A stretch of 55,873 nucleotides of DNA, counting the filler, from Jimgerdemannia flammicorona (lineage: Eukaryota), in assembly GCA_003990765.1 (NCBI GenBank). It is 3 parts of 3 records of this genome, joined end to end, with 100 filler letters (N's around TTAATTAATTAA, not from the genome) between each part and the next. Parts side by side here need not be neighbours in the genome. Positions count along the whole stretch, not along the records: positions 1 to 18,560 come from RBNJ01002179.1; 2 more parts are not named here. One strand, given 5' to 3'. Each line of letters begins with the position of its first letter. Position 1 is the stretch's first letter. This document shows positions 1 to 55,873 of this stretch, in pieces. The translations under genes and the position numbers were made by a program. Below the pieces are notes generated by a model. That model was given only the letters and a program-made list of their open reading frames with translations. It had not been told where the DNA came from and ran no database searches.

Positions 1-1526
1 AAAGTCAAGTACAGATATATCGGATCTCAAAGCATGCATTATCTACTAATGCATTCACCATGCCAACTGCAAACTGAACAAACATTGTGTTCAAATCAAC
101 TTTGACATATTATTATTCATTTCACTCTGCTACAAGACCCCGATGACTTTGTTAATCACTGCATTGGGCAAAAGGTTCAACTAACTAGTTGTATAGTGGT
201 TTGTAGAGAAAGGTCAAATTCAAGCACGATAAATTGGTCCTTGAAGCATGGACTATTCACCAATACACTCGCCGCGAAAAGAGCAACTTTATTTTCTAGT
301 GCTACACTGCGTTATCCTAACCCCTCACCAGTCCTCCAACGGAACCTCGCCGTCCCCGCTTCCTTCTTTGTATTTCCTTCCGCACGCTTCTCCAGCCGTG
401 GGCGAACTCGAGCGCCTCCTGCACCTGCCCATCGCCTTTGCTCGAATGGCACAGATGGTGCAATGTCTTGTTAATTTTTTGTGTAGAAAACATCTTGGTA
501 TGGATGCCTCAATGCGAACGGGCTTGTTATCTATTAGGCAACGATCAATACACAAAACGGAAGGATAATCCTTCATGCATTATTACAAGACAATCGGGAG
601 GACAGCCTAAAACGCCTTCATTATAGAGCGTTCCGCGTAAGGTGTGTGTAAATCGTAGACCACAAAAAAAAAAAAAAAAAAAAAAAAAAAGAAACATTAA
701 CGCTCGTTTATCTTATCTTGTTTATTTTATATTCTCTGTTTGACCAAGTTGGAAAAGGGGTAATCGGGGTGTATTCTGTCTATTTTATTTTAAAATATAA
801 CACTCGGATCAATGCTCTTTAAGTATGACCATCACATCAGTGTCCTCCGGACTTTAATTTTCCTCCCTTTCTATATCATTGCCGATTTTCCGATGCGTCA
901 CCACGTTCGGTTTACACCGTAGGAGCGGGAGAAGATTGGTATGGTACAGTGTGGACCCGGAGGTTTGCTCAAGAGGCATCCATCTGCCGCGAGAATATGT
1001 CGCGCGAGTACGTTGGTGATAATGCATGACTGATACATATATACCCGACTTTGGAATTTGTAAGCCTGTATGTTTTCGTTGGAATAATATTCATAATTCA
1101 TCCGATAAGGCGTTTATATTTGTATTCTTGCTGATAAGCGTCGCGAAAATCAAAGTCATCGGACATGGCCGCGAAATCGGGCATTAGTAAACTCATTGTG
1201 GTCGCTGCACATCAACGATGAGCCATGCATTTCCTCTCCAACTTCAGATGTGGCCGCACGTTACGCAAGCGGATCCATCGGACCCTCATCGTTTTCGAGT
1301 GAGGTCTGGTGAATTATTTAAATGATTGCTTGAAGGGCCCAAACCAAGATGGAGACCCAATTTCGGACCTAGGTGTGGATCAATCTCGGAGTCTGAATCG
1401 ATGAGGATATTTGCGGTAGTGGCGATGGTGTGGGGAAGGGCCTGTGCGAATCTTGGCAAATTTCATGGGGTTGCTTAGCGGAAGGTGATCGGGTCTTGAA
1501 GGAGGGGACAGGGTCAAGTTTGGTTC

Positions 1527-4492
1527 TGATTTCCTTGGTCATCTTTGGCCAATAGAACTCTCTTGAGAGGAGATTGTAGGTCTTCTTAGAGCCAAAGTGT
1601 CCTGCTGTAGGAGTATCATGGAGTTTCTGCATGATATTGAGCCACAGAATATCATAGTTGGGTAAAACCACTCTGTCATGGTCTCTGTAGATAAGTCCAT
1701 CATGGTAAGTGAATCTTTTGGACATTTGTCTCATGGATTCTGGGACCTTGACCTCTGGGTCTTAGCAGAATTGAAGAAAATTCACCAGGGGGCTGTTCTG
1801 TTGGTAGCTATCCTTGATCATCTGAGTAAGGTCTCCAATTATCTTAACTATAAAGACAAGTTCATCTTCCATATATCTGGAAAAACCATCAGCCATATAA
1901 TTGGTTTTGCCTGGGATATACTTGATTTCTATATTAAAGTTGACAATGATTTCCATCCAGCAGAATTGTCTGTGGGTCAGCAGACTGTAGTATAGTGGTC
2001 AGTGTAGGCCACAAATGGTTGTCCTAGAAGAAAATGATACTATTCCTAAAGTGCTATGATAATGGCCAGAAGTTCCTTCTTATGGGTGATGTATCAGATT
2101 TCAGCTGGCTTAAGCCTCAATGGCAATATTAGAGGCATTTGTGGTCAGAGTAAATGGCCTGATAGGGTCAGATACAATTAGCACTGAGGCCTTAGTAAAG
2201 AGTCTCTTAAGATGGTCTATAATCTGAGTATACTTAGGGGCCCATTCAATCTTAATGTTCACTCCTTTGTGGGCCAGGCTGGTCAGTGAGACTACAATAG
2301 CAGAATATCTTTAGATAAACCTTCAGTAGTAACCAATAATACCCAGAAAGTACTGGAGTAGCTTGAGAGTAGTGAGGATAGAAATATTCTTGAGAGCTGA
2401 TACCTTTTGGGGGTCTATATTGATATCTTCAGCAGAGATGATATATCTTAGATATTCAATCTGATCTTGATAGAACTTGCACTTGCTCATCTTGGTATAG
2501 AGCTGGTATTATCACAGATGGGTCAGTATCTGTCTGAGATGGGTATAGTGTAATTCTACTGTTTTACTATAGATTAGTATATCATCAATATATACTAGGA
2601 CACAAATGTTGAAGTGGTCTAAAGATATCATTCATCATATACTAGAATGTTGCTGGTGTATTAGTCAAATAAAAAGGCATGACTCAGATCTGATAGTATC
2701 TAAACTATATTCAGAAAGCTGTCTTTTCAATATCCTTCTCATCAATAAGAATCTGATGGTAGCCATTTCACAAGTTTAGTTAGAAAAAGGTCTTGGTCTT
2801 AAAGATCTGATATAACAACTCATCAATTCTAGGCAAGGTATATTGATTCTTAATAGTGATCTTATTGAGAGCTCTGTAGTCAATATATATTTACAGAGAG
2901 ACATCCTTCTTCTTGATAAACAGAATGAGGGTTCCAAATAGAGAGTTGCTGAGTTTAATATATCTTTGGACCAATAGTTTGATCAACTCATCCTTGAGGG
3001 TCTTAAGTTCAGATTGGGCCAGTTGGTGAATACTCTTATATGGAGGTTCAGAACCTAGAATAAGGTCAATTTTATATTGAATTTGGTGCTTGGGTGGAAG
3101 TCTGTAGGGATCCTAGAATACATCTTAGAATTCCTCAAATAGTTCTTGAACTTCTGATAGAATTGGGCTACTTGAAGCTTTGGTGACTTCTTGTATAGTA
3201 CAGATGAAGTAAGTGTTTTCTTTTTTGTGAGAGAGTCTCTTCATTTAAATGGTAGAGATAATTTTGATTCCTTGATAGTTGGTAGTATCAGGGTGATATT
3301 TCTGCTTTTATGAGTCAGGTTAACCATGTTGGTCCTCCAGTTAATGTCTTGGTTGTGCTGGGTCAACCAGACTTTTTTTAGGACAATATCTTGTCCTGGG
3401 AGGTCTATAATACTGAAGTCCAACTTCTCTTAATATTTGCTAATCCTGAGCAATAGGTCTTTACAGATCTTGGTCAATAGTGTAGTCTTGTCATTACTAA
3501 AGATAACACTTCTTTTTTCAGTAACTGGTTTGCTTTAGGCTTCAATTCTCTTAGTAGTCTTAGTACTGATATAATTTTCAGTAGCACTACTATCAAGTAA
3601 GACATTAATATTCTGTCTGAGAACTTGGCCTGTGAACTTGATACAACTGTTCTCCTTCTTGATAGTATTGAGCTCTTTATTCTCATTGTTGTCCTAGTTA
3701 CTGTCAGTCTCCTTGAAGTCAGTCTCTTTCTATTCTTTACAAGAAGAGTGGTCTTGTTTGAGTTTCTCAGGCTGTTGGGCTTGGTGTCTTTCAGAATTGA
3801 TTTTGAAAACTTTGAAGAGATATGTATGATATTCATCAATATGTTCCATACAGTATATTTGGATAGAATGAGGATATTATCTATATGGTATATAATTATC
3901 TACAATTCTCTTATACTAGTTTTCATTATCTTTCTTCATGGTGATAATCTTTTGAATGGAGGGTTTGTTAGTTGATCCAAACCCTTTATTACTATGATCT
4001 ATCTGGGAGAGTTTGGGGACTTTTTCAATAGTGAGATCTTAATAGATTTATTCAATAATTATCTGAGCAATTCTTTGATCTATCTTGACTTTAAATGAGG
4101 TATCTCCAAAATTTTGCAAGATAATATAGATTTCACCAATAAATCTTTAGTCAACTACTTCTCCTTCTAACTCAATGTTGAATTCTTTGGTCAGACTACT
4201 TCATTCAGCAAGGCAGATATATGTTTCTTTAGAGACTTGTATTGCAATCTCTGTTTGCACTGTAGTATTAATATATGGTGGAATAGTGAGATCTTGGCTA
4301 CTATAGAGGTTATATCCTATATCAGTGAGATGAATCTTAGTGGGAATGGTAGCCTTATACTATATCTTCTATACTTTGATAATATTTTTAGAGTTCTTCT
4401 TTTCTGGACCTTCTCCAATAACAGTGATTCTGGTTACTGGGTTCATCTGATCTGTTTCTCTTCTCAAAGCATTTAACAGAGATATATCCTAC
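1527..4492 (-). mobile_element. Degenerate Ty3/Gypsy family A fragment (A1): end of gag zinc knuckle, dUTPase, protease, RT, RNase H, start of integrase
   Basis: Minus-strand peptides LHDTPTAGHFGSKKTYNLLSREFYWP (integrase Zn-binding), IKYIPGKTNYMADGFSR (RNase H end) and GQDIVLKKVWLTQHNQDINW (protease end). Collinear with A3 at 12370-15520. Cut at 4492 by the LTR of A2. Many premature stops. Confidence 0.93.
3975..4360 (-). pseudogene. dUTPase domain of element A1 (uninterrupted copy)
   Basis: Reverse complement matches the A3 dUTPase. Motifs GYNLYS, EGEVVD*RFIGEI, QRIAQ and KGLDQ/GFGST-like are recognisable. No MITE here, so it shows the empty insertion site. Confidence 0.85.
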
Positions 4493-5254
4493 TATAATAA
4501 CTCTTATTTCTATCCCTCTCTTATTCTTTAATACTTAGAGAAATAAAGTATTACTTAGGAACTTAGTATATAATGTATACTAAGAAGCCTTCAGTTTGAG
4601 AAAACACTTACTTGAAAGTAGTTATAGCAGCAGTACTCTTCTTATCAATCTTGGTTGTAAGAGACTTATTCTTTACTGTACATAGACTAAATTCACCTTG
4701 GAATTCAGATTCAATGAGTTTACTTAAGTCTTTGTGATTTATATATTGATCTCAGTTCTGGCAGAAGTTAGCTAGGCTTCTGGAGTTTAGTCAGAAATAC
4801 TAGAGTTATTTAGATGTCATTACTAAGACTCAGGAGAATGTGTATATAGAGGGGGGACTTGATTCTTATATTAAGAACTGAATTAAAACTACTTTATTTC
4901 AGATAGAAATTGGGGGGTATTTATATAAGTTGGTCTATAATTTCTAACTAAGTATAAGTGACTAATTTGATAACTATAGTGAGGTTTGTAATCATGATCT
5001 TTATTAGATAGTTTGTGGCAAAAAACACTTTGTGATTAGGACCTCAATTACTAGATAATGATCAGTTACTGTAGTAATAGTTATTATAGCACTGATTGTT
5101 GGAGATAAGCTAGATATCATTTTTTGCATCATTTTACATCATTTGTTATATTTATTATTCATATATCACACTTGATCATATGATAATATCATTGCTGAGT
5201 CATATGATCACTTGTCACATCTTGTCTATTTATATATTCATTCATTCTATTATA
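4493..5254 (-). repeat. Family A 3' LTR of A2 (~760 bp)
   Basis: Reverse complement of 9795-10544. Ends TATAATAG...GTTATTATA are mutated TG...CA termini. Confidence 0.9.
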
Positions 5255-5265
5255 TCCTTTTCTCC

Positions 5266-6094
5266 TTAAAAATCAATATCCTTATTGATTTGGAAATTGA
5301 GAACCAGGAGAGAGAAAGGTGGAGAATCTTCCTCAGTATTATTGTCTTCTTCTTCTATAGCTGGAGGAGTGGTTACTAATGGTTCAATGTCCAGGGTAGA
5401 GAAGTTAATGAGGTCTGCAAATGATTCTTGAACTGGTATAGGTATTGAGGTAGGGGTTCTCTATCTAATATAATTGGGACCATCTAAGTAGGGTTTTTGA
5501 TCCTCATGTCTGGAGATATCTATTTGGATGAGCAGTCCTTCAAAGAGGTCAGAGAGACCTTGGAGCCATTGGTCTGGATTATTATTTAGGAGGAGACTCT
5601 AGTGGGGTTTGTAGTCAGTGGACTTGAGGGTAATCCAGAAGTTGGCTTCTTGGGCTATCTTGATCTCTAGCTTATCATTCTTGAGAAAGGAGAGGTTCTG
5701 GAAGTCCTTCAGTTGTACATAGTTGAGGTTAGAGATTGTAAAAGATATATGACATATGATTTGATGGACCTTCTTGGCTAGTCTTTGCTCATATCTGTCC
5801 AGATTGGTCCAGTCTGAGACCTGGTCAGTGGGTAGGTCATTCACACATTAAAGAAGTTGATGATCAATTTCATATTTATGCCAGATTTCTAGGTAGCTGA
5901 TAGCAAGGGTAGGCCCTTTCAATGACTTTATGGCAGTTGAGAACATAATGTCCTAGATTCTAGCTGGAGAGATTAAGAGCCTCAGAGTAGTGGTTCCTTC
6001 CTTGAATAGCAACCTGGATATGTCCAAAGAGATGATCAATCTGGCTTAGGAGGGGCTGGCTATAGCAGATAGTTTGATAGTGGGTAGCAGGAAT
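5266..6094 (-). pseudogene. Family A accessory ORF (ORF3), degenerate copy
   Basis: Includes EIWHKYEID and LDRYEQRLAKKVHQIICHISFTISNLNYVQLKDFQNLS (ORF 5599-5844). Ends EDIDF* at the PPT, as at 17275-18168. Confidence 0.8.
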
Positions 6095-9000
6095 TCTTGT
6101 CTTGTCTTTTCTTTAGAGAGGAGAGGTGGGGATAAGAGTTGTAGTATATTTATGTCTTGAGTATTTATACTTATTTGTCTATCTAGTGTGATCTTGATTT
6201 AATCATGCTTTCTAGCAGAATATATGACCTGTTGCTGTAAGTGAGATATATGCTGGTTACATGAGAAAATTCTGATTTCAAAGATATTGCCACTTACAGT
6301 TGTGGTTACACAGGGTTGACAGATCTTGCTCCTCTTTTTTTTTATCTAATTGATATATTTGCAAGAACTGGCCATCCTTGTCTAGGGTGAGGGCTCTCAT
6401 TATCATAGCTGGGGGTTTGAATCTCTCAGAAATAGTATTTTTTGTAATCTGAGACAATTCCTAGTAATAATATTTATCACATGGATAGACTTAGATTGGT
6501 TTCAACATTGTTGGCTTTCCTATATAAAGTATCTGTCATCATTTAGTAGAGATGATATAGATGTTATGAAATGGAGTTATTCAAATATATTTTACTATAC
6601 TATACTAGGTTGTTCTTCACCTAAGTATCTTTCTTATTAATTAGATATAGTATTTCTTTTTCTGTTAATATTTGGTATTATATATTCTAGATAAATATAT
6701 AGTATCTTATTTCTTTGCTATACATATACTCTAAGCTTTAAAGCTGTAGTTTCTTTCTTTGCTAGAGAGTGAGTGTTTCTATGTAGTCCTGGAGGGCTTT
6801 ATATATATTCTCCAAAGCTTTCTCTTTTTCTCAAATAGTATCATAGATGAGATAACTCTTCTACTTGATAAGGAAAAACTGCTTAACTGTTTTGGGATAT
6901 TTGTGGATCTTGTGATCAGGTACTTCCTCAATTTCAAATTCCCCATAATTATTGATTCTAATTGGGAGTAGTGGTAGAACTAATACTCAGAAAAGGGGTT
7001 CTTATAATAGTCCACCAATTGGCTGATATGGAATACTGGGTATACTTGAATATTATAAGAAAGTTGTAACTTATAGTTGACTTTGCTGACTTTTTCCACA
7101 ATCTTATATAGTCCAATTCTTCTAGCATAGAGTTTCTTGGCTGGTTGTTGTACCAGGATATCTGGATGGAGATAGTTTGTTCTAAGTATGACTATGTCAC
7201 CAATATTATAGGAGACTTCTCTTTGCTTCAAGTTCACATACTTGGCTTAGTAGTTCTGTACTTCTATGAGAGCATCTTTTGTCATTTGGGTAAGATCAGA
7301 AATGGTCTTGGCCAAATCTTGAGCTGCTGGAACTGCTGATTTTGCAGTAGTGCTCAGGGTTCTTGGGTGTTGACTATGGTTCAGGAAGAATAGAGTCTTA
7401 TTTGTAAATATTTGCTAGCTATTGTTGTAAACAAACTTGGTATGAGCTGGGTATTTGTCTCAATTATTCTACTTGTAACAGCAGAAGATACTAAACATCT
7501 GCTTAAGAGTTCTATTGGTTTGCTCAGTTTAACCATCAGTCTGGAGATAGTAGGTAGTGAAGAAATTCAGCTTAGTTCTATAGAGAGAGAAGAATGCCTT
7601 CCAGAAGTTACTTGTAAACTTGAAATCTCAGTCAGATACAATAATGCTAGATATGCTATATAGTCTGAATACTTGGTTGAGGAAAATCTCAGCAATCTCT
7701 GGTATTGTAGTAGTAGTCTTAATAGGTACAAAATGGGCTTGTTTGCTTAGGCAGTCCACAAATACTACAATGATATCCTATCTTGCCTTGGTCTTGGGGA
7801 GCTGGACAATGAAGTCTATTGCAATCTGATCTGAGATAGGCAGGGGTTGCAGAAGTCCTACAGATAGCTTATTACTGCTCTTAAATATTTGGTACATCTT
7901 GTATGAGGTCACAAAGTCTTTGATATCCTTAGTCATCTTTGGTCAGTAGAACTCTCTTAAGAGGAGATTGTAGATCTTTTTGAAACCAAAATATCCTACT
8001 ACAGGAGTATTATGGATTTCCTGTATGATCTTGAGCTACAGAGTATCATTATTGGGTACAACTACTCTGTCATAGTCTCTGTAGCTAAGTCCATCATGGT
8101 AAGTAAATCTCTTGGACATTTGCCTCATGGGTTCTGGGACCTTGGCCTCTGGGTCTTGATAGAATTGAAGAAATTTCACCAGAGAGCTGTCCTATTGGTA
8201 GCCATTTTTGATTATCTTTATAAGGTCTCTAATTATCTTAACTATGAAGATAAGTTTATCTTCTATATATCTGGAGAAACCATCAGCCATGCAGTTGGTT
8301 TTGTCTGAAATATACTTGATTTCTATATCAAAGTTGGTAATGATTTCCATTCAGTGAGCTTATCTATGGATCAGTATGAGCTATGTATAAATATATCACA
8401 GAGTATAGTAATCAGTATAGGCTACAAATAGTTATCCTAGGAGGAAATAGTACTATTCCTAGAGTACAGTAACAATGGTCAGGAGTACCTTCTCATGGGT
8501 AGTATATTGAGTCTCAGCTGACTTGAGCTTTTGAGAAAGGTAGGCCACTAGGTGATCTTCTTGACTGAGTACTGCCCCAATAGCAATATTAGAGATATTT
8601 GTGATCAGAGTAATTGGCCTAGTAGAGTTAGGTGCAATTAGCACTAGGGCCTCAGTAAGGAGTCTTTTGAGATAGTCCATAGCTGGAGTATACTTGAGGG
8701 TCTATTTGGTCTTGATGTTCACTCCTTTATAGGCCAGACTGATCAGTAGGGCTGCAATAGCAGAGTATTCTTAGATAAATCTTTGGTAGTAGTCAGTAAT
8801 ATCCAGAAAGTGCTAGATTAGCTTAAGGGTAGTGGAAATGAGAATATCCTTGGGGTGGATACCTTTTGGGGGTCCATATTGATACCTTCAGCAGAGATGA
8901 TATGTTCTAGGTACTCAATCTGATCTTGATAGAACTTGCACTTACTCATCTTAGTATAGAGTTAGTATTCTTACAGAAGGATCAGTACCTGCCTGAGGTG

Positions 9001-9794
9001 GGTGTAGTATAACTCTACTGTTTCACTGTAGATTAGTATATCATCAATATACACAAGGACATAAATATTGAAGAGTGGTCCAAAGATATCATTCATCAGA
9101 TACTAGAATGTTACTGATATATTGGTCAAATAAAAAGACATAACTTGAAACTGATAGTATCCAAACTACATTCAGAAAACTGTCTTTTCAATATCCTTTT
9201 TATCAATGAGAATCTGATGGTAGCCATATCACAAGTCTAGTAGGGAAAAGGTCTTGGTCTTGAAGATTTGGTACAATAACTTATCAATCCTAGACAAGAT
9301 ATACTGGTTTTTGACAGTGATCTTGTTGAGGGCTCTGTAGTCAATATATATTCACAGAGAGCCATCCTTCTTCTTGACAAATAGAATGGAAGCTCCAAAT
9401 GGAGAGCAGTTAGATTTAATATATCTTTGGACCAATAGTTTGGTTAACTCATCCTTAAGGGTCTTGAGTTTAGATTGTGCCAGTTGATAGATACTCTTGT
9501 ATAGAGGTTCAGATCCTGGAATGAGATCAATTCCATGTTAGATTTGGCACTTAGGTGGAAGTCCTTGAGGATCCTGAAATTTATCTTGAAATTCCTTAAA
9601 TAGTTCTTAAGCTTCTGCTGAGATTGGGCTACTTAGAGCTTCAGTAACTTCTTGTATAGTACAGATGAAGTAAGTGTTTCCTTTTTTATAGAAGAGTCTC
9701 TTCATTTGGATGGCAGAGATGATTTTGATTCCTTGATGGTTGGTACCTTCCTGAGGTGTCAGGGTGATCTTTCTGCCTTTATGAGTTAGGTTAA

Positions 9795-10544
9795 TATAAT
9801 AGAATGAGCAAACAAATGAGATGCGATATGTGATCACATAACCCAGCAATGATGTCATTATATGAATGAGTGTGACATATGAGATTACAGACAATATGAA
9901 TGATGCGAACGATGTGAATGATGCAAACAACGTGAATAAACAATATCTAGCTTATCCCCAGTAATCGGCGCCACAGCAATCAATACCACAGCAACCAGTG
10001 CCACAGCAATACTGATCATTGTCTAGCAATAGATGTCACAATTACAAACCTCACTCATACTTAGTCAGAAATCATGGACCAACTTGTATAAATACCCCCC
10101 AGTTTCCATCTGAAATAAAGCAGTTTTAGTTTAGTCCTTGATACAAGAATCAAGTCCCCCCCCACATACACACATTCCCCTGAGTCTAGTAATGACACCT
10201 AAGTGACTCTAGTGTTTCTAACTAAACTCTAGAAGTCTAGCTAATTTCTGCCACAACTGAGACTGGTATATAAATTTCCAAAGATTTAAGTAAACCCATT
10301 GAATCTGAATTCCAAGATGAATTCAGTCTATGCACAGCAAAGAACAAGACCCTTGAAAGATAGGACATATCAAAAGAGAAAGATATTTGAAAGATAAGGC
10401 ACTGCCACTATAACTACTTTTAAGTGAGCACTTTCTCAAACTGAAGGCTTCTTAGTACACATTGTGTACTAAGTCTCTAAGTAATAGTCTTACTTCCCTA
10501 ATTATCTAAAGGATAAGAGAGGGGTAGAAGTGAGAGTTATTACA
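9795..10544 (+). repeat. Family A 5' LTR (750 bp)
   Basis: TATAATAG...GTTATTACA; TATAAATA at ~10087 and AATAAA downstream; homologous to 18180-18560. Confidence 0.92.
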
Positions 10545-10547
10545 ACT

Positions 10548-10558
10548 TGGTAGTAGTG
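10548..10558 (+). promoter_or_regulatory. Primer binding site (tRNA-iMet type, mutated)
   Basis: TGGTAGTAGTG 3 nt after the LTR. It is the C>T-mutated form of TGGTAGCAGCG seen at 55150. Confidence 0.75.
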
Positions 10559-12508
10559 GATTACCAAGCCAAGAAGGTACTAAGAACATACTCCTGAAGT
10601 TGGAACAAGACCAACCTTGGACAGGAGTAACTCCCAGAACCAACTGTGGATCCCCAAATCAGAGCCAAAGAAATCCTTGCCATTAGGACCAAGTGGTACC
10701 AGGAAACCACAGACCCAGGGATCCACCAGCTTGTAATTAACTAGGCTTACAAGAATCTATATCAGGCCTTTTGAACTTACCATCCAGGACATAGAAATAT
10801 AGTCAGCTGCCATATCTACAAACTTCTCCATAGATATATTGGAACCACTAGGACCCCAGAATCTACTGCTGCAGCCACCCAGGATTTTCTAGATTATATC
10901 ACACTCCCTGCTGCAAGAGAAGCAGCTGCCAAGTGGATTACCTCTGACAGATATCATCATACCTCTACCAAGACCTCTCTCTACTACAGGCTAGTTGTAT
11001 ACTATGCCTCTGCCATAACCAGATATGAGAACGAGCAAGCAGGTCACCCATCCTCTACTGCTGAACAAGGAGTAGGTCCATCTACCTAGTCAGAAACTAA
11101 TATCCTCTTTGAAGGACCTAGTTAGTACAAGGATGTATTATCTTATCAGGGAAGGAAGTCAGATGAAGACTCTACAGATTATCAGTCTAATGATAGCCAA
11201 CTAGGAACAGCAGGCCTAGGACTTTACCAAGGAACTACAGGTCAAGAAAATCAGACCCCAGAACCAACCCAGCCACCTATATAGAGGTTTGGTTTATCCT
11301 CTCTCATAGGAATCTTTGATCTGATATCTGAGAATCAAGTAACCCCAAGTCATACAGCTCTACAACTCCACCAAGCAGAACAATCTTTAGGAGAATCTAC
11401 TCCTACAGACCTACCACCAATAGTCAATACAATAGTAGATGCCAATATTGTAGCACTGACTATCCAACTAGCTACACTAGTAGGGATAGTAGGACAGATT
11501 TCTGAACAGAACAAGCCAACTAAGACTTTGCGAATCCTAACATTTAGTGGAAAAAACAGTAACATTGAAAACTTCATCAATATAGTTAATACAGATTATT
11601 GAGCAAACCAATGGAATGACAATTGAGTATTAATAGGAATACTCACTAACAACCAGAACAACACTCTCCAATAGTTGTTTGCCACATCAGCAACATAAGT
11701 GGAAACAGTAGCCACATTCTTTACTGGAACAGCAACTAAATTCTGGCAAACCTTGAAACAGCACCCAGTAATCTGAGAAGACTGTTCTCAAGTTACAGGT
11801 CAGACACAAGTCCATAATAGACCAGGTTGGGATGACTATGAAGCAGGCCCAGGACTTAAGGCCTTACTACTGATCAAATTCCAAAATGCAGCCTATATAT
11901 AAGAAACTTAGAACAAATTGTCCCAGATGAAATTCCACAAGAATGGCGAGAGGGATCTTGAAACCTTTGTCACCAGGATGGATGCCTATCTCAAAACCAT
12001 TAGACTTACCTACCAGGAAACCAATTTGGCCATCAATGGTACCAGAGCCAACCATCTCTTTGTAGCCCTACCAGACTGGCTCACCCAGAAGATCAAGGAA
12101 CAAGGTCTTCTCCAAGGATGTCCCCACTACTCATAGTGCTTTGCCCAAGTACAAAGAAGAGCCTATGAAATCCTTGCTATATAAGCCCTACAAAATCAAG
12201 AATACAAGAAGGATAACCAAGATAGGAGGAATCCTACCAGGAGAAATGATCAAAGGAATGACCAAAGATATGATCAAAGGAACCAGCAAAACCCCAGAGG
12301 ACCCAGACCTCTCACTGAGGATGAAAAGAAGCAGCTTCATAAAAAGAGATTGTGCTTCATCTGCAAGAAGACAGGACACATCTCTTTCAAATGCTCTGAG
12401 AAGAGAAACAGATCAGGCAAACCCAGTAACCAGAACATTACTGTCATTAGAGAAGGTCCAGGAAAGAAGAACCCTGAGAATGTCATCAAAGTACAGAAAA
12501 TATGGTAC

Positions 12509-13560
12509 AAGGCTACCATCTCCACTAAGGCCCACCTAGTGCTCCAAACGAGTCAATCCAGATGGGATTCGGATGGATTCGAATCCCATCTGGATCAACT
12601 CGGATTGGATTCGAATCCTATCTGGATCAACTCGGATTGGATTCGAATCCCATCTGGATGGATTCGAATCAACCATTGTTTTGATTTCTAAATTGGACAA
12701 TTAAATGTTTACATCAATAACTCGATAACTAATCATCCAAATTTAATGTTCTTGGTGTCATTTGAAAGCCCTTAATAAGGCCTTTCTAATGATATCAAGA
12801 ACATTAAAATCGGATTACGCGTTGCCGAGATATTAAGGAAAATGTTCTATTTGACGAAATTTCCAAAATCGGCAAATCGAAGAATTTCCAAAATCGGCGA
12901 TTCAGACGGTTTCCTTCATAACTCAGCAACGTATGATCTGATTTCAATATTCTTGGTATCATTAGATAGGCCTTATTAAGGGCTTTCAAATGACACTAAG
13001 ATCATCAATTTTGGATGATTATTCATTGAGTTATTGATGTAAAAATTTAATTATCTAATTTGGAAATCAAAACAATGGTTGATTCGAATCTATCCAGATG
13101 GGATTTGAATCCCATCCGAGTTGATCTGGATGGGATTCAATCTGAATCAATTCAAATCCAATCCGGATTAAATTGACTCGTTAGGAGCACTAGGCCCACC
13201 CAACTGATGCTGGATATAATCTCTACAGTAGCCAAGACCTCACTATTCTACCAAGTACTAATGCTACAGTATGAACAGGGATTACAATGTAAGCTCCCAA
13301 AGGTACATACATCTGCCTTGCTGAGCGAAGTAGCCTAGCCAAAGAGTTCAAAATTGGGCTAGGAGGAGGAATAGTTGACTAAGGATTTACTAACAAAATC
13401 CATGTCATCTTGCAAAATTTTGGAGACACATCATTTAAAGTCAAAGTAGGCCAAAGGATTGCCCAAGCAATCATTGAAGAAATCTGTCAAGATCTTACCA
13501 TTGAAGAAGTCTCCGAGCTCTCTCAAACAGACTATGGCAAGAAAGGGTTTGGATTAACCA
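12509..13560 (+). pseudogene. dUTPase domain of A3 between the gag zinc knuckle and protease, split by a MITE
   Basis: Joined across the MITE: KATISTKAH|PTDAGYNLYS...AERSSLAK...GGGIVD*GFTNKIHVIL...GQRIAQ...YGKKGFGLT, matching the five trimeric dUTPase motifs. Confidence 0.9.
12537..13192. mobile_element. Non-autonomous hAT-type foldback MITE (656 bp)
   Basis: 8-bp TSD GGCCCACC at 12529-12536 and 13193-13200; TIRs TAGTGCTCC(A/T)AACGAGTCAAT; subterminal GGATTCGAATCC repeats; absent from the A1 copy. Confidence 0.92.
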
Positions 13561-16500
13561 ATAAACCTCCCAGTCAAAAGGTCACAACCATGAAGGAAGA
13601 TGATAAAAACTGGTACAAGAGAATTGTAGATAGTTATGTATCATATGGATGATGCCCTCATTCTATCTGAATATACTGTATGGAACATATTAGTAAATGC
13701 CATGCATGTCTCTTCAAGGTATTCAAAATCAATTCCAAAAGAAACCAAGCCCAACAGACTGAGGAATCCAAACAAGACAACCCTCCTTGTGAAGGATGGG
13801 GAGAAACTGACTTCAAGGAGACTGACAGTAATTGGGACAACAATGAGGATGAAGAGCTCAATACTATCAAGAAGAAGGACAGTTGCATCAAGTTCACAGG
13901 CCAAGTCCACAGACAGAATGTCAATGTCTTGCTTGATAGTGATACTACTAGAAACTACATCAGCACTAAGACTACTAAGAGAATTAGAGCTCAAAGCAGA
14001 CCAGCTACTGAGAAAAGAAGTGTTATCTTTGGTGATGGTAAAACTACACCATTGACCAAGATCTGTGAAGATCTCTTACTCAAGATTGGCAAATATCAAG
14101 AGAAGATAGACTTCAGTATTGTAGACCTTCCAGGACAAGACATTATTCTAGGAAAAGCCTGGTTGACCCAGTACAACCCAGATATCAACTGGAGGACCAA
14201 TGAGGTTAATCTGACCCATAAAGGAAAAAAGATCACCCTGATACCCCAGGAAGGTACCAACCATCAAGGAATTGAAATCATCTCTGCCATCCAAATGAAG
14301 AGACTCTCCTGAAAAAAAGAAAACACCAACTTTATCTGTACATTACAAGAAGTCACTGAAGCAATATTCCAGTATCTGATGAATGATATCTTTGGACCAC
14401 TCCTCAACATCTGTATTCTTGTATATATTGATAATATACTAATCTACAGTGAAATAGGAGAGTTACACTATACTCACCTCAGACAGATACTGAGCAAGTG
14501 CAAGTTCTATCAAGACCAGATTGAGTACCTAGGACATATCATCTCTGCCAAAGATATCAATGTGGATCCCCAAAAGGTATCAGTCCTTAAGGATATTCCC
14601 ATCTCTACTACCCTTAAGCTACTTCAGCACTTTCTGGGTATTGCTGATTACTACTGAAGGTTTATCTAAAAATACTCTGCTATTGCAGCCCCACTGATCA
14701 GTCTGGCTCACAAAGGAGTAAATATCAAGACTGAATGGACTCCTGAATACACCTAGACTATGGACCATCTCAAGAGACTCCTTACTGAGGCCCTAGTGCT
14801 AATTGCACCTGACCCTACCAGGCTATTCACTCTGACCACAGATACCTCTGACATTGCCATTGGGGCAGTGCTCAGCCAAGAAGACTGCCCAGTGGCCTAC
14901 TTTTCCCAAAAGCTCAAGTCAGCTGAGACCCAGTACACTACCCACAAGAAGGAACTCCTGGCCATTGTTACTGCACTTCAAGAATGGTGCCACTTCCTCC
15001 TAGAACAACTATTTGTGGCCTATACTAATCACTATACTCTGTGGTATATTCACACACAGCCCATGCTGACCCACAGACAAGCCTACTAAATAGAAATAAT
15101 TGCTAACTTTGATATAGAAATCAAGTATATCCTAGGCAAAACCAATCATGTGGCTGATGGTTTCTCCAGGTATATAGAAGATGAACTTGTCTTCATGGTC
15201 AAGATAATTGGAGACCTTACCCAAATGATCAAGGATAGCTACTAGCAAGATAGCCCCCTGATGAAATTCCTTCAATTCTGCCAAGAACCAGAGGCTGAGA
15301 TCCCAGAACTCATGAGGCAAATGTCCAAGAGTTCACTTACTGTGATAGACTTATCTATAGGGACTATAACAGAGTGGTTGTGCCTAACAATGATACTCTG
15401 CAACTCAAGATCATACAGGAACTCCATGATACTCCTGCAGTAGGACACTTTGGTTTTAAGAAGACCTACAACCTCCTCTCAAGAGAGTTCTACTGGCCAA
15501 AGATGACCAAGGACATCAAAGACTTTGTGGCCTTATGTGAGATATACCAAAGGTTCAAGAGTAGTAACAAGCTACCAGCAGGACTTCTGCAACCACTACC
15601 AATCCTGAGTCACAACTGGGATTAGATTGCAATGGACTTTATTGTCCAACTCCCCAAGACTAAGGCAGGATGGGATGTCATTGTGGTATTCATGGATCAC
15701 CTAAGCAAACAAGACCATTTTGCATCCACCAAGACTACTGCTACTGCACCAGAGATTGCTGAGATTTTCCTTAACCAAGTATTCAGGCTACATGGTATGC
15801 CTAGCACTATTGTATCTGACCAAGATACCAAGTTTACAAGTAACTTCTGGAAGGCATTCTTCTCACTCCATGAAATCAAGCTGAAGTTCTCTACTGCCTA
15901 CCACCCTCAGACCAATGGTCAACCTGAGCAAACTAATAGAACTCTCAAGCAGATACTTAGCATCTTCTGCTATTACAAGCAGAATGATTGGGACAAGTAT
16001 CTAGCTCAGACTGAGTTTGCCTACAACAACAGCCAGTAAACCTCTACAAAGAAAACTCCATTCTTCCTGAACTACAGTCAATATCCAAGGACCCTGAGTA
16101 CTACTGTGAAATCAGTAGTTCCAGCAGTCTAAGATCTAGCTGAGGCCATTTTGGATCTTACTCAAATGATAAGAGATATGCTCATAGAAGTACAGGACTA
16201 TCAGACCAAGTATGCAAACTTGAAGCAAAGAAAAGTCTCTTATAATATTGGTGACATGGTCATGCTTAGAACAGACCACCTCCACCCAGATATCCTGGTA
16301 TAACAACTAGCCAAGAAACTCTATACTAGAAGAATTGGACCATACAAGATTGTGGAAAAAGTCAGTGAAGTTAACTACAAGTTGCAACTTCCCTACAATA
16401 TCTGAGTATACTCAGTATTCCATATCAGCCAATTGGTGGACTACCATAAGAACCCATTCTCTGAGCATATAGTTTCACTACCACTCCCAATTAGAATCAA

Positions 16501-17274
16501 TGATCATGAGGAATTCGAAATTGAGGAAGTACTTGACCACAAGGTCTACAAATACCCCAAAACAGTCAAACACCTTTTTCTCATCAAGTGGAAGGGTTAC
16601 CCCACCCATGATGCTATCTAGAAAAAGAAAGAAACTCTGAAGAATGCACCCAAAGTCCTTCGGGACTACATGGAAACACTCACTCCCCAGCAAAGAAAGG
16701 AACTACAGCTCTAAAAATTAGAGCACATAGCAAACAGGAGGATACTATATATTCTTATCTGAAATATATAATACTAAACATTGCAGGAAAAGGAACACTA
16801 TAATTAATCAATGAGAAGACACTCAGATAAAGGACAATCTAGCATAGTACAGCAAAATGCATTTGAACAACTCCATTTCATACCATCTATATCATCTCCA
16901 CTGGATGATAATAGATGCTTCATATAGAACTTAGGAAAGCCAACAATGTCAAAACCAATCAAGCCCATCCACATGACAGATATTGTTACTAGAAATTGTC
17001 TCAGATTATAAGAAATTCTATTTCCAAGAGGTTTGAACCCCCAGCCATGATAATGGGAGCCCTTGCCCTAGACAAGGATGGTCAGTCCTCACAAATGTAC
17101 CAACCAGACAAAAAAAAAGAGGACCAAGATCTGTTAACTCTATGTAACCATAACTATAAGTGACAATATCTTTGAAATCAGGATTTTTTCATATAACCAG
17201 CATATGGTCTACTTATAGCAATAGGTCATACATTTTGCTGGAAAGCATGACCAAAAGAAGGTCACACCAGATAG

Positions 17275-18168
17275 GTGAATAAGTATAAATACCCAAGACA
17301 AGAATACCCTACAACTCTTATCTCCCTCTCCTTACAAAGAAAAGACAAGATAAGAATGCCTGCTACCCACTACCAAACTGTCCACAATAGCCAGCCCCTC
17401 CCAAGCCAGGTTGACTGCCTTTTTAGACACATCCAGGCTGCTATCCAAGAAAGAAACTGCTGCTCTGAGGCCCTTAATCTCTCCAGCCTGGACCTAGGAC
17501 AGTATGTTCTTAACTACTATGAACTTATCAAAAGGGCCTACCTTGCCACCAGCCACCTAGAGATCTGGTATAAATACAAAATTGACCACCAGCATCTACA
17601 ACATATAAATAGCCTACCCACTGACCAGGTCTCAGACTGAACCCATCTGGATAGATATGAGCAAAGACTTGCCAAGAAGGTCTATCAAATTATATATCAT
17701 GCACCCTTTGTGATCTCTAATCTCAACTACATATAACTGAAGGATTTCCAGAACCTCTCCTTCTCTGAGATCATAGTAGCCCAGGAAGCCAACTTCTGAA
17801 TTGCTCTCAAGTCTACTGACATTGAGCCCCACTAGAGCCCCCTCCTAAATGACAACACAGACCAATGGCTACAAGGCCTCTCTGACCTCTTTGAAGAACC
17901 ACCTATCTGAATGGATATCCCCAGGCATGAGGACCAAGAACCCTACTTGGATGGTCTCAACTACATCAGATAGAGAACCCCTACCCCAGCACCCATACCA
18001 ATGCAAGAACTATTTGTAGACCTCATTGACTTCTCTATCCTAGACAGTGAGCCATCAGTAACCACCCCCCCTGCCATTGAAGAAGATGGCAACAACACTA
18101 AGGAAGACTCCCCACCTTTCGCTTCCCTGGTTCTCAATTTTCAAATCAATGAGGATATTGATTTCTAA
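17275..18168 (+). pseudogene. Family A accessory ORF (ORF3) between pol and PPT, unknown function
   Basis: One frame runs 17275-18168 without frameshift, interrupted only by transition-type stops. Possible start MPATHYQ at 17356. Acidic/Pro-rich tail ending EDIDF*. Confidence 0.82.
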
Positions 18169-18179
18169 GAAGAGAAGGA

Positions 18180-18560
18180 TATAATAGAATGAGTGAACAG
18201 ATGAGACATGACATGCAATCATATGACCTGACAATGATGTCATCATATGAATGAGCATGATATATGAGATTACAGATAATATGAATGATGCAAACAATGT
18301 GAATAATATGAATAAATGATATCTAGCTTATCTCTAGTAATTGGTACTGCAGCAATCAGTACCACAGAAACTAGTACTATAGCAATACTGATCATTGCCT
18401 AGCAATAGATGTCACAATCACAAACCTCACCATAGTTACCAAATTAGTCACTCATACTTAGTTAGAAATTGCAGACCAACTTGTATAAATACCCCCCAGT
18501 TTTTATCCAAAATAAAGCAGTTTTAGTTCAGTCCTTGATATAAGAATCAAGTCCCCCCCC
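18180..18560 (+). repeat. Family A 3' LTR of A3 (truncated by contig end), preceded by PPT
   Basis: PPT aagaagagaagga then TATAATAGAATGAG, homologous to 9795 onward. Confidence 0.92.
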
Positions 18561-18660
18561 NNNNNNNNNNNNNNNNNNNNNNNNNNNNNNNNNNNNNNNN
18601 NNNNTTAATTAATTAANNNNNNNNNNNNNNNNNNNNNNNNNNNNNNNNNNNNNNNNNNNN
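18561..18660. other. Artificial contig-joining spacer (N-run with TTAATTAATTAA)
   Basis: 100-bp N block with a six-frame stop linker at 18605-18616. Confidence 0.97.
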
Positions 18661-18730
<70 letters not shown>

Positions 18731-18732
<2 letters not shown>

Positions 18733-19644
18733 TATACAGACAGCAAATCTGATGAAAGTGAAGATGATGTACCTCTCCTTCACCCACCAACACCTTATCC
18801 AGCATATGAGACTGATGATACCATCTTGTGGGACAGAGATGAAGTTACAATGTATTATTGCCTCAGCGAACAAGAAGAAGTAATCTGCAAACCACTCTTC
18901 CTAGACAACTACTTCATCAGAGATGATATCATCAATGGTGATATCATCGAAGACTACCCAGACAGTGTCTAAACTATAAATAGCTTAGCAGTCATAGTGT
19001 AGTTAGATTAGTCTTGTACGATGTGATTGTGAACTGACTCAGCAGTCAGACAATCTCTTGACATGTCAGATCACACTTGTACTATGTGACTGCATTCTGA
19101 CTCAGTAAGGTACTTAGTGCTACATCCATATCTAGCATAGTCCAGATAGCCCCTCACTAGTATAAATACCCCCTCCCCCAGACCTCAGAATTTCAGACAA
19201 AAAGACCTGAAAACTCCTGAGCACTTTCCCAATATCTCTTTACATAAACTACTTCTAGTATAGTAATATCATGAATAGCAAATAAACCTATTTGATAACC
19301 CACAAACCACTCTTAAGTAAATTCACTCCCCATTAGGTCCCACTCCTAACCCTATCACGAAATTTCCTAATTGGGTATTGTCTGCAGTGATACGCCAATT
19401 CAACTAAGCTGGTCTTAGTTTCTTGAACTTTCTGAAATACAGAAAATCCTGAACATCCAGAACTAGTCTGAAAAAGGACTTTGGTTGAGATGTTAACCCA
19501 ATCTTGAAATCAATAAGTATAGAGGATATACTCTATATGAAATTGATCTTGACTATAAGAAAACAGTCTTCTAGAATATCCAGAACTTCTAGAAAACTCT
19601 TTTGGAACTATGTAATGGTTACCCTAAAAAGCAACCCTCTTACA
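18731..19644 (+). repeat. 3' part of a family C LTR, including the last ~80 codons of the LTR-encoded ORF
   Basis: Homologous to 54226-55146 and ends CCCTCTTACA. The ORF remnant is open to its stop at 18972 (...DIIEDYPDSV*). Not followed by a PBS, so it is a 3' or solo LTR. Confidence 0.9.
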
Positions 19645-21478
19645 AATACCCTTATATTATTGGAATATACTCTTCTCAAATGATTGATGATTGCTTCTCT
19701 TATATCAATAAACTGGTCCAAAGAAGAACCAATAGAAGGAAAGCTCTTATAACTAAAATTACCACTATCAGATTAGACAAACTACTTATACTACAAGCTT
19801 TTGTCAATAGAGCATCTGTCAAAATCATAATAGATAGTAGTATCTCTAGTAACTTTATCAATAAAGAAATAGTCAACAGACTCAAGATTCTAATCTCTCT
19901 AGTATAATAGATTTAAGCAGTTGCTACAGCTGATGGAATCTCACATATCATTAGTAAGGAAGTCTACAATCTACTCTTCTGAATTGGTAACTATTGAGTA
20001 TATATTATACTCTAGATTATATCACTTCCCAATAATAAAATCATTCTTAGGACCTTATGGTTAAAATAGAAAAACCTGATGATTAATTGGATTAACTATT
20101 CTCTGACTATCAAGAAAGAATACTATAACTTCAAACAGCAAGACAAAAAAGACCCACTTAGTTCTAGTGACTCTGAACCAAAGATTACCTATATTAATAA
20201 GCTATAACTTAAGAAATTAGCCAAGAAATGTCCCCTCTTTGCTATCTCTATTCATCTATCCAAAGAAGAATCCAAAAATCTCAAAGAAGACTTTTTCAAA
20301 GTCAACAACTATGTCAGACCACTACTCTAGAAATTTTGAAACATATTTCCAAAGAAACTTTCAAAAGACTTACTATCTAAATGAGCAGTAGACTATATTA
20401 TCAAGATTATCCCAGATGCCAAGCTCACCTTCAAGTCAATCTACTATATGTCTTTTAGAAAAATTGATATACTCAAGAAAGAGATTGATGAACTTCTAAA
20501 ATAAGGATTCATTAGACCTAGTATATTACCCTATAGTGCACCAGTTCTCTTTATTGTCAAGAGAAGAGAAGACCTATAAATATATATAGATTATTATGAC
20601 CTCAATAAGCAAATTATCAAGAACTATTACCCACTATCCAGAATTAATGAAATATTTAATAGACTTACCAATCTATAATTTATAAGCTCTTTTGATCTAT
20701 AAAATAGCTATTGACAAATTGCCATAAAAGAAGAAGATATCTACAAAACTGCCTTCTGAACTTACTATAGATATTTTGAGTTTCTGGTTATATTCTTTAG
20801 TTTAACTAATACTCCTACAATCTTCCAGATACTGATGAATACTATCCTGCACTTATATCTGGACAAATTTGTTGTTGTCTATATATATTGACAATATCCT
20901 AGTCTTTAGCAAAACCCTGGAGGAACATCTTGAACATCTTGAACTAGTACTATTAAAACTCTGAGAAAACCAACTCTTTGCAAAACTTAGTAAATATGAA
21001 TTCCTTCTGAAGGAAATTCAATTTCTTGGACATATTGTCACACTCAATAGAATCAAAGTAAACCCCAACAAAATCTCTGCAATCAAGAAATAGTCTAGAT
21101 CCAAGAAGCTAAAGAACCTCCAGTCATTCCTAGAACTAACAAACTATTACTGGTAATTTGTTACCAACTTCACTAAGATTGCTACTACCCTTACTCAAAT
21201 GACTAAGTACAGCAAGAAAGAAGAACAGCCCTGGACTACAAAATAAGAAAAAGACTTTAACAATCTTGCAAATTAGAGACCTGAACAAGATACAGCCTTT
21301 CAAGCATTAAAAGATATCTTGATAACCACTCTAGTACTTCAAGTGACAGACCCTGCCCTACTATATAAAGTTATCACTAATACCTCTAACCTTACTCTTA
21401 GAGCAGTGCTCATGTAAGAAGGATACTCTGTGGTCTACCATTCTTGCAAGTTCAATGATGCTGAAATTAACTACGATT
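19645..21478 (+). mobile_element. Degenerate Ty3/Gypsy pol remnant (protease, RT, start of RNase H)
   Basis: VKIIIDSSISSNFI (protease), PYSAPVLFI, KTAF*TYYRYFEFLVI and YIDNILVFSKTLEEHLEHL (RT). Confidence 0.88.
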
Positions 21479-24400
21479 TGTAACATTTTATAAAATCAGT
21501 GCTGGGGGTTTAAACTCAAAAGAGTAATAGCTCTATGTGGGTTACTTTTTTATTTTGTTTTTCAATTTTGTATTCATAATTTTCACATTCATGCTTGGCT
21601 AGCACAAAGTATGCTAGAACCTACTAGAGTTTGTATAGAAAATAATAATTTATTTAGTAACATGCATTATGTTGTTTTCTATTAGATAAGTAAATACACA
21701 CATGTGGTAATATGCTGGAACTCCATGCAGTTCTTATATAAATGTGAGCTTTAGTATGGTCTGGGTTATATTCTGTTTCAAAGACATAGCTCATCCATGT
21801 GCTCTACATACCATTGGTGCTGATGCTATTTTTTGAAGATGTGTAGAGAAATATATACAGGTGGTGGAACCCATCACAAAGATATAGATAACCTTTCACC
21901 AGTACCATTCAGATGACATAAGACTCAGACAATACTTTTCCAATATTTTTGGTAATAGACAACTATCAATATGGATGGCAATGATCGAACTGGTGAGTAT
22001 GCTGACCAGGGGGGCAGTGGAGCCTTTGGCTGGCAACAGGTGGGGAGGAGGGAAGATGGTTTGGGGATGCCAGGGGCCTCAATGGCTGGCCATGGTGCTG
22101 GCGGTAGAGGGAGGGGTGGATTGAAGCAGTATAGAGGGGAGAGGTTGATCTTTACTGATAAGGTCAAGATGGGGAGGATGGCCTCAGGTCTGGATGGTTG
22201 GCTGGGTCTGGGGAAGATGTTGACAGTTGCTGCTAAGGGTCAGAGAGGTGTGCCCAGGGGAGTATCTGGTGGTAGGGGAGGGGGGGAGTAGGGGCTGGTG
22301 ATGTGACTGCTGATGGAGCTGTGACTGGGAATCTGGAGAAAAATCCAGATGTGACAGTAATTGATAGATTAGGACAGAGGGTAGGTATGAGATCCAGGGA
22401 CCTGGTGGATGGGGTGATGAGCATAGTATTGACACCATTACTCAAGAAATCAAGGTCAAAATTTGCCATCATGATGTGCTTCAGGAGCTTGGCAGTGACT
22501 GTGAGGATGATCTTGGGGCTGGTGGTGCAGGAGGTGGAGGGGGCAGTAGTGGTGAAGTTTTTGAAGAGGAAAGAAGGGATTGAGGTGGGGTTTGTGAAAG
22601 AGGAAGTATTGCTGGCTACTATAGAGAAGGAGGTGATAGTAGGTAGAGTTGTGGTCCCTATGGCCAGGTACATGTGCTGGGACCCCCAAGTAGTACAGTT
22701 GACAATATTGGATCTCCCTATGGTATTGAGGGAGAGGGCCAGGGAGTTAGTTGTGGGGGTGGTCAAGGAGTATGGGGAGATTGTGGATGTTGGGTTCAAG
22801 ATCTAAGAAGGAATGGAGCTCAGGACTGGTGATATTGATGTCCAGGTAAGGCTGGCCGGAAAGAAGAATATGGAAAAGATACAGGATTGGCCAGTGACTC
22901 TAAAGTGGGAACTAGTAGAGTACAAGATTGTGTGAGTGAAGAGGACTCTGGAAGAAGAGGAGGATCTGCTTGAGACTCTTGAGGACCTGGAGGGAGCAGT
23001 CAAGAGGAGGAGATTAGTATAGCAGGAGTATGAAGTGAAGATAGTAGTGGAAGTTGTCAAGGGGAAGAGAACTAGGGTGGACAAAGTGACCTAGAAGAAG
23101 ATGCAAGGGAAGAGAATCCAGAAGGAGTTGCTGGCAAAGTTGGGGAATAGTGGGGTAGGCGATAGCACAGGGGATGAGAGGGTAGGGTTGCACATGAGTA
23201 ACTGGGCAGGGGGTGGTGAGATGGTCCAAGGAGGTGCCTAAGATAGACTGAGGGAGGAGGAGCAGAGAGGTGTGGAGGTGGATGCAGAGATGAGTGAAGA
23301 AGTATAATCTCAGTATAGTGTCCTAGGGGGGGCAGAGGGTGAGGAGGAGCTACTGGATATCCCAGATGAGGAGTGGGATGAGTCAGTGAGGAGGAGTGCT
23401 CTGGTGGACCCAGGGGTGGGGGATGGCCAGGTCACCCAAGGTTTGGTGGAAGCAGTTGATGAGGAGAAGTAGCTGTGGAAGACTTTGGAAGGGGTGGCAG
23501 CAGAGGAGCTGAGGGGAGAGAATTTCTGAGTTATGGAGGAAAGGTATTGAGAGGAAATTCTTCATGGGGAGGAGATGCTAAGGAAAGTTAGGAATGAGAT
23601 CCTAGCAGTACTATTAAAATCAGTCAATTATCAGATCAATGACCAGAGAGAGAAGGAACTCCAGGAGATTGTGAATGATAGGGTAGCTTACTTGTAGGGA
23701 TTGAGGAAGAGATTGGAGAAGTGGAGAGTGGTCTGTGTGAACTATCAGGCAGAGATAGAAGTGGTGGATAGGGTAGAATATCAGGAGATCTTGGAGGCAT
23801 TGAATGCTCAGGCCATAGCAGAGGGAGACTTAAATGTAGAGTGGTGACTGGATCTGGCTGGGAATGAGATGAGTATGGAATACTAGGCTGAGTTATTACA
23901 TTTAAATATTATTCAATATGAATAGTATAACTAGAATATTCTCTTTGAATGTGAATGGATTGAGAGGAGTGGCTTGGTGAAGGTTAATATTTGGCTGGCT
24001 CAAGGAACTGGATGTGGATCTTTTCTTACTACAGAATGTATACTATAAGGCAGATGTCGACTTTCAGAATTGGATGAGAGAGTGGGGGAGAGCAGCAGTA
24101 TGGTTCAGGTGAGTAGGTATCCTAGTTTGGTGGGGGATGGGGGACATTGATAATATTGGATATTGGGAGAGTCAGTTGGTGTATAGAGTGTGGAAGAGGC
24201 CGGGTTGGAGCCCTTTGACAGTTGGGTCATGTTATTGCCTGGCAGAGAGGGGGGAGTGGGTGAACTGGATCAGGAATTTGCAAGAGGCTAACATTATGGT
24301 TGAGGTTGCAATTGATTGCCTGGGGGGAGATTTCAACATAGTAAGGGATAATGTGGTAGACTAGACTGACAGTGGGAGGGGGACAAAGGACTGAAGTAAC

Positions 24401-27400
24401 AGGTTGGATGGTTGGATGGAGATAGAGAGATTGAGCTCTCTAGTGGACTCAGAGAGACAGTTCTGAGAGGATTGTCAAATTTATACTCACTGGGCAGCTG
24501 GGCTGGGTTCTAGGATTGACTGGATACTGACAGCAAAATACTAGAGAGTGGGTGTCTGGGCCATACTGAAAGTGGTCTAGTGTCTATGGTCTGATCACTG
24601 GGGTCTGCTTGGGGGGGGAGAGGTTTGGAGGAAGCAGAGATGGGCCTGGACATTGGCAGCTCAATTCCTCTTTGCTAAAAGATGCTGATTTATGAGCTGA
24701 CTGGGAGAAGGAGGTCATTAGAAAAATCAGTCAATAGTGAGAGCAGGGCCTGGCAATAGGAGATCATTGGAGAAGGCTGAAATCATGTGCTCAGAGATAT
24801 TGGAGGGAGGTGGGGAAAGGGAGGAGTATCCAGCAGCAGTAGAGAGTACACTGGGCCTTGCAGAGACTGGCAATGCTCTTGGAGAGATGGGCTGGTAAGC
24901 TAGAAGATGGCAAGATGATAGACTGGCATCTTGCAAGGATTCAAAAGGAAGTCAGAGAACTTAAGGAGGTGCTATGGTTAGAGGAGGAGGCTAAATTGAA
25001 GGAGATGGTAGCAAGATTGTGGTGGCAAGAATTGGAGGAAGGGGAGTGACCCACTCAGTTTTTATCATGTATGCTACAAGCATGGTAAACTAAGTAGTGG
25101 TGGGATGATATATTAGATGAGAAAGGAGAGATGGTGGTGGGGACTTCAGCAATTCTGGAATTGCTAAGGTCCTGCTGGGAGAACCTATGGAGTGAGGAAG
25201 AAGGGAGTAAAGATGCCTTGGACATTGAACAGCAGTTGGAGGGTTGGTACCCAAATCTAGTGATGGGTCTAGGGGCTCTGGGGGGACTGAGTGAGAGGAG
25301 AGGAGGTTAGTGAGGTCCTGGCTTTGACAAGCAAAGAGACAGCACTGGGAGAGAATGGGCTTCCCTGGGATTTCTGAAAGAAGATGACCAAGATAGAGAT
25401 TATGTTGGAGGAGTTGACAGGGATGTGTGATGAGATTCTTCAGTCTAGAACTTAGATTGGGGGCCAGCATCTAGGGCTGGTCTCTTTGCTCTTTAAAGAT
25501 AAGAGGAGAAGAGAAGATTGGAAGAACTGGTATTTGATCATGCTCCTTAATATGGATCACAAGCTAGTTACAAAGGTTTTGGTGGCTAGGCTGTAGAGAA
25601 TCACTCAGCAAGTGCTGAGAGTTGAGCAGAGAGGTTTTCTTGGTGGTCAATTGATCCAAGATAAGACAGCCTGGGTCCATGGAGTAATTGAAGGGGCTCA
25701 GGCTGCTGGGGTTGATAGATAGCTGGTGTTTCTAGATCAGGAGAAGGTATATGATAGAGTGCAGAGAATCTGGCTCGATGGGATATTGAAGTGAGTGGGT
25801 GTTTCACCAGAGTTCAGAAGATCACTAATCAGTCTTTTGGAGGACAGTCAGGCAGCCTTGGTGGTCAATGAACACAGGGGTGTCACTTTCTCTCTGGGTT
25901 ATAGGGTACTGCAGGGGGATCCTTTATCACCCATTTTGTATGCTCTTTCCTTGGAACTCCTATTGGATAGAATCAGGCATTGAATTGGAGGTTTAGACAT
26001 TCTGGGGATTAATTGAAAGGTGGGGGCCTTTGCAGACAATATGGTAGTTGGTTTGGGTTCATTGATGGATATGGAGGAATTACAGCAGACTGTGGAATAG
26101 TATGAGAGGGGCTCTGGTGCTAGGCTCAATTGGCACAAATGTGAGACTATAGTACTAGGTGGCGGAATAGTTAGTGGCAATATGATTGGGACAGTGGTGT
26201 CAGCAGGAGACCCCATTCATTATCTGGGGATCTACTTCTCTATATATGAGTCCCTCCTGCCTCATACATGGTGGGAACAGCAACTCCTAATATAAGGGGA
26301 GGTACTTTTGCGGTGAGGCAGTCAGTATATTTCCTTGGCAGGAAGGGTGATAGTGCTGAATATATATTGGCTGCCAAAGCTATAATATATGGAGTATCAT
26401 TTGGATTTCCCAGTGTGGGTGGTCAGACACCTTTTGAAGATAGCAAGAATATGGATCTGGACTGGATGGCAAAGTCAGATAGGATGGGAGGTATTGACTT
26501 TACCTGTGGATAGTAGCAGACTAGGCTTGGTGGACTTCTCCAAATACCTTCTTTACCTATGAGTATGGTGGCTGAAGAGAGTGAGTGAGTTGAGGGGACA
26601 GGAGTGGGTACCACTCATGTAAAGGGTGTGGGAGGCCCAGTATTCTCTCTATAGTACATCTGGTGATCTGCTTGCAATGATGGCCCTGGATGGGAGTGAG
26701 AGGATATAGTATAAGAGCTTTTGGTGGGGGGTAGTGGATGGTGTCTGGAGAATTGGTCTACAATAACAGGGTGATGAAGGTGAGGGAGATTGGGGACTAC
26801 AGATGTAGAGATAGGACAGGCTTCTATTAGGTAACACTTTGGTGGAGGACTTTTGGCTTGATGATGGTATAGAGTACTTGTGGAGCTTAGGGGGGGACTT
26901 GTGGTCTACTGCATAGTAGAGGGTGGGGATCGGTAAGAGGTGGAACTAGAATGAGCTTTGGACTTGGAACAAGCAGATGATGCAGTAGCTCCCCCCCAAG
27001 TTCTGAGTGGTGTGGTGGCAGTTCCTAAGGCAGAATGTGATGTTGAACTTTTGGTCTGGATACTTGATGGTAAATGACTGGTATGAGTACGAGGAATGTT
27101 TGGATGTTGGACAGAAAGGGGAAGTGGTTCAAATGTCTGAACATTGGCTTGAAGAGTATAATGTTCTGGGGGTTTTTTGGCACTGCATAGCAGACAGGTT
27201 AGGGCTACAAGCCTTGGTGAGAGGAGAAGTGGGGAGATAGAGAGAGCTCCATCACAGGTTAGTAGGGGAGATTGGGAATAAATGGCTGACCCTGGGCTGG
27301 GCTCTGGCAATTTGGGTTGGGCTAGCCAGGTATTAGTTATATATATTCGAGGAGGGTCAGCAGATAGGGATTAGAGATAGGGTGGTATGGTGGAAATGGC

Positions 27401-27708
27401 TGCTTTTGGACATTCTGAATAGCTGGTGACAGAGGTGGAGACCTAGTGGAGGTAAACAATAGAGATTAGTAGAGTGTATATGCAGGAAAAGTGGAGGGTG
27501 GGTCTGGGTGGTGGGTGACTGAGTCATCTTCCAATGGCAAGGGGTGAAGGGGGGTGAGGGAGACCTGAAGGGTATTGGGTGAGGGGATGGGGGTCATATT
27601 GTATTATTAATATAAATTGTGGTAATAAAAGGAAGTCCAAGTAACTATAAAAAAAAAAAAAAAAAACAAAAAACAAAGATATAGATAATGGTTCAAGCAG
27701 TTATAACA
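21479..27708. repeat. Probable ~430-bp LTR (TGTAACA...TATAACA) split by the LINE; occupies 21479-21891 and 27689-27708
   Basis: TG...CA termini once the LINE and one TSD copy are removed; CpG-free. No matching TSD or partner LTR found. Confidence 0.45.
21892..27672 (+). mobile_element. Apparently full-length, degenerate L1/Tx1-like non-LTR retrotransposon (ORF1 ~21971-23885; ORF2 APE-RT ~23918-27580)
   Basis: APE motifs FSLNVNGL, GGDFNIV, SRIDWIL, SDH; RT motifs EQRGF, FLDQEKVYDRV, VLQGDPLSPILY, FADNMVV. AATAAA at ~27624 and A-rich tail. 16-bp TSD ACAAAGATATAGATAA at 21876-21891 and 27673-27688. Confidence 0.94.
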
Positions 27709-27790
27709 TGCCACTGAGATCAAGGTTGGTCAGCACCATGTTCTGCTTGAAAGACTCAGCAAGTGCGCGTGCACCCTCAGTATAAACCCT
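27709..27790 (-). pseudogene. Single ribonuclease-inhibitor-like leucine-rich-repeat exon, truncated by an insertion
   Basis: Minus strand reads RVYTEGARALAESFKQNMVLTNLDLSG, matching the RI-like LRR consensus EGAxALAxxLxxNxxLxxLDL. Confidence 0.7.
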
Positions 27791-28097
27791 TCTACCTTCA
27801 CATAGACGAAAACTAAGTGTAAGCTAAGAGTTTTTGGTGCACAATATAGAAATGTAACTTCATCTCATTTCAGGACTATCAGTTTATTATATGATTCAAA
27901 AAAAGCGGGCCAACAAGAAAAGATGTCTCTAATGAAGTGCAAAGTTTATCACTACCGCACCTAAAGAAAACGGTAATTCTGGAGAGAGAGAGAAAAATTG
28001 GCCACGTGATTCCAACCACAAAAAGTAAAAGACTAAGCCTCTGTTATTACACAAACGTCACTAAGTCGCGAGATAGACTTCAGGGTACAGTGAGAAG

Positions 28098-28355
28098 GTG
28101 GAGTGTAAGGTTGTACCAGACGTGATCGTCCCCGACGTCATCTACACGGCTTCGAAAAGGAAGGTTGCTGAGCATGGCGGATTTAACGAGTACGGTTTTC
28201 ACGTTCCCATTATTGTGTTCAACCTGCCCCTTCAACACCAAGGGTTCTGTCCACCACGCAGATCGCTCCATCCATCCTCGCGCCCTTGGTTTGAAACCAC
28301 GTGAGTCGGAGGCGTCGTCATCGAAGGCACTGCGCCTCTTCCTCAATTGTTTTAG
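28098..28355 (+). pseudogene. C-terminal fragment of a type I phosphodiesterase/nucleotide pyrophosphatase (alkaline phosphatase superfamily), frameshifted
   Basis: VPDVIV...VIYTASKRKVAEHGGF...HVPIIVFN, then across frameshifts STTQIAPSIL / ALGLKP / VVIEGTAPLPQLF*. Recognised from family motif memory. Confidence 0.7.
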
Positions 28356-29579
28356 AAAATATTATTGAGTGACGCACGATTTTCTAGTATGCAAAAACCA
28401 TTTCAATACGGATAGCAGTTGAATAAAATTCGTTCTGCTGTAATCAGTATCGAGGTTTTGGTGTAGTCTAATAAATTTGTCATTTTTTGGCGACAGTTCA
28501 ACCTATTTTTCTCGTGAATATCGTGACACGTCATTTATGTGCGGGATGTGTTCAAATTCCAGGGTTTTGTATAACAACGAAAATTCCTATCATGACCCAC
28601 CCTTCCCCCTTGGCTCGCAATAATTTTTTTATTAGTGTAGATGTCTCCAATTAGTAACTATTTTGTTTCTCCACCGCCGTTCATCTAAAGAATGACAGTT
28701 CATCGCTATCATTCATATATTTGCCATACTGCAGGATTCTACAATGCCCGAAACAGAAGCACACACGCATGTTCGCGAAAAGCGCGGATAAAGTTTGTTT
28801 TCTTATTCTTTTTATATCCTGCATGAGTTGTTCGAAAGTAAATATAAACGTCCCTCATTTCCCTCGGGCGGCCCCGCACGAACTGAAGTACATTATGCAG
28901 ATTTTAGGTTGGGTATTTTGAGATGATCCTTGCAATACATGATGGCGTAGGACCGAGAGTCCGTTCGGACGATATGCGTCCATGCAAAGGGAATGAAAAT
29001 GAATAAAGCAGTATCCAGTGATGTTCATGCAACCCCAACCAATCAAACGACCTTCCTCCCAAATCCACCTTCTCCTCACTCGCTTGCCCTCCTGACGGTA
29101 TCTCGTCGGGGTCGCTGATGAATATGGGTGAACGAATGTTACTGGGGGGCCCGCCCTCGCCACTCGCACGCCTCGGCGGAGCCAATAGCCTATGGCAGTA
29201 CCACCTGAATCCCCCACCTCCACCTACCACCCGAACCTCCACCCGAACCCTCTCCACTCCTCTACCTGAATCCCCACATCTATTACTGGAACCCCCACCT
29301 CCACGACCTCCACCCGAACCCTCCACACCCTCTACACCCCCCTCCACGCCCTTCACACGAACCCCCACCTCCTCACCCTCCACACCCCGCCCCACATCTC
29401 CATCAACTTACCGATGACAGCATCAGTCTCCTCCTCAGATAGAGCACCCTGAGTCATAGTCGCCGAACTGCTGCAAAGATTGGCAAGGTGCAAGGGATTG
29501 GTCTTGGAGATCGCATGAAAGTTAGAAGGGTGGACCCGCAGGGTCGTGCTGGGGGGGGGGCAATTTTCGGCGATTTGGA

Positions 29580-29706
29580 GAGGTAGAAGGCCTGAAGAAG
29601 TCGGGATGTATGCGTGAGAATCACGACAAAACAAATATAAATCGATGATGGACCAAAATTGTAGCCTACTCACCCAGTTCACGAAGTAAGCGGTGGTGTA
29701 TGACAT
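29580..29706 (-). pseudogene. Possible GH18 chitinase N-terminal remnant
   Basis: MSYTTAYFVNW, a GTGAGT...CAG intron, then AFY. Resembles the AYFVNWAIY start of fungal chitinases. No downstream domain seen. Confidence 0.35.
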
Positions 29707-30333
29707 GCCGCAGCATTTCTGTCGTTGTCATGGGGGTTCTGCCTGCAACGTGGTCGTCAATGCTGATGCTGACATGTCCGATGAAAATGTCTGTGTTCGG
29801 GGTGGTTGAAAGCTGCAAAATCACCCATTTGCCGAAGGATCGCTTTGATTGTCGGTTGATAAGTAGTGCGAGATAAAAGGAGTTAGCGGGCTGATGATGT
29901 GCTCCCGACCCTTGCCAAAACTCCTTCCATGTGCATCTGAAACAAACAGACATACCCACACTCCTCCCACCTGCAACCTACATACCTCAACCCCAAAGAC
30001 ATGGCCGAAGGTCCAGCAACAGAGGGCAGCAGCCGAATAGAGGATGTATTGTGACATCCAGGCTGATGAAGCCATGGTTGGACCAGGCATAGCAGATCTC
30101 GTCTCTGGTGAGTGGAATGAGCATGAACGTACCGCTTTCTGCTTCGCGCGGGGGCTTAGAGTTCTTGGATCGGTTTTCTTCCTCAAATAACAGTCATCCT
30201 TTGACACCCTTTCTGGGCCACCAGAATTATGACTCGGGACCGTCGTACCCTAATGTTTTTGTTGCCATATCCGTACTCAAGGAATTGCCATATCGGTACT
30301 TTTTGCGTCCATCACTCTTCAGCGCATATAAGA

Positions 30334-33300
30334 ATGGCCGGCAACCGCCGAAAGCTCGCCATTACCGTTGAGATCGCAAATGATCTCGTTTGTCCAGGTA
30401 CTTTATTTTTTTCCAAGCCTGTTCCTGTGAACTATCACCTGAATCTAAAGAGCATAATTTCAGAATACTGGCGTCGACCTTATACAAGTTGGGGCAATGT
30501 TAACCATTGGGATGAGGTCTACCAAAGTCATAACACGTCGGCAACAACAGCATCTTCCAGAGATGCGCTTTCGAAGGACTTAAGAGTTCTTATTAAAGCC
30601 CTCCCAGAAAAATCACAAGCCGCCAAGAAGGCTAATACATTCTTAAAGGTTGGTTATTTTCTTTGAAAAATTTGCTCTGTCATTAGCGAAGGACTACACC
30701 CTGCCTTGATCATCAACCGACCTGTTGCAGAAGGTGGCATTCAACAGCTGCTTGCTGGGGTTTGCACGATTTTCCCTGCTTGGGAAAGTCACACCCTGCC
30801 GTGATCATCGAACGACCTGTGAGAAAGGGTATTCAACAGCTGCTTGCTGGAGTTTGCGCAATTTTCCCTGCTAGGGAAAGTCTCCCTGTCTTGGACAACG
30901 TGCGACTGTTGTAGAAGGTAGCATTCCCCAGCTGCTTGTTGGGTTTTGCGCGATTTTCCCTGCTTGGGAAAGTCACACCCTGCCTGATCATCGGTTGACT
31001 GTGGCCTGTCGTAGAGGGTAGCATTCGCTGCTTGCTTGAGTGCGCGTTTTTCCCTGCTTGGGAAAGTCACACCCTGCCTGATCATCGGTTGACTGTGGCC
31101 TGTCGTAGAGGGTAGCATTCGCTGCTTGCTTGAGTGCGCGTTTTTCCCTGCTTGGGAAAGTCACACCTTTCATTGATGATCGAAGGACCTGGGTAGCATT
31201 CAACAGCTGCTTGCTGTAGTTTGCACAGTCTAGCCAACTTAGCATATCATGTGCTAATCCTCTACTACTTACTTAGACCACCAACAACTCCAGCCTCACA
31301 AGTCCGAATGTGACAAGCTGTGGCCGACTTATAAAAAAACCGAGGGTATTTGAGGTAAATTCTATCTCTTATTTTAGTAACTTTCTCTTACTGAGATCGC
31401 AGGACAAGGGAGAACAAAAAGGTCTGAATGATGTGAATTTAGTTTAGGAAAACTCATATAAATTTTCGTCACTTTCCTCTTTACAAATACAATAAAGGAG
31501 ACGTCACCGGTGGGTGCACTTTTTCTATTGTATGATTTTGAAATTTGTACTATCTAGATATATTCTAACTCGGTGGCGCTGTTTAGATGCACGTTAAAAG
31601 CCGTAAGAGGAAAGGAAACCAGCAAATGAAGGAGACCGAGCAGAAGGTCGAGCAGGAGACCGAGCAGGAGGCCGAGGAGAAAAAGGAAGAGGCGAACGAC
31701 ATAGAGAAAAATGTAATTGTGGAGATCGATCCCGTTTTTGCCGATATCATTCAGGCCATCAACGAAGTCCGCGCAATGGATTATGGACATCATAGGTATA
31801 TAATGGAAATGTTGATTGCTGCTTTGCTGATACTATATTTATTCTTAACCTCACCGTTCCGCAAGCCCGATGTTTTATCGGGTCATAGATTTGCGGTCTT
31901 CATTGCTTGAAGTATCTAATGTGCGCGCGGCGGACTTCGTCCAGAAAAAGTCACTGGAAGTTATAAGTATACCAGCGAAATTTGCAAAAGGAAATCAGTT
32001 CAATTCTCCCGAGCAAATAGCAAAGCTCGTCGATATTCTAATACAGGTTTGTTTTGCTTTAATAGCTTGTGCATATTATTACTGTGATAATACAGCGCGA
32101 TCAAGTGTGTTGACCCTTCGGTCCCTTGGCAGATCCCCGCGAATACGGTGGTTGAGATTTCTGGCTTGATCCGTGAGGAAGGGACGATCGGGATTCTGCG
32201 CCACCTGATGGAGAAGGTGAAGTTGGGGTATATTTTGACGCCATCACTGCCATTAGCCGAACTTTTAGAAGGAAAAAAAGTGGAGAGCGTAGCTGAAAGT
32301 CAGAACAAAATTGCGAACCAGCTGAAAGAGATTGATGGAAAGAACACTGATGTACAATGGGTCTTTCACGTAATCGACGAAATGTATGTTTCACTTTTCT
32401 TCCATTCTTTGTTCAGCTAAGAGTCATGAGTAATTTTTAAATCTTTCTACCAGAGCCCGAATAATACGATCAGACTTCCTTGTATCCAAGCTAACAGAAC
32501 GTGACGTAGATGTTCATTTCCTGAAGCCGTTCTATGGTGTGTTGTGGACGGAAGTGCATATAAATTTGTGAGTATTTAACATCTTAACGTATTATCCTGA
32601 TTACTTATAAGCTTACATTACAAACCTCGATCAGCGGTGAAGGAGAATCGCGGGCCTCGCGAAATCGGCGAGCTGGAAATGGTGGAGGTGATCACAATGA
32701 TTGGTTGTTTACTGTAAGTATTTCTTTCTTTTCTGCCATCTCTCTATAAATATACTAAATTTTATGTAAATAATTTGTTATTTAAAAAGAATTATGAAAT
32801 GGTTCCAGACAATATTCGAGGCCTTGAGCTCGGCGTGGTTGAGAATTCGGGTGTACGACACGTAGAAGGAACTGACAAGGCATTGTCTGATTGTGTTCGA
32901 GCAATCAAGACGGCCCGCGATCAATTGGCTCATATAATACGTATGGTCCAAAAAGAGTATGGATGCGATGCTCTACCAGATCTCCTTGTACGAGGCTTAA
33001 AGGCTATTTTCATCGTCGCGGAGCACGTGGTTGGGTTCCACGTCAAGGCTCATGTCGTCTATTTTCTCGGAGGAAACGTTTTCGCGGTCTCTGATCTTGG
33101 GAGTGAGAGGCTTCCGCATTCAGTGGAGACCATTCACGGAGCGCTACATATGTGTCAATTGATGATCAGAGTCAAGGTATTAAGGCTGTTGTATTGTTGT
33201 CACATATGGATTAAATAATTAAATTCGTTTCCACTCTTTCTAGAAATTAATAATTCACTCCAAGTTAATCATCAACGCCTTGCTCAAAGATGCACGGGAG

Positions 33301-33390
33301 ATGGGGAAAATCAACTCGGCTATAAATGATGTTAACAAAAAAAATCTGGGACCGATCATTTCAGAGATGAGGACGCCTAAGAAGAGGTGA
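30334..33390 (+). CDS. Multi-exon host gene, hypothetical protein with C-terminal restriction-endonuclease-like (PD-(D/E)XK-type) domain
   Basis: CpG-normal sequence with GT-AG introns (e.g. 30398-30463, 30649-31276). Exons include MAGNRRKLA..., GEGESRASRNRR...GDHNDWLF, ELGVVENSG...KALSD...KTARDQL, ending SEMRTPKKR* (33390). Exon phases are not all verified. Confidence 0.7.
30693..31230. repeat. Intronic tandem array, ~6 units of 92-94 bp
   Basis: Unit starts at ~30693, 30788, 30880, 30972, 31066 and 31160. Recurrent TTTTCCCTGCTTGGGAAAGTC. The units at 30972 and 31066 look identical. Confidence 0.9.
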
Positions 33391-33629
33391 ACATGACTAG
33401 AGGCATCCCTGTCTGTATCGGCGTCGACGCTTACTTTCTCGTGTGTGTGGGAATCTTTTCGGCTATAAGGTGGGTTTTTATTATTATCATATTTACCCAT
33501 GGATTGTAGTTGCTCTCTCGTTTTTGTTTCTTAATCTACTCAAGTGGGTATGTATACTAATTTATCTTCTATAACTCATACCAGCATTCAATGTATCTTA
33601 GCTAACATTTTGCAAATAAATATGATTTC

Positions 33630-35830
33630 TATAAAAATAAGTATGTAAGAATTTTAATTATTTGATAGTAAGTAATGTATATAATGATCTTTTGTACTGC
33701 TAATTGAGAACAAATCTCTATAGACTTTATTGTATAATTACTCTAAAACAAGAATAGAAAGAATGTAATTATTGTCTTTATAGATTATTTTAGCAAATAA
33801 GCTTACTTTATATCTATTGCTTTAACTGTAATAGTATTAGAAATTATCATATTCTTATTTGACAATATTTTTTACTATTATGGTCTTCTTAAGATTATTA
33901 TTAATAATTAAGATCTAGAATTTACCAACCATTTTTAGAAAACTCTACATGCATATCTTGGAATAAACCTTATACTATCTATAGCCTTTCACCTCAAAAC
34001 TAATGATCAAACTGAAAGAATGAACCAAACTCTAGAACAAATGCTAGAAAATTATGTTTTCTATAGACAAGATAATTGGTATAAATATCTCACCATAGTT
34101 GAGTTTACTTATAATAATAGTAAACAAGCCTCTCTTAGAATAACTCCATTCTTTACTAATATAGAATAAAATCTATACACTTTTCTGACTTTTATCAGAA
34201 CTACTAATGAATTCTCTACTATTAAAGCTATTAAAGAATTTCTACTCTAAATATATAACTTAAGCCAGATTGCAATTGAGAATTTATCTCAAGCTCAAGA
34301 GTAATAATTATAGTATATCAATCAGTACTACTGAGAAGAAACTCTTAATATTAGAGAAAAAGTTCTACTAGATATCTGAGGATACTGAGTTGATAATCTC
34401 AAGTATAGACTCTCTATAAAGCTGAATAGTAAATTCATTAGACTATTTAAAGTTATTGTATAAGTCTCTCTAACTTTCTACAAATTAGTGCTACCAGATA
34501 TCATCAAGATTCACTCTATCTTCAATGTCCAATATCTTAAGTAATATGTATAATGAAAATAATAATAAGCTATTTCTAAATTGAACTACAAAACCACCAA
34601 TATCTGTCATTATTAATGACTAGAAAGAATATAAAGTTGAACAAATCCTAAATAATATAGTTATAAGAACTATCCAGAATACTTTATCAAATAGAAAGAT
34701 TATTCAATCTATAATGTGACATGAGAACTCAAAACCAATCTCTAGAATACTACCAACTTAGTTTAAGAATATAATTCTTTAAACAACTAAAACTTGAATA
34801 CTCTAATACCTATTAGTCTCATACTATATATTACTCCTCTTGAATATTGTTAAAAGTACTCTTATTATTATTACAAATAAAATCAAAAATTCAGCAAGTT
34901 AAGACAAAAGGAAATACTAATTCTCTAGAAAATAACAAAACTGAAAGTCAGCCTATTCTCCCTATACTATTGATGGGAAATAAGATATAAATATTTAAGA
35001 AGATTCCTTAGAGAAAATTCTCCAGCAGTGAATGATATCAGAATTACTTCTAGTATATAATATTGAACATATGATCCTTTAATATATAAATTCAACATAT
35101 TAGACAACTATACTATAAGTATGCTACTTTCTAAAAAAAAAAAGATATTACTAGACTTTTGACCATTTAAATAATATAACAACACTAGACTAAATTAGAA
35201 GATCTTGATGAGAATACTAAAAGCTAAGAAGAGAAGAGTTGTAAGTATATAATCTTCAAGCTACCAAAATTATATGTTATCCTTAGAATAAATTTGGAAA
35301 TTATATACAAGATCATAAAGCTAAGTCAAACTGAAGTTACAGATCACAAAGCTAAGTCAACTCAAAGTCATAAAATATAAGACTTATAAAAATAAAATTT
35401 TACCAATCAAGACCAAAAGTATATATACTGAATATATAGATATATCAAAATAGAGAATCATAATAAACTAAATAAAAAATTACAACTCTCAAATATAAAC
35501 CAAATATAACTACTGAAATCTACAACTACATTTGTGCTGATATTTGAAATACTATTGTCAACTGAGCTACAGCTTCTCTACCCCTCATGAATATCCATAG
35601 TCTGGTACTTCTCTATTTTGTAGAAACTCAATAGAATGTTCTGAATATACTTAGTAAGATCTACTGAATCAGACAAATCTCAAGCTACTATCAGATTGAC
35701 TGTCTTCTAGAAGATATAGTTAGTCATCACTATGATATAGCTATTACTAAAATATCTCAATACTAGAAACTTATTATCTACAAATACTAAGAACTCTTTT
35801 ATATATATTACTTATTCTTTTGACTATAGA
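33630..35830 (+). mobile_element. Heavily AT-shifted family C Gypsy remnant: integrase, chromodomain, PPT and first ~590 bp of 3' LTR
   Basis: AFHLKTNDQTERMNQTLEQML and EFTYNNS (integrase); EYKVEQIL...YFIK*KDY (chromodomain). PPT aagaagagaagag then TGTAAG at 35240, homologous to 53082 onward. Confidence 0.88.
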
Positions 35831-35989
35831 TAAGATCATCTTTTAAAATCATTTAGCAGATAAATTAAAGTTTGAAGAAAATGATTTTTTGAAAAATTAT
35901 TTTTCTGTTAAAAATATATCTCAATTTGTTTAAAAATTTTTTTTTTTTTTACTAAAGATAGAATTATTATATAAAAAATTATTAGTAAT

Positions 35990-37079
35990 TTTTTTTTTAA
36001 AAAGCTATTATGATTTTAAAAGTTATAAACTTTTAAAATCTTGCCTCTAAATATAGATGCAAAACAGTCAAAGAGATATGAAGAACATACTACTATTATT
36101 ATTAGTTTTAATAGTATTTATATTATTATACTTCTCTTTATCTTAATAGTTCTTTTTATTACTTCTATATTATCAATACTTACCTCCATATTGTTGCTTA
36201 TTTTCACTACTCTCTCTATCATTCTCTCAGTAATAATAATAGTACTTCCTATATCTATATTTACTACAGTATTTATAGTAACTATTATATTTGATTAATT
36301 GACTACTCTTATATATGATTGTAATAACTATATTATATATTTCTGAGAGACCTCTTATAAGTGCTAGGACTTTATTTTCATTGCTGATACAATTCACAAA
36401 TATGCTGAGAGAATTCACTTAATTCACCAGATCATCAATATGATCAGCATACTTGTAGATACTCTCTTTGGGTTTCATTTATAGATTAAATAGCTGAGAT
36501 TTCAGATGAAATTGATTTGATATAGATGCTTACATATAATAATTATACAGAGCTTCTCACATATCATACACTATTATAGCATATATTATGAGCTTTGTTT
36601 GTGAGTTTGAAAGAGTAAAAGTAATCTCTTATAATATTTAGCAATTATTTGTAATATTGTAATTTTGAATTTATACTTGCAGTTTTGTATACTCTGCCAA
36701 GCTGTATTTATCAAGAAGATTCTATATATGGAATGCCCAAATGGTGTAATCTTTCCTGTTGAAGATTGGGATAGACCTCTTAGCTATGTTTATACTAACA
36801 ACCAAGACTATGTTTCTCATAACAGTGCCTGTCATTGCTAGAACACTTGCAATTGGCATATCTGTATTGCTAGAGTTGCTAGGCTGATCATCACTTGACA
36901 TTTTAGCATGTATTAAAGAGGTGTATTATTATAGCCACTTAGCACTAGCAGGCTCATACCCTTTGTTGTGAAAGAGGGCAATTTTATTGAACTTGTATAG
37001 GTCGCGTATACTGATGAATGAAGTAAAATTGATGGAATAGCGTAATCACGTGTAGACATATCGAGTTGCCATCCCAACA
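35990..37079 (-). mobile_element. Degenerate Ty1/Copia remnant: short LTR, PBS and gag
   Basis: LTR TGTTG...CAACA at 36964-37079 (alternative end 37114). PBS-like GGGTATGAGCC just inside. Gag peptides IPIFNRKDYTIWAFH and KVLALIRGLSEIYNIVIT. Left boundary approximate. Confidence 0.75.
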
Positions 37080-37219
37080 CTTTGAACTTTTTGAGATCAT
37101 AAGAAAACCCAACAGCGGCGATATGTATATTTCATCGTTTAACACTCAGGGAGACGCGGATAAACAAACGAGAAAAAAGTGCAACGGAGTCGAATCAAAA
37201 AAAAAAAAAAAAAAAAAAA

Positions 37220-37319
37220 NNNNNNNNNNNNNNNNNNNNNNNNNNNNNNNNNNNNNNNNNNNNTTAATTAATTAANNNNNNNNNNNNNNNNNNNNNNNNN
37301 NNNNNNNNNNNNNNNNNNN
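37220..37319. other. Artificial contig-joining spacer (N-run with TTAATTAATTAA)
   Basis: Same 100-bp linker as 18561-18660. Confidence 0.97.
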
Positions 37320-37413
37320 TGTGGGTGGGGGAGATTCAGGGAACTTCGGTGGTGGTACGTCACTTTGGGGTAGTTTCCTCTGACTGATGGTTTTTTTTCT
37401 TTGTTGTGACAAG

Positions 37414-38068
37414 ATTCTGGTCAAGTATGGTAGGACGTTTGATATCGTGAAGCCGCCGTCGCGAAGAAGTTGTTGTTTTACAAAAGGTAAGGTATATTAT
37501 GTAGCGAAACTTCAACTTTCCTCCAGTGTTACTCATGTATTACTACCACCCTCCATTCTTTTGAGCTGCCAAAACTCGTAAGCATACTTATTAGCTTTTA
37601 TTAAACCAATTGCCAGGGTATCATCACTATGTCGAGGCTACTGGGTCGATATTACAGATGGCCGAAGACCTAGACGTGAGCGCGAAACCTTGAAGACTAC
37701 TGTTGTGTCCTTGCGTTTCTCGACCTAAAAATCGATCATAACCGTTTCTGAGAACTCTCATCACCAACCAGACCGCCACAACTTTCAACATCTACGACAC
37801 CCTTCTCCAACGCCAAGCTACCACCTTCTTGGTATCCGAACCATCACCCGCCTCCTCTTCACCCCCACCACCCGAAGCCGTTGCACTTCTCCACACCCTC
37901 CGACTCCGCTATTTCACCCCTCGTGAGGTCGCAAACCTTATGGGCTTTCCGCCGGAATTCGGCTTCCCCGAATCAATTAACCTGAAACAGCGGTATCGCG
38001 TGCTTGGGAATAGCATTAGCGTGAGGGTCGTAGCAGAGTTGATGCGATATTTAATAAAGGAGGAATGA
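37414..38068 (+). CDS. TRDMT1: tRNA (cytosine-38-C5) methyltransferase DNMT2, last three exons (37414-37486, 37617-37675, 37772-38068); 5' part outside the contig
   Basis: Spliced in frame: [29 protein letters not shown] (DNMT2-specific CFTxxY motif) and [16 protein letters not shown]...QRYRVLGNS (motifs IX-X). Canonical splice sites. Confidence 0.93.
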
Positions 38069-38197
38069 GGATGGATGGGTAAACATAGTAATTGTTAGGC
38101 ATTTGCACGAATGTATGTCATCTCTGTTTGTATTGTAGATGCTTCTATATACTAATGCACATATTTACACCTACATTTAAATGAAATTTTATAGTAG

Positions 38198-38443
38198 TGT
38201 AACGTGCCGGCTCAATGGAGGCAAATTACAAGGTTGGGGCAGCTAGTAGATTGGCTTGAGCCCCCAGTTACTTTGATGATTTTGGCAATTTCCAATTCAG
38301 CAGACTTCTCTAAATGGTGCAGATTCTGTGTGATGATAAATTCAGCAGATGGGCAATTCTTCTGGCTTTGTCTGGCAAGCATACCAAAATTGGATCTGAT
38401 AAGTATATCAAAATTGGATCTTCAGGCTTAGTTTGATAAATAT
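38198..38443 (-). repeat. End of a family-B-related LTR (B0), cut by insertion of B2
   Basis: TGTAACGTGCCGGCTCAATGGAGGCAAATTAC...GGCTTGAGCCCCCAGTTAC matches 48527-48600. Confidence 0.8.
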
Positions 38444-39669
38444 TGTGACAAACCAAAACATATCACCCAAATTATAACTTAGCCAGATAATGTTAATACA
38501 TAGTATAGTAACCAGATACAGTAATCATTACTGTAGAAAACTGTATAAATAGCCAGACTATCAGATAAGATATATCTATATAGGATTTGCACACCTGTAC
38601 TAGACCTGTACATCTGTACTGAACCAGCATATCTATCATAAATAGTAATTTATAGTTAGCAACATAGTAATCAGATAGTAACTATAATATATAAAATACC
38701 CCAGAGATAAGAGTGAATAAACCTCAGTCTGAAATTCAGAACACATTTCAACTCTGGTTTGCTTTCTGATATAAAGAAGAGTCCAAAAAGTCTGAATTCA
38801 AAGCAAAAGACAAGTCTGTCTACCATACTTTGAGAGGAACTCTATAGCCACTGCTAGGAGATTGTGAGCTTTATCTTTTCTCACTCTGGTCTACTTTTTG
38901 ATACAAAGAATAAGTCTGTTTTTAGTTTGCTTGCTAGATAAGTCTGAAGATTTGCTACCAAAGTTCAAGAAAGAACTTTACTACCTTTTGAGTAACTTAC
39001 TACTTAAGGAATAAGCTGCTATTTCCAAGTTATCTGTATTCCCAGAGAGCCTACTTTAAGGAACCTTGTTACAAGTCAGTCTCTTAATGCAACTTCACAA
39101 TAAAGCCAGTCCAACAATGTAACTCCATGCAAACAAAGCCAGTCTTTGATGCAACTTGTCAAGAATCTATACCACCTGAGTAATATTCTCAGAAGAACTC
39201 TATCGATTTAGGAAGAATCTATGATATCTAAGTTATTTAAGCTATCTATACCATCTAAGTTATTAGTTTGTTCCCAGTGAGCCCAATTCAGAAAGAATCC
39301 ACTATCAGTACAATTCTCAGTAAAGCTGTCTCAGGAAGGATCTGCACTATTCTCTACTCTCAGTAAGTCTGATTTAAGAGAGTTTATGCCAAATCAAGTT
39401 ATCTATCAAATCCACATAAAAAATATTATCAAGATCATCCTACATAAGAAATCCACCATACTACACAGAGATTATTATACTATATAAGAGATTGTTATGC
39501 AGAAATTATATACTTTTGGAGATTGTCATACTATACAGAGATTATTATACAGAAATCATATATGGAGAACTGCCAAATTATCAGACTGTCATATATAAGG
39601 AATACCCATACTATATATACAAATTGCTACTATATCCAGAGAACTATCTCAATTAGGAAATCAATATAC

Positions 39670-40964
39670 TGTAACATGCCAGCTCAATGGAGGATGTAAT
39701 TTGGCTTGAGCCCCCAGTTACTTTGTCAAAAAGTAACAAAATGTTCTAAGATTCCTGAGATCCTTGATGTTTAGTGATATAATAGTCAAAAGCTGGATAT
39801 CTGCAAGTGATTTTAGTAATTTCCTTATTGGGATGGTTCTCTGGGTATAGCAGTGATTTGTGTGTGAATGGGTTTCCTTCTTGGGTCAACTGGAAATGCC
39901 ACAATTTGTATAGCATGATGATCTCTGTATATGACAGTCTAGCAATTTAGCAGTTCTCCTTCTTGGGTGATGGGTAATCTCTGTATAGCGCAATGATCTC
40001 CCAAAGTATGTGATTTCTGGTGGATGATCTGATTTAGTTTACTGGGAATTGTACTGGTACAGTTTCTTCTGTATTGGGCTCTCTGGGAACAACAGATAAC
40101 TCGGATTGGTATAGATAGCTCAAATGGCATGGATTCTTCTGAATCAGCTTCAACTGGGAATACTACTCAGATGGTGTGGATTCCTCCTATATCAGCAGGC
40201 TCTTCTAGAGATACGATAGCACAGATTCTTTCTAAATTAGCAAGGTTCTCTGGGAATGCAGATAACTCAGAAGTGGCAGCTTCAACTGAAAATATAGTGG
40301 ATAACTTAAAAATGGTGAGTGATGTGGATTTTCCCTGAATTGGTAGCTCTAACTGGGAAATGGGATAGTAGCTTGGAAAGGGTCTCTTGGCAAAGTTGCA
40401 TCAAAGACTGGCTTTGTTTGTGCGAATGAATCACTGTAAAGTTACATCAGAAACTGGCTTATGCAAGATGGCTTTCTCTTAGGTGGCAGAAATCTTTGGG
40501 CTTATCTGGCAAGTGAACCAATAATTCCAAAGGTGGCAAAGTTCTTCCTTGAACTTAGGTGGCAAACTTGAATTCTTCAGGATTGTCTGGCAAGCAAACC
40601 AATCAATCTTTGTATTGGAAAGTGGACCAGAGTGGGGAAAAGGGACCAATGCTCAATCTTTAGAGACTTCTTTGGTTTACTTCAACTTTTCGGACTGAGG
40701 TTTATTCACTCTTGTCTCTGGGATAATTTATACATTATGGTTGCTATGTGACTAACTATAGATTTGCTACTTATGGTAAGTTGTGCAGGTTTGGTATAGG
40801 TGTGCAGGTCCTGTACAGATGTACCTTATCTGGTAGGTTGGCTATTTATACAATTTCTGTAGCAATGGTTGCTGGTTACTATGTTGTGTATTCACATCAT
40901 CTGGCTAATTATTCACATCATCCAACTAAGGTATAATTTGGATGATATACCTCGGCTCATCACA
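39670..40964 (-). repeat. Family B 3' LTR of B1 (~1.3 kb)
   Basis: TGTGATGAG...CATGTTACA on the minus strand, preceded by purine-rich agtaggggctga; direct repeat of 48527-49831. Confidence 0.93.
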
Positions 40965-41003
40965 TCAGCCCCTACTAAGGATGGTCTGTCCTCAGACTGT
41001 CCT

Positions 41004-41519
41004 TTAGTCATCATCCCAATGTGGATAAGCATCTTCTGCATCAATACCTGTTCCATCATCTTCATTATCTGTACCATAGTCGCTCCATTCCAAAGGTTCT
41101 TCTTCTTCTTCTGGGAATAGGATTTCGACAGCATTGTTGATGCTCAAGTAGGTGGCTAGGTTCATTTCTTATATGTCATGCTAGGAGAATTATGCTTGTA
41201 TCAGGGCTGCAGGGTTTCATTTATAAAGGGTGTACAGCCTGTCTGCAGCAGTGGTATCTCTTCTTAATAATCCTGTAGTACTTCTGATGTATATTTGTTC
41301 TGGAACTGGGAGGTTCTACAGTTATTCTCCAATTGCATAATGGGCCTGCAGTTGGTGGACCTGTAGCAACCATCTGATCAGGACAAGATTCTCTTGATGA
41401 ATCTGGATCTTTTGGAGAGTGTTCCCATTGACTTCTCAGAATTGGGGTAGGGGAATTGGCAGTGATTGAAATGAGCTGAGGACAAGAGTTTGGAGGCAGT
41501 TGTTAACTCTCTGGTTCAT
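41004..41519 (-). pseudogene. Family B accessory ORF (ORF3, ~171 codons) between pol and PPT
   Basis: Single frame MNQRVNNCLQ...QLQAHYAIGE*L*NL...TTAADRLYTLYK*NPAAL...EEEEEPLEWSDY...WDDD*. All internal stops are explainable by C>T (CAA/CAG/CGA). The ATG overlaps the pol end. Confidence 0.75.
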
Positions 41520-44394
41520 AGTGTGGGGAAAGGTATATCTTGAGACAGTTGATGTGTACTGGTGTTCTGAGGGTTTGTCTATCCATGCTTCTTAAATAGA
41601 TGCTGGTTTCTCTGATATTGTATACAAGATAAGATCCTTTCCATTTGGGCTCCAGCTTGGTGGTGAAGTTTGTTTCAATCATGCTTCTCCAGACTAGTAC
41701 TTGATCACCAATCTTGATCTTCTGATCCTTCTGTTTCTGGTCATAGTACTTCTTTTGTCTTTCTTGGGCTTTGGTAATCTGAACTTGAGTCTGATTACAT
41801 AATTGTTCTGCCTTTTTGAGGAGATCTCCAAGGTTCTCATGATCAGTAGTTCTCATTTTCTTGGCAAACATCATTTTGAATGACTTTTGTTTAGCGGAGA
41901 CAGCAGGGGTGTTCCAAATTTCCCATAGGATCTCAGGTAAGCAGAGGTCCCAATTGGTAGGGTTGACTCAGGCCAGTTCTTTCTTAATGGTCTGGTTCAT
42001 CCTTTCTGTCATGCCATTGGTCTGGGGGTGGTATAATGTGGTCCATTTGAGATCGATCTTGTGAATTTGAGCATAACTTATGATTATGTTATTGATGAAT
42101 TCTGTGCCTCGGTCAGAGATAAGTTCTCCTGGGAGTCTATATCTGAGTATAAGTCTATGGAGAAGGCCTACAATGGTTAAGGCATCCACGATTTCCATTG
42201 GGAAAGCCTCAGGCCATTTGGTCAGATATTCCACAAATATAAGAATGTATTTGTTTCTTTTTGGTGTAACTGGTAGAGGTCCAATTACATCTACTCCCCA
42301 TCTCTGAAAGATGTGAGTGGGTGGGGGAATCAGTTGTAAAGGGGCTTAATAGTTCTTTCTTCCTTGGTACTTCTGGCAAGTGTCACATTTCTGAATAATG
42401 TCTCGGACTTGAGTTCTGAGATGGGGCCAATGTTGGTATGTTGTTCACAACTTCTCTTCTACATTTGCCTGTCCTTGGTGGGCTTTTGGATGTTCTTTTT
42501 GGATGAGATCTTCTGTCTGAGGAGCTTCCTTTAGGGTGTAGTTCCTCAGGATACCCTTCTTCTGGTTCATTGGGACTGGCAAGAAAGTACATCAACATTG
42601 TTGTGGGCTTTCCCTGTTTTGTGAATAATGGTGATTTTGTAATCCTGAAGGATAAGGATCTAGTGGCCTAGAATTCCAGTGGATTCCTTGCAGTTGAATA
42701 GCCATTTGAGAGCTGCATGGTCTGTGACCAGGGTAAACCTTTTTCTAATGAGGTAATGCTTGAACAGAGTGACTGCCCATATGACTGCAAGACATTCCAG
42801 TTTAGTATTACCATAGTTCATCTGCTGCTAATTGGTAGCTCTACTTGTATAAGCTATTACATAGTGCTGTTGGTTAGGTCCTTCTTGGGCTAGAACTACT
42901 CCTAGGCCATCTTTGGAAGCATCTATATACAAGATAAATGGCTTCTGTAGATTGTGGCATACAAGGATTGGTGCTGTAGTCATGTAGTTCTTAAGTCTTT
43001 TAAAGGCTTTTTCTTGCAATTCTGTCCATTTGAATGGTGCTCCTTTCTTGAGAAGGATTCGGATTGGGGCAGCAATTTGAGCAAAATCCTTGATAAACCT
43101 TCTGTAGTAGGATACTAGTATCAGGAATGATAGTGTTTCTTTTGGAGTCTTGAGTACTGGCCAATTGTTGATCTTCTCGGTTTTCTTTGGGTCTGCATGG
43201 GTTCCTTCTTTTGAGACTATGAATCTGAGGAATTCAAGTTTCTGTTTCCCAAAGTAGCATTTCTTTACATTCAGTCTCAAGTGGATTTTGTGGGTGAGCT
43301 TGAAGAATTTCTCCAGGTGGTGCAGGTGTTCTTTGAAATTTGCTGAATAGATGTTGGAATCGTCCATACATATATATAATCAGACAGTGGTGGATCAAGG
43401 GGGCATAGACTGAATTCATCATTCTCTGGAAGGTGGGGAGTGTATTGCAAAGTCCAAAGGGCATTCAGAGGTACTCTAACAGTTTTTCTAGAGCAAGGAA
43501 GACTGTCTTTTGGATGTCCTTTGGGTCTATGGGGATCTCATGGAATCCTGCAAAGAGGTCCATACTGCTGAAGTATCTGGTATCTTGTAACTGATCTAAG
43601 AGGTCATCAATTCTGGGCAGAGGATATGCATCCTTTTCAGTGACTAAATTGAGTTTCCTGTAATCCACATAGGGTCTCCATCCTCCTTTCTTTAGTACAA
43701 TAAGTATAGGGCTGACCCAGGGGCTGGTAGAGGGTCTGATGACTCCATTGTCTAAGAGTTCTTGAATGTGCTTCTTTTCGAATGTTTTCAATGGATGGGA
43801 TATTCTATAGGGTTTCTGCTGGATAGGTGTTGCATTTCCTGTATTTATGCTGTGGTGATATGATGGATTGTATGGCAGGTTGCCATAATTGGTAGTGAAG
43901 ATATCTTGACATTTGTTGAGAAGTTCTACTAGTTGTTGCTGTTGTTGAGATGTCAATTCTTCTCCAATGTTGGTGGAAGGCTTCACTGTCTCCTGGGTCG
44001 CAGAGGGGTCTTTCCTTTCTTCTGGGACCTTTTGCCATTTCCTGATAGGTTTAGTTCATAAACCTCCCTATGAGTTTGGTTGAGAAAAGGCACCAGATGC
44101 CCTATGATGGTTCCTTTCAGCAGGATGATGGTTTCCCAGCTTTGGTTGGTTGCTTGGGAGTGTACTGGATTCATCTTGTCAGGGAATGTGTGTCCCTCTA
44201 TGTCCAGGTGGGGAATATCTTCCTTGAGTTCAAAAAAAAGGTTTCTGGAGTCGGGTGGTGTAAAGATTTTGAAGGTTGTTTGTTCTCCAGGCTCCAGGAT
44301 AAGATTCTTATGCAGTCTGACTGGTTGCCAGTACACTTGTTGGAGAGCATTCTTCTTGAGGTGGTTGACTTGAAGGAGATGTACTTCCTTCTTG

Positions 44395-44780
44395 TCTGAG
44401 CTTCCAAATTCTTTGGCTTGCCTTGTTCCTTCAGTCAGTTCAGATACTTCCTGTAATTGCAGAGTCCTGACCTCCATGAAGACTGCTTGGGCAATCTTCT
44501 GTCCTCTAATGATTCAGTACTATTCTGCACTGCTGTTGTGTAGGATAACCTTGATTTCGCCTGTATATCCTGGGTCAATGGTTCCTCCTTCTACAGTTAT
44601 TTCTTATCTGGTAAGTCCAGACCTTGAGGTCAATTGGATGTAAGTTCCTTGGGGTGGCTGCATGGCCAATCTAGTTCTGATCATGAAGGTCTTTCCAGGT
44701 TTGATAGATTCATCCTCCAGACTATGAAGATTGTACCCTACATCTTCTGAGTGGGCTTTAGTCGGGGGGTTTGGCCTTGG
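44395..44780 (-). pseudogene. dUTPase domain of B1 between protease and RT
   Basis: TKAHSEDVGYNL...TSRSGLT...GGTIDPGYTGEIKVIL...GQKIAQ...RQAKEFGSSD, motifs 1-5. Confidence 0.92.
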
Positions 44781-47700
44781 GATGTAGCAGGGCATACTGG
44801 GCAATGTCCTTGCTGAGTTCAGGCTGTCCTAAAGCTGAGGCTCCACTAGTAGAGAGCCTCCAAGCTCTGAGGTTGAGGTGTGGCCATCTGGCTTCAGTAG
44901 AGGGATCTTGGAGATAGTTGATTCCTCTTCTTCCAGTAGGGTCAAGGGCTTCCATGAAGTTGGTGGCATCTTCTGCCCATCCTTGGCAGGTTGTATGTCT
45001 GATGAGAGCTAGGATGTCTTCTCCCAAATCATAGATCTTAAGGACTCTTTTTCCTGGCTTCCTGGTTTGGCTTTTTCGGATCTGACCTCTGTTGTCTCCT
45101 CTCTTTAAAGTGTGGACTGCAACATCATGACTGAGGTGAATCTTCTGATGTCTGCAGTCTTGGCAGTCAGGGTGTCTTCCATGGTTGCAATATCCCATTG
45201 CTTGGAAATGATCCCAGCTATTGATCTCTTGTTGCCTTGGGAATCGGTACCCATCTTGGTCATAAGTGGGTAGAAGAGTAGACAAGGGATATATTTCTGT
45301 CTGAGTGAAAAAGCCTTGCCCTCTGAATTGGCTTTGCAATTTGATAGTAACTTCTTGAAAGGTAGTTGACTGTACAAGTGTGTTTGAGAGTTCTGGTCTC
45401 TAGGGTCTCTGTCTCTCTTGTTGATCCAACAAATGACACTGATAGCAGTAGTCTTGGGGAGAGTGGAAGATTATTTAGTATGGGTACCTTCCAAGCTGAA
45501 AAGCTTTCTCCTGGTGAGTTTCTTTCTTGGGGATAATGGTGATTGTACTGGGTCCTTCCTCTGTATTCCAAGGATCATTATCTTCAGGTGGTGTCCAGCA
45601 AGGGTCATCCCAGGGAATGAGTTCAGGGACCTCTCCTTCCTCAGGTACTTCTTGCTCAGAAACTTCTTGGTCAGAGGTTTCTTCCTCCTCAGATGATTCT
45701 TGACCCCAAATTGCTTGTACTTCTGCAGCTTTGGCTGCAGGCATTTCTGGAACATGTCTGCATTTCTTTTTCTTCCTTCTGCATTCTGGGCAAGCTGTGC
45801 TAGGTGATTTCCTTGTTCCCATGATCTTGGAGGAGTGCTCAGAGCACTTGTGTCTCTTGAGGCAGATAGGGCATCCTTTGACATCTCCTACAATGGCTCC
45901 AATGGTGATGGGGATGGTGTTCTTAGCCCACACATTGTCTTCTGGTCTGTCATCCACAAGGTTAATTCGGGGATTGAGTCTGGGATCCTTTCCATCTTCA
46001 GATTCCTCCTCTTCTTCTGTAGTAGATTCCTCACTGCTAGCATATTCTTCCTAAATAGTGACCTTTTTCTTCTTCTTTGATTGCTCATAGCTGGTCAACT
46101 TAACTCTATACTTCTTGCCTCAGTAGTCAAACTTGAGTACTTGTTGGCCAATATCAACAACTGCATTCATTTACTTCATTCAGTTAGTGCCAAGAATCAT
46201 GTCATAGGTGATAGCTTCTGTGACAATAGCTTTGGGAATAGAGAACTGAATGTGTCCAAGAGAGATAATGATATTTTGTACTTCTCCAAGGGGTTGAGTT
46301 CAGGCTCCATCTGCTACTATGATGCTGAGGTTGGATAGTCCATCAATGGGCCATTGAAGAGTGTCCAGGAATCATTTGGCAATGACACAGACAGCTGCTC
46401 CTATGTCTATAAGGATTTTCACCTTTTTTCCTCCAATATCTCCATGTAGGTAGGTGCTGACATGTCTTTCAGCTGCCTGAACAGAGATGGGAACTGGTTC
46501 TTGCTGTAGGATTGGGACTCAGCCAGTGCTAGACCTGGTGGTTCTCAGCAATTTATTTCAGACTCTGGCTGATGTTAGTTGCAAGAACTGTAGGAGGGGA
46601 ACTTCTATCTTGGCCTCTTAAATCTTCTGTCAGGCTTCATTGTAAATATCTCTAGGTATGGTCTTTGGAGTGTACTTCTTCTTGGGCCTTGGTGTAGCAG
46701 GTTCCTGTTCTTCTTGTTCCATTTCTTCATCTTCTGATAGTAACTCATTTGTCTCAGGAACAAAAAGTGAGGGGGGTTTGGGGAGGTGTTTCTATCTGCT
46801 CCTCTTCATGATCTTCATCCTCTTCTCAGATAATTCTTCTGCTGATGTTCCTGGATGGCCTTCCCACAGGTCTCTTCCTTTTCTCCACTGGGTAGACTGT
46901 TTTCCAAGTGGTAACCTTGGTAGGGTATAAATCTAGGTCACTATAGTCTTCACTGTTGCTTGCTTCCTCAAAATCTTTAACAGGATGTGCTTCAGTCTTC
47001 TTGTACTGAGTGTCATTCCTTCAGTTTGGTGGTTTTGAGTCCCTTTGGTCACTTTTTTTATTATCACATTCAGTGGCATAGTGTCCAAATTATCCACAGT
47101 AGAAGTATTGAACTTGGGCTCTATCTCAGACAGGATATCTTCTTTCTTCTTAGTGATGACTTCTGTCATCTCTAGGTAGATAACCTTGGCTCCTCTGTGG
47201 TGGGTATCCTCTATTATCTTGGTAACTCTGATTTTCATGTGTAGTGAGTTTTTCAATTTGTTCAACCAATTGGTCTAACTTGGAGCTGAGGTCTTAGATT
47301 TCACTTCTGTCCTTCTTTCCTTCCTTGGCTGGTCTTCTTTCCTTGGACCTTTCTTGTCCTTGAAGGAGTCCTTGCAGGGCTTTGACCAGGATATCTTCTT
47401 TATCTTCCTTCTTGTCATGATCACTCCAGGTAGTTCCTTAACTGACATCAAAGAATCCTTGGGCTGTATCTACTTACTCTTTTGACCTTCTGATGCCTAG
47501 GGTGCAGACATGCTGGGCAATATTCAGGGGAATTCCATTCATGAAGGTCATTGGACATATGATGTCTTGGTTGGTGGCATTGAAACCAGCAGAATGCATT
47601 CTCTTCTGGATTCTTATGAAGAAGGCTCTGGGTGATTCTCCAAGATTTATCTTCATTCCTATAATAGATTCCTGAGCCTTGTGGTGGGTTTTATTTCCTG

Positions 47701-48507
47701 CATACTTTTCAATGAGCCAGTGGACCATGGCCTCATATTCTAGCTCATCAGATATTGCTGCTTATATCTGTCTTGCTAGTTCTGAATCTTGGTTGTTTAC
47801 TGTTTGATAGAAAATTCCTCTGGCTGATTCCCTGAGCTGAGCTTTGTAAATGGCAATTTTTCTTTCATCTGAGAGATTCCTCAAGGCTGCGATTCCTTCG
47901 ATTCCATAAAGGAATTCTCTGGGGTCTTCCTCTGAGTATCCTGCAAAGGTTGGCAATAAGGTGGCCATTTTGTCATCACTTTCTTCTGATTCTAGTTCTG
48001 GTTCAGATCCTGATTCTAATTCACTTTCCAAGCTGTCACTGGAGATGGGGGTGCTTGGGTATCTTGAGGATAGTGTCCTAGACCTTGGGTGAAGTAGAAT
48101 AGATCTAGGTATTCTTGTAGGAGCTACTTCCAGCTCTGCAAGGAGTTGTGGTAAAGGTTCCATTAGTGAAATTGGTGGGGCTGATCTGGGGCATCTGGCT
48201 GTAAGGTCTTGTATTCATGTGATAAGGTCTTCTAGTTCTTATACAAGTTCTCCAAAATCTCTAGCAGGGCTGCTTGTATTGTCTGGTTGATCTGATTGGA
48301 GATTTCAGACTATACTGCCTTCTGGTTCTGGTTGGGATTCTTCTGATGCTGAATAATTAGCAAGTCTTGAGGTGATTACTTCTCTTCCTGTCTAGATGCT
48401 AGTGATAACTGGTTTTCCTGTAGTAGCAGAGATTGGTGTTGTATCAAATATATCCAGTTTGACTGTGGGTTCTTGTGAGCTGAAAAGTTACATTGATTTT
48501 AAAATCT

Positions 48508-48524
48508 TCCCAGTTGAGCCCCCA
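48508..48524 (-). promoter_or_regulatory. Primer binding site of B1, tRNA-Pro type
   Basis: TGGGGGCTCAACTGGGA 2 nt after the LTR. Compare the MLV tRNA-Pro PBS TGGGGGCTCGTCCGGGAT; two of three differences fit CpG decay. Confidence 0.75.
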
Positions 48525-48526
48525 AA

Positions 48527-49831
48527 TGTAACATGCTGGCTCAATGGAGGCAAATTACAGGATTGGAGGTTGATGTAGTTTGGCTTGAGCCCCCAGTTAC
48601 TTTGTCAAAAAGCAACAAAATGTTCTAAGATTCCTGAGGTCCTTGATGTTTAGTGGTATAATAGTCAAAGCTGGATATCTGCAAGTGATTCTGGCGATTT
48701 CCTTATTGGGACAGTTCTCTGGATGTAGCAGTGATTTGTATGTGAATGGGTTTTCTTCTTGAGTCAACTGGAAATGTCACAATTTGTGTAGTACAACAAT
48801 CTCTATATATGACAGTCTAGCAATTTAGCAGTTCTCTTTCTTGGGCGATGGGTGATCTCTGCATAGCACAACAATCTCCAAAAGTATGCAATTTCTGGTG
48901 AATGACCCAAATTAGTTCACTGGGAATTATACTGGCACAGTTTCTTCTATACTGGGCTCTCTGGGAACAACAGATAACTCAGATTGGTATAGATAGCTTG
49001 AATGGCACAGATTCTTCTGAATCGGCTTCAACTGGGAATACTACTTGGATGGCATGGATTCCTCCTGTATTAGCAGGCTCTTCTAGGGATACAACAGCAT
49101 GGATTCTTCCTGAATCAGTGAGATTCTCTGGAAATGCAGATAACTCGGAAGTGGTGGCTTTAACTGGAAATATGGCAGATAACTTAAAAATGGCAGGTGA
49201 TGCAGATTCTCTCTGAATCAGCAGCTCTAACTGGGAAACAGGATGGTGGCTTAGAAAGGGTCTCTTGGCAAAGTTGCATCAAAGACTGGCTTCATTTACA
49301 CAAATAGATCACTGTGAAGTTGCATCAGAAACTGGCTTGTGCAAGGTGGCTTTCTCTTAGGCAGCAGAAATCTTCAGGCATATCTGGCAAGCAAACCAAT
49401 AATTCCAAAGGTGGCAAAGTTCTTCCTTGAACTTAGGCAGCAAACTCAAATTCTTCAGGCTTATCTAGCAAGTGAACCAATCAATCTTTGTATTGGAAAG
49501 TGAACCAGAGTGGGGAAAAGGGACCAATGCTCAATCTTTAGAGGCTTCTTTGGTTTACTTCAACTTTTCAGACTGAGGTTTATTCACTCTTGTCTCTGGG
49601 GTAATTTATATATTGTGGTTTCTATATGGCTAACTATAGATTTGCTACTTATGGCAAGTTATGCAGGTTTGGTATGGGTGTGCAGGTCCTGTACAGATGT
49701 ACCTTATCTGGTAGGTTGGCTATTTATAGCAATGGTTGCTAGTTACTATGCTGTGTATTTATGTCATCTGGCTAATTATTCACATTATCCAACTAAGGTA
49801 TAATTTGGGTGGTATGCCTTGGCTCATCACA
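48527..49831 (-). repeat. Family B 5' LTR of B1
   Basis: Direct repeat of 39670-40964, followed on the minus strand by the PBS. Confidence 0.93.
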
Positions 49832-52800
49832 ATACAAATTACTTACAGATATCCAGCTTTGACTATTATACCACTAAATACTAAGAATATTTTATTACTT
49901 TTAATAAAGTAACTAGAGGCTCAAGCCAAACTACATCAATCTCTAATCTTGTAATTTGCCTCTATTGAGCCAGACATGTTATATTTGAGGGTTCAACTGA
50001 GAAGATTTCAAATTAATGTAACTTTTTAGCTTATAAGAACCCATAGTCAAACTGGATATATTTGATACAACATCAATCTCTATTACCATAGGAGCACCAG
50101 TTATTACCAGCATCTAGACAGAAAGAGAAGTAATCACCTCAAGACTTATTAACTACTCAGTATTAGAAGAATCTCAACCAGAAACTAGTATGGTCCAAAA
50201 TCTTCAACCAGATCAACCAGACAATACAAGTGGCCCTGCTGGACAACTTGAAGAACTTGTATAAGAACTAGAAGACCTCATTACACAGGCCTGAGATCTT
50301 ACAGCCAGATACTCTATATCAGTCCCACCAATCTCACTCATTGAACCTTTATCACCAGCCCATGCAGAATTGAAGATAGCTTCTATAAGAATACCTAGGC
50401 TCATTCCACTTCATCTAAGGTCCAGAACACCATCCTCAAGGTACCCAAGCACCCCCATCTCCAGTGATAGTTCAGAAAGTAAATCAGAGTCAAAATCTGA
50501 ATCAAAATCCAGACTAGAACCAGAATCAGAAGAAAGTGATGATAAAATGTCTACCTTATTATCAACCTTTGCAGGATATCCAGAGAAAGATCCCAGAGAA
50601 TTTCTTGATAGAATTGAAGGAATCACAGCCCTGAGAAATCTCTCAGATAAAAGAAAAATCACTATCTATAAGGCTTAGCTCAGAGAACCAGCCAGAGGAA
50701 TTTTCCACTGAATAGCAAATGACTCATATTCAGAACTGGTGAGACAGATATAAGCAGCAGTATCTTATGAGCTAGAATATATAGCCATAGTTTACTACCT
50801 CATCAAAAAATATACAGGAAATGAAATCTACTACAAAGCTTAAGAATTTATCATAGAGATGAAGATGAATCTTAGAGAATCACCTAGAGCTTTCTTTATA
50901 AGAATCCAGAAGAGAATGCATATCACCAGGTTCAATGCTATCAACCAGTACATTATAGGTCCAATAATTTTCATGAATAGGATTCCTCTGAACAATATCT
51001 AGCATATCTATACCCTAGGAATTAGAAGGTCTGAAGAATAAGTAGATACAGCCCAAGGATTCTTTGATGTCAGACAAGGAACTATCTGGAGTGATCATGA
51101 CAAAAAAGAAGATAAAGAAGACATTCTGATCAAAGCCCTACAAGGACTCCTTCAAGGACAAGAGAGATCTGAGGAAAGAAGACCAGCCAAAGAAGGGAAG
51201 AAGAACAAGAGTAAAATCTAAGACCTTAGCTCTAAATTGGACCAATTGATTAGGTAGATTGAAAAACTCACCATACACGAAAATTGGAGTTACCAAGACA
51301 ACAGAAGATACCTGTCCTAGAGAAGTCAAGGTTATCCACCAAGAGATAGCAGGAGCTATCAGCAAGAAAAAAGAAGATACTCTGTCCAAAACAGAGCCTA
51401 AGTTCAATGCTTCTATTGTAGATAATTTGGACACTATACTACTGAATGTAATAACAAAAGAAGTGACCAAAGGGACTCAGAACCACCTAACTGAAGGAAT
51501 GACACTCAGTATAAGAAGACTGAAGCCCATCCTGTTGAAGATTTTGAAGAAGCAAGCAATAGTGAAAACTACAGTAACCTAGACTTATACTCTACCAAGG
51601 TTACTATCTGGAAAACAGTTTACCTAGCAGAAAAAAGAAAGAGATCTATAGGAAGGCCATCCAGAAATATCAGCAGAAGAATCATCCAAGAAGACAATAA
51701 AGAACATAAAGAAGAGCAGGTAGAAATATCTCTCTGGACTCCCTCACCTTTTGTCCCTGAGACAAATGAGCTGCTATCAGAAGATGAAGAAATAGAACAG
51801 GAAGAACAGAAGCCTGCTACCCCAAAGCCTAAGAAGAAATACACCCTGAAGACCATGCCCAGAGATATCTATAATAAAGCCTGGTAGAAGATTTAAGAAG
51901 CCAAGATAGAGGTTCCCCTTCTGCAGTTTCTACAACTAATACTAGCTGGAGTCTGAAACAAATTACTGAGGACCACTAGGTCTAGCACTGGTCAAGTTTC
52001 AATTCCACAATAAGAGCCAGCTCCCATTCCTATCCAAGCTGCAGAAAGATATGTCAGTACTTACTTATATAGAGATATTAGAGGACAAAAGGCAAAAATC
52101 CTCATAGATACAGAAGCAGCTATCTATATCATTACCAAATAGTTCCTGGATACCCTCTAATGGCCCATTTATGGATTATCCAACCTTAGTATCAAAGTAG
52201 CAGATGGAGCCTAGACTCAACCTCTTGGAGAAGTATGAAACATCACTATCTCTCTTAGACACATTCAGTTCTCCATTTCAAAAGCTATTATCACTGAAGC
52301 TGTCACCTATGACATGATCTTTGGGATCAACTGGATGAAGAAAATGAATGCAGTTGTTGATATTGATCAATAAGTACTCAAGTTTGACTACTGGGGCAAG
52401 AAGTATAGAGTTAAGATGACCAGTTATGAGCAATTGAAGAAGAAGAAGAAGATCACTATCCAAAAAGAATATGCTAGTAGTAAAAAGTCTACTACAGAGG
52501 AAGAAGAAGAATCTGAAGATGGAAATGATCTCAGACTCAATCTCAGGATCAACCTAGTGGATGACAGACCAGAAGACAATGTATGGGCCAAGAACACTGT
52601 CTCTGTTATCATTAGAGCCATTGTAGGAGAAATCAAAGGATGCCCCATCTGCCTCAAGAGATACAAGTGCTCTGAGCACTCCTCCAAGATCATTGAAATA
52701 AGGAATTCGCCTAGTACAGCCTGCCCAGAGTGCAGAAAGAAGAAGAAGAAATGCAGACATATTCTAGAAACATCTGCAGCTGAAGCTACAGAAGTATAAG

Positions 52801-53081
52801 CAATTTGGGATCAAGAATCATCTGAAGAAGAAGAAGTTCCTAACCAAGAAGTTCTTAAACAAGAAGCCTCTGAAGAAGAAGAGGTCCCTGAATTCATTCC
52901 CTGAGATAATCCTTGCTGGATACCACCTGAAGACAATGACTCTTAGAATATGGAAGAAGGACCCAGCACAATCCCCATTATTCTCAAGAAAGAAACTCAC
53001 TAAGAGAAGACATTTTGGCTAGGAAGATATCTACACCAAATGGTCTTTCACTCTCCTCAAGACTACTGCTATCAGTGCTAT

Positions 53082-55146
53082 TGTAAGCGCACAACCTCCA
53101 AGCCACCGAAATTACACGTCACCCTCTGAACAAACCACTGAAATCACACGCGACCTCCGAACAAATCTGGAAATCACCTGCTTGATCACGAAGCTGAGTC
53201 AAACTGAAGTCACAGCGCACAAAGCTGAGTCAATACAAAGTCACGGAACACAAGATCTACACAAATGGAACCTTACCAATCAGGACCAAATGTATATATA
53301 CTGAGCACCGAGAAGCATCGAATCAGAGAACCAAAACAAACAACAACCACAACTTCCAAACACACAAACATGACCACTGAGATCTACAACCGCATCCACG
53401 CTGACATTTGGAATGCCATTGTCAACCGAGCCACACCCCCTCTGCTCCTCATGAATATCCATAGCCTGGCACCCCTCTACTTCATGGAAGCCCGATGGAA
53501 CACCCTGAACATGCTTAGCGAGGCCCACCGAATCGGACAAATCTCAAGCTACTACCAGATCGGCTGCCTCCTGGAAGACATGGTCGAACACCACCATAAT
53601 ACCGACATTACCCAGATGTCTCAACACCAGAAGCTCATCGCCCGCAAACATCGAGAACTCTTCTATGAGTACAATACCTTTATTCCCTGCCTCCGAGTTA
53701 CTACCAGCAAAATGGTTACTACCCTGTCCTATGGCCAAATCGATGATATGATACAAGAAATCAACCACAAGTACCTCGAATATGTCGAAACCACAGACAG
53801 AACCTTCCCGCACCCTGATGACCATATCCTACAAATGCCTCAAGTTGGATACGCCATGAAGGATGTCTACGATATAATCCACTTTGATGAAGACGAAGCA
53901 AAAGACAATGATCCCTCTGACGCCGATATGACCTCTAGCCAAGAATCTCTGCCAACCCTGATCACTCTGCCAACCTTGTCGATGAACTTACAACAGTTCA
54001 TAACTACATATGAGACTTATTGGGACAATGACCACTGGCACGAATACCAACCCGCGTTCACCCCCGATTACTTCAATTACAATGAAGAGACCAGAGAACA
54101 CAACCTGTACCTTCAGACAACCCTCGAGATCGAACCAACCACTCCACCACCCGAGTACAAGCAACATGAACCACAGCCACCAGCATACTATAACCCCGCA
54201 ACTCATAGTGCTGTAACCTATAGAAGGTATGCAGACAGCGAATCCGATGAAAGCGAAGACAGTACACCCATTCTTCGCCCACCAACACCTTATCCAGCAT
54301 ACGAAACAGACGATGCTATTCTGTGGGATGGAGATGAAGTTCCAATGTATTATTACCTCAGCGAACAAGGAGAAGTAATCCATGAACCATTATTCCTAGA
54401 CGACTACTTCATCAGAGATGATGCAATCGATGGTGATGTCATCGAAGACTACCCAGATAGTGCCTAAACCTATAAATAGCCTAGCAGTCATAGTATAGAT
54501 AGATTAGCCTTGTATGACATGACTGTGAACTGACTCAGCAGTCAGACGATCTCTTGACATGTCAGATCACACTTGTACTACGTGACTGCATTCTGACTCA
54601 GCAAGGCACTTAGTGCTACATCCATATTTAGCATAGTCCAGATAGCCCCTCACTAGTATAAATACCCCCTCCCCCAGACCTCAGAATCTCAGACTTGAAC
54701 AATCTGAACACAACTCCTGAGCACTTCCCCACAATACCCCTTCACACAAATACTCCTAGAATAACAATATCATGAATAGCAAATAAACCTATTCCATAAC
54801 CCACAAATCACTCTTAAGTAAATCTGCTCCCTATTAGGTCCTACTCCTAACCCCATCACGAAATTTCCTAATTGGGTATTGTCTGCAGCGATACGCCAAT
54901 TCAACTAAGCTGGTCTTAGTTTCTTGAACTTCCTGAAATACGGAAAAATCCTGAACATCCAGAACTAGTCCAGAAAAGGACTTTGGTTGAGATGTCAACC
55001 TGATCTTGAAATCAATAAGCGTAGAGGACGTACTCCATATGAAATTGATCTTGACCATAAGAAAACGGTCTTCCAGAACATCCAGAACTTCCAGAAAATC
55101 CTTCCAGAACTACGTAACGGTCACCCTAAAAAGTAACCCTCTTACA
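53082..55146 (+). repeat. Family C LTR (2065 bp) containing a protein-coding ORF
   Basis: TGTAAG...CTTACA inverted termini. Start confirmed by the PPT-adjacent copy at 35240; end confirmed by the PBS and by the copy ending at 19644. TATAAATA at 54471 and 54657; AATAAA at ~54782. Confidence 0.92.
53265..54467 (+). CDS. Intact 400-aa LTR-encoded accessory protein of unknown function (predicted helical N-terminal core, acidic/Pro/Tyr-rich C-terminus)
   Basis: Longest ORF in the window and CpG-retaining. Degenerate homologs at ~35390-35830 and 18733-18972. Motif similarity to ORF3 of families A and B. Confidence 0.88.
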   Translation: MEPYQSGPNVYILSTEKHRIREPKQTTTTTSKHTNMTTEIYNRIHADIWNAIVNRATPPLLLMNIHSLAPLYFMEARWNTLNMLSEAHRIGQISSYYQIGCLLEDMVEHHHNTDITQMSQHQKLIARKHRELFYEYNTFIPCLRVTTSKMVTTLSYGQIDDMIQEINHKYLEYVETTDRTFPHPDDHILQMPQVGYAMKDVYDIIHFDEDEAKDNDPSDADMTSSQESLPTLITLPTLSMNLQQFITTYETYWDNDHWHEYQPAFTPDYFNYNEETREHNLYLQTTLEIEPTTPPPEYKQHEPQPPAYYNPATHSAVTYRRYADSESDESEDSTPILRPPTPYPAYETDDAILWDGDEVPMYYYLSEQGEVIHEPLFLDDYFIRDDAIDGDVIEDYPDSA

Positions 55147-55149
55147 ACT

Positions 55150-55160
55150 TGGTAGCAGCG
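55150..55160 (+). promoter_or_regulatory. Primer binding site, tRNA-iMet type
   Basis: TGGTAGCAGCG 3 nt after the LTR, complementary to a ...GCTACCA 3' end typical of eukaryotic initiator tRNAs (cf. Ty1 PBS TGGTAGCGCC). Confidence 0.8.
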
Positions 55161-55873
55161 GTTTACAATCCAATTCCGCTTCAAGATGCTTCCTCACTCC
55201 ACTACAAACCCTTCTGAGAATTCCTACAAGTTGGTATAAAGCCCAACCTCTGAACTGGAATTTATTCTGAACTATCTGACAATCTGGAGAGAATTGAACC
55301 TGATGTATAAGGACAATTTGACCTCCACATCTGTAACAAGTAGGATAAACTTCATTCAAAGAAAGAAGTACTCAAGTTAAACCAGCAAATAGGCAAAACT
55401 CTATTCACTGAACTCCTTGCACTACACCCAGCAAGTCAAGATGAAGAAGGTCTTATTGAAGCCTTCTTTACTCTTCTCAACAAGAGTTTTGTCAGCTCCA
55501 CAAATCCGAGCGACCTAGGACAACCAGCAGCAGTCTTTCTAGCCTTAGTTCCTCACGAAGCCCAAGCCTCTGTAGCCAAGTGGCTCAACTCTACCAACTT
55601 TCACTGCACCAGGACTAAGACCGCATTATACTACTGATTCCAGAACAGCAAGGCCCACCATATTCTTAAGGAAGAAGCAAGAGAAACCCTTCATCAACTA
55701 CCTGACCCTGAACCTGAAGCAGGCCCTGCTACAACCCTACCTGAATCTGAAACCAATACCGAACCTGAACTTGACTTTGAATTAAGTCCATCTGAAATCA
55801 GATATATAACTAATTCTGTCTACTTTGACACCGAGCAAACCCAATTACACGGGGACCAAACCGAAGAAGAGGA

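Follow-up and report, generated by a model that had tools for sequence, protein, structure and literature searches.

A third gene in a chromoviral Gypsy retrotransposon of Jimgerdemannia flammicorona and a candidate orthologue within the LTR of its sister family

In the window analyzed here, a stretch of 55,873 nucleotides joined from three records of the Jimgerdemannia flammicorona genome, the ORF that follows pol in the retrotransposon termed element A is a genuine third gene, although dead by now, of a chromoviral Gypsy element. Another element, C, carries an ORF within the U3 region of its LTR, and element B carries one next to its integrase frame. The explanation that we favor, with a probability of roughly 0.6, is that ORF3 of A was an accessory gene with its own promoter, that the ORF of C is its orthologue, and that the border marked by the polypurine tract (PPT) shifted between the two families.

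Element A, which lies on the plus strand, is a Ty3/Gypsy element (Metaviridae) in which LTRs, gag, pol in the order PR-RT-RH-IN, PBS and PPT are all present, and the chromodomain at the C-terminus of its integrase (PF00385, E 1e-7) places it among the chromoviruses. Its 5' LTR (9795-10544, 750 bp) is followed by ACT and, at 10548, by the PBS; gag (10750-12690, approximate ends) contains a zinc knuckle; and pol (13200-16714) encodes dUTPase, protease, RT, RNase H, integrase, an SH3 domain and the chromodomain. A spacer, reported as 640 nt, separates the pol stop at 16714 from ORF3 (17356-18168), whose 270 codons include 6 internal stops and whose stop codon overlaps the PPT (18165-18179, 13 nt of which are the same as in the PPT of C). 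The 3' LTR (18180-18560, TATA box at 18483) is cut by an assembly gap. A second copy on the minus strand (5266-6170) comprises the TATA box (6161-6170) and ORF3 (5266-6094), the latter with one extra base and an altered start codon. Between gag and pol of A (12613-13138) lies an inverted repeat of 229 bp (88%) whose CpG is intact and which probably represents a young insertion of MITE-like type. A dUTPase is present in both A (13200-13560, plus strand) and B (44376-44765, minus strand), the two being 40% identical; it precedes the protease in A and lies between protease and RT in B.

The coding character of ORF3 of A is apparent in several ways. Between the two A copies, 61 of the 129 transitions in ORF3 fall at third codon positions (p 0.0007), the corresponding counts being 96/221 in the integrase and 35/104 in the spacer. 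Base composition is biased by codon position (p 5e-10), and the stop load of 6/270, as compared with 17/1168 in pol (p 0.42), indicates damage like that of pol. In the ORF3 region a synonymous excess was detected in this frame alone (ratio 0.76, p 0.035), by a test of little power in damaged copies, which did not reach significance for the A integrase (p 0.18) or for C (p 0.25 and 0.12). Relatives from soil metagenomes, which made up most of the runs listed by the search, were also recovered: contigs of all four runs examined, from two studies, cover ORF3, and at least four metagenome pieces span the frameshift site of the second copy without a one-base gap. Since these pieces do not have the extra base of that copy, they support the reading frame that the first-pass annotation had assigned. 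Among the 40 of 598 entries listed, 23 differences lie in ORF3, comprising 11 synonymous changes, 10 non-synonymous changes and 2 sites at which a stop in the window is a sense codon.

The start of the gene needs to be revised from 17275, where it had been placed. The first 81 nt from that position show no third-position bias and contain a TATA-like box, GTATAAATAC (17283-17292, plus strand), which equals the TATA box of the LTR; the gene most likely begins at ATG 17356, 73 nt downstream, the only ATG behind that box. The second copy has kept the box and lost this ATG. The suggestion that the D in the YKID motif of A might be a G altered by G>A mutation is unsupported, as D is encoded in both A copies. 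The product comprises a domain of approximately 150 residues, probably helical, followed by an acidic, Pro-rich tail; no known family in Pfam, PHROGs or PDB sequences was matched, and none of the 23 candidates from the protein search was retained as a relative.

Element C begins with a 5' LTR of 2065 bp (53082-55146, plus strand), after which comes the ACT-TGGTAG junction also seen in A, and its Gag N-terminal domain lies at 55467-55757 (plus strand). Within the LTR, an intact ORF of 365 codons (53370-54467, plus strand) is preceded by a TATA-like box at 53292-53301 and lies upstream of the LTR TATA box at 54656. In a decayed 3' end of a C copy (33702-35802, plus strand), the integrase and SH3 region (33702-34547) and a weak chromodomain are followed by a PPT at 35224, the LTR start at 35240, a TATA box at 35419 and a remnant of the ORF (35506-35802); because the PPT precedes the LTR start in this copy, the C ORF sits in U3. 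A further C LTR fragment, which includes the end of the ORF, occupies 18729-19645 (plus strand). The SH3 domain of the decayed copy is well matched (SH3_Tf2-1, E 5e-8) and its chromodomain reaches just E 0.053; this one decayed copy constitutes the link of C to an integrase, and no RT in the window is assignable to C. Third-position bias in C starts at the ATG (40/77, p 0.0006; 10/30 upstream of it). Among approximately 15 billion proteins, at the search sensitivity used, the C ORF product had only two real relatives, P0004 (66%) and P0005 (89%); its start Met is shared with P0005 and its last residue position with P0004; P0006, a repeat protein, was dropped as a chance match, and the Atlas yielded no match to the C ORF. 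Two remnants of other elements lie nearby: a decayed Copia gag (36290-36630, minus strand; PF14223, E 2e-9) adjoins a truncated C LTR, and the protease-RT region, likewise decayed, of another Gypsy element, not assignable to C, lies directly 3' of the C LTR fragment (19761-21474, plus strand).

The three elements had been described as three distinct Gypsy lineages; by their sequence features they form two, with the chromovirus A and C, a probable chromovirus, as sister families and B as a lineage separate from them. The junction of LTR end and PBS, TTACAACTTGGTAG, occurs exactly twice in the window, once in A and once in C, and the same holds for the PPT, CTAAGAAGAGAAG. The Gag N-terminal domains of A (10817-11101, plus strand) and C (coordinates above) are homologous (E 2e-7, a score reached by 0/408 DNA decoys); this shared domain is long and has no Pfam match. 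Within the window, the integrases of A and C are 33% identical in pairwise comparison, and each is 24-26% identical to that of B. The PBS of A and C resembles what we take to be the initiator-Met type, and that of B presumably the Pro type. Because the shared junction, PPT and Gag domain make A and C sister families, the horizontal exchange that had been offered as one origin of the gene is not required between them.

Gene order is the same in A and C: integrase, about 600 nt, TATA box, about 75 nt, ORF and LTR TATA box, with the PPT alone placed differently. In A, the pol stop at 16714 is followed by the TATA box at 17283, the ATG at +73, the ORF, the PPT, the LTR start and the LTR TATA box; in C, the integrase end near 34780 is followed by the PPT at 35224, the LTR start, the TATA box at 35419, the start at +78 to +87, the ORF and the LTR TATA box. 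The consensus GTATAWATAC occurs at 9 sites in the window, where 0.2 would be expected: 4 in LTR promoters, 4 at 73-87 nt before the ORF (all four such positions) and 1 inside ORF3. It had been proposed that in C the gene moved across the PPT into the LTR. The C ORF is indeed located in U3, on the 3' side of the PPT; it is simpler to suppose that the PPT and the LTR border moved, and not the gene. We propose that ORF3 of A would be an accessory gene dedicated to a chromoviral Ty3/Gypsy clade, with a TATA promoter immediately 5' of it driving its transcription, and that the U3 ORF of C would be its divergent orthologue, inherited from an ancestor that A and C share. The gene would have stayed put in the order integrase, spacer, TATA, ORF and LTR TATA, and the site of plus-strand priming would have shifted, in that the PPT directly follows the gene in A and precedes its TATA box by about 180 nt in C, with the consequence that in C the whole cassette would be copied into both LTRs. 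A single relocation of the PPT, with the gene in place, would account for the gene order, the TATA sites and the placement of ORF3 by one event. We infer both the border shift and the promoter activity of the internal TATA boxes from the DNA sequence. HMM scans of the window found no relative of ORF3 inside the internal region of C or in the A LTR, and comparison against decoys found no alignment of LTR and promoter DNA between A and C beyond the TATA box. A collinear match of the A LTR to the part of the C LTR that follows the ORF, although reached by 0/300 shuffles, was rejected since it failed against real decoys.

How far the ORFs themselves are related can be judged first from the motifs on which the first-pass annotation had based a single gene family. 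These motifs are present in A (17431-17720, plus strand), C (53406-53690, plus strand) and B (approximately 41350-41200, minus strand), their order and spacing do match (starting at residues 26/40/69/98 in A, 13/28/57/83 in C and 56/84 in B), and each of the three proteins has an acidic tail (D+E 0.22, 0.44 and 0.22). The four-motif alignment of A with C holds in its third block, which scores positive; over its whole length it is poor, with 22/130 residues identical and a negative net BLOSUM62 score. Identity between A and C amounts to 17% and resides mainly in one block of 55 residues, and the acidic tails do not align. Single-sequence local scores gave p of about 0.02 for A-C and for B-C. 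In profile alignment, 7/1000 shuffles reached the score of A-C, 17/1000 that of B-C and 853/1000 that of A-B, with family profiles of just 1-3 sequences each; 0/178 decoys reached the A-C score in either direction. An unguided two-block search across the three proteins returned exactly the register that had been aligned by eye (A69/B56/C57), and the score of this chain was reached by 19/644 shuffles with single sequences and by 0/732 with profiles. The profile chain was also reached by 1/450 block shuffles and, for each member, by 0/178 decoys, and four of five block settings were significant, the failing one giving 70/118. As the chain test was designed after the motifs had been seen, with domain limits of our choosing, we discount it. 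It is also at this register that the helices predicted for A and C match best (0.77, the best of 54 offsets), in poor models.

Combining these sequence tests, whose support is modest, with the gene order, we consider it likely that the A and C ORFs are homologous, by descent with a shifted LTR border and not by gene exchange. The similarity on which the family had been staked emerges from the shuffle-controlled profile alignment and is not significant in hhalign, HMM and fold comparisons; with profiles of 1-3 sequences, neither outcome is decisive.

Whether B belongs to the same family depends on a weaker witness, a single damaged copy. Its ORF3 (41004-41519, minus strand) has 171 codons with 7 internal stops, an acidic tail and an ATG that overlaps the end of the integrase frame; it is probably a real gene, with base bias by codon position at p 0.0003. 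The pol region of B (41503-45450, minus strand, upstream end approximate) encodes dUTPase, RT, RNase H and, as a separate frame from ATG 42570, integrase. A chromodomain was not found in B, where just a weak MLVIN_C match appeared, and B is not classed as a chromovirus; it differs from A and C in its PBS, in the location of dUTPase between protease and RT, and in the separate integrase frame. The ATG of that frame overlaps the RNase H stop (ATGA, 42562-42572, minus strand), and ORF3 similarly starts by overlap with the end of integrase (41503-41519, minus strand). Both frames begin with ATGAACCAG, a 9-mer that is not significant by itself (8/100 shuffles). ORF3 of B is probably translated by coupling to integrase. 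Two B copies stand head to head at 45437-53077, forming an imperfect palindrome of 7.6 kb; the insertion site of the young C element, at 53082, lies in the second of these copies.

A single family in all three elements, including B, would have to be very old or to have been exchanged between distant Gypsy lineages, and we regard it as doubtful. The unguided chain does put B in the register of A and C, real decoys put in the place of B never score as well (0/178), the B-C profile alignment stands at 17/1000, and the motifs of B and C begin 56 and 57 residues from the start. In no pairwise test, however, did A and B give a signal (853/1000 in profile alignment), that between B and C is weak, an HMM of A and C ranks B about 240th, the one B copy has more stops in ORF3 than in its pol (7/171 and 6/838, p 0.002), and B lacks the TATA box and would be expressed by another mode.

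A more skeptical reading, which we consider unlikely, is that the three ORFs are real but unrelated, having been captured independently, and that helical periodicity, acidic tails and a host TATA consensus mimic kinship. Extra ORFs of LTR elements are often specific to one family, according to the available part of PMC5408684, the tails do not align, and all standard homology tests were non-significant. BLASTP gave E values of 0.031 (A-C), 0.82 (A-B) and 2.7 (B-C), and hhalign P values of 0.63 for A-C and 0.21 and 0.22 for the other two pairs; with deamination-aware scoring, 29, 103 and 39 of 300 shuffles reached the scores, none significant; the best single-block three-way search and the MAFFT sum-of-pairs score (reached by 95/569 shuffles) were not significant either, nor were leave-one-out HMMs, in one of which an unrelated stretch ranked above the true targets. 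The structure models are of low confidence (pLDDT 32 for A and 43 for C), and fold searches with the C model yielded nothing beyond uninformative helical matches of a generic kind (best E 0.45; best Z 7.3, rmsd 3.2, 114 aligned). No bridging relatives were found in protein collections searched with A and C, no meaningful match to the ORFs in Pfam, PHROGs or PDB sequences, and no loci in DNA scans of viral, metagenome and genome contigs, which relied on exact matches to short patterns and overlook copies that are damaged or distant. Against independent capture stand the A-C profile alignment, the profile chain and the occurrence of the ORFs in sister families with the same gene order and spacing and in complementary placement. 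Homology between A and C by common descent remains the reading that we prefer.

Extra ORFs are common in LTR retrotransposons, nearly all of them without known function. Among retroviruses, MMTV sag and HIV nef are ORFs in or overlapping U3, as is the coding frame of C; their proteins are unrelated to that of C, sag being a membrane protein. In the available portions of the sources, fungal chromoviruses are described as carrying extra ORFs of unknown function (PMC2864245), and plant aORFs such as gene23 of Grande as lying between pol and the 3' LTR, the Grande gene having its own promoter and being nuclear (PMC7264820). The present ORFs resemble such additional ORFs, aORFs or ORF3s of Ty3/Gypsy elements in their position between pol and the 3' LTR and in having no relatives outside elements, and dUTPase-bearing fungal Gypsy elements, as A and B are, were already known (PMC2864245, PMC7264820). 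Unlike the aORFs described in those portions, the A and C ORFs are in sense orientation, non-membrane, preceded by a TATA box of LTR type, and placed on opposite sides of the PPT in the two sister families; we found no sequence link from them to any described aORF. Bdelloid rotifer ORF3s, likewise third ORFs in dUTPase-bearing LTR elements, are shared between lineages and provide a precedent for such sharing; those treated in the available text are recognizable enzymes or membrane proteins (GDSL, DEDDy, env), whereas the A, B and C ORFs match no family (PMC5408684). Our literature search, with subscription journals, Repbase entries and supplements outside it, found no paper on this ORF3 family, nor one on fungal Gypsy elements with an ORF in U3.

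With regard to function, the product of ORF3 may be a nuclear trans-acting regulator, in which a helical binding domain is joined to an acidic tail of activation type and boosts the promoters of the element. The tail is Pro-rich with a pI of about 4, and the N-terminal domains, at pI 6.1-6.5, lack a basic character. Within the tail, conservation favors F, W, Y and L (39/44 kept, as compared with 109/177), residues of a type that is more conserved in most proteins. A TATA-like box conserved at 4/4 sites is a candidate internal promoter. By analogy, we tentatively compare ORF3 to Tas of foamy viruses, which, in the available part of the source, is expressed from an internal promoter and acts as an activator of both promoters (PMC6669543). 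Like Tas, ORF3 would be a 3' accessory gene with a candidate internal promoter and a candidate activator of both promoters; unlike Tas, a retrovirus gene to which we found no sequence or fold similarity, it is compared here as a model of working only (PMC6669543).

Close rivals to the activator role are that the protein counters host silencing, by DNA methylation or small RNA, or that it escorts the RNA of the element from the nucleus, which we consider somewhat improbable. Sequence-specific anti-silencing proteins of transposons exist, and the CpG observed/expected ratio of 0.07-0.09 in old elements, against about 1 in host genes, points to strong silencing pressure. An RNA export protein is known in Cer1 (CERV), as the accessible part of PMC10309623 describes. 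No family, fold or motif points to either role, however, and the candidate TATA promoter together with the acidic tail and its kept aromatic and Leu residues is no less compatible with an activator. That ORF3 encodes an env-like or fusion protein, to which only the location between integrase and 3' LTR could point, is hardly credible, as the first-pass annotation had already held for env: A, B and C have no hydrophobic stretch (best 19-residue Kyte-Doolittle mean 0.86-1.02), and they have no Pfam or PHROGs match and a long acidic tail.

If A and C are orthologues, they exemplify how a gene cassette can enter an LTR through a shift of the PPT, by which the gene dose per element would be doubled and the gene left behind in solo LTRs. 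The intact C copy and the defined promoter candidate make the extra ORF directly testable. We further speculate, with little confidence, that a family of self-promoted transcriptional regulators, unnamed so far and common to chromoviral and non-chromoviral fungal Gypsy elements, might make these elements "complex" retrotransposons in the manner of foamy viruses, with PPT relocation moving the gene in and out of the LTR and solo LTRs spreading it as a free-standing gene.

Across the window as a whole, decayed retroelements lie nested among islands of host genes, with CpG observed/expected below 0.1 in old elements and about 1 in host stretches, and in coding comparisons between copies transitions outnumber transversions approximately 5 to 9 times. 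Judged by the general thresholds for RIP, the indices (TpA/ApT 0.73-0.86; (CA+TG)/(AC+GT) 1.3-1.6) do not point to canonical RIP. A host exon encoding a C5 cytosine methylase, which we read as DNMT2-like, lies directly beside the element nest (37742-38068, plus strand). The 6 kb at 22000-28000, in which no protein family was identified, have lost CpG and reach an extreme GC skew of up to 0.58, and are possibly a decayed non-LTR or other element. At 30696-31227, a tandem repeat with units of about 92-94 bp is located in CpG-intact DNA.

Follow-up and report, generated by a model that had tools for sequence, protein, structure and literature searches.

An intact open reading frame within the U3 region of a long terminal repeat of Jimgerdemannia flammicorona: a candidate accessory gene of a Ty3/Gypsy-type retrotransposon

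Can a long terminal repeat (LTR) of a fungal retrotransposon carry a protein-coding gene of its own? To our knowledge, LTR-internal accessory genes are known only from complex retroviruses such as MMTV with its sag gene, the nef and foamy-virus tas/bel genes overlapping U3. The question is raised by an open reading frame (ORF) in the genome of the Endogonales fungus Jimgerdemannia flammicorona (assembly GCA_003990765.1). The window, i.e. the whole stretch of DNA analyzed here, comprises 55,873 nucleotides and is made up of three contigs, with N44-TTAATTAATTAA-N44 linkers between them (18561-18660 and 37220-37319). The principal features described below lie on the + strand. The reading we favor, with the balance of probability about even, is that the U3 region in the LTR of a Ty3/Gypsy-type element houses a genuine accessory gene coding for a protein.

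The complete 5' LTR spans 53082-55146 (2,065 bp), and its boundaries are backed by five independent lines of evidence: its termini, a primer-binding site, a copy adjacent to a polypurine tract, an insertion breakpoint and outside contigs. The termini are of the TG...CA type with short inverted repeats (TGTAAG at 53082, CTTACA at 55141-55146). The primer-binding-site-like TGGTAGCAGCGG (55149-55160) lies 2 bases past the LTR end at CTTACA and presumably matches the 3' end of initiator tRNA-Met; scans of the window itself found no tRNA gene and no Rfam match. The LTR copy at 35240 shows the same TGTAAG start directly after the purine tract AAGCTAAGAAGAGAAGAG-T, and in three contigs of sequencing run X2 the purine tract AAAGCTAAGAAGGGGAGAG immediately precedes the position of 53082. 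The host of the insertion is an unrelated flanking Gypsy element (49837-53077), whose family homology breaks off 4 bases before 53082; it matches 45437-48690 in inverted orientation at 82% identity, and the latter continues past the equivalent of the insertion breakpoint. At the other end, X19 and X20 contigs part from the window sequence at 55144-55146, and the LTR copy ending at 19644 has a flank that differs from the sequence after 55146. The true 2-kb LTR proposed in an earlier, sequence-only reading of this locus is therefore upheld by termini, primer-binding site, copies, breakpoint and outside contigs together.

Two tandem repeats occupy the 5' end of U3. The outer one (53099-53165) has a 32-bp unit in 2.1 copies and varies in copy number among family members, with contig joints that skip 31 or 37 bases and a 31-base gap in the copy at 35240. 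The inner one (53187-53253) has a 31-bp unit in 2.2 copies, each unit holding a TGAGTCA (53195, 53226), and is a candidate upstream activating element for the ORF. We take TGA(G/C)TCA to be a bZIP (Gcn4/AP-1-type) site; TGAGTCA is not enriched across the window, with 16 occurrences against 13.8 expected. The candidate TATA box of an ORF-specific promoter is TATATATA (53293-53300), which lies ~70 bases upstream of the ATG of Met36, would have this role by position, and is retained in the AT-rich LTR copy at 35240. From reading these motifs, an ORF-specific promoter at the LTR 5' end is possible.

A second set of signals is situated downstream of the ORF. Two TGACTCA sites (54531, 54594) occur in a ~63-bp repeat (54531-54600) upstream of the main TATA box; one contig joint skips 63 bases here (54529-54593), and both sites are kept in another LTR copy, at 19035 and 19098. 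That TATA box, TATAAATA (54657-54664), is where U3 ends. It presumably serves as core promoter for the genomic (gag-pol) RNA, and the same LTR copy retains it, at 19160. The sole AATAAA of the LTR (54782-54787) presumably acts as poly(A) signal where R ends. Both TATAAATA and AATAAA are thus downstream of the ORF. In the LTR-like end of another Gypsy family (~18485), TATAAATACCCCCC has a core similar to TATAAATA. In run X19, which is RNA only by guess, one contig end is joined to an adapter at 54709/54710; this hints weakly at a transcript start ~46 bases downstream of TATAAATA. In X19 and X20, with the same caveat as to their nature, depth peaks at 54760-54985, is near zero across most of the ORF and is absent at 53856-54307.

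The ORF (P0001) runs from 53265 to 54467, encodes 400 aa from ATG to TAA and is open for 412 codons from stop to stop. It begins after the LTR start (53082) and ends before the TATA box (54657), and the earlier claim of an intact 400-aa ORF wholly in U3, upstream of both the TATA box and AATAAA (54782), was confirmed. Since the ORF lies entirely within the LTR, each transposition event places it in both LTRs. No open frame in the window is longer, the runner-up having 213 codons. When the LTR was shuffled 2,000 times with its dinucleotides preserved, the longest open frame had a mean of 93 codons and a maximum of 224, versus 412. The remaining two frames of the same stretch contain 14 and 27 stops, and base composition within the ORF is codon-periodic, with G counts of 107, 42 and 54 at codon positions 1, 2 and 3. 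The LTR + strand is composed of 697 A, 593 C, 443 T and 332 G; fewer stop codons are expected of such an A/C-rich, T/G-poor strand.

The conserved form of the protein probably starts at Met36 (53370) and has 365 aa, judging from several sequence comparisons. A relative from the protein searches, P0003, begins at Met36. All three family differences listed upstream of 53370 alter the amino acid, and two of the three fall at codon position 2. Among the best-supported family differences listed within 53370-54467, none of 11 falls at codon position 2 and five are silent on their own; a sixth (54392) is silent only jointly with 54390, changing TTA to CTC, as in the copy at 18730-18969.

ORF sequence recurs in LTR copies at positions other than the 5' LTR, in line with the interpretation offered by the sequence-only reading. 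A polypurine tract (35221-35239) is followed by a 3' LTR copy of which the initial ~580 bases are present, the whole feature spanning 35221-35817 and showing heavy C>T / G>A mutation; this copy holds ORF codons 1-139 (35392-35817), with stops. The 3' part of another LTR copy (18730-19644) corresponds to LTR positions 1143-2065 at 87.7% identity, and its codons 321-400 are open and in frame. These C-terminal 80 codons (18730-18969) thus reside in a copy whose end meets flanking sequence without a primer-binding site. The end of this copy is as originally described; its start at 18730 is where the contig start cuts it, rather than a genomic truncation. A single element spanning 19645-35239, with 18730-19644 and 35240-35817 as its LTRs, was also considered; against it, position 19644 is not followed by a primer-binding site, and a protease-like stretch begins just 130 bases on.

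In order to look for coding constraint, the 80 codons at 54225-54464 were compared with those at 18730-18969. The pair differs by 40 nucleotides and 18 amino acids, with no stop. Neutral placement of the same 40 changes predicts 25.7 +/- 2.4 amino-acid differences versus the 18 observed (P=0.0011); the expectation is 24.0 when dinucleotide context is kept (P=0.004) and 23.6 when trinucleotide context is kept (P=0.003). Sequence comparison thus suggests that the ORF is under modest but significant coding constraint, the test covering 80 of 400 codons in a single pair of copies and the effect being modest in size (18 vs ~24). The dN/dS comparison among copies that had been proposed at the outset came out in the same direction: the Nei-Gojobori value for this 80-codon pair is 0.26, a figure that overstates constraint because of transition bias. 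Between the two copies, divergence is 16.7% in the ORF part versus 6.3% and 11% in the non-coding parts of the LTR.

Homologue searches for near and for shorter relatives, and exhaustive searches of representatives free of any length limit (1.84 billion representatives, 5.8 billion clusters), returned just two relatives, both partial. P0002 has 247 aa, is 67% identical and aligns to residues 150-399; its alignment includes two 2-residue in-frame gaps, and it stops one residue short of the end of the window ORF. In a neutral simulation to 66% identity, the frame stayed open in 2.5% of 3,000 trials. P0003 has 128 aa at 89% identity. Both relatives carry an ascertainment bias, because gene callers report open frames. 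No annotated protein of the organism's own proteome (included in the searched collections; P0005) matches the ORF, and scans of JGI metagenome contigs, viral contigs and prokaryote genome contigs yielded no relatives.

The predicted protein has two dissimilar parts. The N-terminal part (about residues 36-176) appears helical in structure models: AlphaFold2 with a 3-row alignment of the whole protein placed low-confidence helices in residues 31-176 (pLDDT 31.4), and AlphaFold on residues 36-184 alone placed them, again with low confidence, in residues 38-180 (pLDDT 44.8). The C-terminal half is very acidic, Pro/Tyr-rich and probably disordered; residues 181-400 contain 49 D+E versus 8 K+R, with a pI of 4.05. 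A domain already described in such LTRs was looked for, and none was matched in Pfam, PDB or the very large protein searches. Pfam at E up to 10 gave a single chance-level match to RAMP (E=1) and no known LTR-borne domain, a search of PDB sequences with the same E limit returned one match at chance level, and the ESM Atlas, queried with the whole protein and with residues 30-200, gave nothing scoring at least 0.9. An F-box lead, with Atlas scores of 0.83 and 0.79 that fall within the chance range, was dropped because Pfam has no F-box (PF00646) match even at E up to 10. PPEY and PPAY motifs were rejected as late-domain-like signals, since P0002 does not conserve them. A tblastn search of the ORF against the window recovered its own LTR copies alone, with no paralogy to gag or pol and no kinship to the acidic tail that follows the integrase in the Gypsy family of contig 1.

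The element itself is assigned to Gypsy indirectly, by way of a nearby integrase and a weak gag-like match. The Gypsy-like integrase core (33708-34124) is located 1.1 kb upstream of the 3' LTR copy and shares 38.7% identity over 137 aa with the contig-1 Gypsy integrase. The internal region starts at 55149 and, to the window end at 55873, has a gag-like open frame; in tblastx, 55560-55733 is weakly similar (36% over 58 aa, E 3e-7) to 10913-11086, part of the gag region in another Gypsy family. No RT in the window is attributable to this family with certainty. The window continues 727 bases past the 5' LTR and contains no full element of the family, and 5'-type and 3'-type LTR copies are seen only separately. 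It had been stated that the gag already has stops; the visible gag-like frame is indeed interrupted, by one in-frame stop only, a TGA at 55635.

We propose that each LTR would be a self-contained gene cassette. The TGAGTCA-bearing 31-bp repeats (53195, 53226) and TATATATA (53293) would drive a transcript from ~53330, with translation from Met36 (53370) to 54467. This mRNA would continue across the promoter belonging to the LTR itself and receive its poly(A) tail at AATAAA (54782). Genomic gag-pol RNA would have a separate start, ~50 bases past TATAAATA (54657), under its own TGACTCA pair. The product would most likely act in trans for the element, either activating transcription or counteracting silencing or hypermutation by the host, and would in this resemble the retroviral accessory genes located in U3 or overlapping it; this proposed function draws support from no fold, domain or motif in the searches described above. 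The most extended form of the proposal, which we regard as unlikely, is that the LTR is an autonomous gene (bZIP-site/TATA promoter, 365-400 aa ORF, LTR poly(A)), that a full element has two expressed copies and solo LTRs stay working genes, and that the acidic orphan works in trans, switching on LTRs of the family or dampening silencing / C-to-T hypermutation by the host and so helping the family to very high copy number as a fungal counterpart of retroviral U3 accessory genes. More than 77% of the host genome has been reported to consist of repeats.

Three other explanations have to be weighed. A non-functional ORF, left over or arisen by chance in a U3 rich in A/C and poor in T/G and open only because the copy is young, has a low though not negligible probability in our judgment. 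The base composition of the LTR + strand depresses stop-codon frequency, the protein is an orphan with one half of low complexity, probably disordered, and no confident fold, the ORF part outpaces the non-coding LTR parts in divergence between copies, and the remaining ORF copies in the window are partial or have stops. Against these points, the 412-codon frame exceeds all 2,000 shuffles (maximum 224), amino-acid changes fall below neutral expectation (P 0.001-0.004), and the 67%-identity relative P0002 has kept its frame, with in-frame indels and a nearly identical end.

The constraint result also bears on a different origin for the ORF, as a host or other mobile-element gene that was transduced into U3 and is hitch-hiking there, its constraint inherited from an earlier life. 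LTR retrotransposons are known to capture foreign sequence, and the ORF resembles neither gag nor pol of the window; captured ORFs are the subject of papers on rotifer and orchid elements. The constraint, however, is seen between two LTR copies, so that it acted with the gene already in the LTR, and no cellular homologue was found among 1.84 billion representatives and 5.8 billion clusters, a collection that included the host's annotated proteins and in which two short fragments matched. We consider such a transduction improbable. Equally slight, in our estimate, is the chance that genomic RNA starts upstream of the ORF, at ~53330, and that the ORF is the first cistron ('ORF0') of a very long R/leader and no separate U3 gene. 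This arrangement would suit the TGAGTCA repeats and TATATATA at the LTR 5' end and the position of the lone AATAAA downstream of the ORF. It is at odds with the stronger promoter-like module (2x TGACTCA + TATAAATA) downstream of the ORF, which is conserved in the copy at 18730-19644, and with the TATAAATA-like core, TATAAATACCCCCC, in the other family's LTR-like end (~18485). An R of ~1.5 kb would be exceptional, and gag-pol expression would require reinitiation after an ORF of 365-400 codons.

The favored reading, a U3 accessory gene, has its closest parallels among retroviruses. MMTV sag is a superantigen gene inside the LTR U3, and the window ORF resembles it as a complete sense accessory ORF in U3, and thus in both LTRs, outside gag-pol. 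The two differ in that there is no sequence similarity between them (Pfam at E up to 10 gave RAMP by chance), the host here is a fungus and the carrier is of Ty3/Gypsy type without a visible env, and sag is a type II membrane protein, whereas the window ORF product is acidic and cytosolic-looking. HIV nef and foamy-virus tas/bel, accessory or regulatory genes whose products act in trans, are located at the element's 3' end and overlap U3, and foamy viruses express tas/bel from a second, internal promoter. They are alike in being 3'-end accessory genes that reach U3, and the foamy internal promoter parallels the one proposed here. They merely overlap U3, however, whereas the window ORF and its putative promoter lie wholly inside the LTR, and Pfam and PDB searches revealed no homology between them and the window ORF.

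Retrotransposons offer further comparisons. Extra ORFs have been described in LTR retrotransposons including plant Ogre/Tat and bdelloid rotifer elements (PMC5408684), and Botrytis Boty has the extra ORF brtn of BcGypsy1 (PMC8365987). These ORFs too are lineage-specific extras on Ty3/Gypsy-type elements, with unknown or regulatory function. They are not known to lie anywhere but between the LTRs, in the internal region, whereas the window ORF is inside the LTR, downstream of the LTR start defined by the polypurine tract, and so is not an internal additional ORF; it also has no sequence similarity beyond its own family. Cassandra has an LTR with a 5S rRNA-like promoter and, like other LTR elements with a functional unit inside the LTR, is similar in having an independent transcription unit in the LTR that is duplicated per insertion; it differs as a Pol III RNA-gene-like module of a non-autonomous element, where here there is a 1.2-kb protein-coding ORF. 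In open-access full-text literature, no protein gene inside a Ty3/Gypsy retrotransposon LTR was found reported, which does not prove absence, and a further lead proved to be a study of U3 variation without an LTR ORF.

An LTR-borne gene alters the arithmetic of selfish spread, with two copies per insertion and one left behind in a solo LTR. If expressed, it would give a direct handle on host manipulation by a retrotransposon family in an early-diverging fungus that lives in symbiosis with plants and has a genome unusually rich in repeats. There is also a consequence for annotation practice: repeat masking conceals such genes, and the organism's deposited proteome contains no copy of this one. 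The LTR family is multi-copy, as 4,567 contigs from one soil run align to the stretch at 85% identity or more.

The LTR at 53082-55146 (+ strand, 2,065 bp) begins with TGTAAG and ends with CTTACA, and its limits, placed earlier from the sequence alone, were borne out by these termini, a purine tract, a primer-binding-site-like sequence, the edge of a nested insertion and contigs of other sequencing runs. The 2,065-bp unit has two further matches within the window, at 18729-19644 (LTR positions 1143-2065; 87.7% identity) and 35286-35802 (LTR positions 78-585; 72% identity). In a global alignment, the copy at 35240 opens with the identical TGTAAG straight after the purine tract AAGCTAAGAAGAGAAGAG-T, whose position is that expected of a polypurine tract; the copy is accordingly a 3' LTR. 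On the left side, AAAGCTAAGAAGGGGAGAG immediately precedes 53082 in three contigs of run X2, and the flank at 49837-53077 is an inverted copy, 82% identical, of 45437-48690, which belongs to another Gypsy family. Since the latter copy continues beyond the point equivalent to the 53077 edge, the LTR element is a nested insertion and the edge is the LTR start. On the right side, the primer-binding-site-like TGGTAGCAGCGG begins 2 bases after the CTTACA end at 55146 and presumably resembles the complement of an initiator tRNA-Met 3' end; the copy ending at 19644 runs into a different flank, and contigs of runs X19 and X20 part from the window at 55144-55146. The LTR holds a TATA box (TATAAATA) at 54657, downstream of the ORF, and a single AATAAA at 54782. 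With the usual layout, these positions set U3 at about 53082-54700, with the ORF wholly within it and upstream of both signals, as had been proposed.

From ATG to TAA, the ORF at 53265-54467 (+) comprises 400 codons (412 from stop to stop). No open frame of the 55.9-kb window is longer; the second in length has 213 codons. A and C predominate on the + strand of the LTR (A 697, C 593, T 443, G 332), a composition that favours open frames; even so, when the LTR was shuffled 2,000 times with dinucleotides preserved, the longest frame averaged 93 codons and reached at most 224. The remaining two frames across the same stretch contain 14 and 27 stops, and base use in the ORF is codon-periodic. The sequence observation is confirmed, and the interpretation placed on it is partly supported: the best explanation, to which we give about an even chance, is that U3 carries the ORF as a genuine accessory gene.

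Coding constraint was assessed on 80 codons common to two copies, which show 40 nucleotide differences (35 transitions), 18 amino-acid differences and no stops, whereas random placement of the same directed changes on matching bases predicts 25.7 +/- 2.4 amino-acid differences (P=0.0011). Because mutation is context-dependent and third positions are C-rich, the test was repeated with dinucleotide or trinucleotide context kept, giving 24.0 (P=0.004) and 23.6 (P=0.003) expected against the 18 observed. The dN/dS comparison suggested by the sequence-only reading gave 0.26 (Nei-Gojobori) for this one pair, a value that favours constraint but overstates it given the transition bias. The shortfall of amino-acid changes relative to neutrality is real, if modest; an effect of this size would follow from some of the divergence having built up neutrally once the copies had inserted. 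Counting against constraint, the ORF part diverges by 16.7% between two window copies, and the non-coding parts of the same copies by 6.3% (54468-54690) and 11% (54691-55146). An exhaustive HMMER search over 1.84 billion representatives and two word-indexed searches of 5.8 billion clusters returned two partial relatives only. P0002 (247 aa, 67% identity) spans residues 150-399; its alignment has two in-frame gaps of 2 residues each, and it stops one residue before the ORF does. P0003 (128 aa, 89% identity) covers residues 36-163. Under simulated neutral decay to 66% identity, the frame stays open in 2.5% of 3,000 simulations (indels not counted), an argument weakened by the fact that both relatives were found because they are open frames. 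The evidence for constraint thus comprises 80 codons and two fragmentary relatives.

Weighed on this evidence, a non-functional open frame is unlikely: the A/C-rich composition and the higher divergence of the ORF part speak for it, and the shuffled sequences and the shortfall of amino-acid changes speak against it. We consider it less probable still that the ORF is a captured gene hitch-hiking in the element, a reading that the same shortfall speaks against. Equally improbable is an ORF0 lying within a long leader or R, for which a start of transcription ahead of the ORF would have to be reconciled with the TATA box downstream of it.

The conserved protein of the putative accessory gene may be shorter than the frame. 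P0003 begins at Met36, the pattern of differences between runs shifts there, and loose ends of contigs from two runs bear on the stretch ahead of it; together these suggest that translation starts at Met36 (53370; 365 aa) and that 53265-53369 is a leader, open by chance. Among the best-supported run differences (14 inside the ORF, from 40 listed of 442), all three upstream of Met36 alter the amino acid, two of them at codon position 2, and none of the 11 downstream falls at codon position 2. Five of these 11 are synonymous singly; that at 54392 is synonymous only together with 54390 (TTA to CTC), and the window copy at 18730-18969 shows this combined state. The X19 loose end from 53308 carries an in-frame TGA upstream of Met36, and that of X1 before 53339 appears, when read by eye, 2 bases shorter than the window in this region.

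Ahead of the ORF lie a tandem repeat of period 32 (53099-53165) and one of period 31 (53187-53253) with TGAGTCA in each unit (53195 and 53226), followed by TATATATA at 53293. Copy number of the period-32 repeat differs among family members, and U3 enhancer repeats often vary in this way. A TGACTCA pair (54531 and 54594) lies ahead of the main TATAAATA, in a ~63-bp repeat that is absent from one X2 contig. The 2,065 bases of the LTR thus hold four TGA(G/C)TCA-type heptamers, which we take to be bZIP (Gcn4/AP-1-type) sites; across the whole window the heptamer is not enriched (16 found, 13.8 expected). From motifs only, we infer that the ORF and the genomic RNA may each have a promoter of their own in the LTR, the two being built along similar lines. 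The accessory gene would probably have its own promoter and share the LTR poly(A) site, its transcript running on to the single AATAAA. In an X19 contig, sequencing-adapter sequence abuts position 54710, which lies 46 bases past the TATA box; with X19 being RNA by guess, this is a weak hint of the genomic-RNA start.

A well-annotated domain was sought in the ORF protein, with chance-level results only: a RAMP match in Pfam (E up to 10) and a single match among PDB sequences. The ESM Atlas gave nothing of at least 0.9. AlphaFold2 modelled the whole protein, from a 3-row alignment, at a pLDDT of 31.4 and residues 36-184 by themselves at 44.8, with helices predicted at residues 31-176 and 38-180, respectively, and mostly coil past the N-terminal part of the full-length model. 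Residues 181-400 are strongly acidic (D+E 49, K+R 8, pI 4.05) and have a high content of Pro (24) and Tyr (20); blocks conserved between the ORF protein (P0001) and P0002 include FPHPDDHILQMPQV, LQQFITTYETYW, YQPAFTPDYFNYNE and PPTPYPAY. A tail of this kind, acidic and dotted with hydrophobic residues, would suit an activation domain. Under the favoured explanation, the product would serve the element in trans.

Retroviral genes in or overlapping U3 include MMTV sag, HIV nef and foamy tas/bel, the last with its own internal promoter; these are the closest analogues by position, but share no sequence similarity with the ORF. Extra ORFs of plant Ogre/Tat elements sit between the LTRs. As far as the available source text goes, so do those of bdelloid rotifer Ty3/Gypsy elements (PMC5408684) and Botrytis brtn (PMC8365987), in contrast to the ORF here, inside an LTR. 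The 5S-like unit in the Cassandra LTR is, in the text available, an RNA module, whereas the present LTR carries a protein-coding ORF. The text at hand on Podospora 'crapaud' describes U3 variation and no LTR ORF (PMC10787394), and full-text searches of open-access papers brought up no description of a protein gene inside a Ty3/Gypsy LTR.

Past the LTR, an open reading in frame three resembles gag; by tblastx it matches, at 36% over 58 aa (E 3e-7), the gag region of a different family. The statement that gag already has stops is narrowed to one in-frame TGA, at 55635, in the part visible in the window. The core of a Gypsy-like integrase is encoded 1.1 kb ahead of the 3'-LTR copy (35240), and with the gag-like match this makes a Ty3/Gypsy assignment likely, if indirect.

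The three contigs of the window are joined by two 100-base linkers, each made up of 44 N, TTAATTAATTAA and a further 44 N; they occupy 18561-18660 and 37220-37319 and are flanked by homopolymer runs (poly-C to 18560, poly-A at 18661-18730 and to 37219), and features are not to be read across these joins. By tblastn, ORF residues 1-139 lie at 35392-35817 in the polypurine-tract-adjacent copy (55% identity, with stops) and residues 321-400 at 18730-18969 (77.5% identity, open), in a copy whose end abuts flank without a primer-binding site; both ORF halves are therefore present in non-5' LTRs. The window contains no full element that would show the ORF in both of its LTRs. The latter copy (18730-19644) starts at a contig edge (18730, after poly-A), so that the assembly, and not a truncation in the genome, accounts for its absent 5' part; nor is this copy part of the first contig's Gypsy element. 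At 19776-21474 (+), only 130 bases past 19644, come stretches resembling protease, RT and RNase H from another Gypsy family, with neither primer-binding site nor gag between; this arrangement reflects either a nested insertion or an element of the LTR's own family that has suffered a deletion.

The first contig is filled by two ~80% identical Gypsy copies in opposite orientation (1527-9794, -; 10051-18560, +), of another family, with PR, RT, RNase H and integrase. Near 18485, in the LTR-like end of this family, the core TATAAATACCCCCC resembles the TATA region of the studied LTR. Between integrase and purine tract (~18167-18180), a decayed acidic coding region (16036-18180, +) ends in ...NFQINEDIDF and could represent either an extra ORF or pol extended at its C terminus; tblastn detected no similarity between it and the LTR ORF. 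Elsewhere, 22000-28000 (+) is purine-rich with an extreme GC skew (+0.39 to +0.56; GC 45-49%), its sequence at ~23920 resembles the beginning of a non-LTR (LINE-type) endonuclease (...SLNVNGL...) and has many stops, and a 94-bp tandem repeat occupies 30696-31224 (5.7 copies, the inner 2.4 copies 99% identical).

The third contig starts within the final exon of a gene for a DNMT2/TRDMT1-type tRNA cytosine-5 methyltransferase; the exon sequence at 37742-38065 (+) shows the C-terminal motifs of Pfam DNA_methylase. Its final 58 aa (37892-38065) match, at 100% identity, a partial protein in NCBI that is named for Jimgerdemannia flammicorona; the fungal matches ranking next are from Mucoromycota. 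Parts of the LTR are present in 20 runs of 14 studies, mostly soil and root metagenomes, with 4,567 contigs of one soil run aligned to the LTR stretch. This abundance agrees with a review's account of Jimgerdemannia genomes reaching ~240 Mb (PMC10386755), for which the review cites Chang et al. 2019.

Relative to the intact copy, the LTR copy at 35240-35817 shows 83 C>T and 39 G>A changes, with 6 T>C and 5 A>G. On both strands, some 40-44% of the C and G residues are mutated, at 51-58% in CpA, CpC and CpG and 15% in CpT contexts. This hypermutation looks RIP-like, in a Mucoromycota fungus; to our knowledge, RIP has been described only in Dikarya. The surrounding 34001-36000 is AT-rich, with a GC content of 24.5%.
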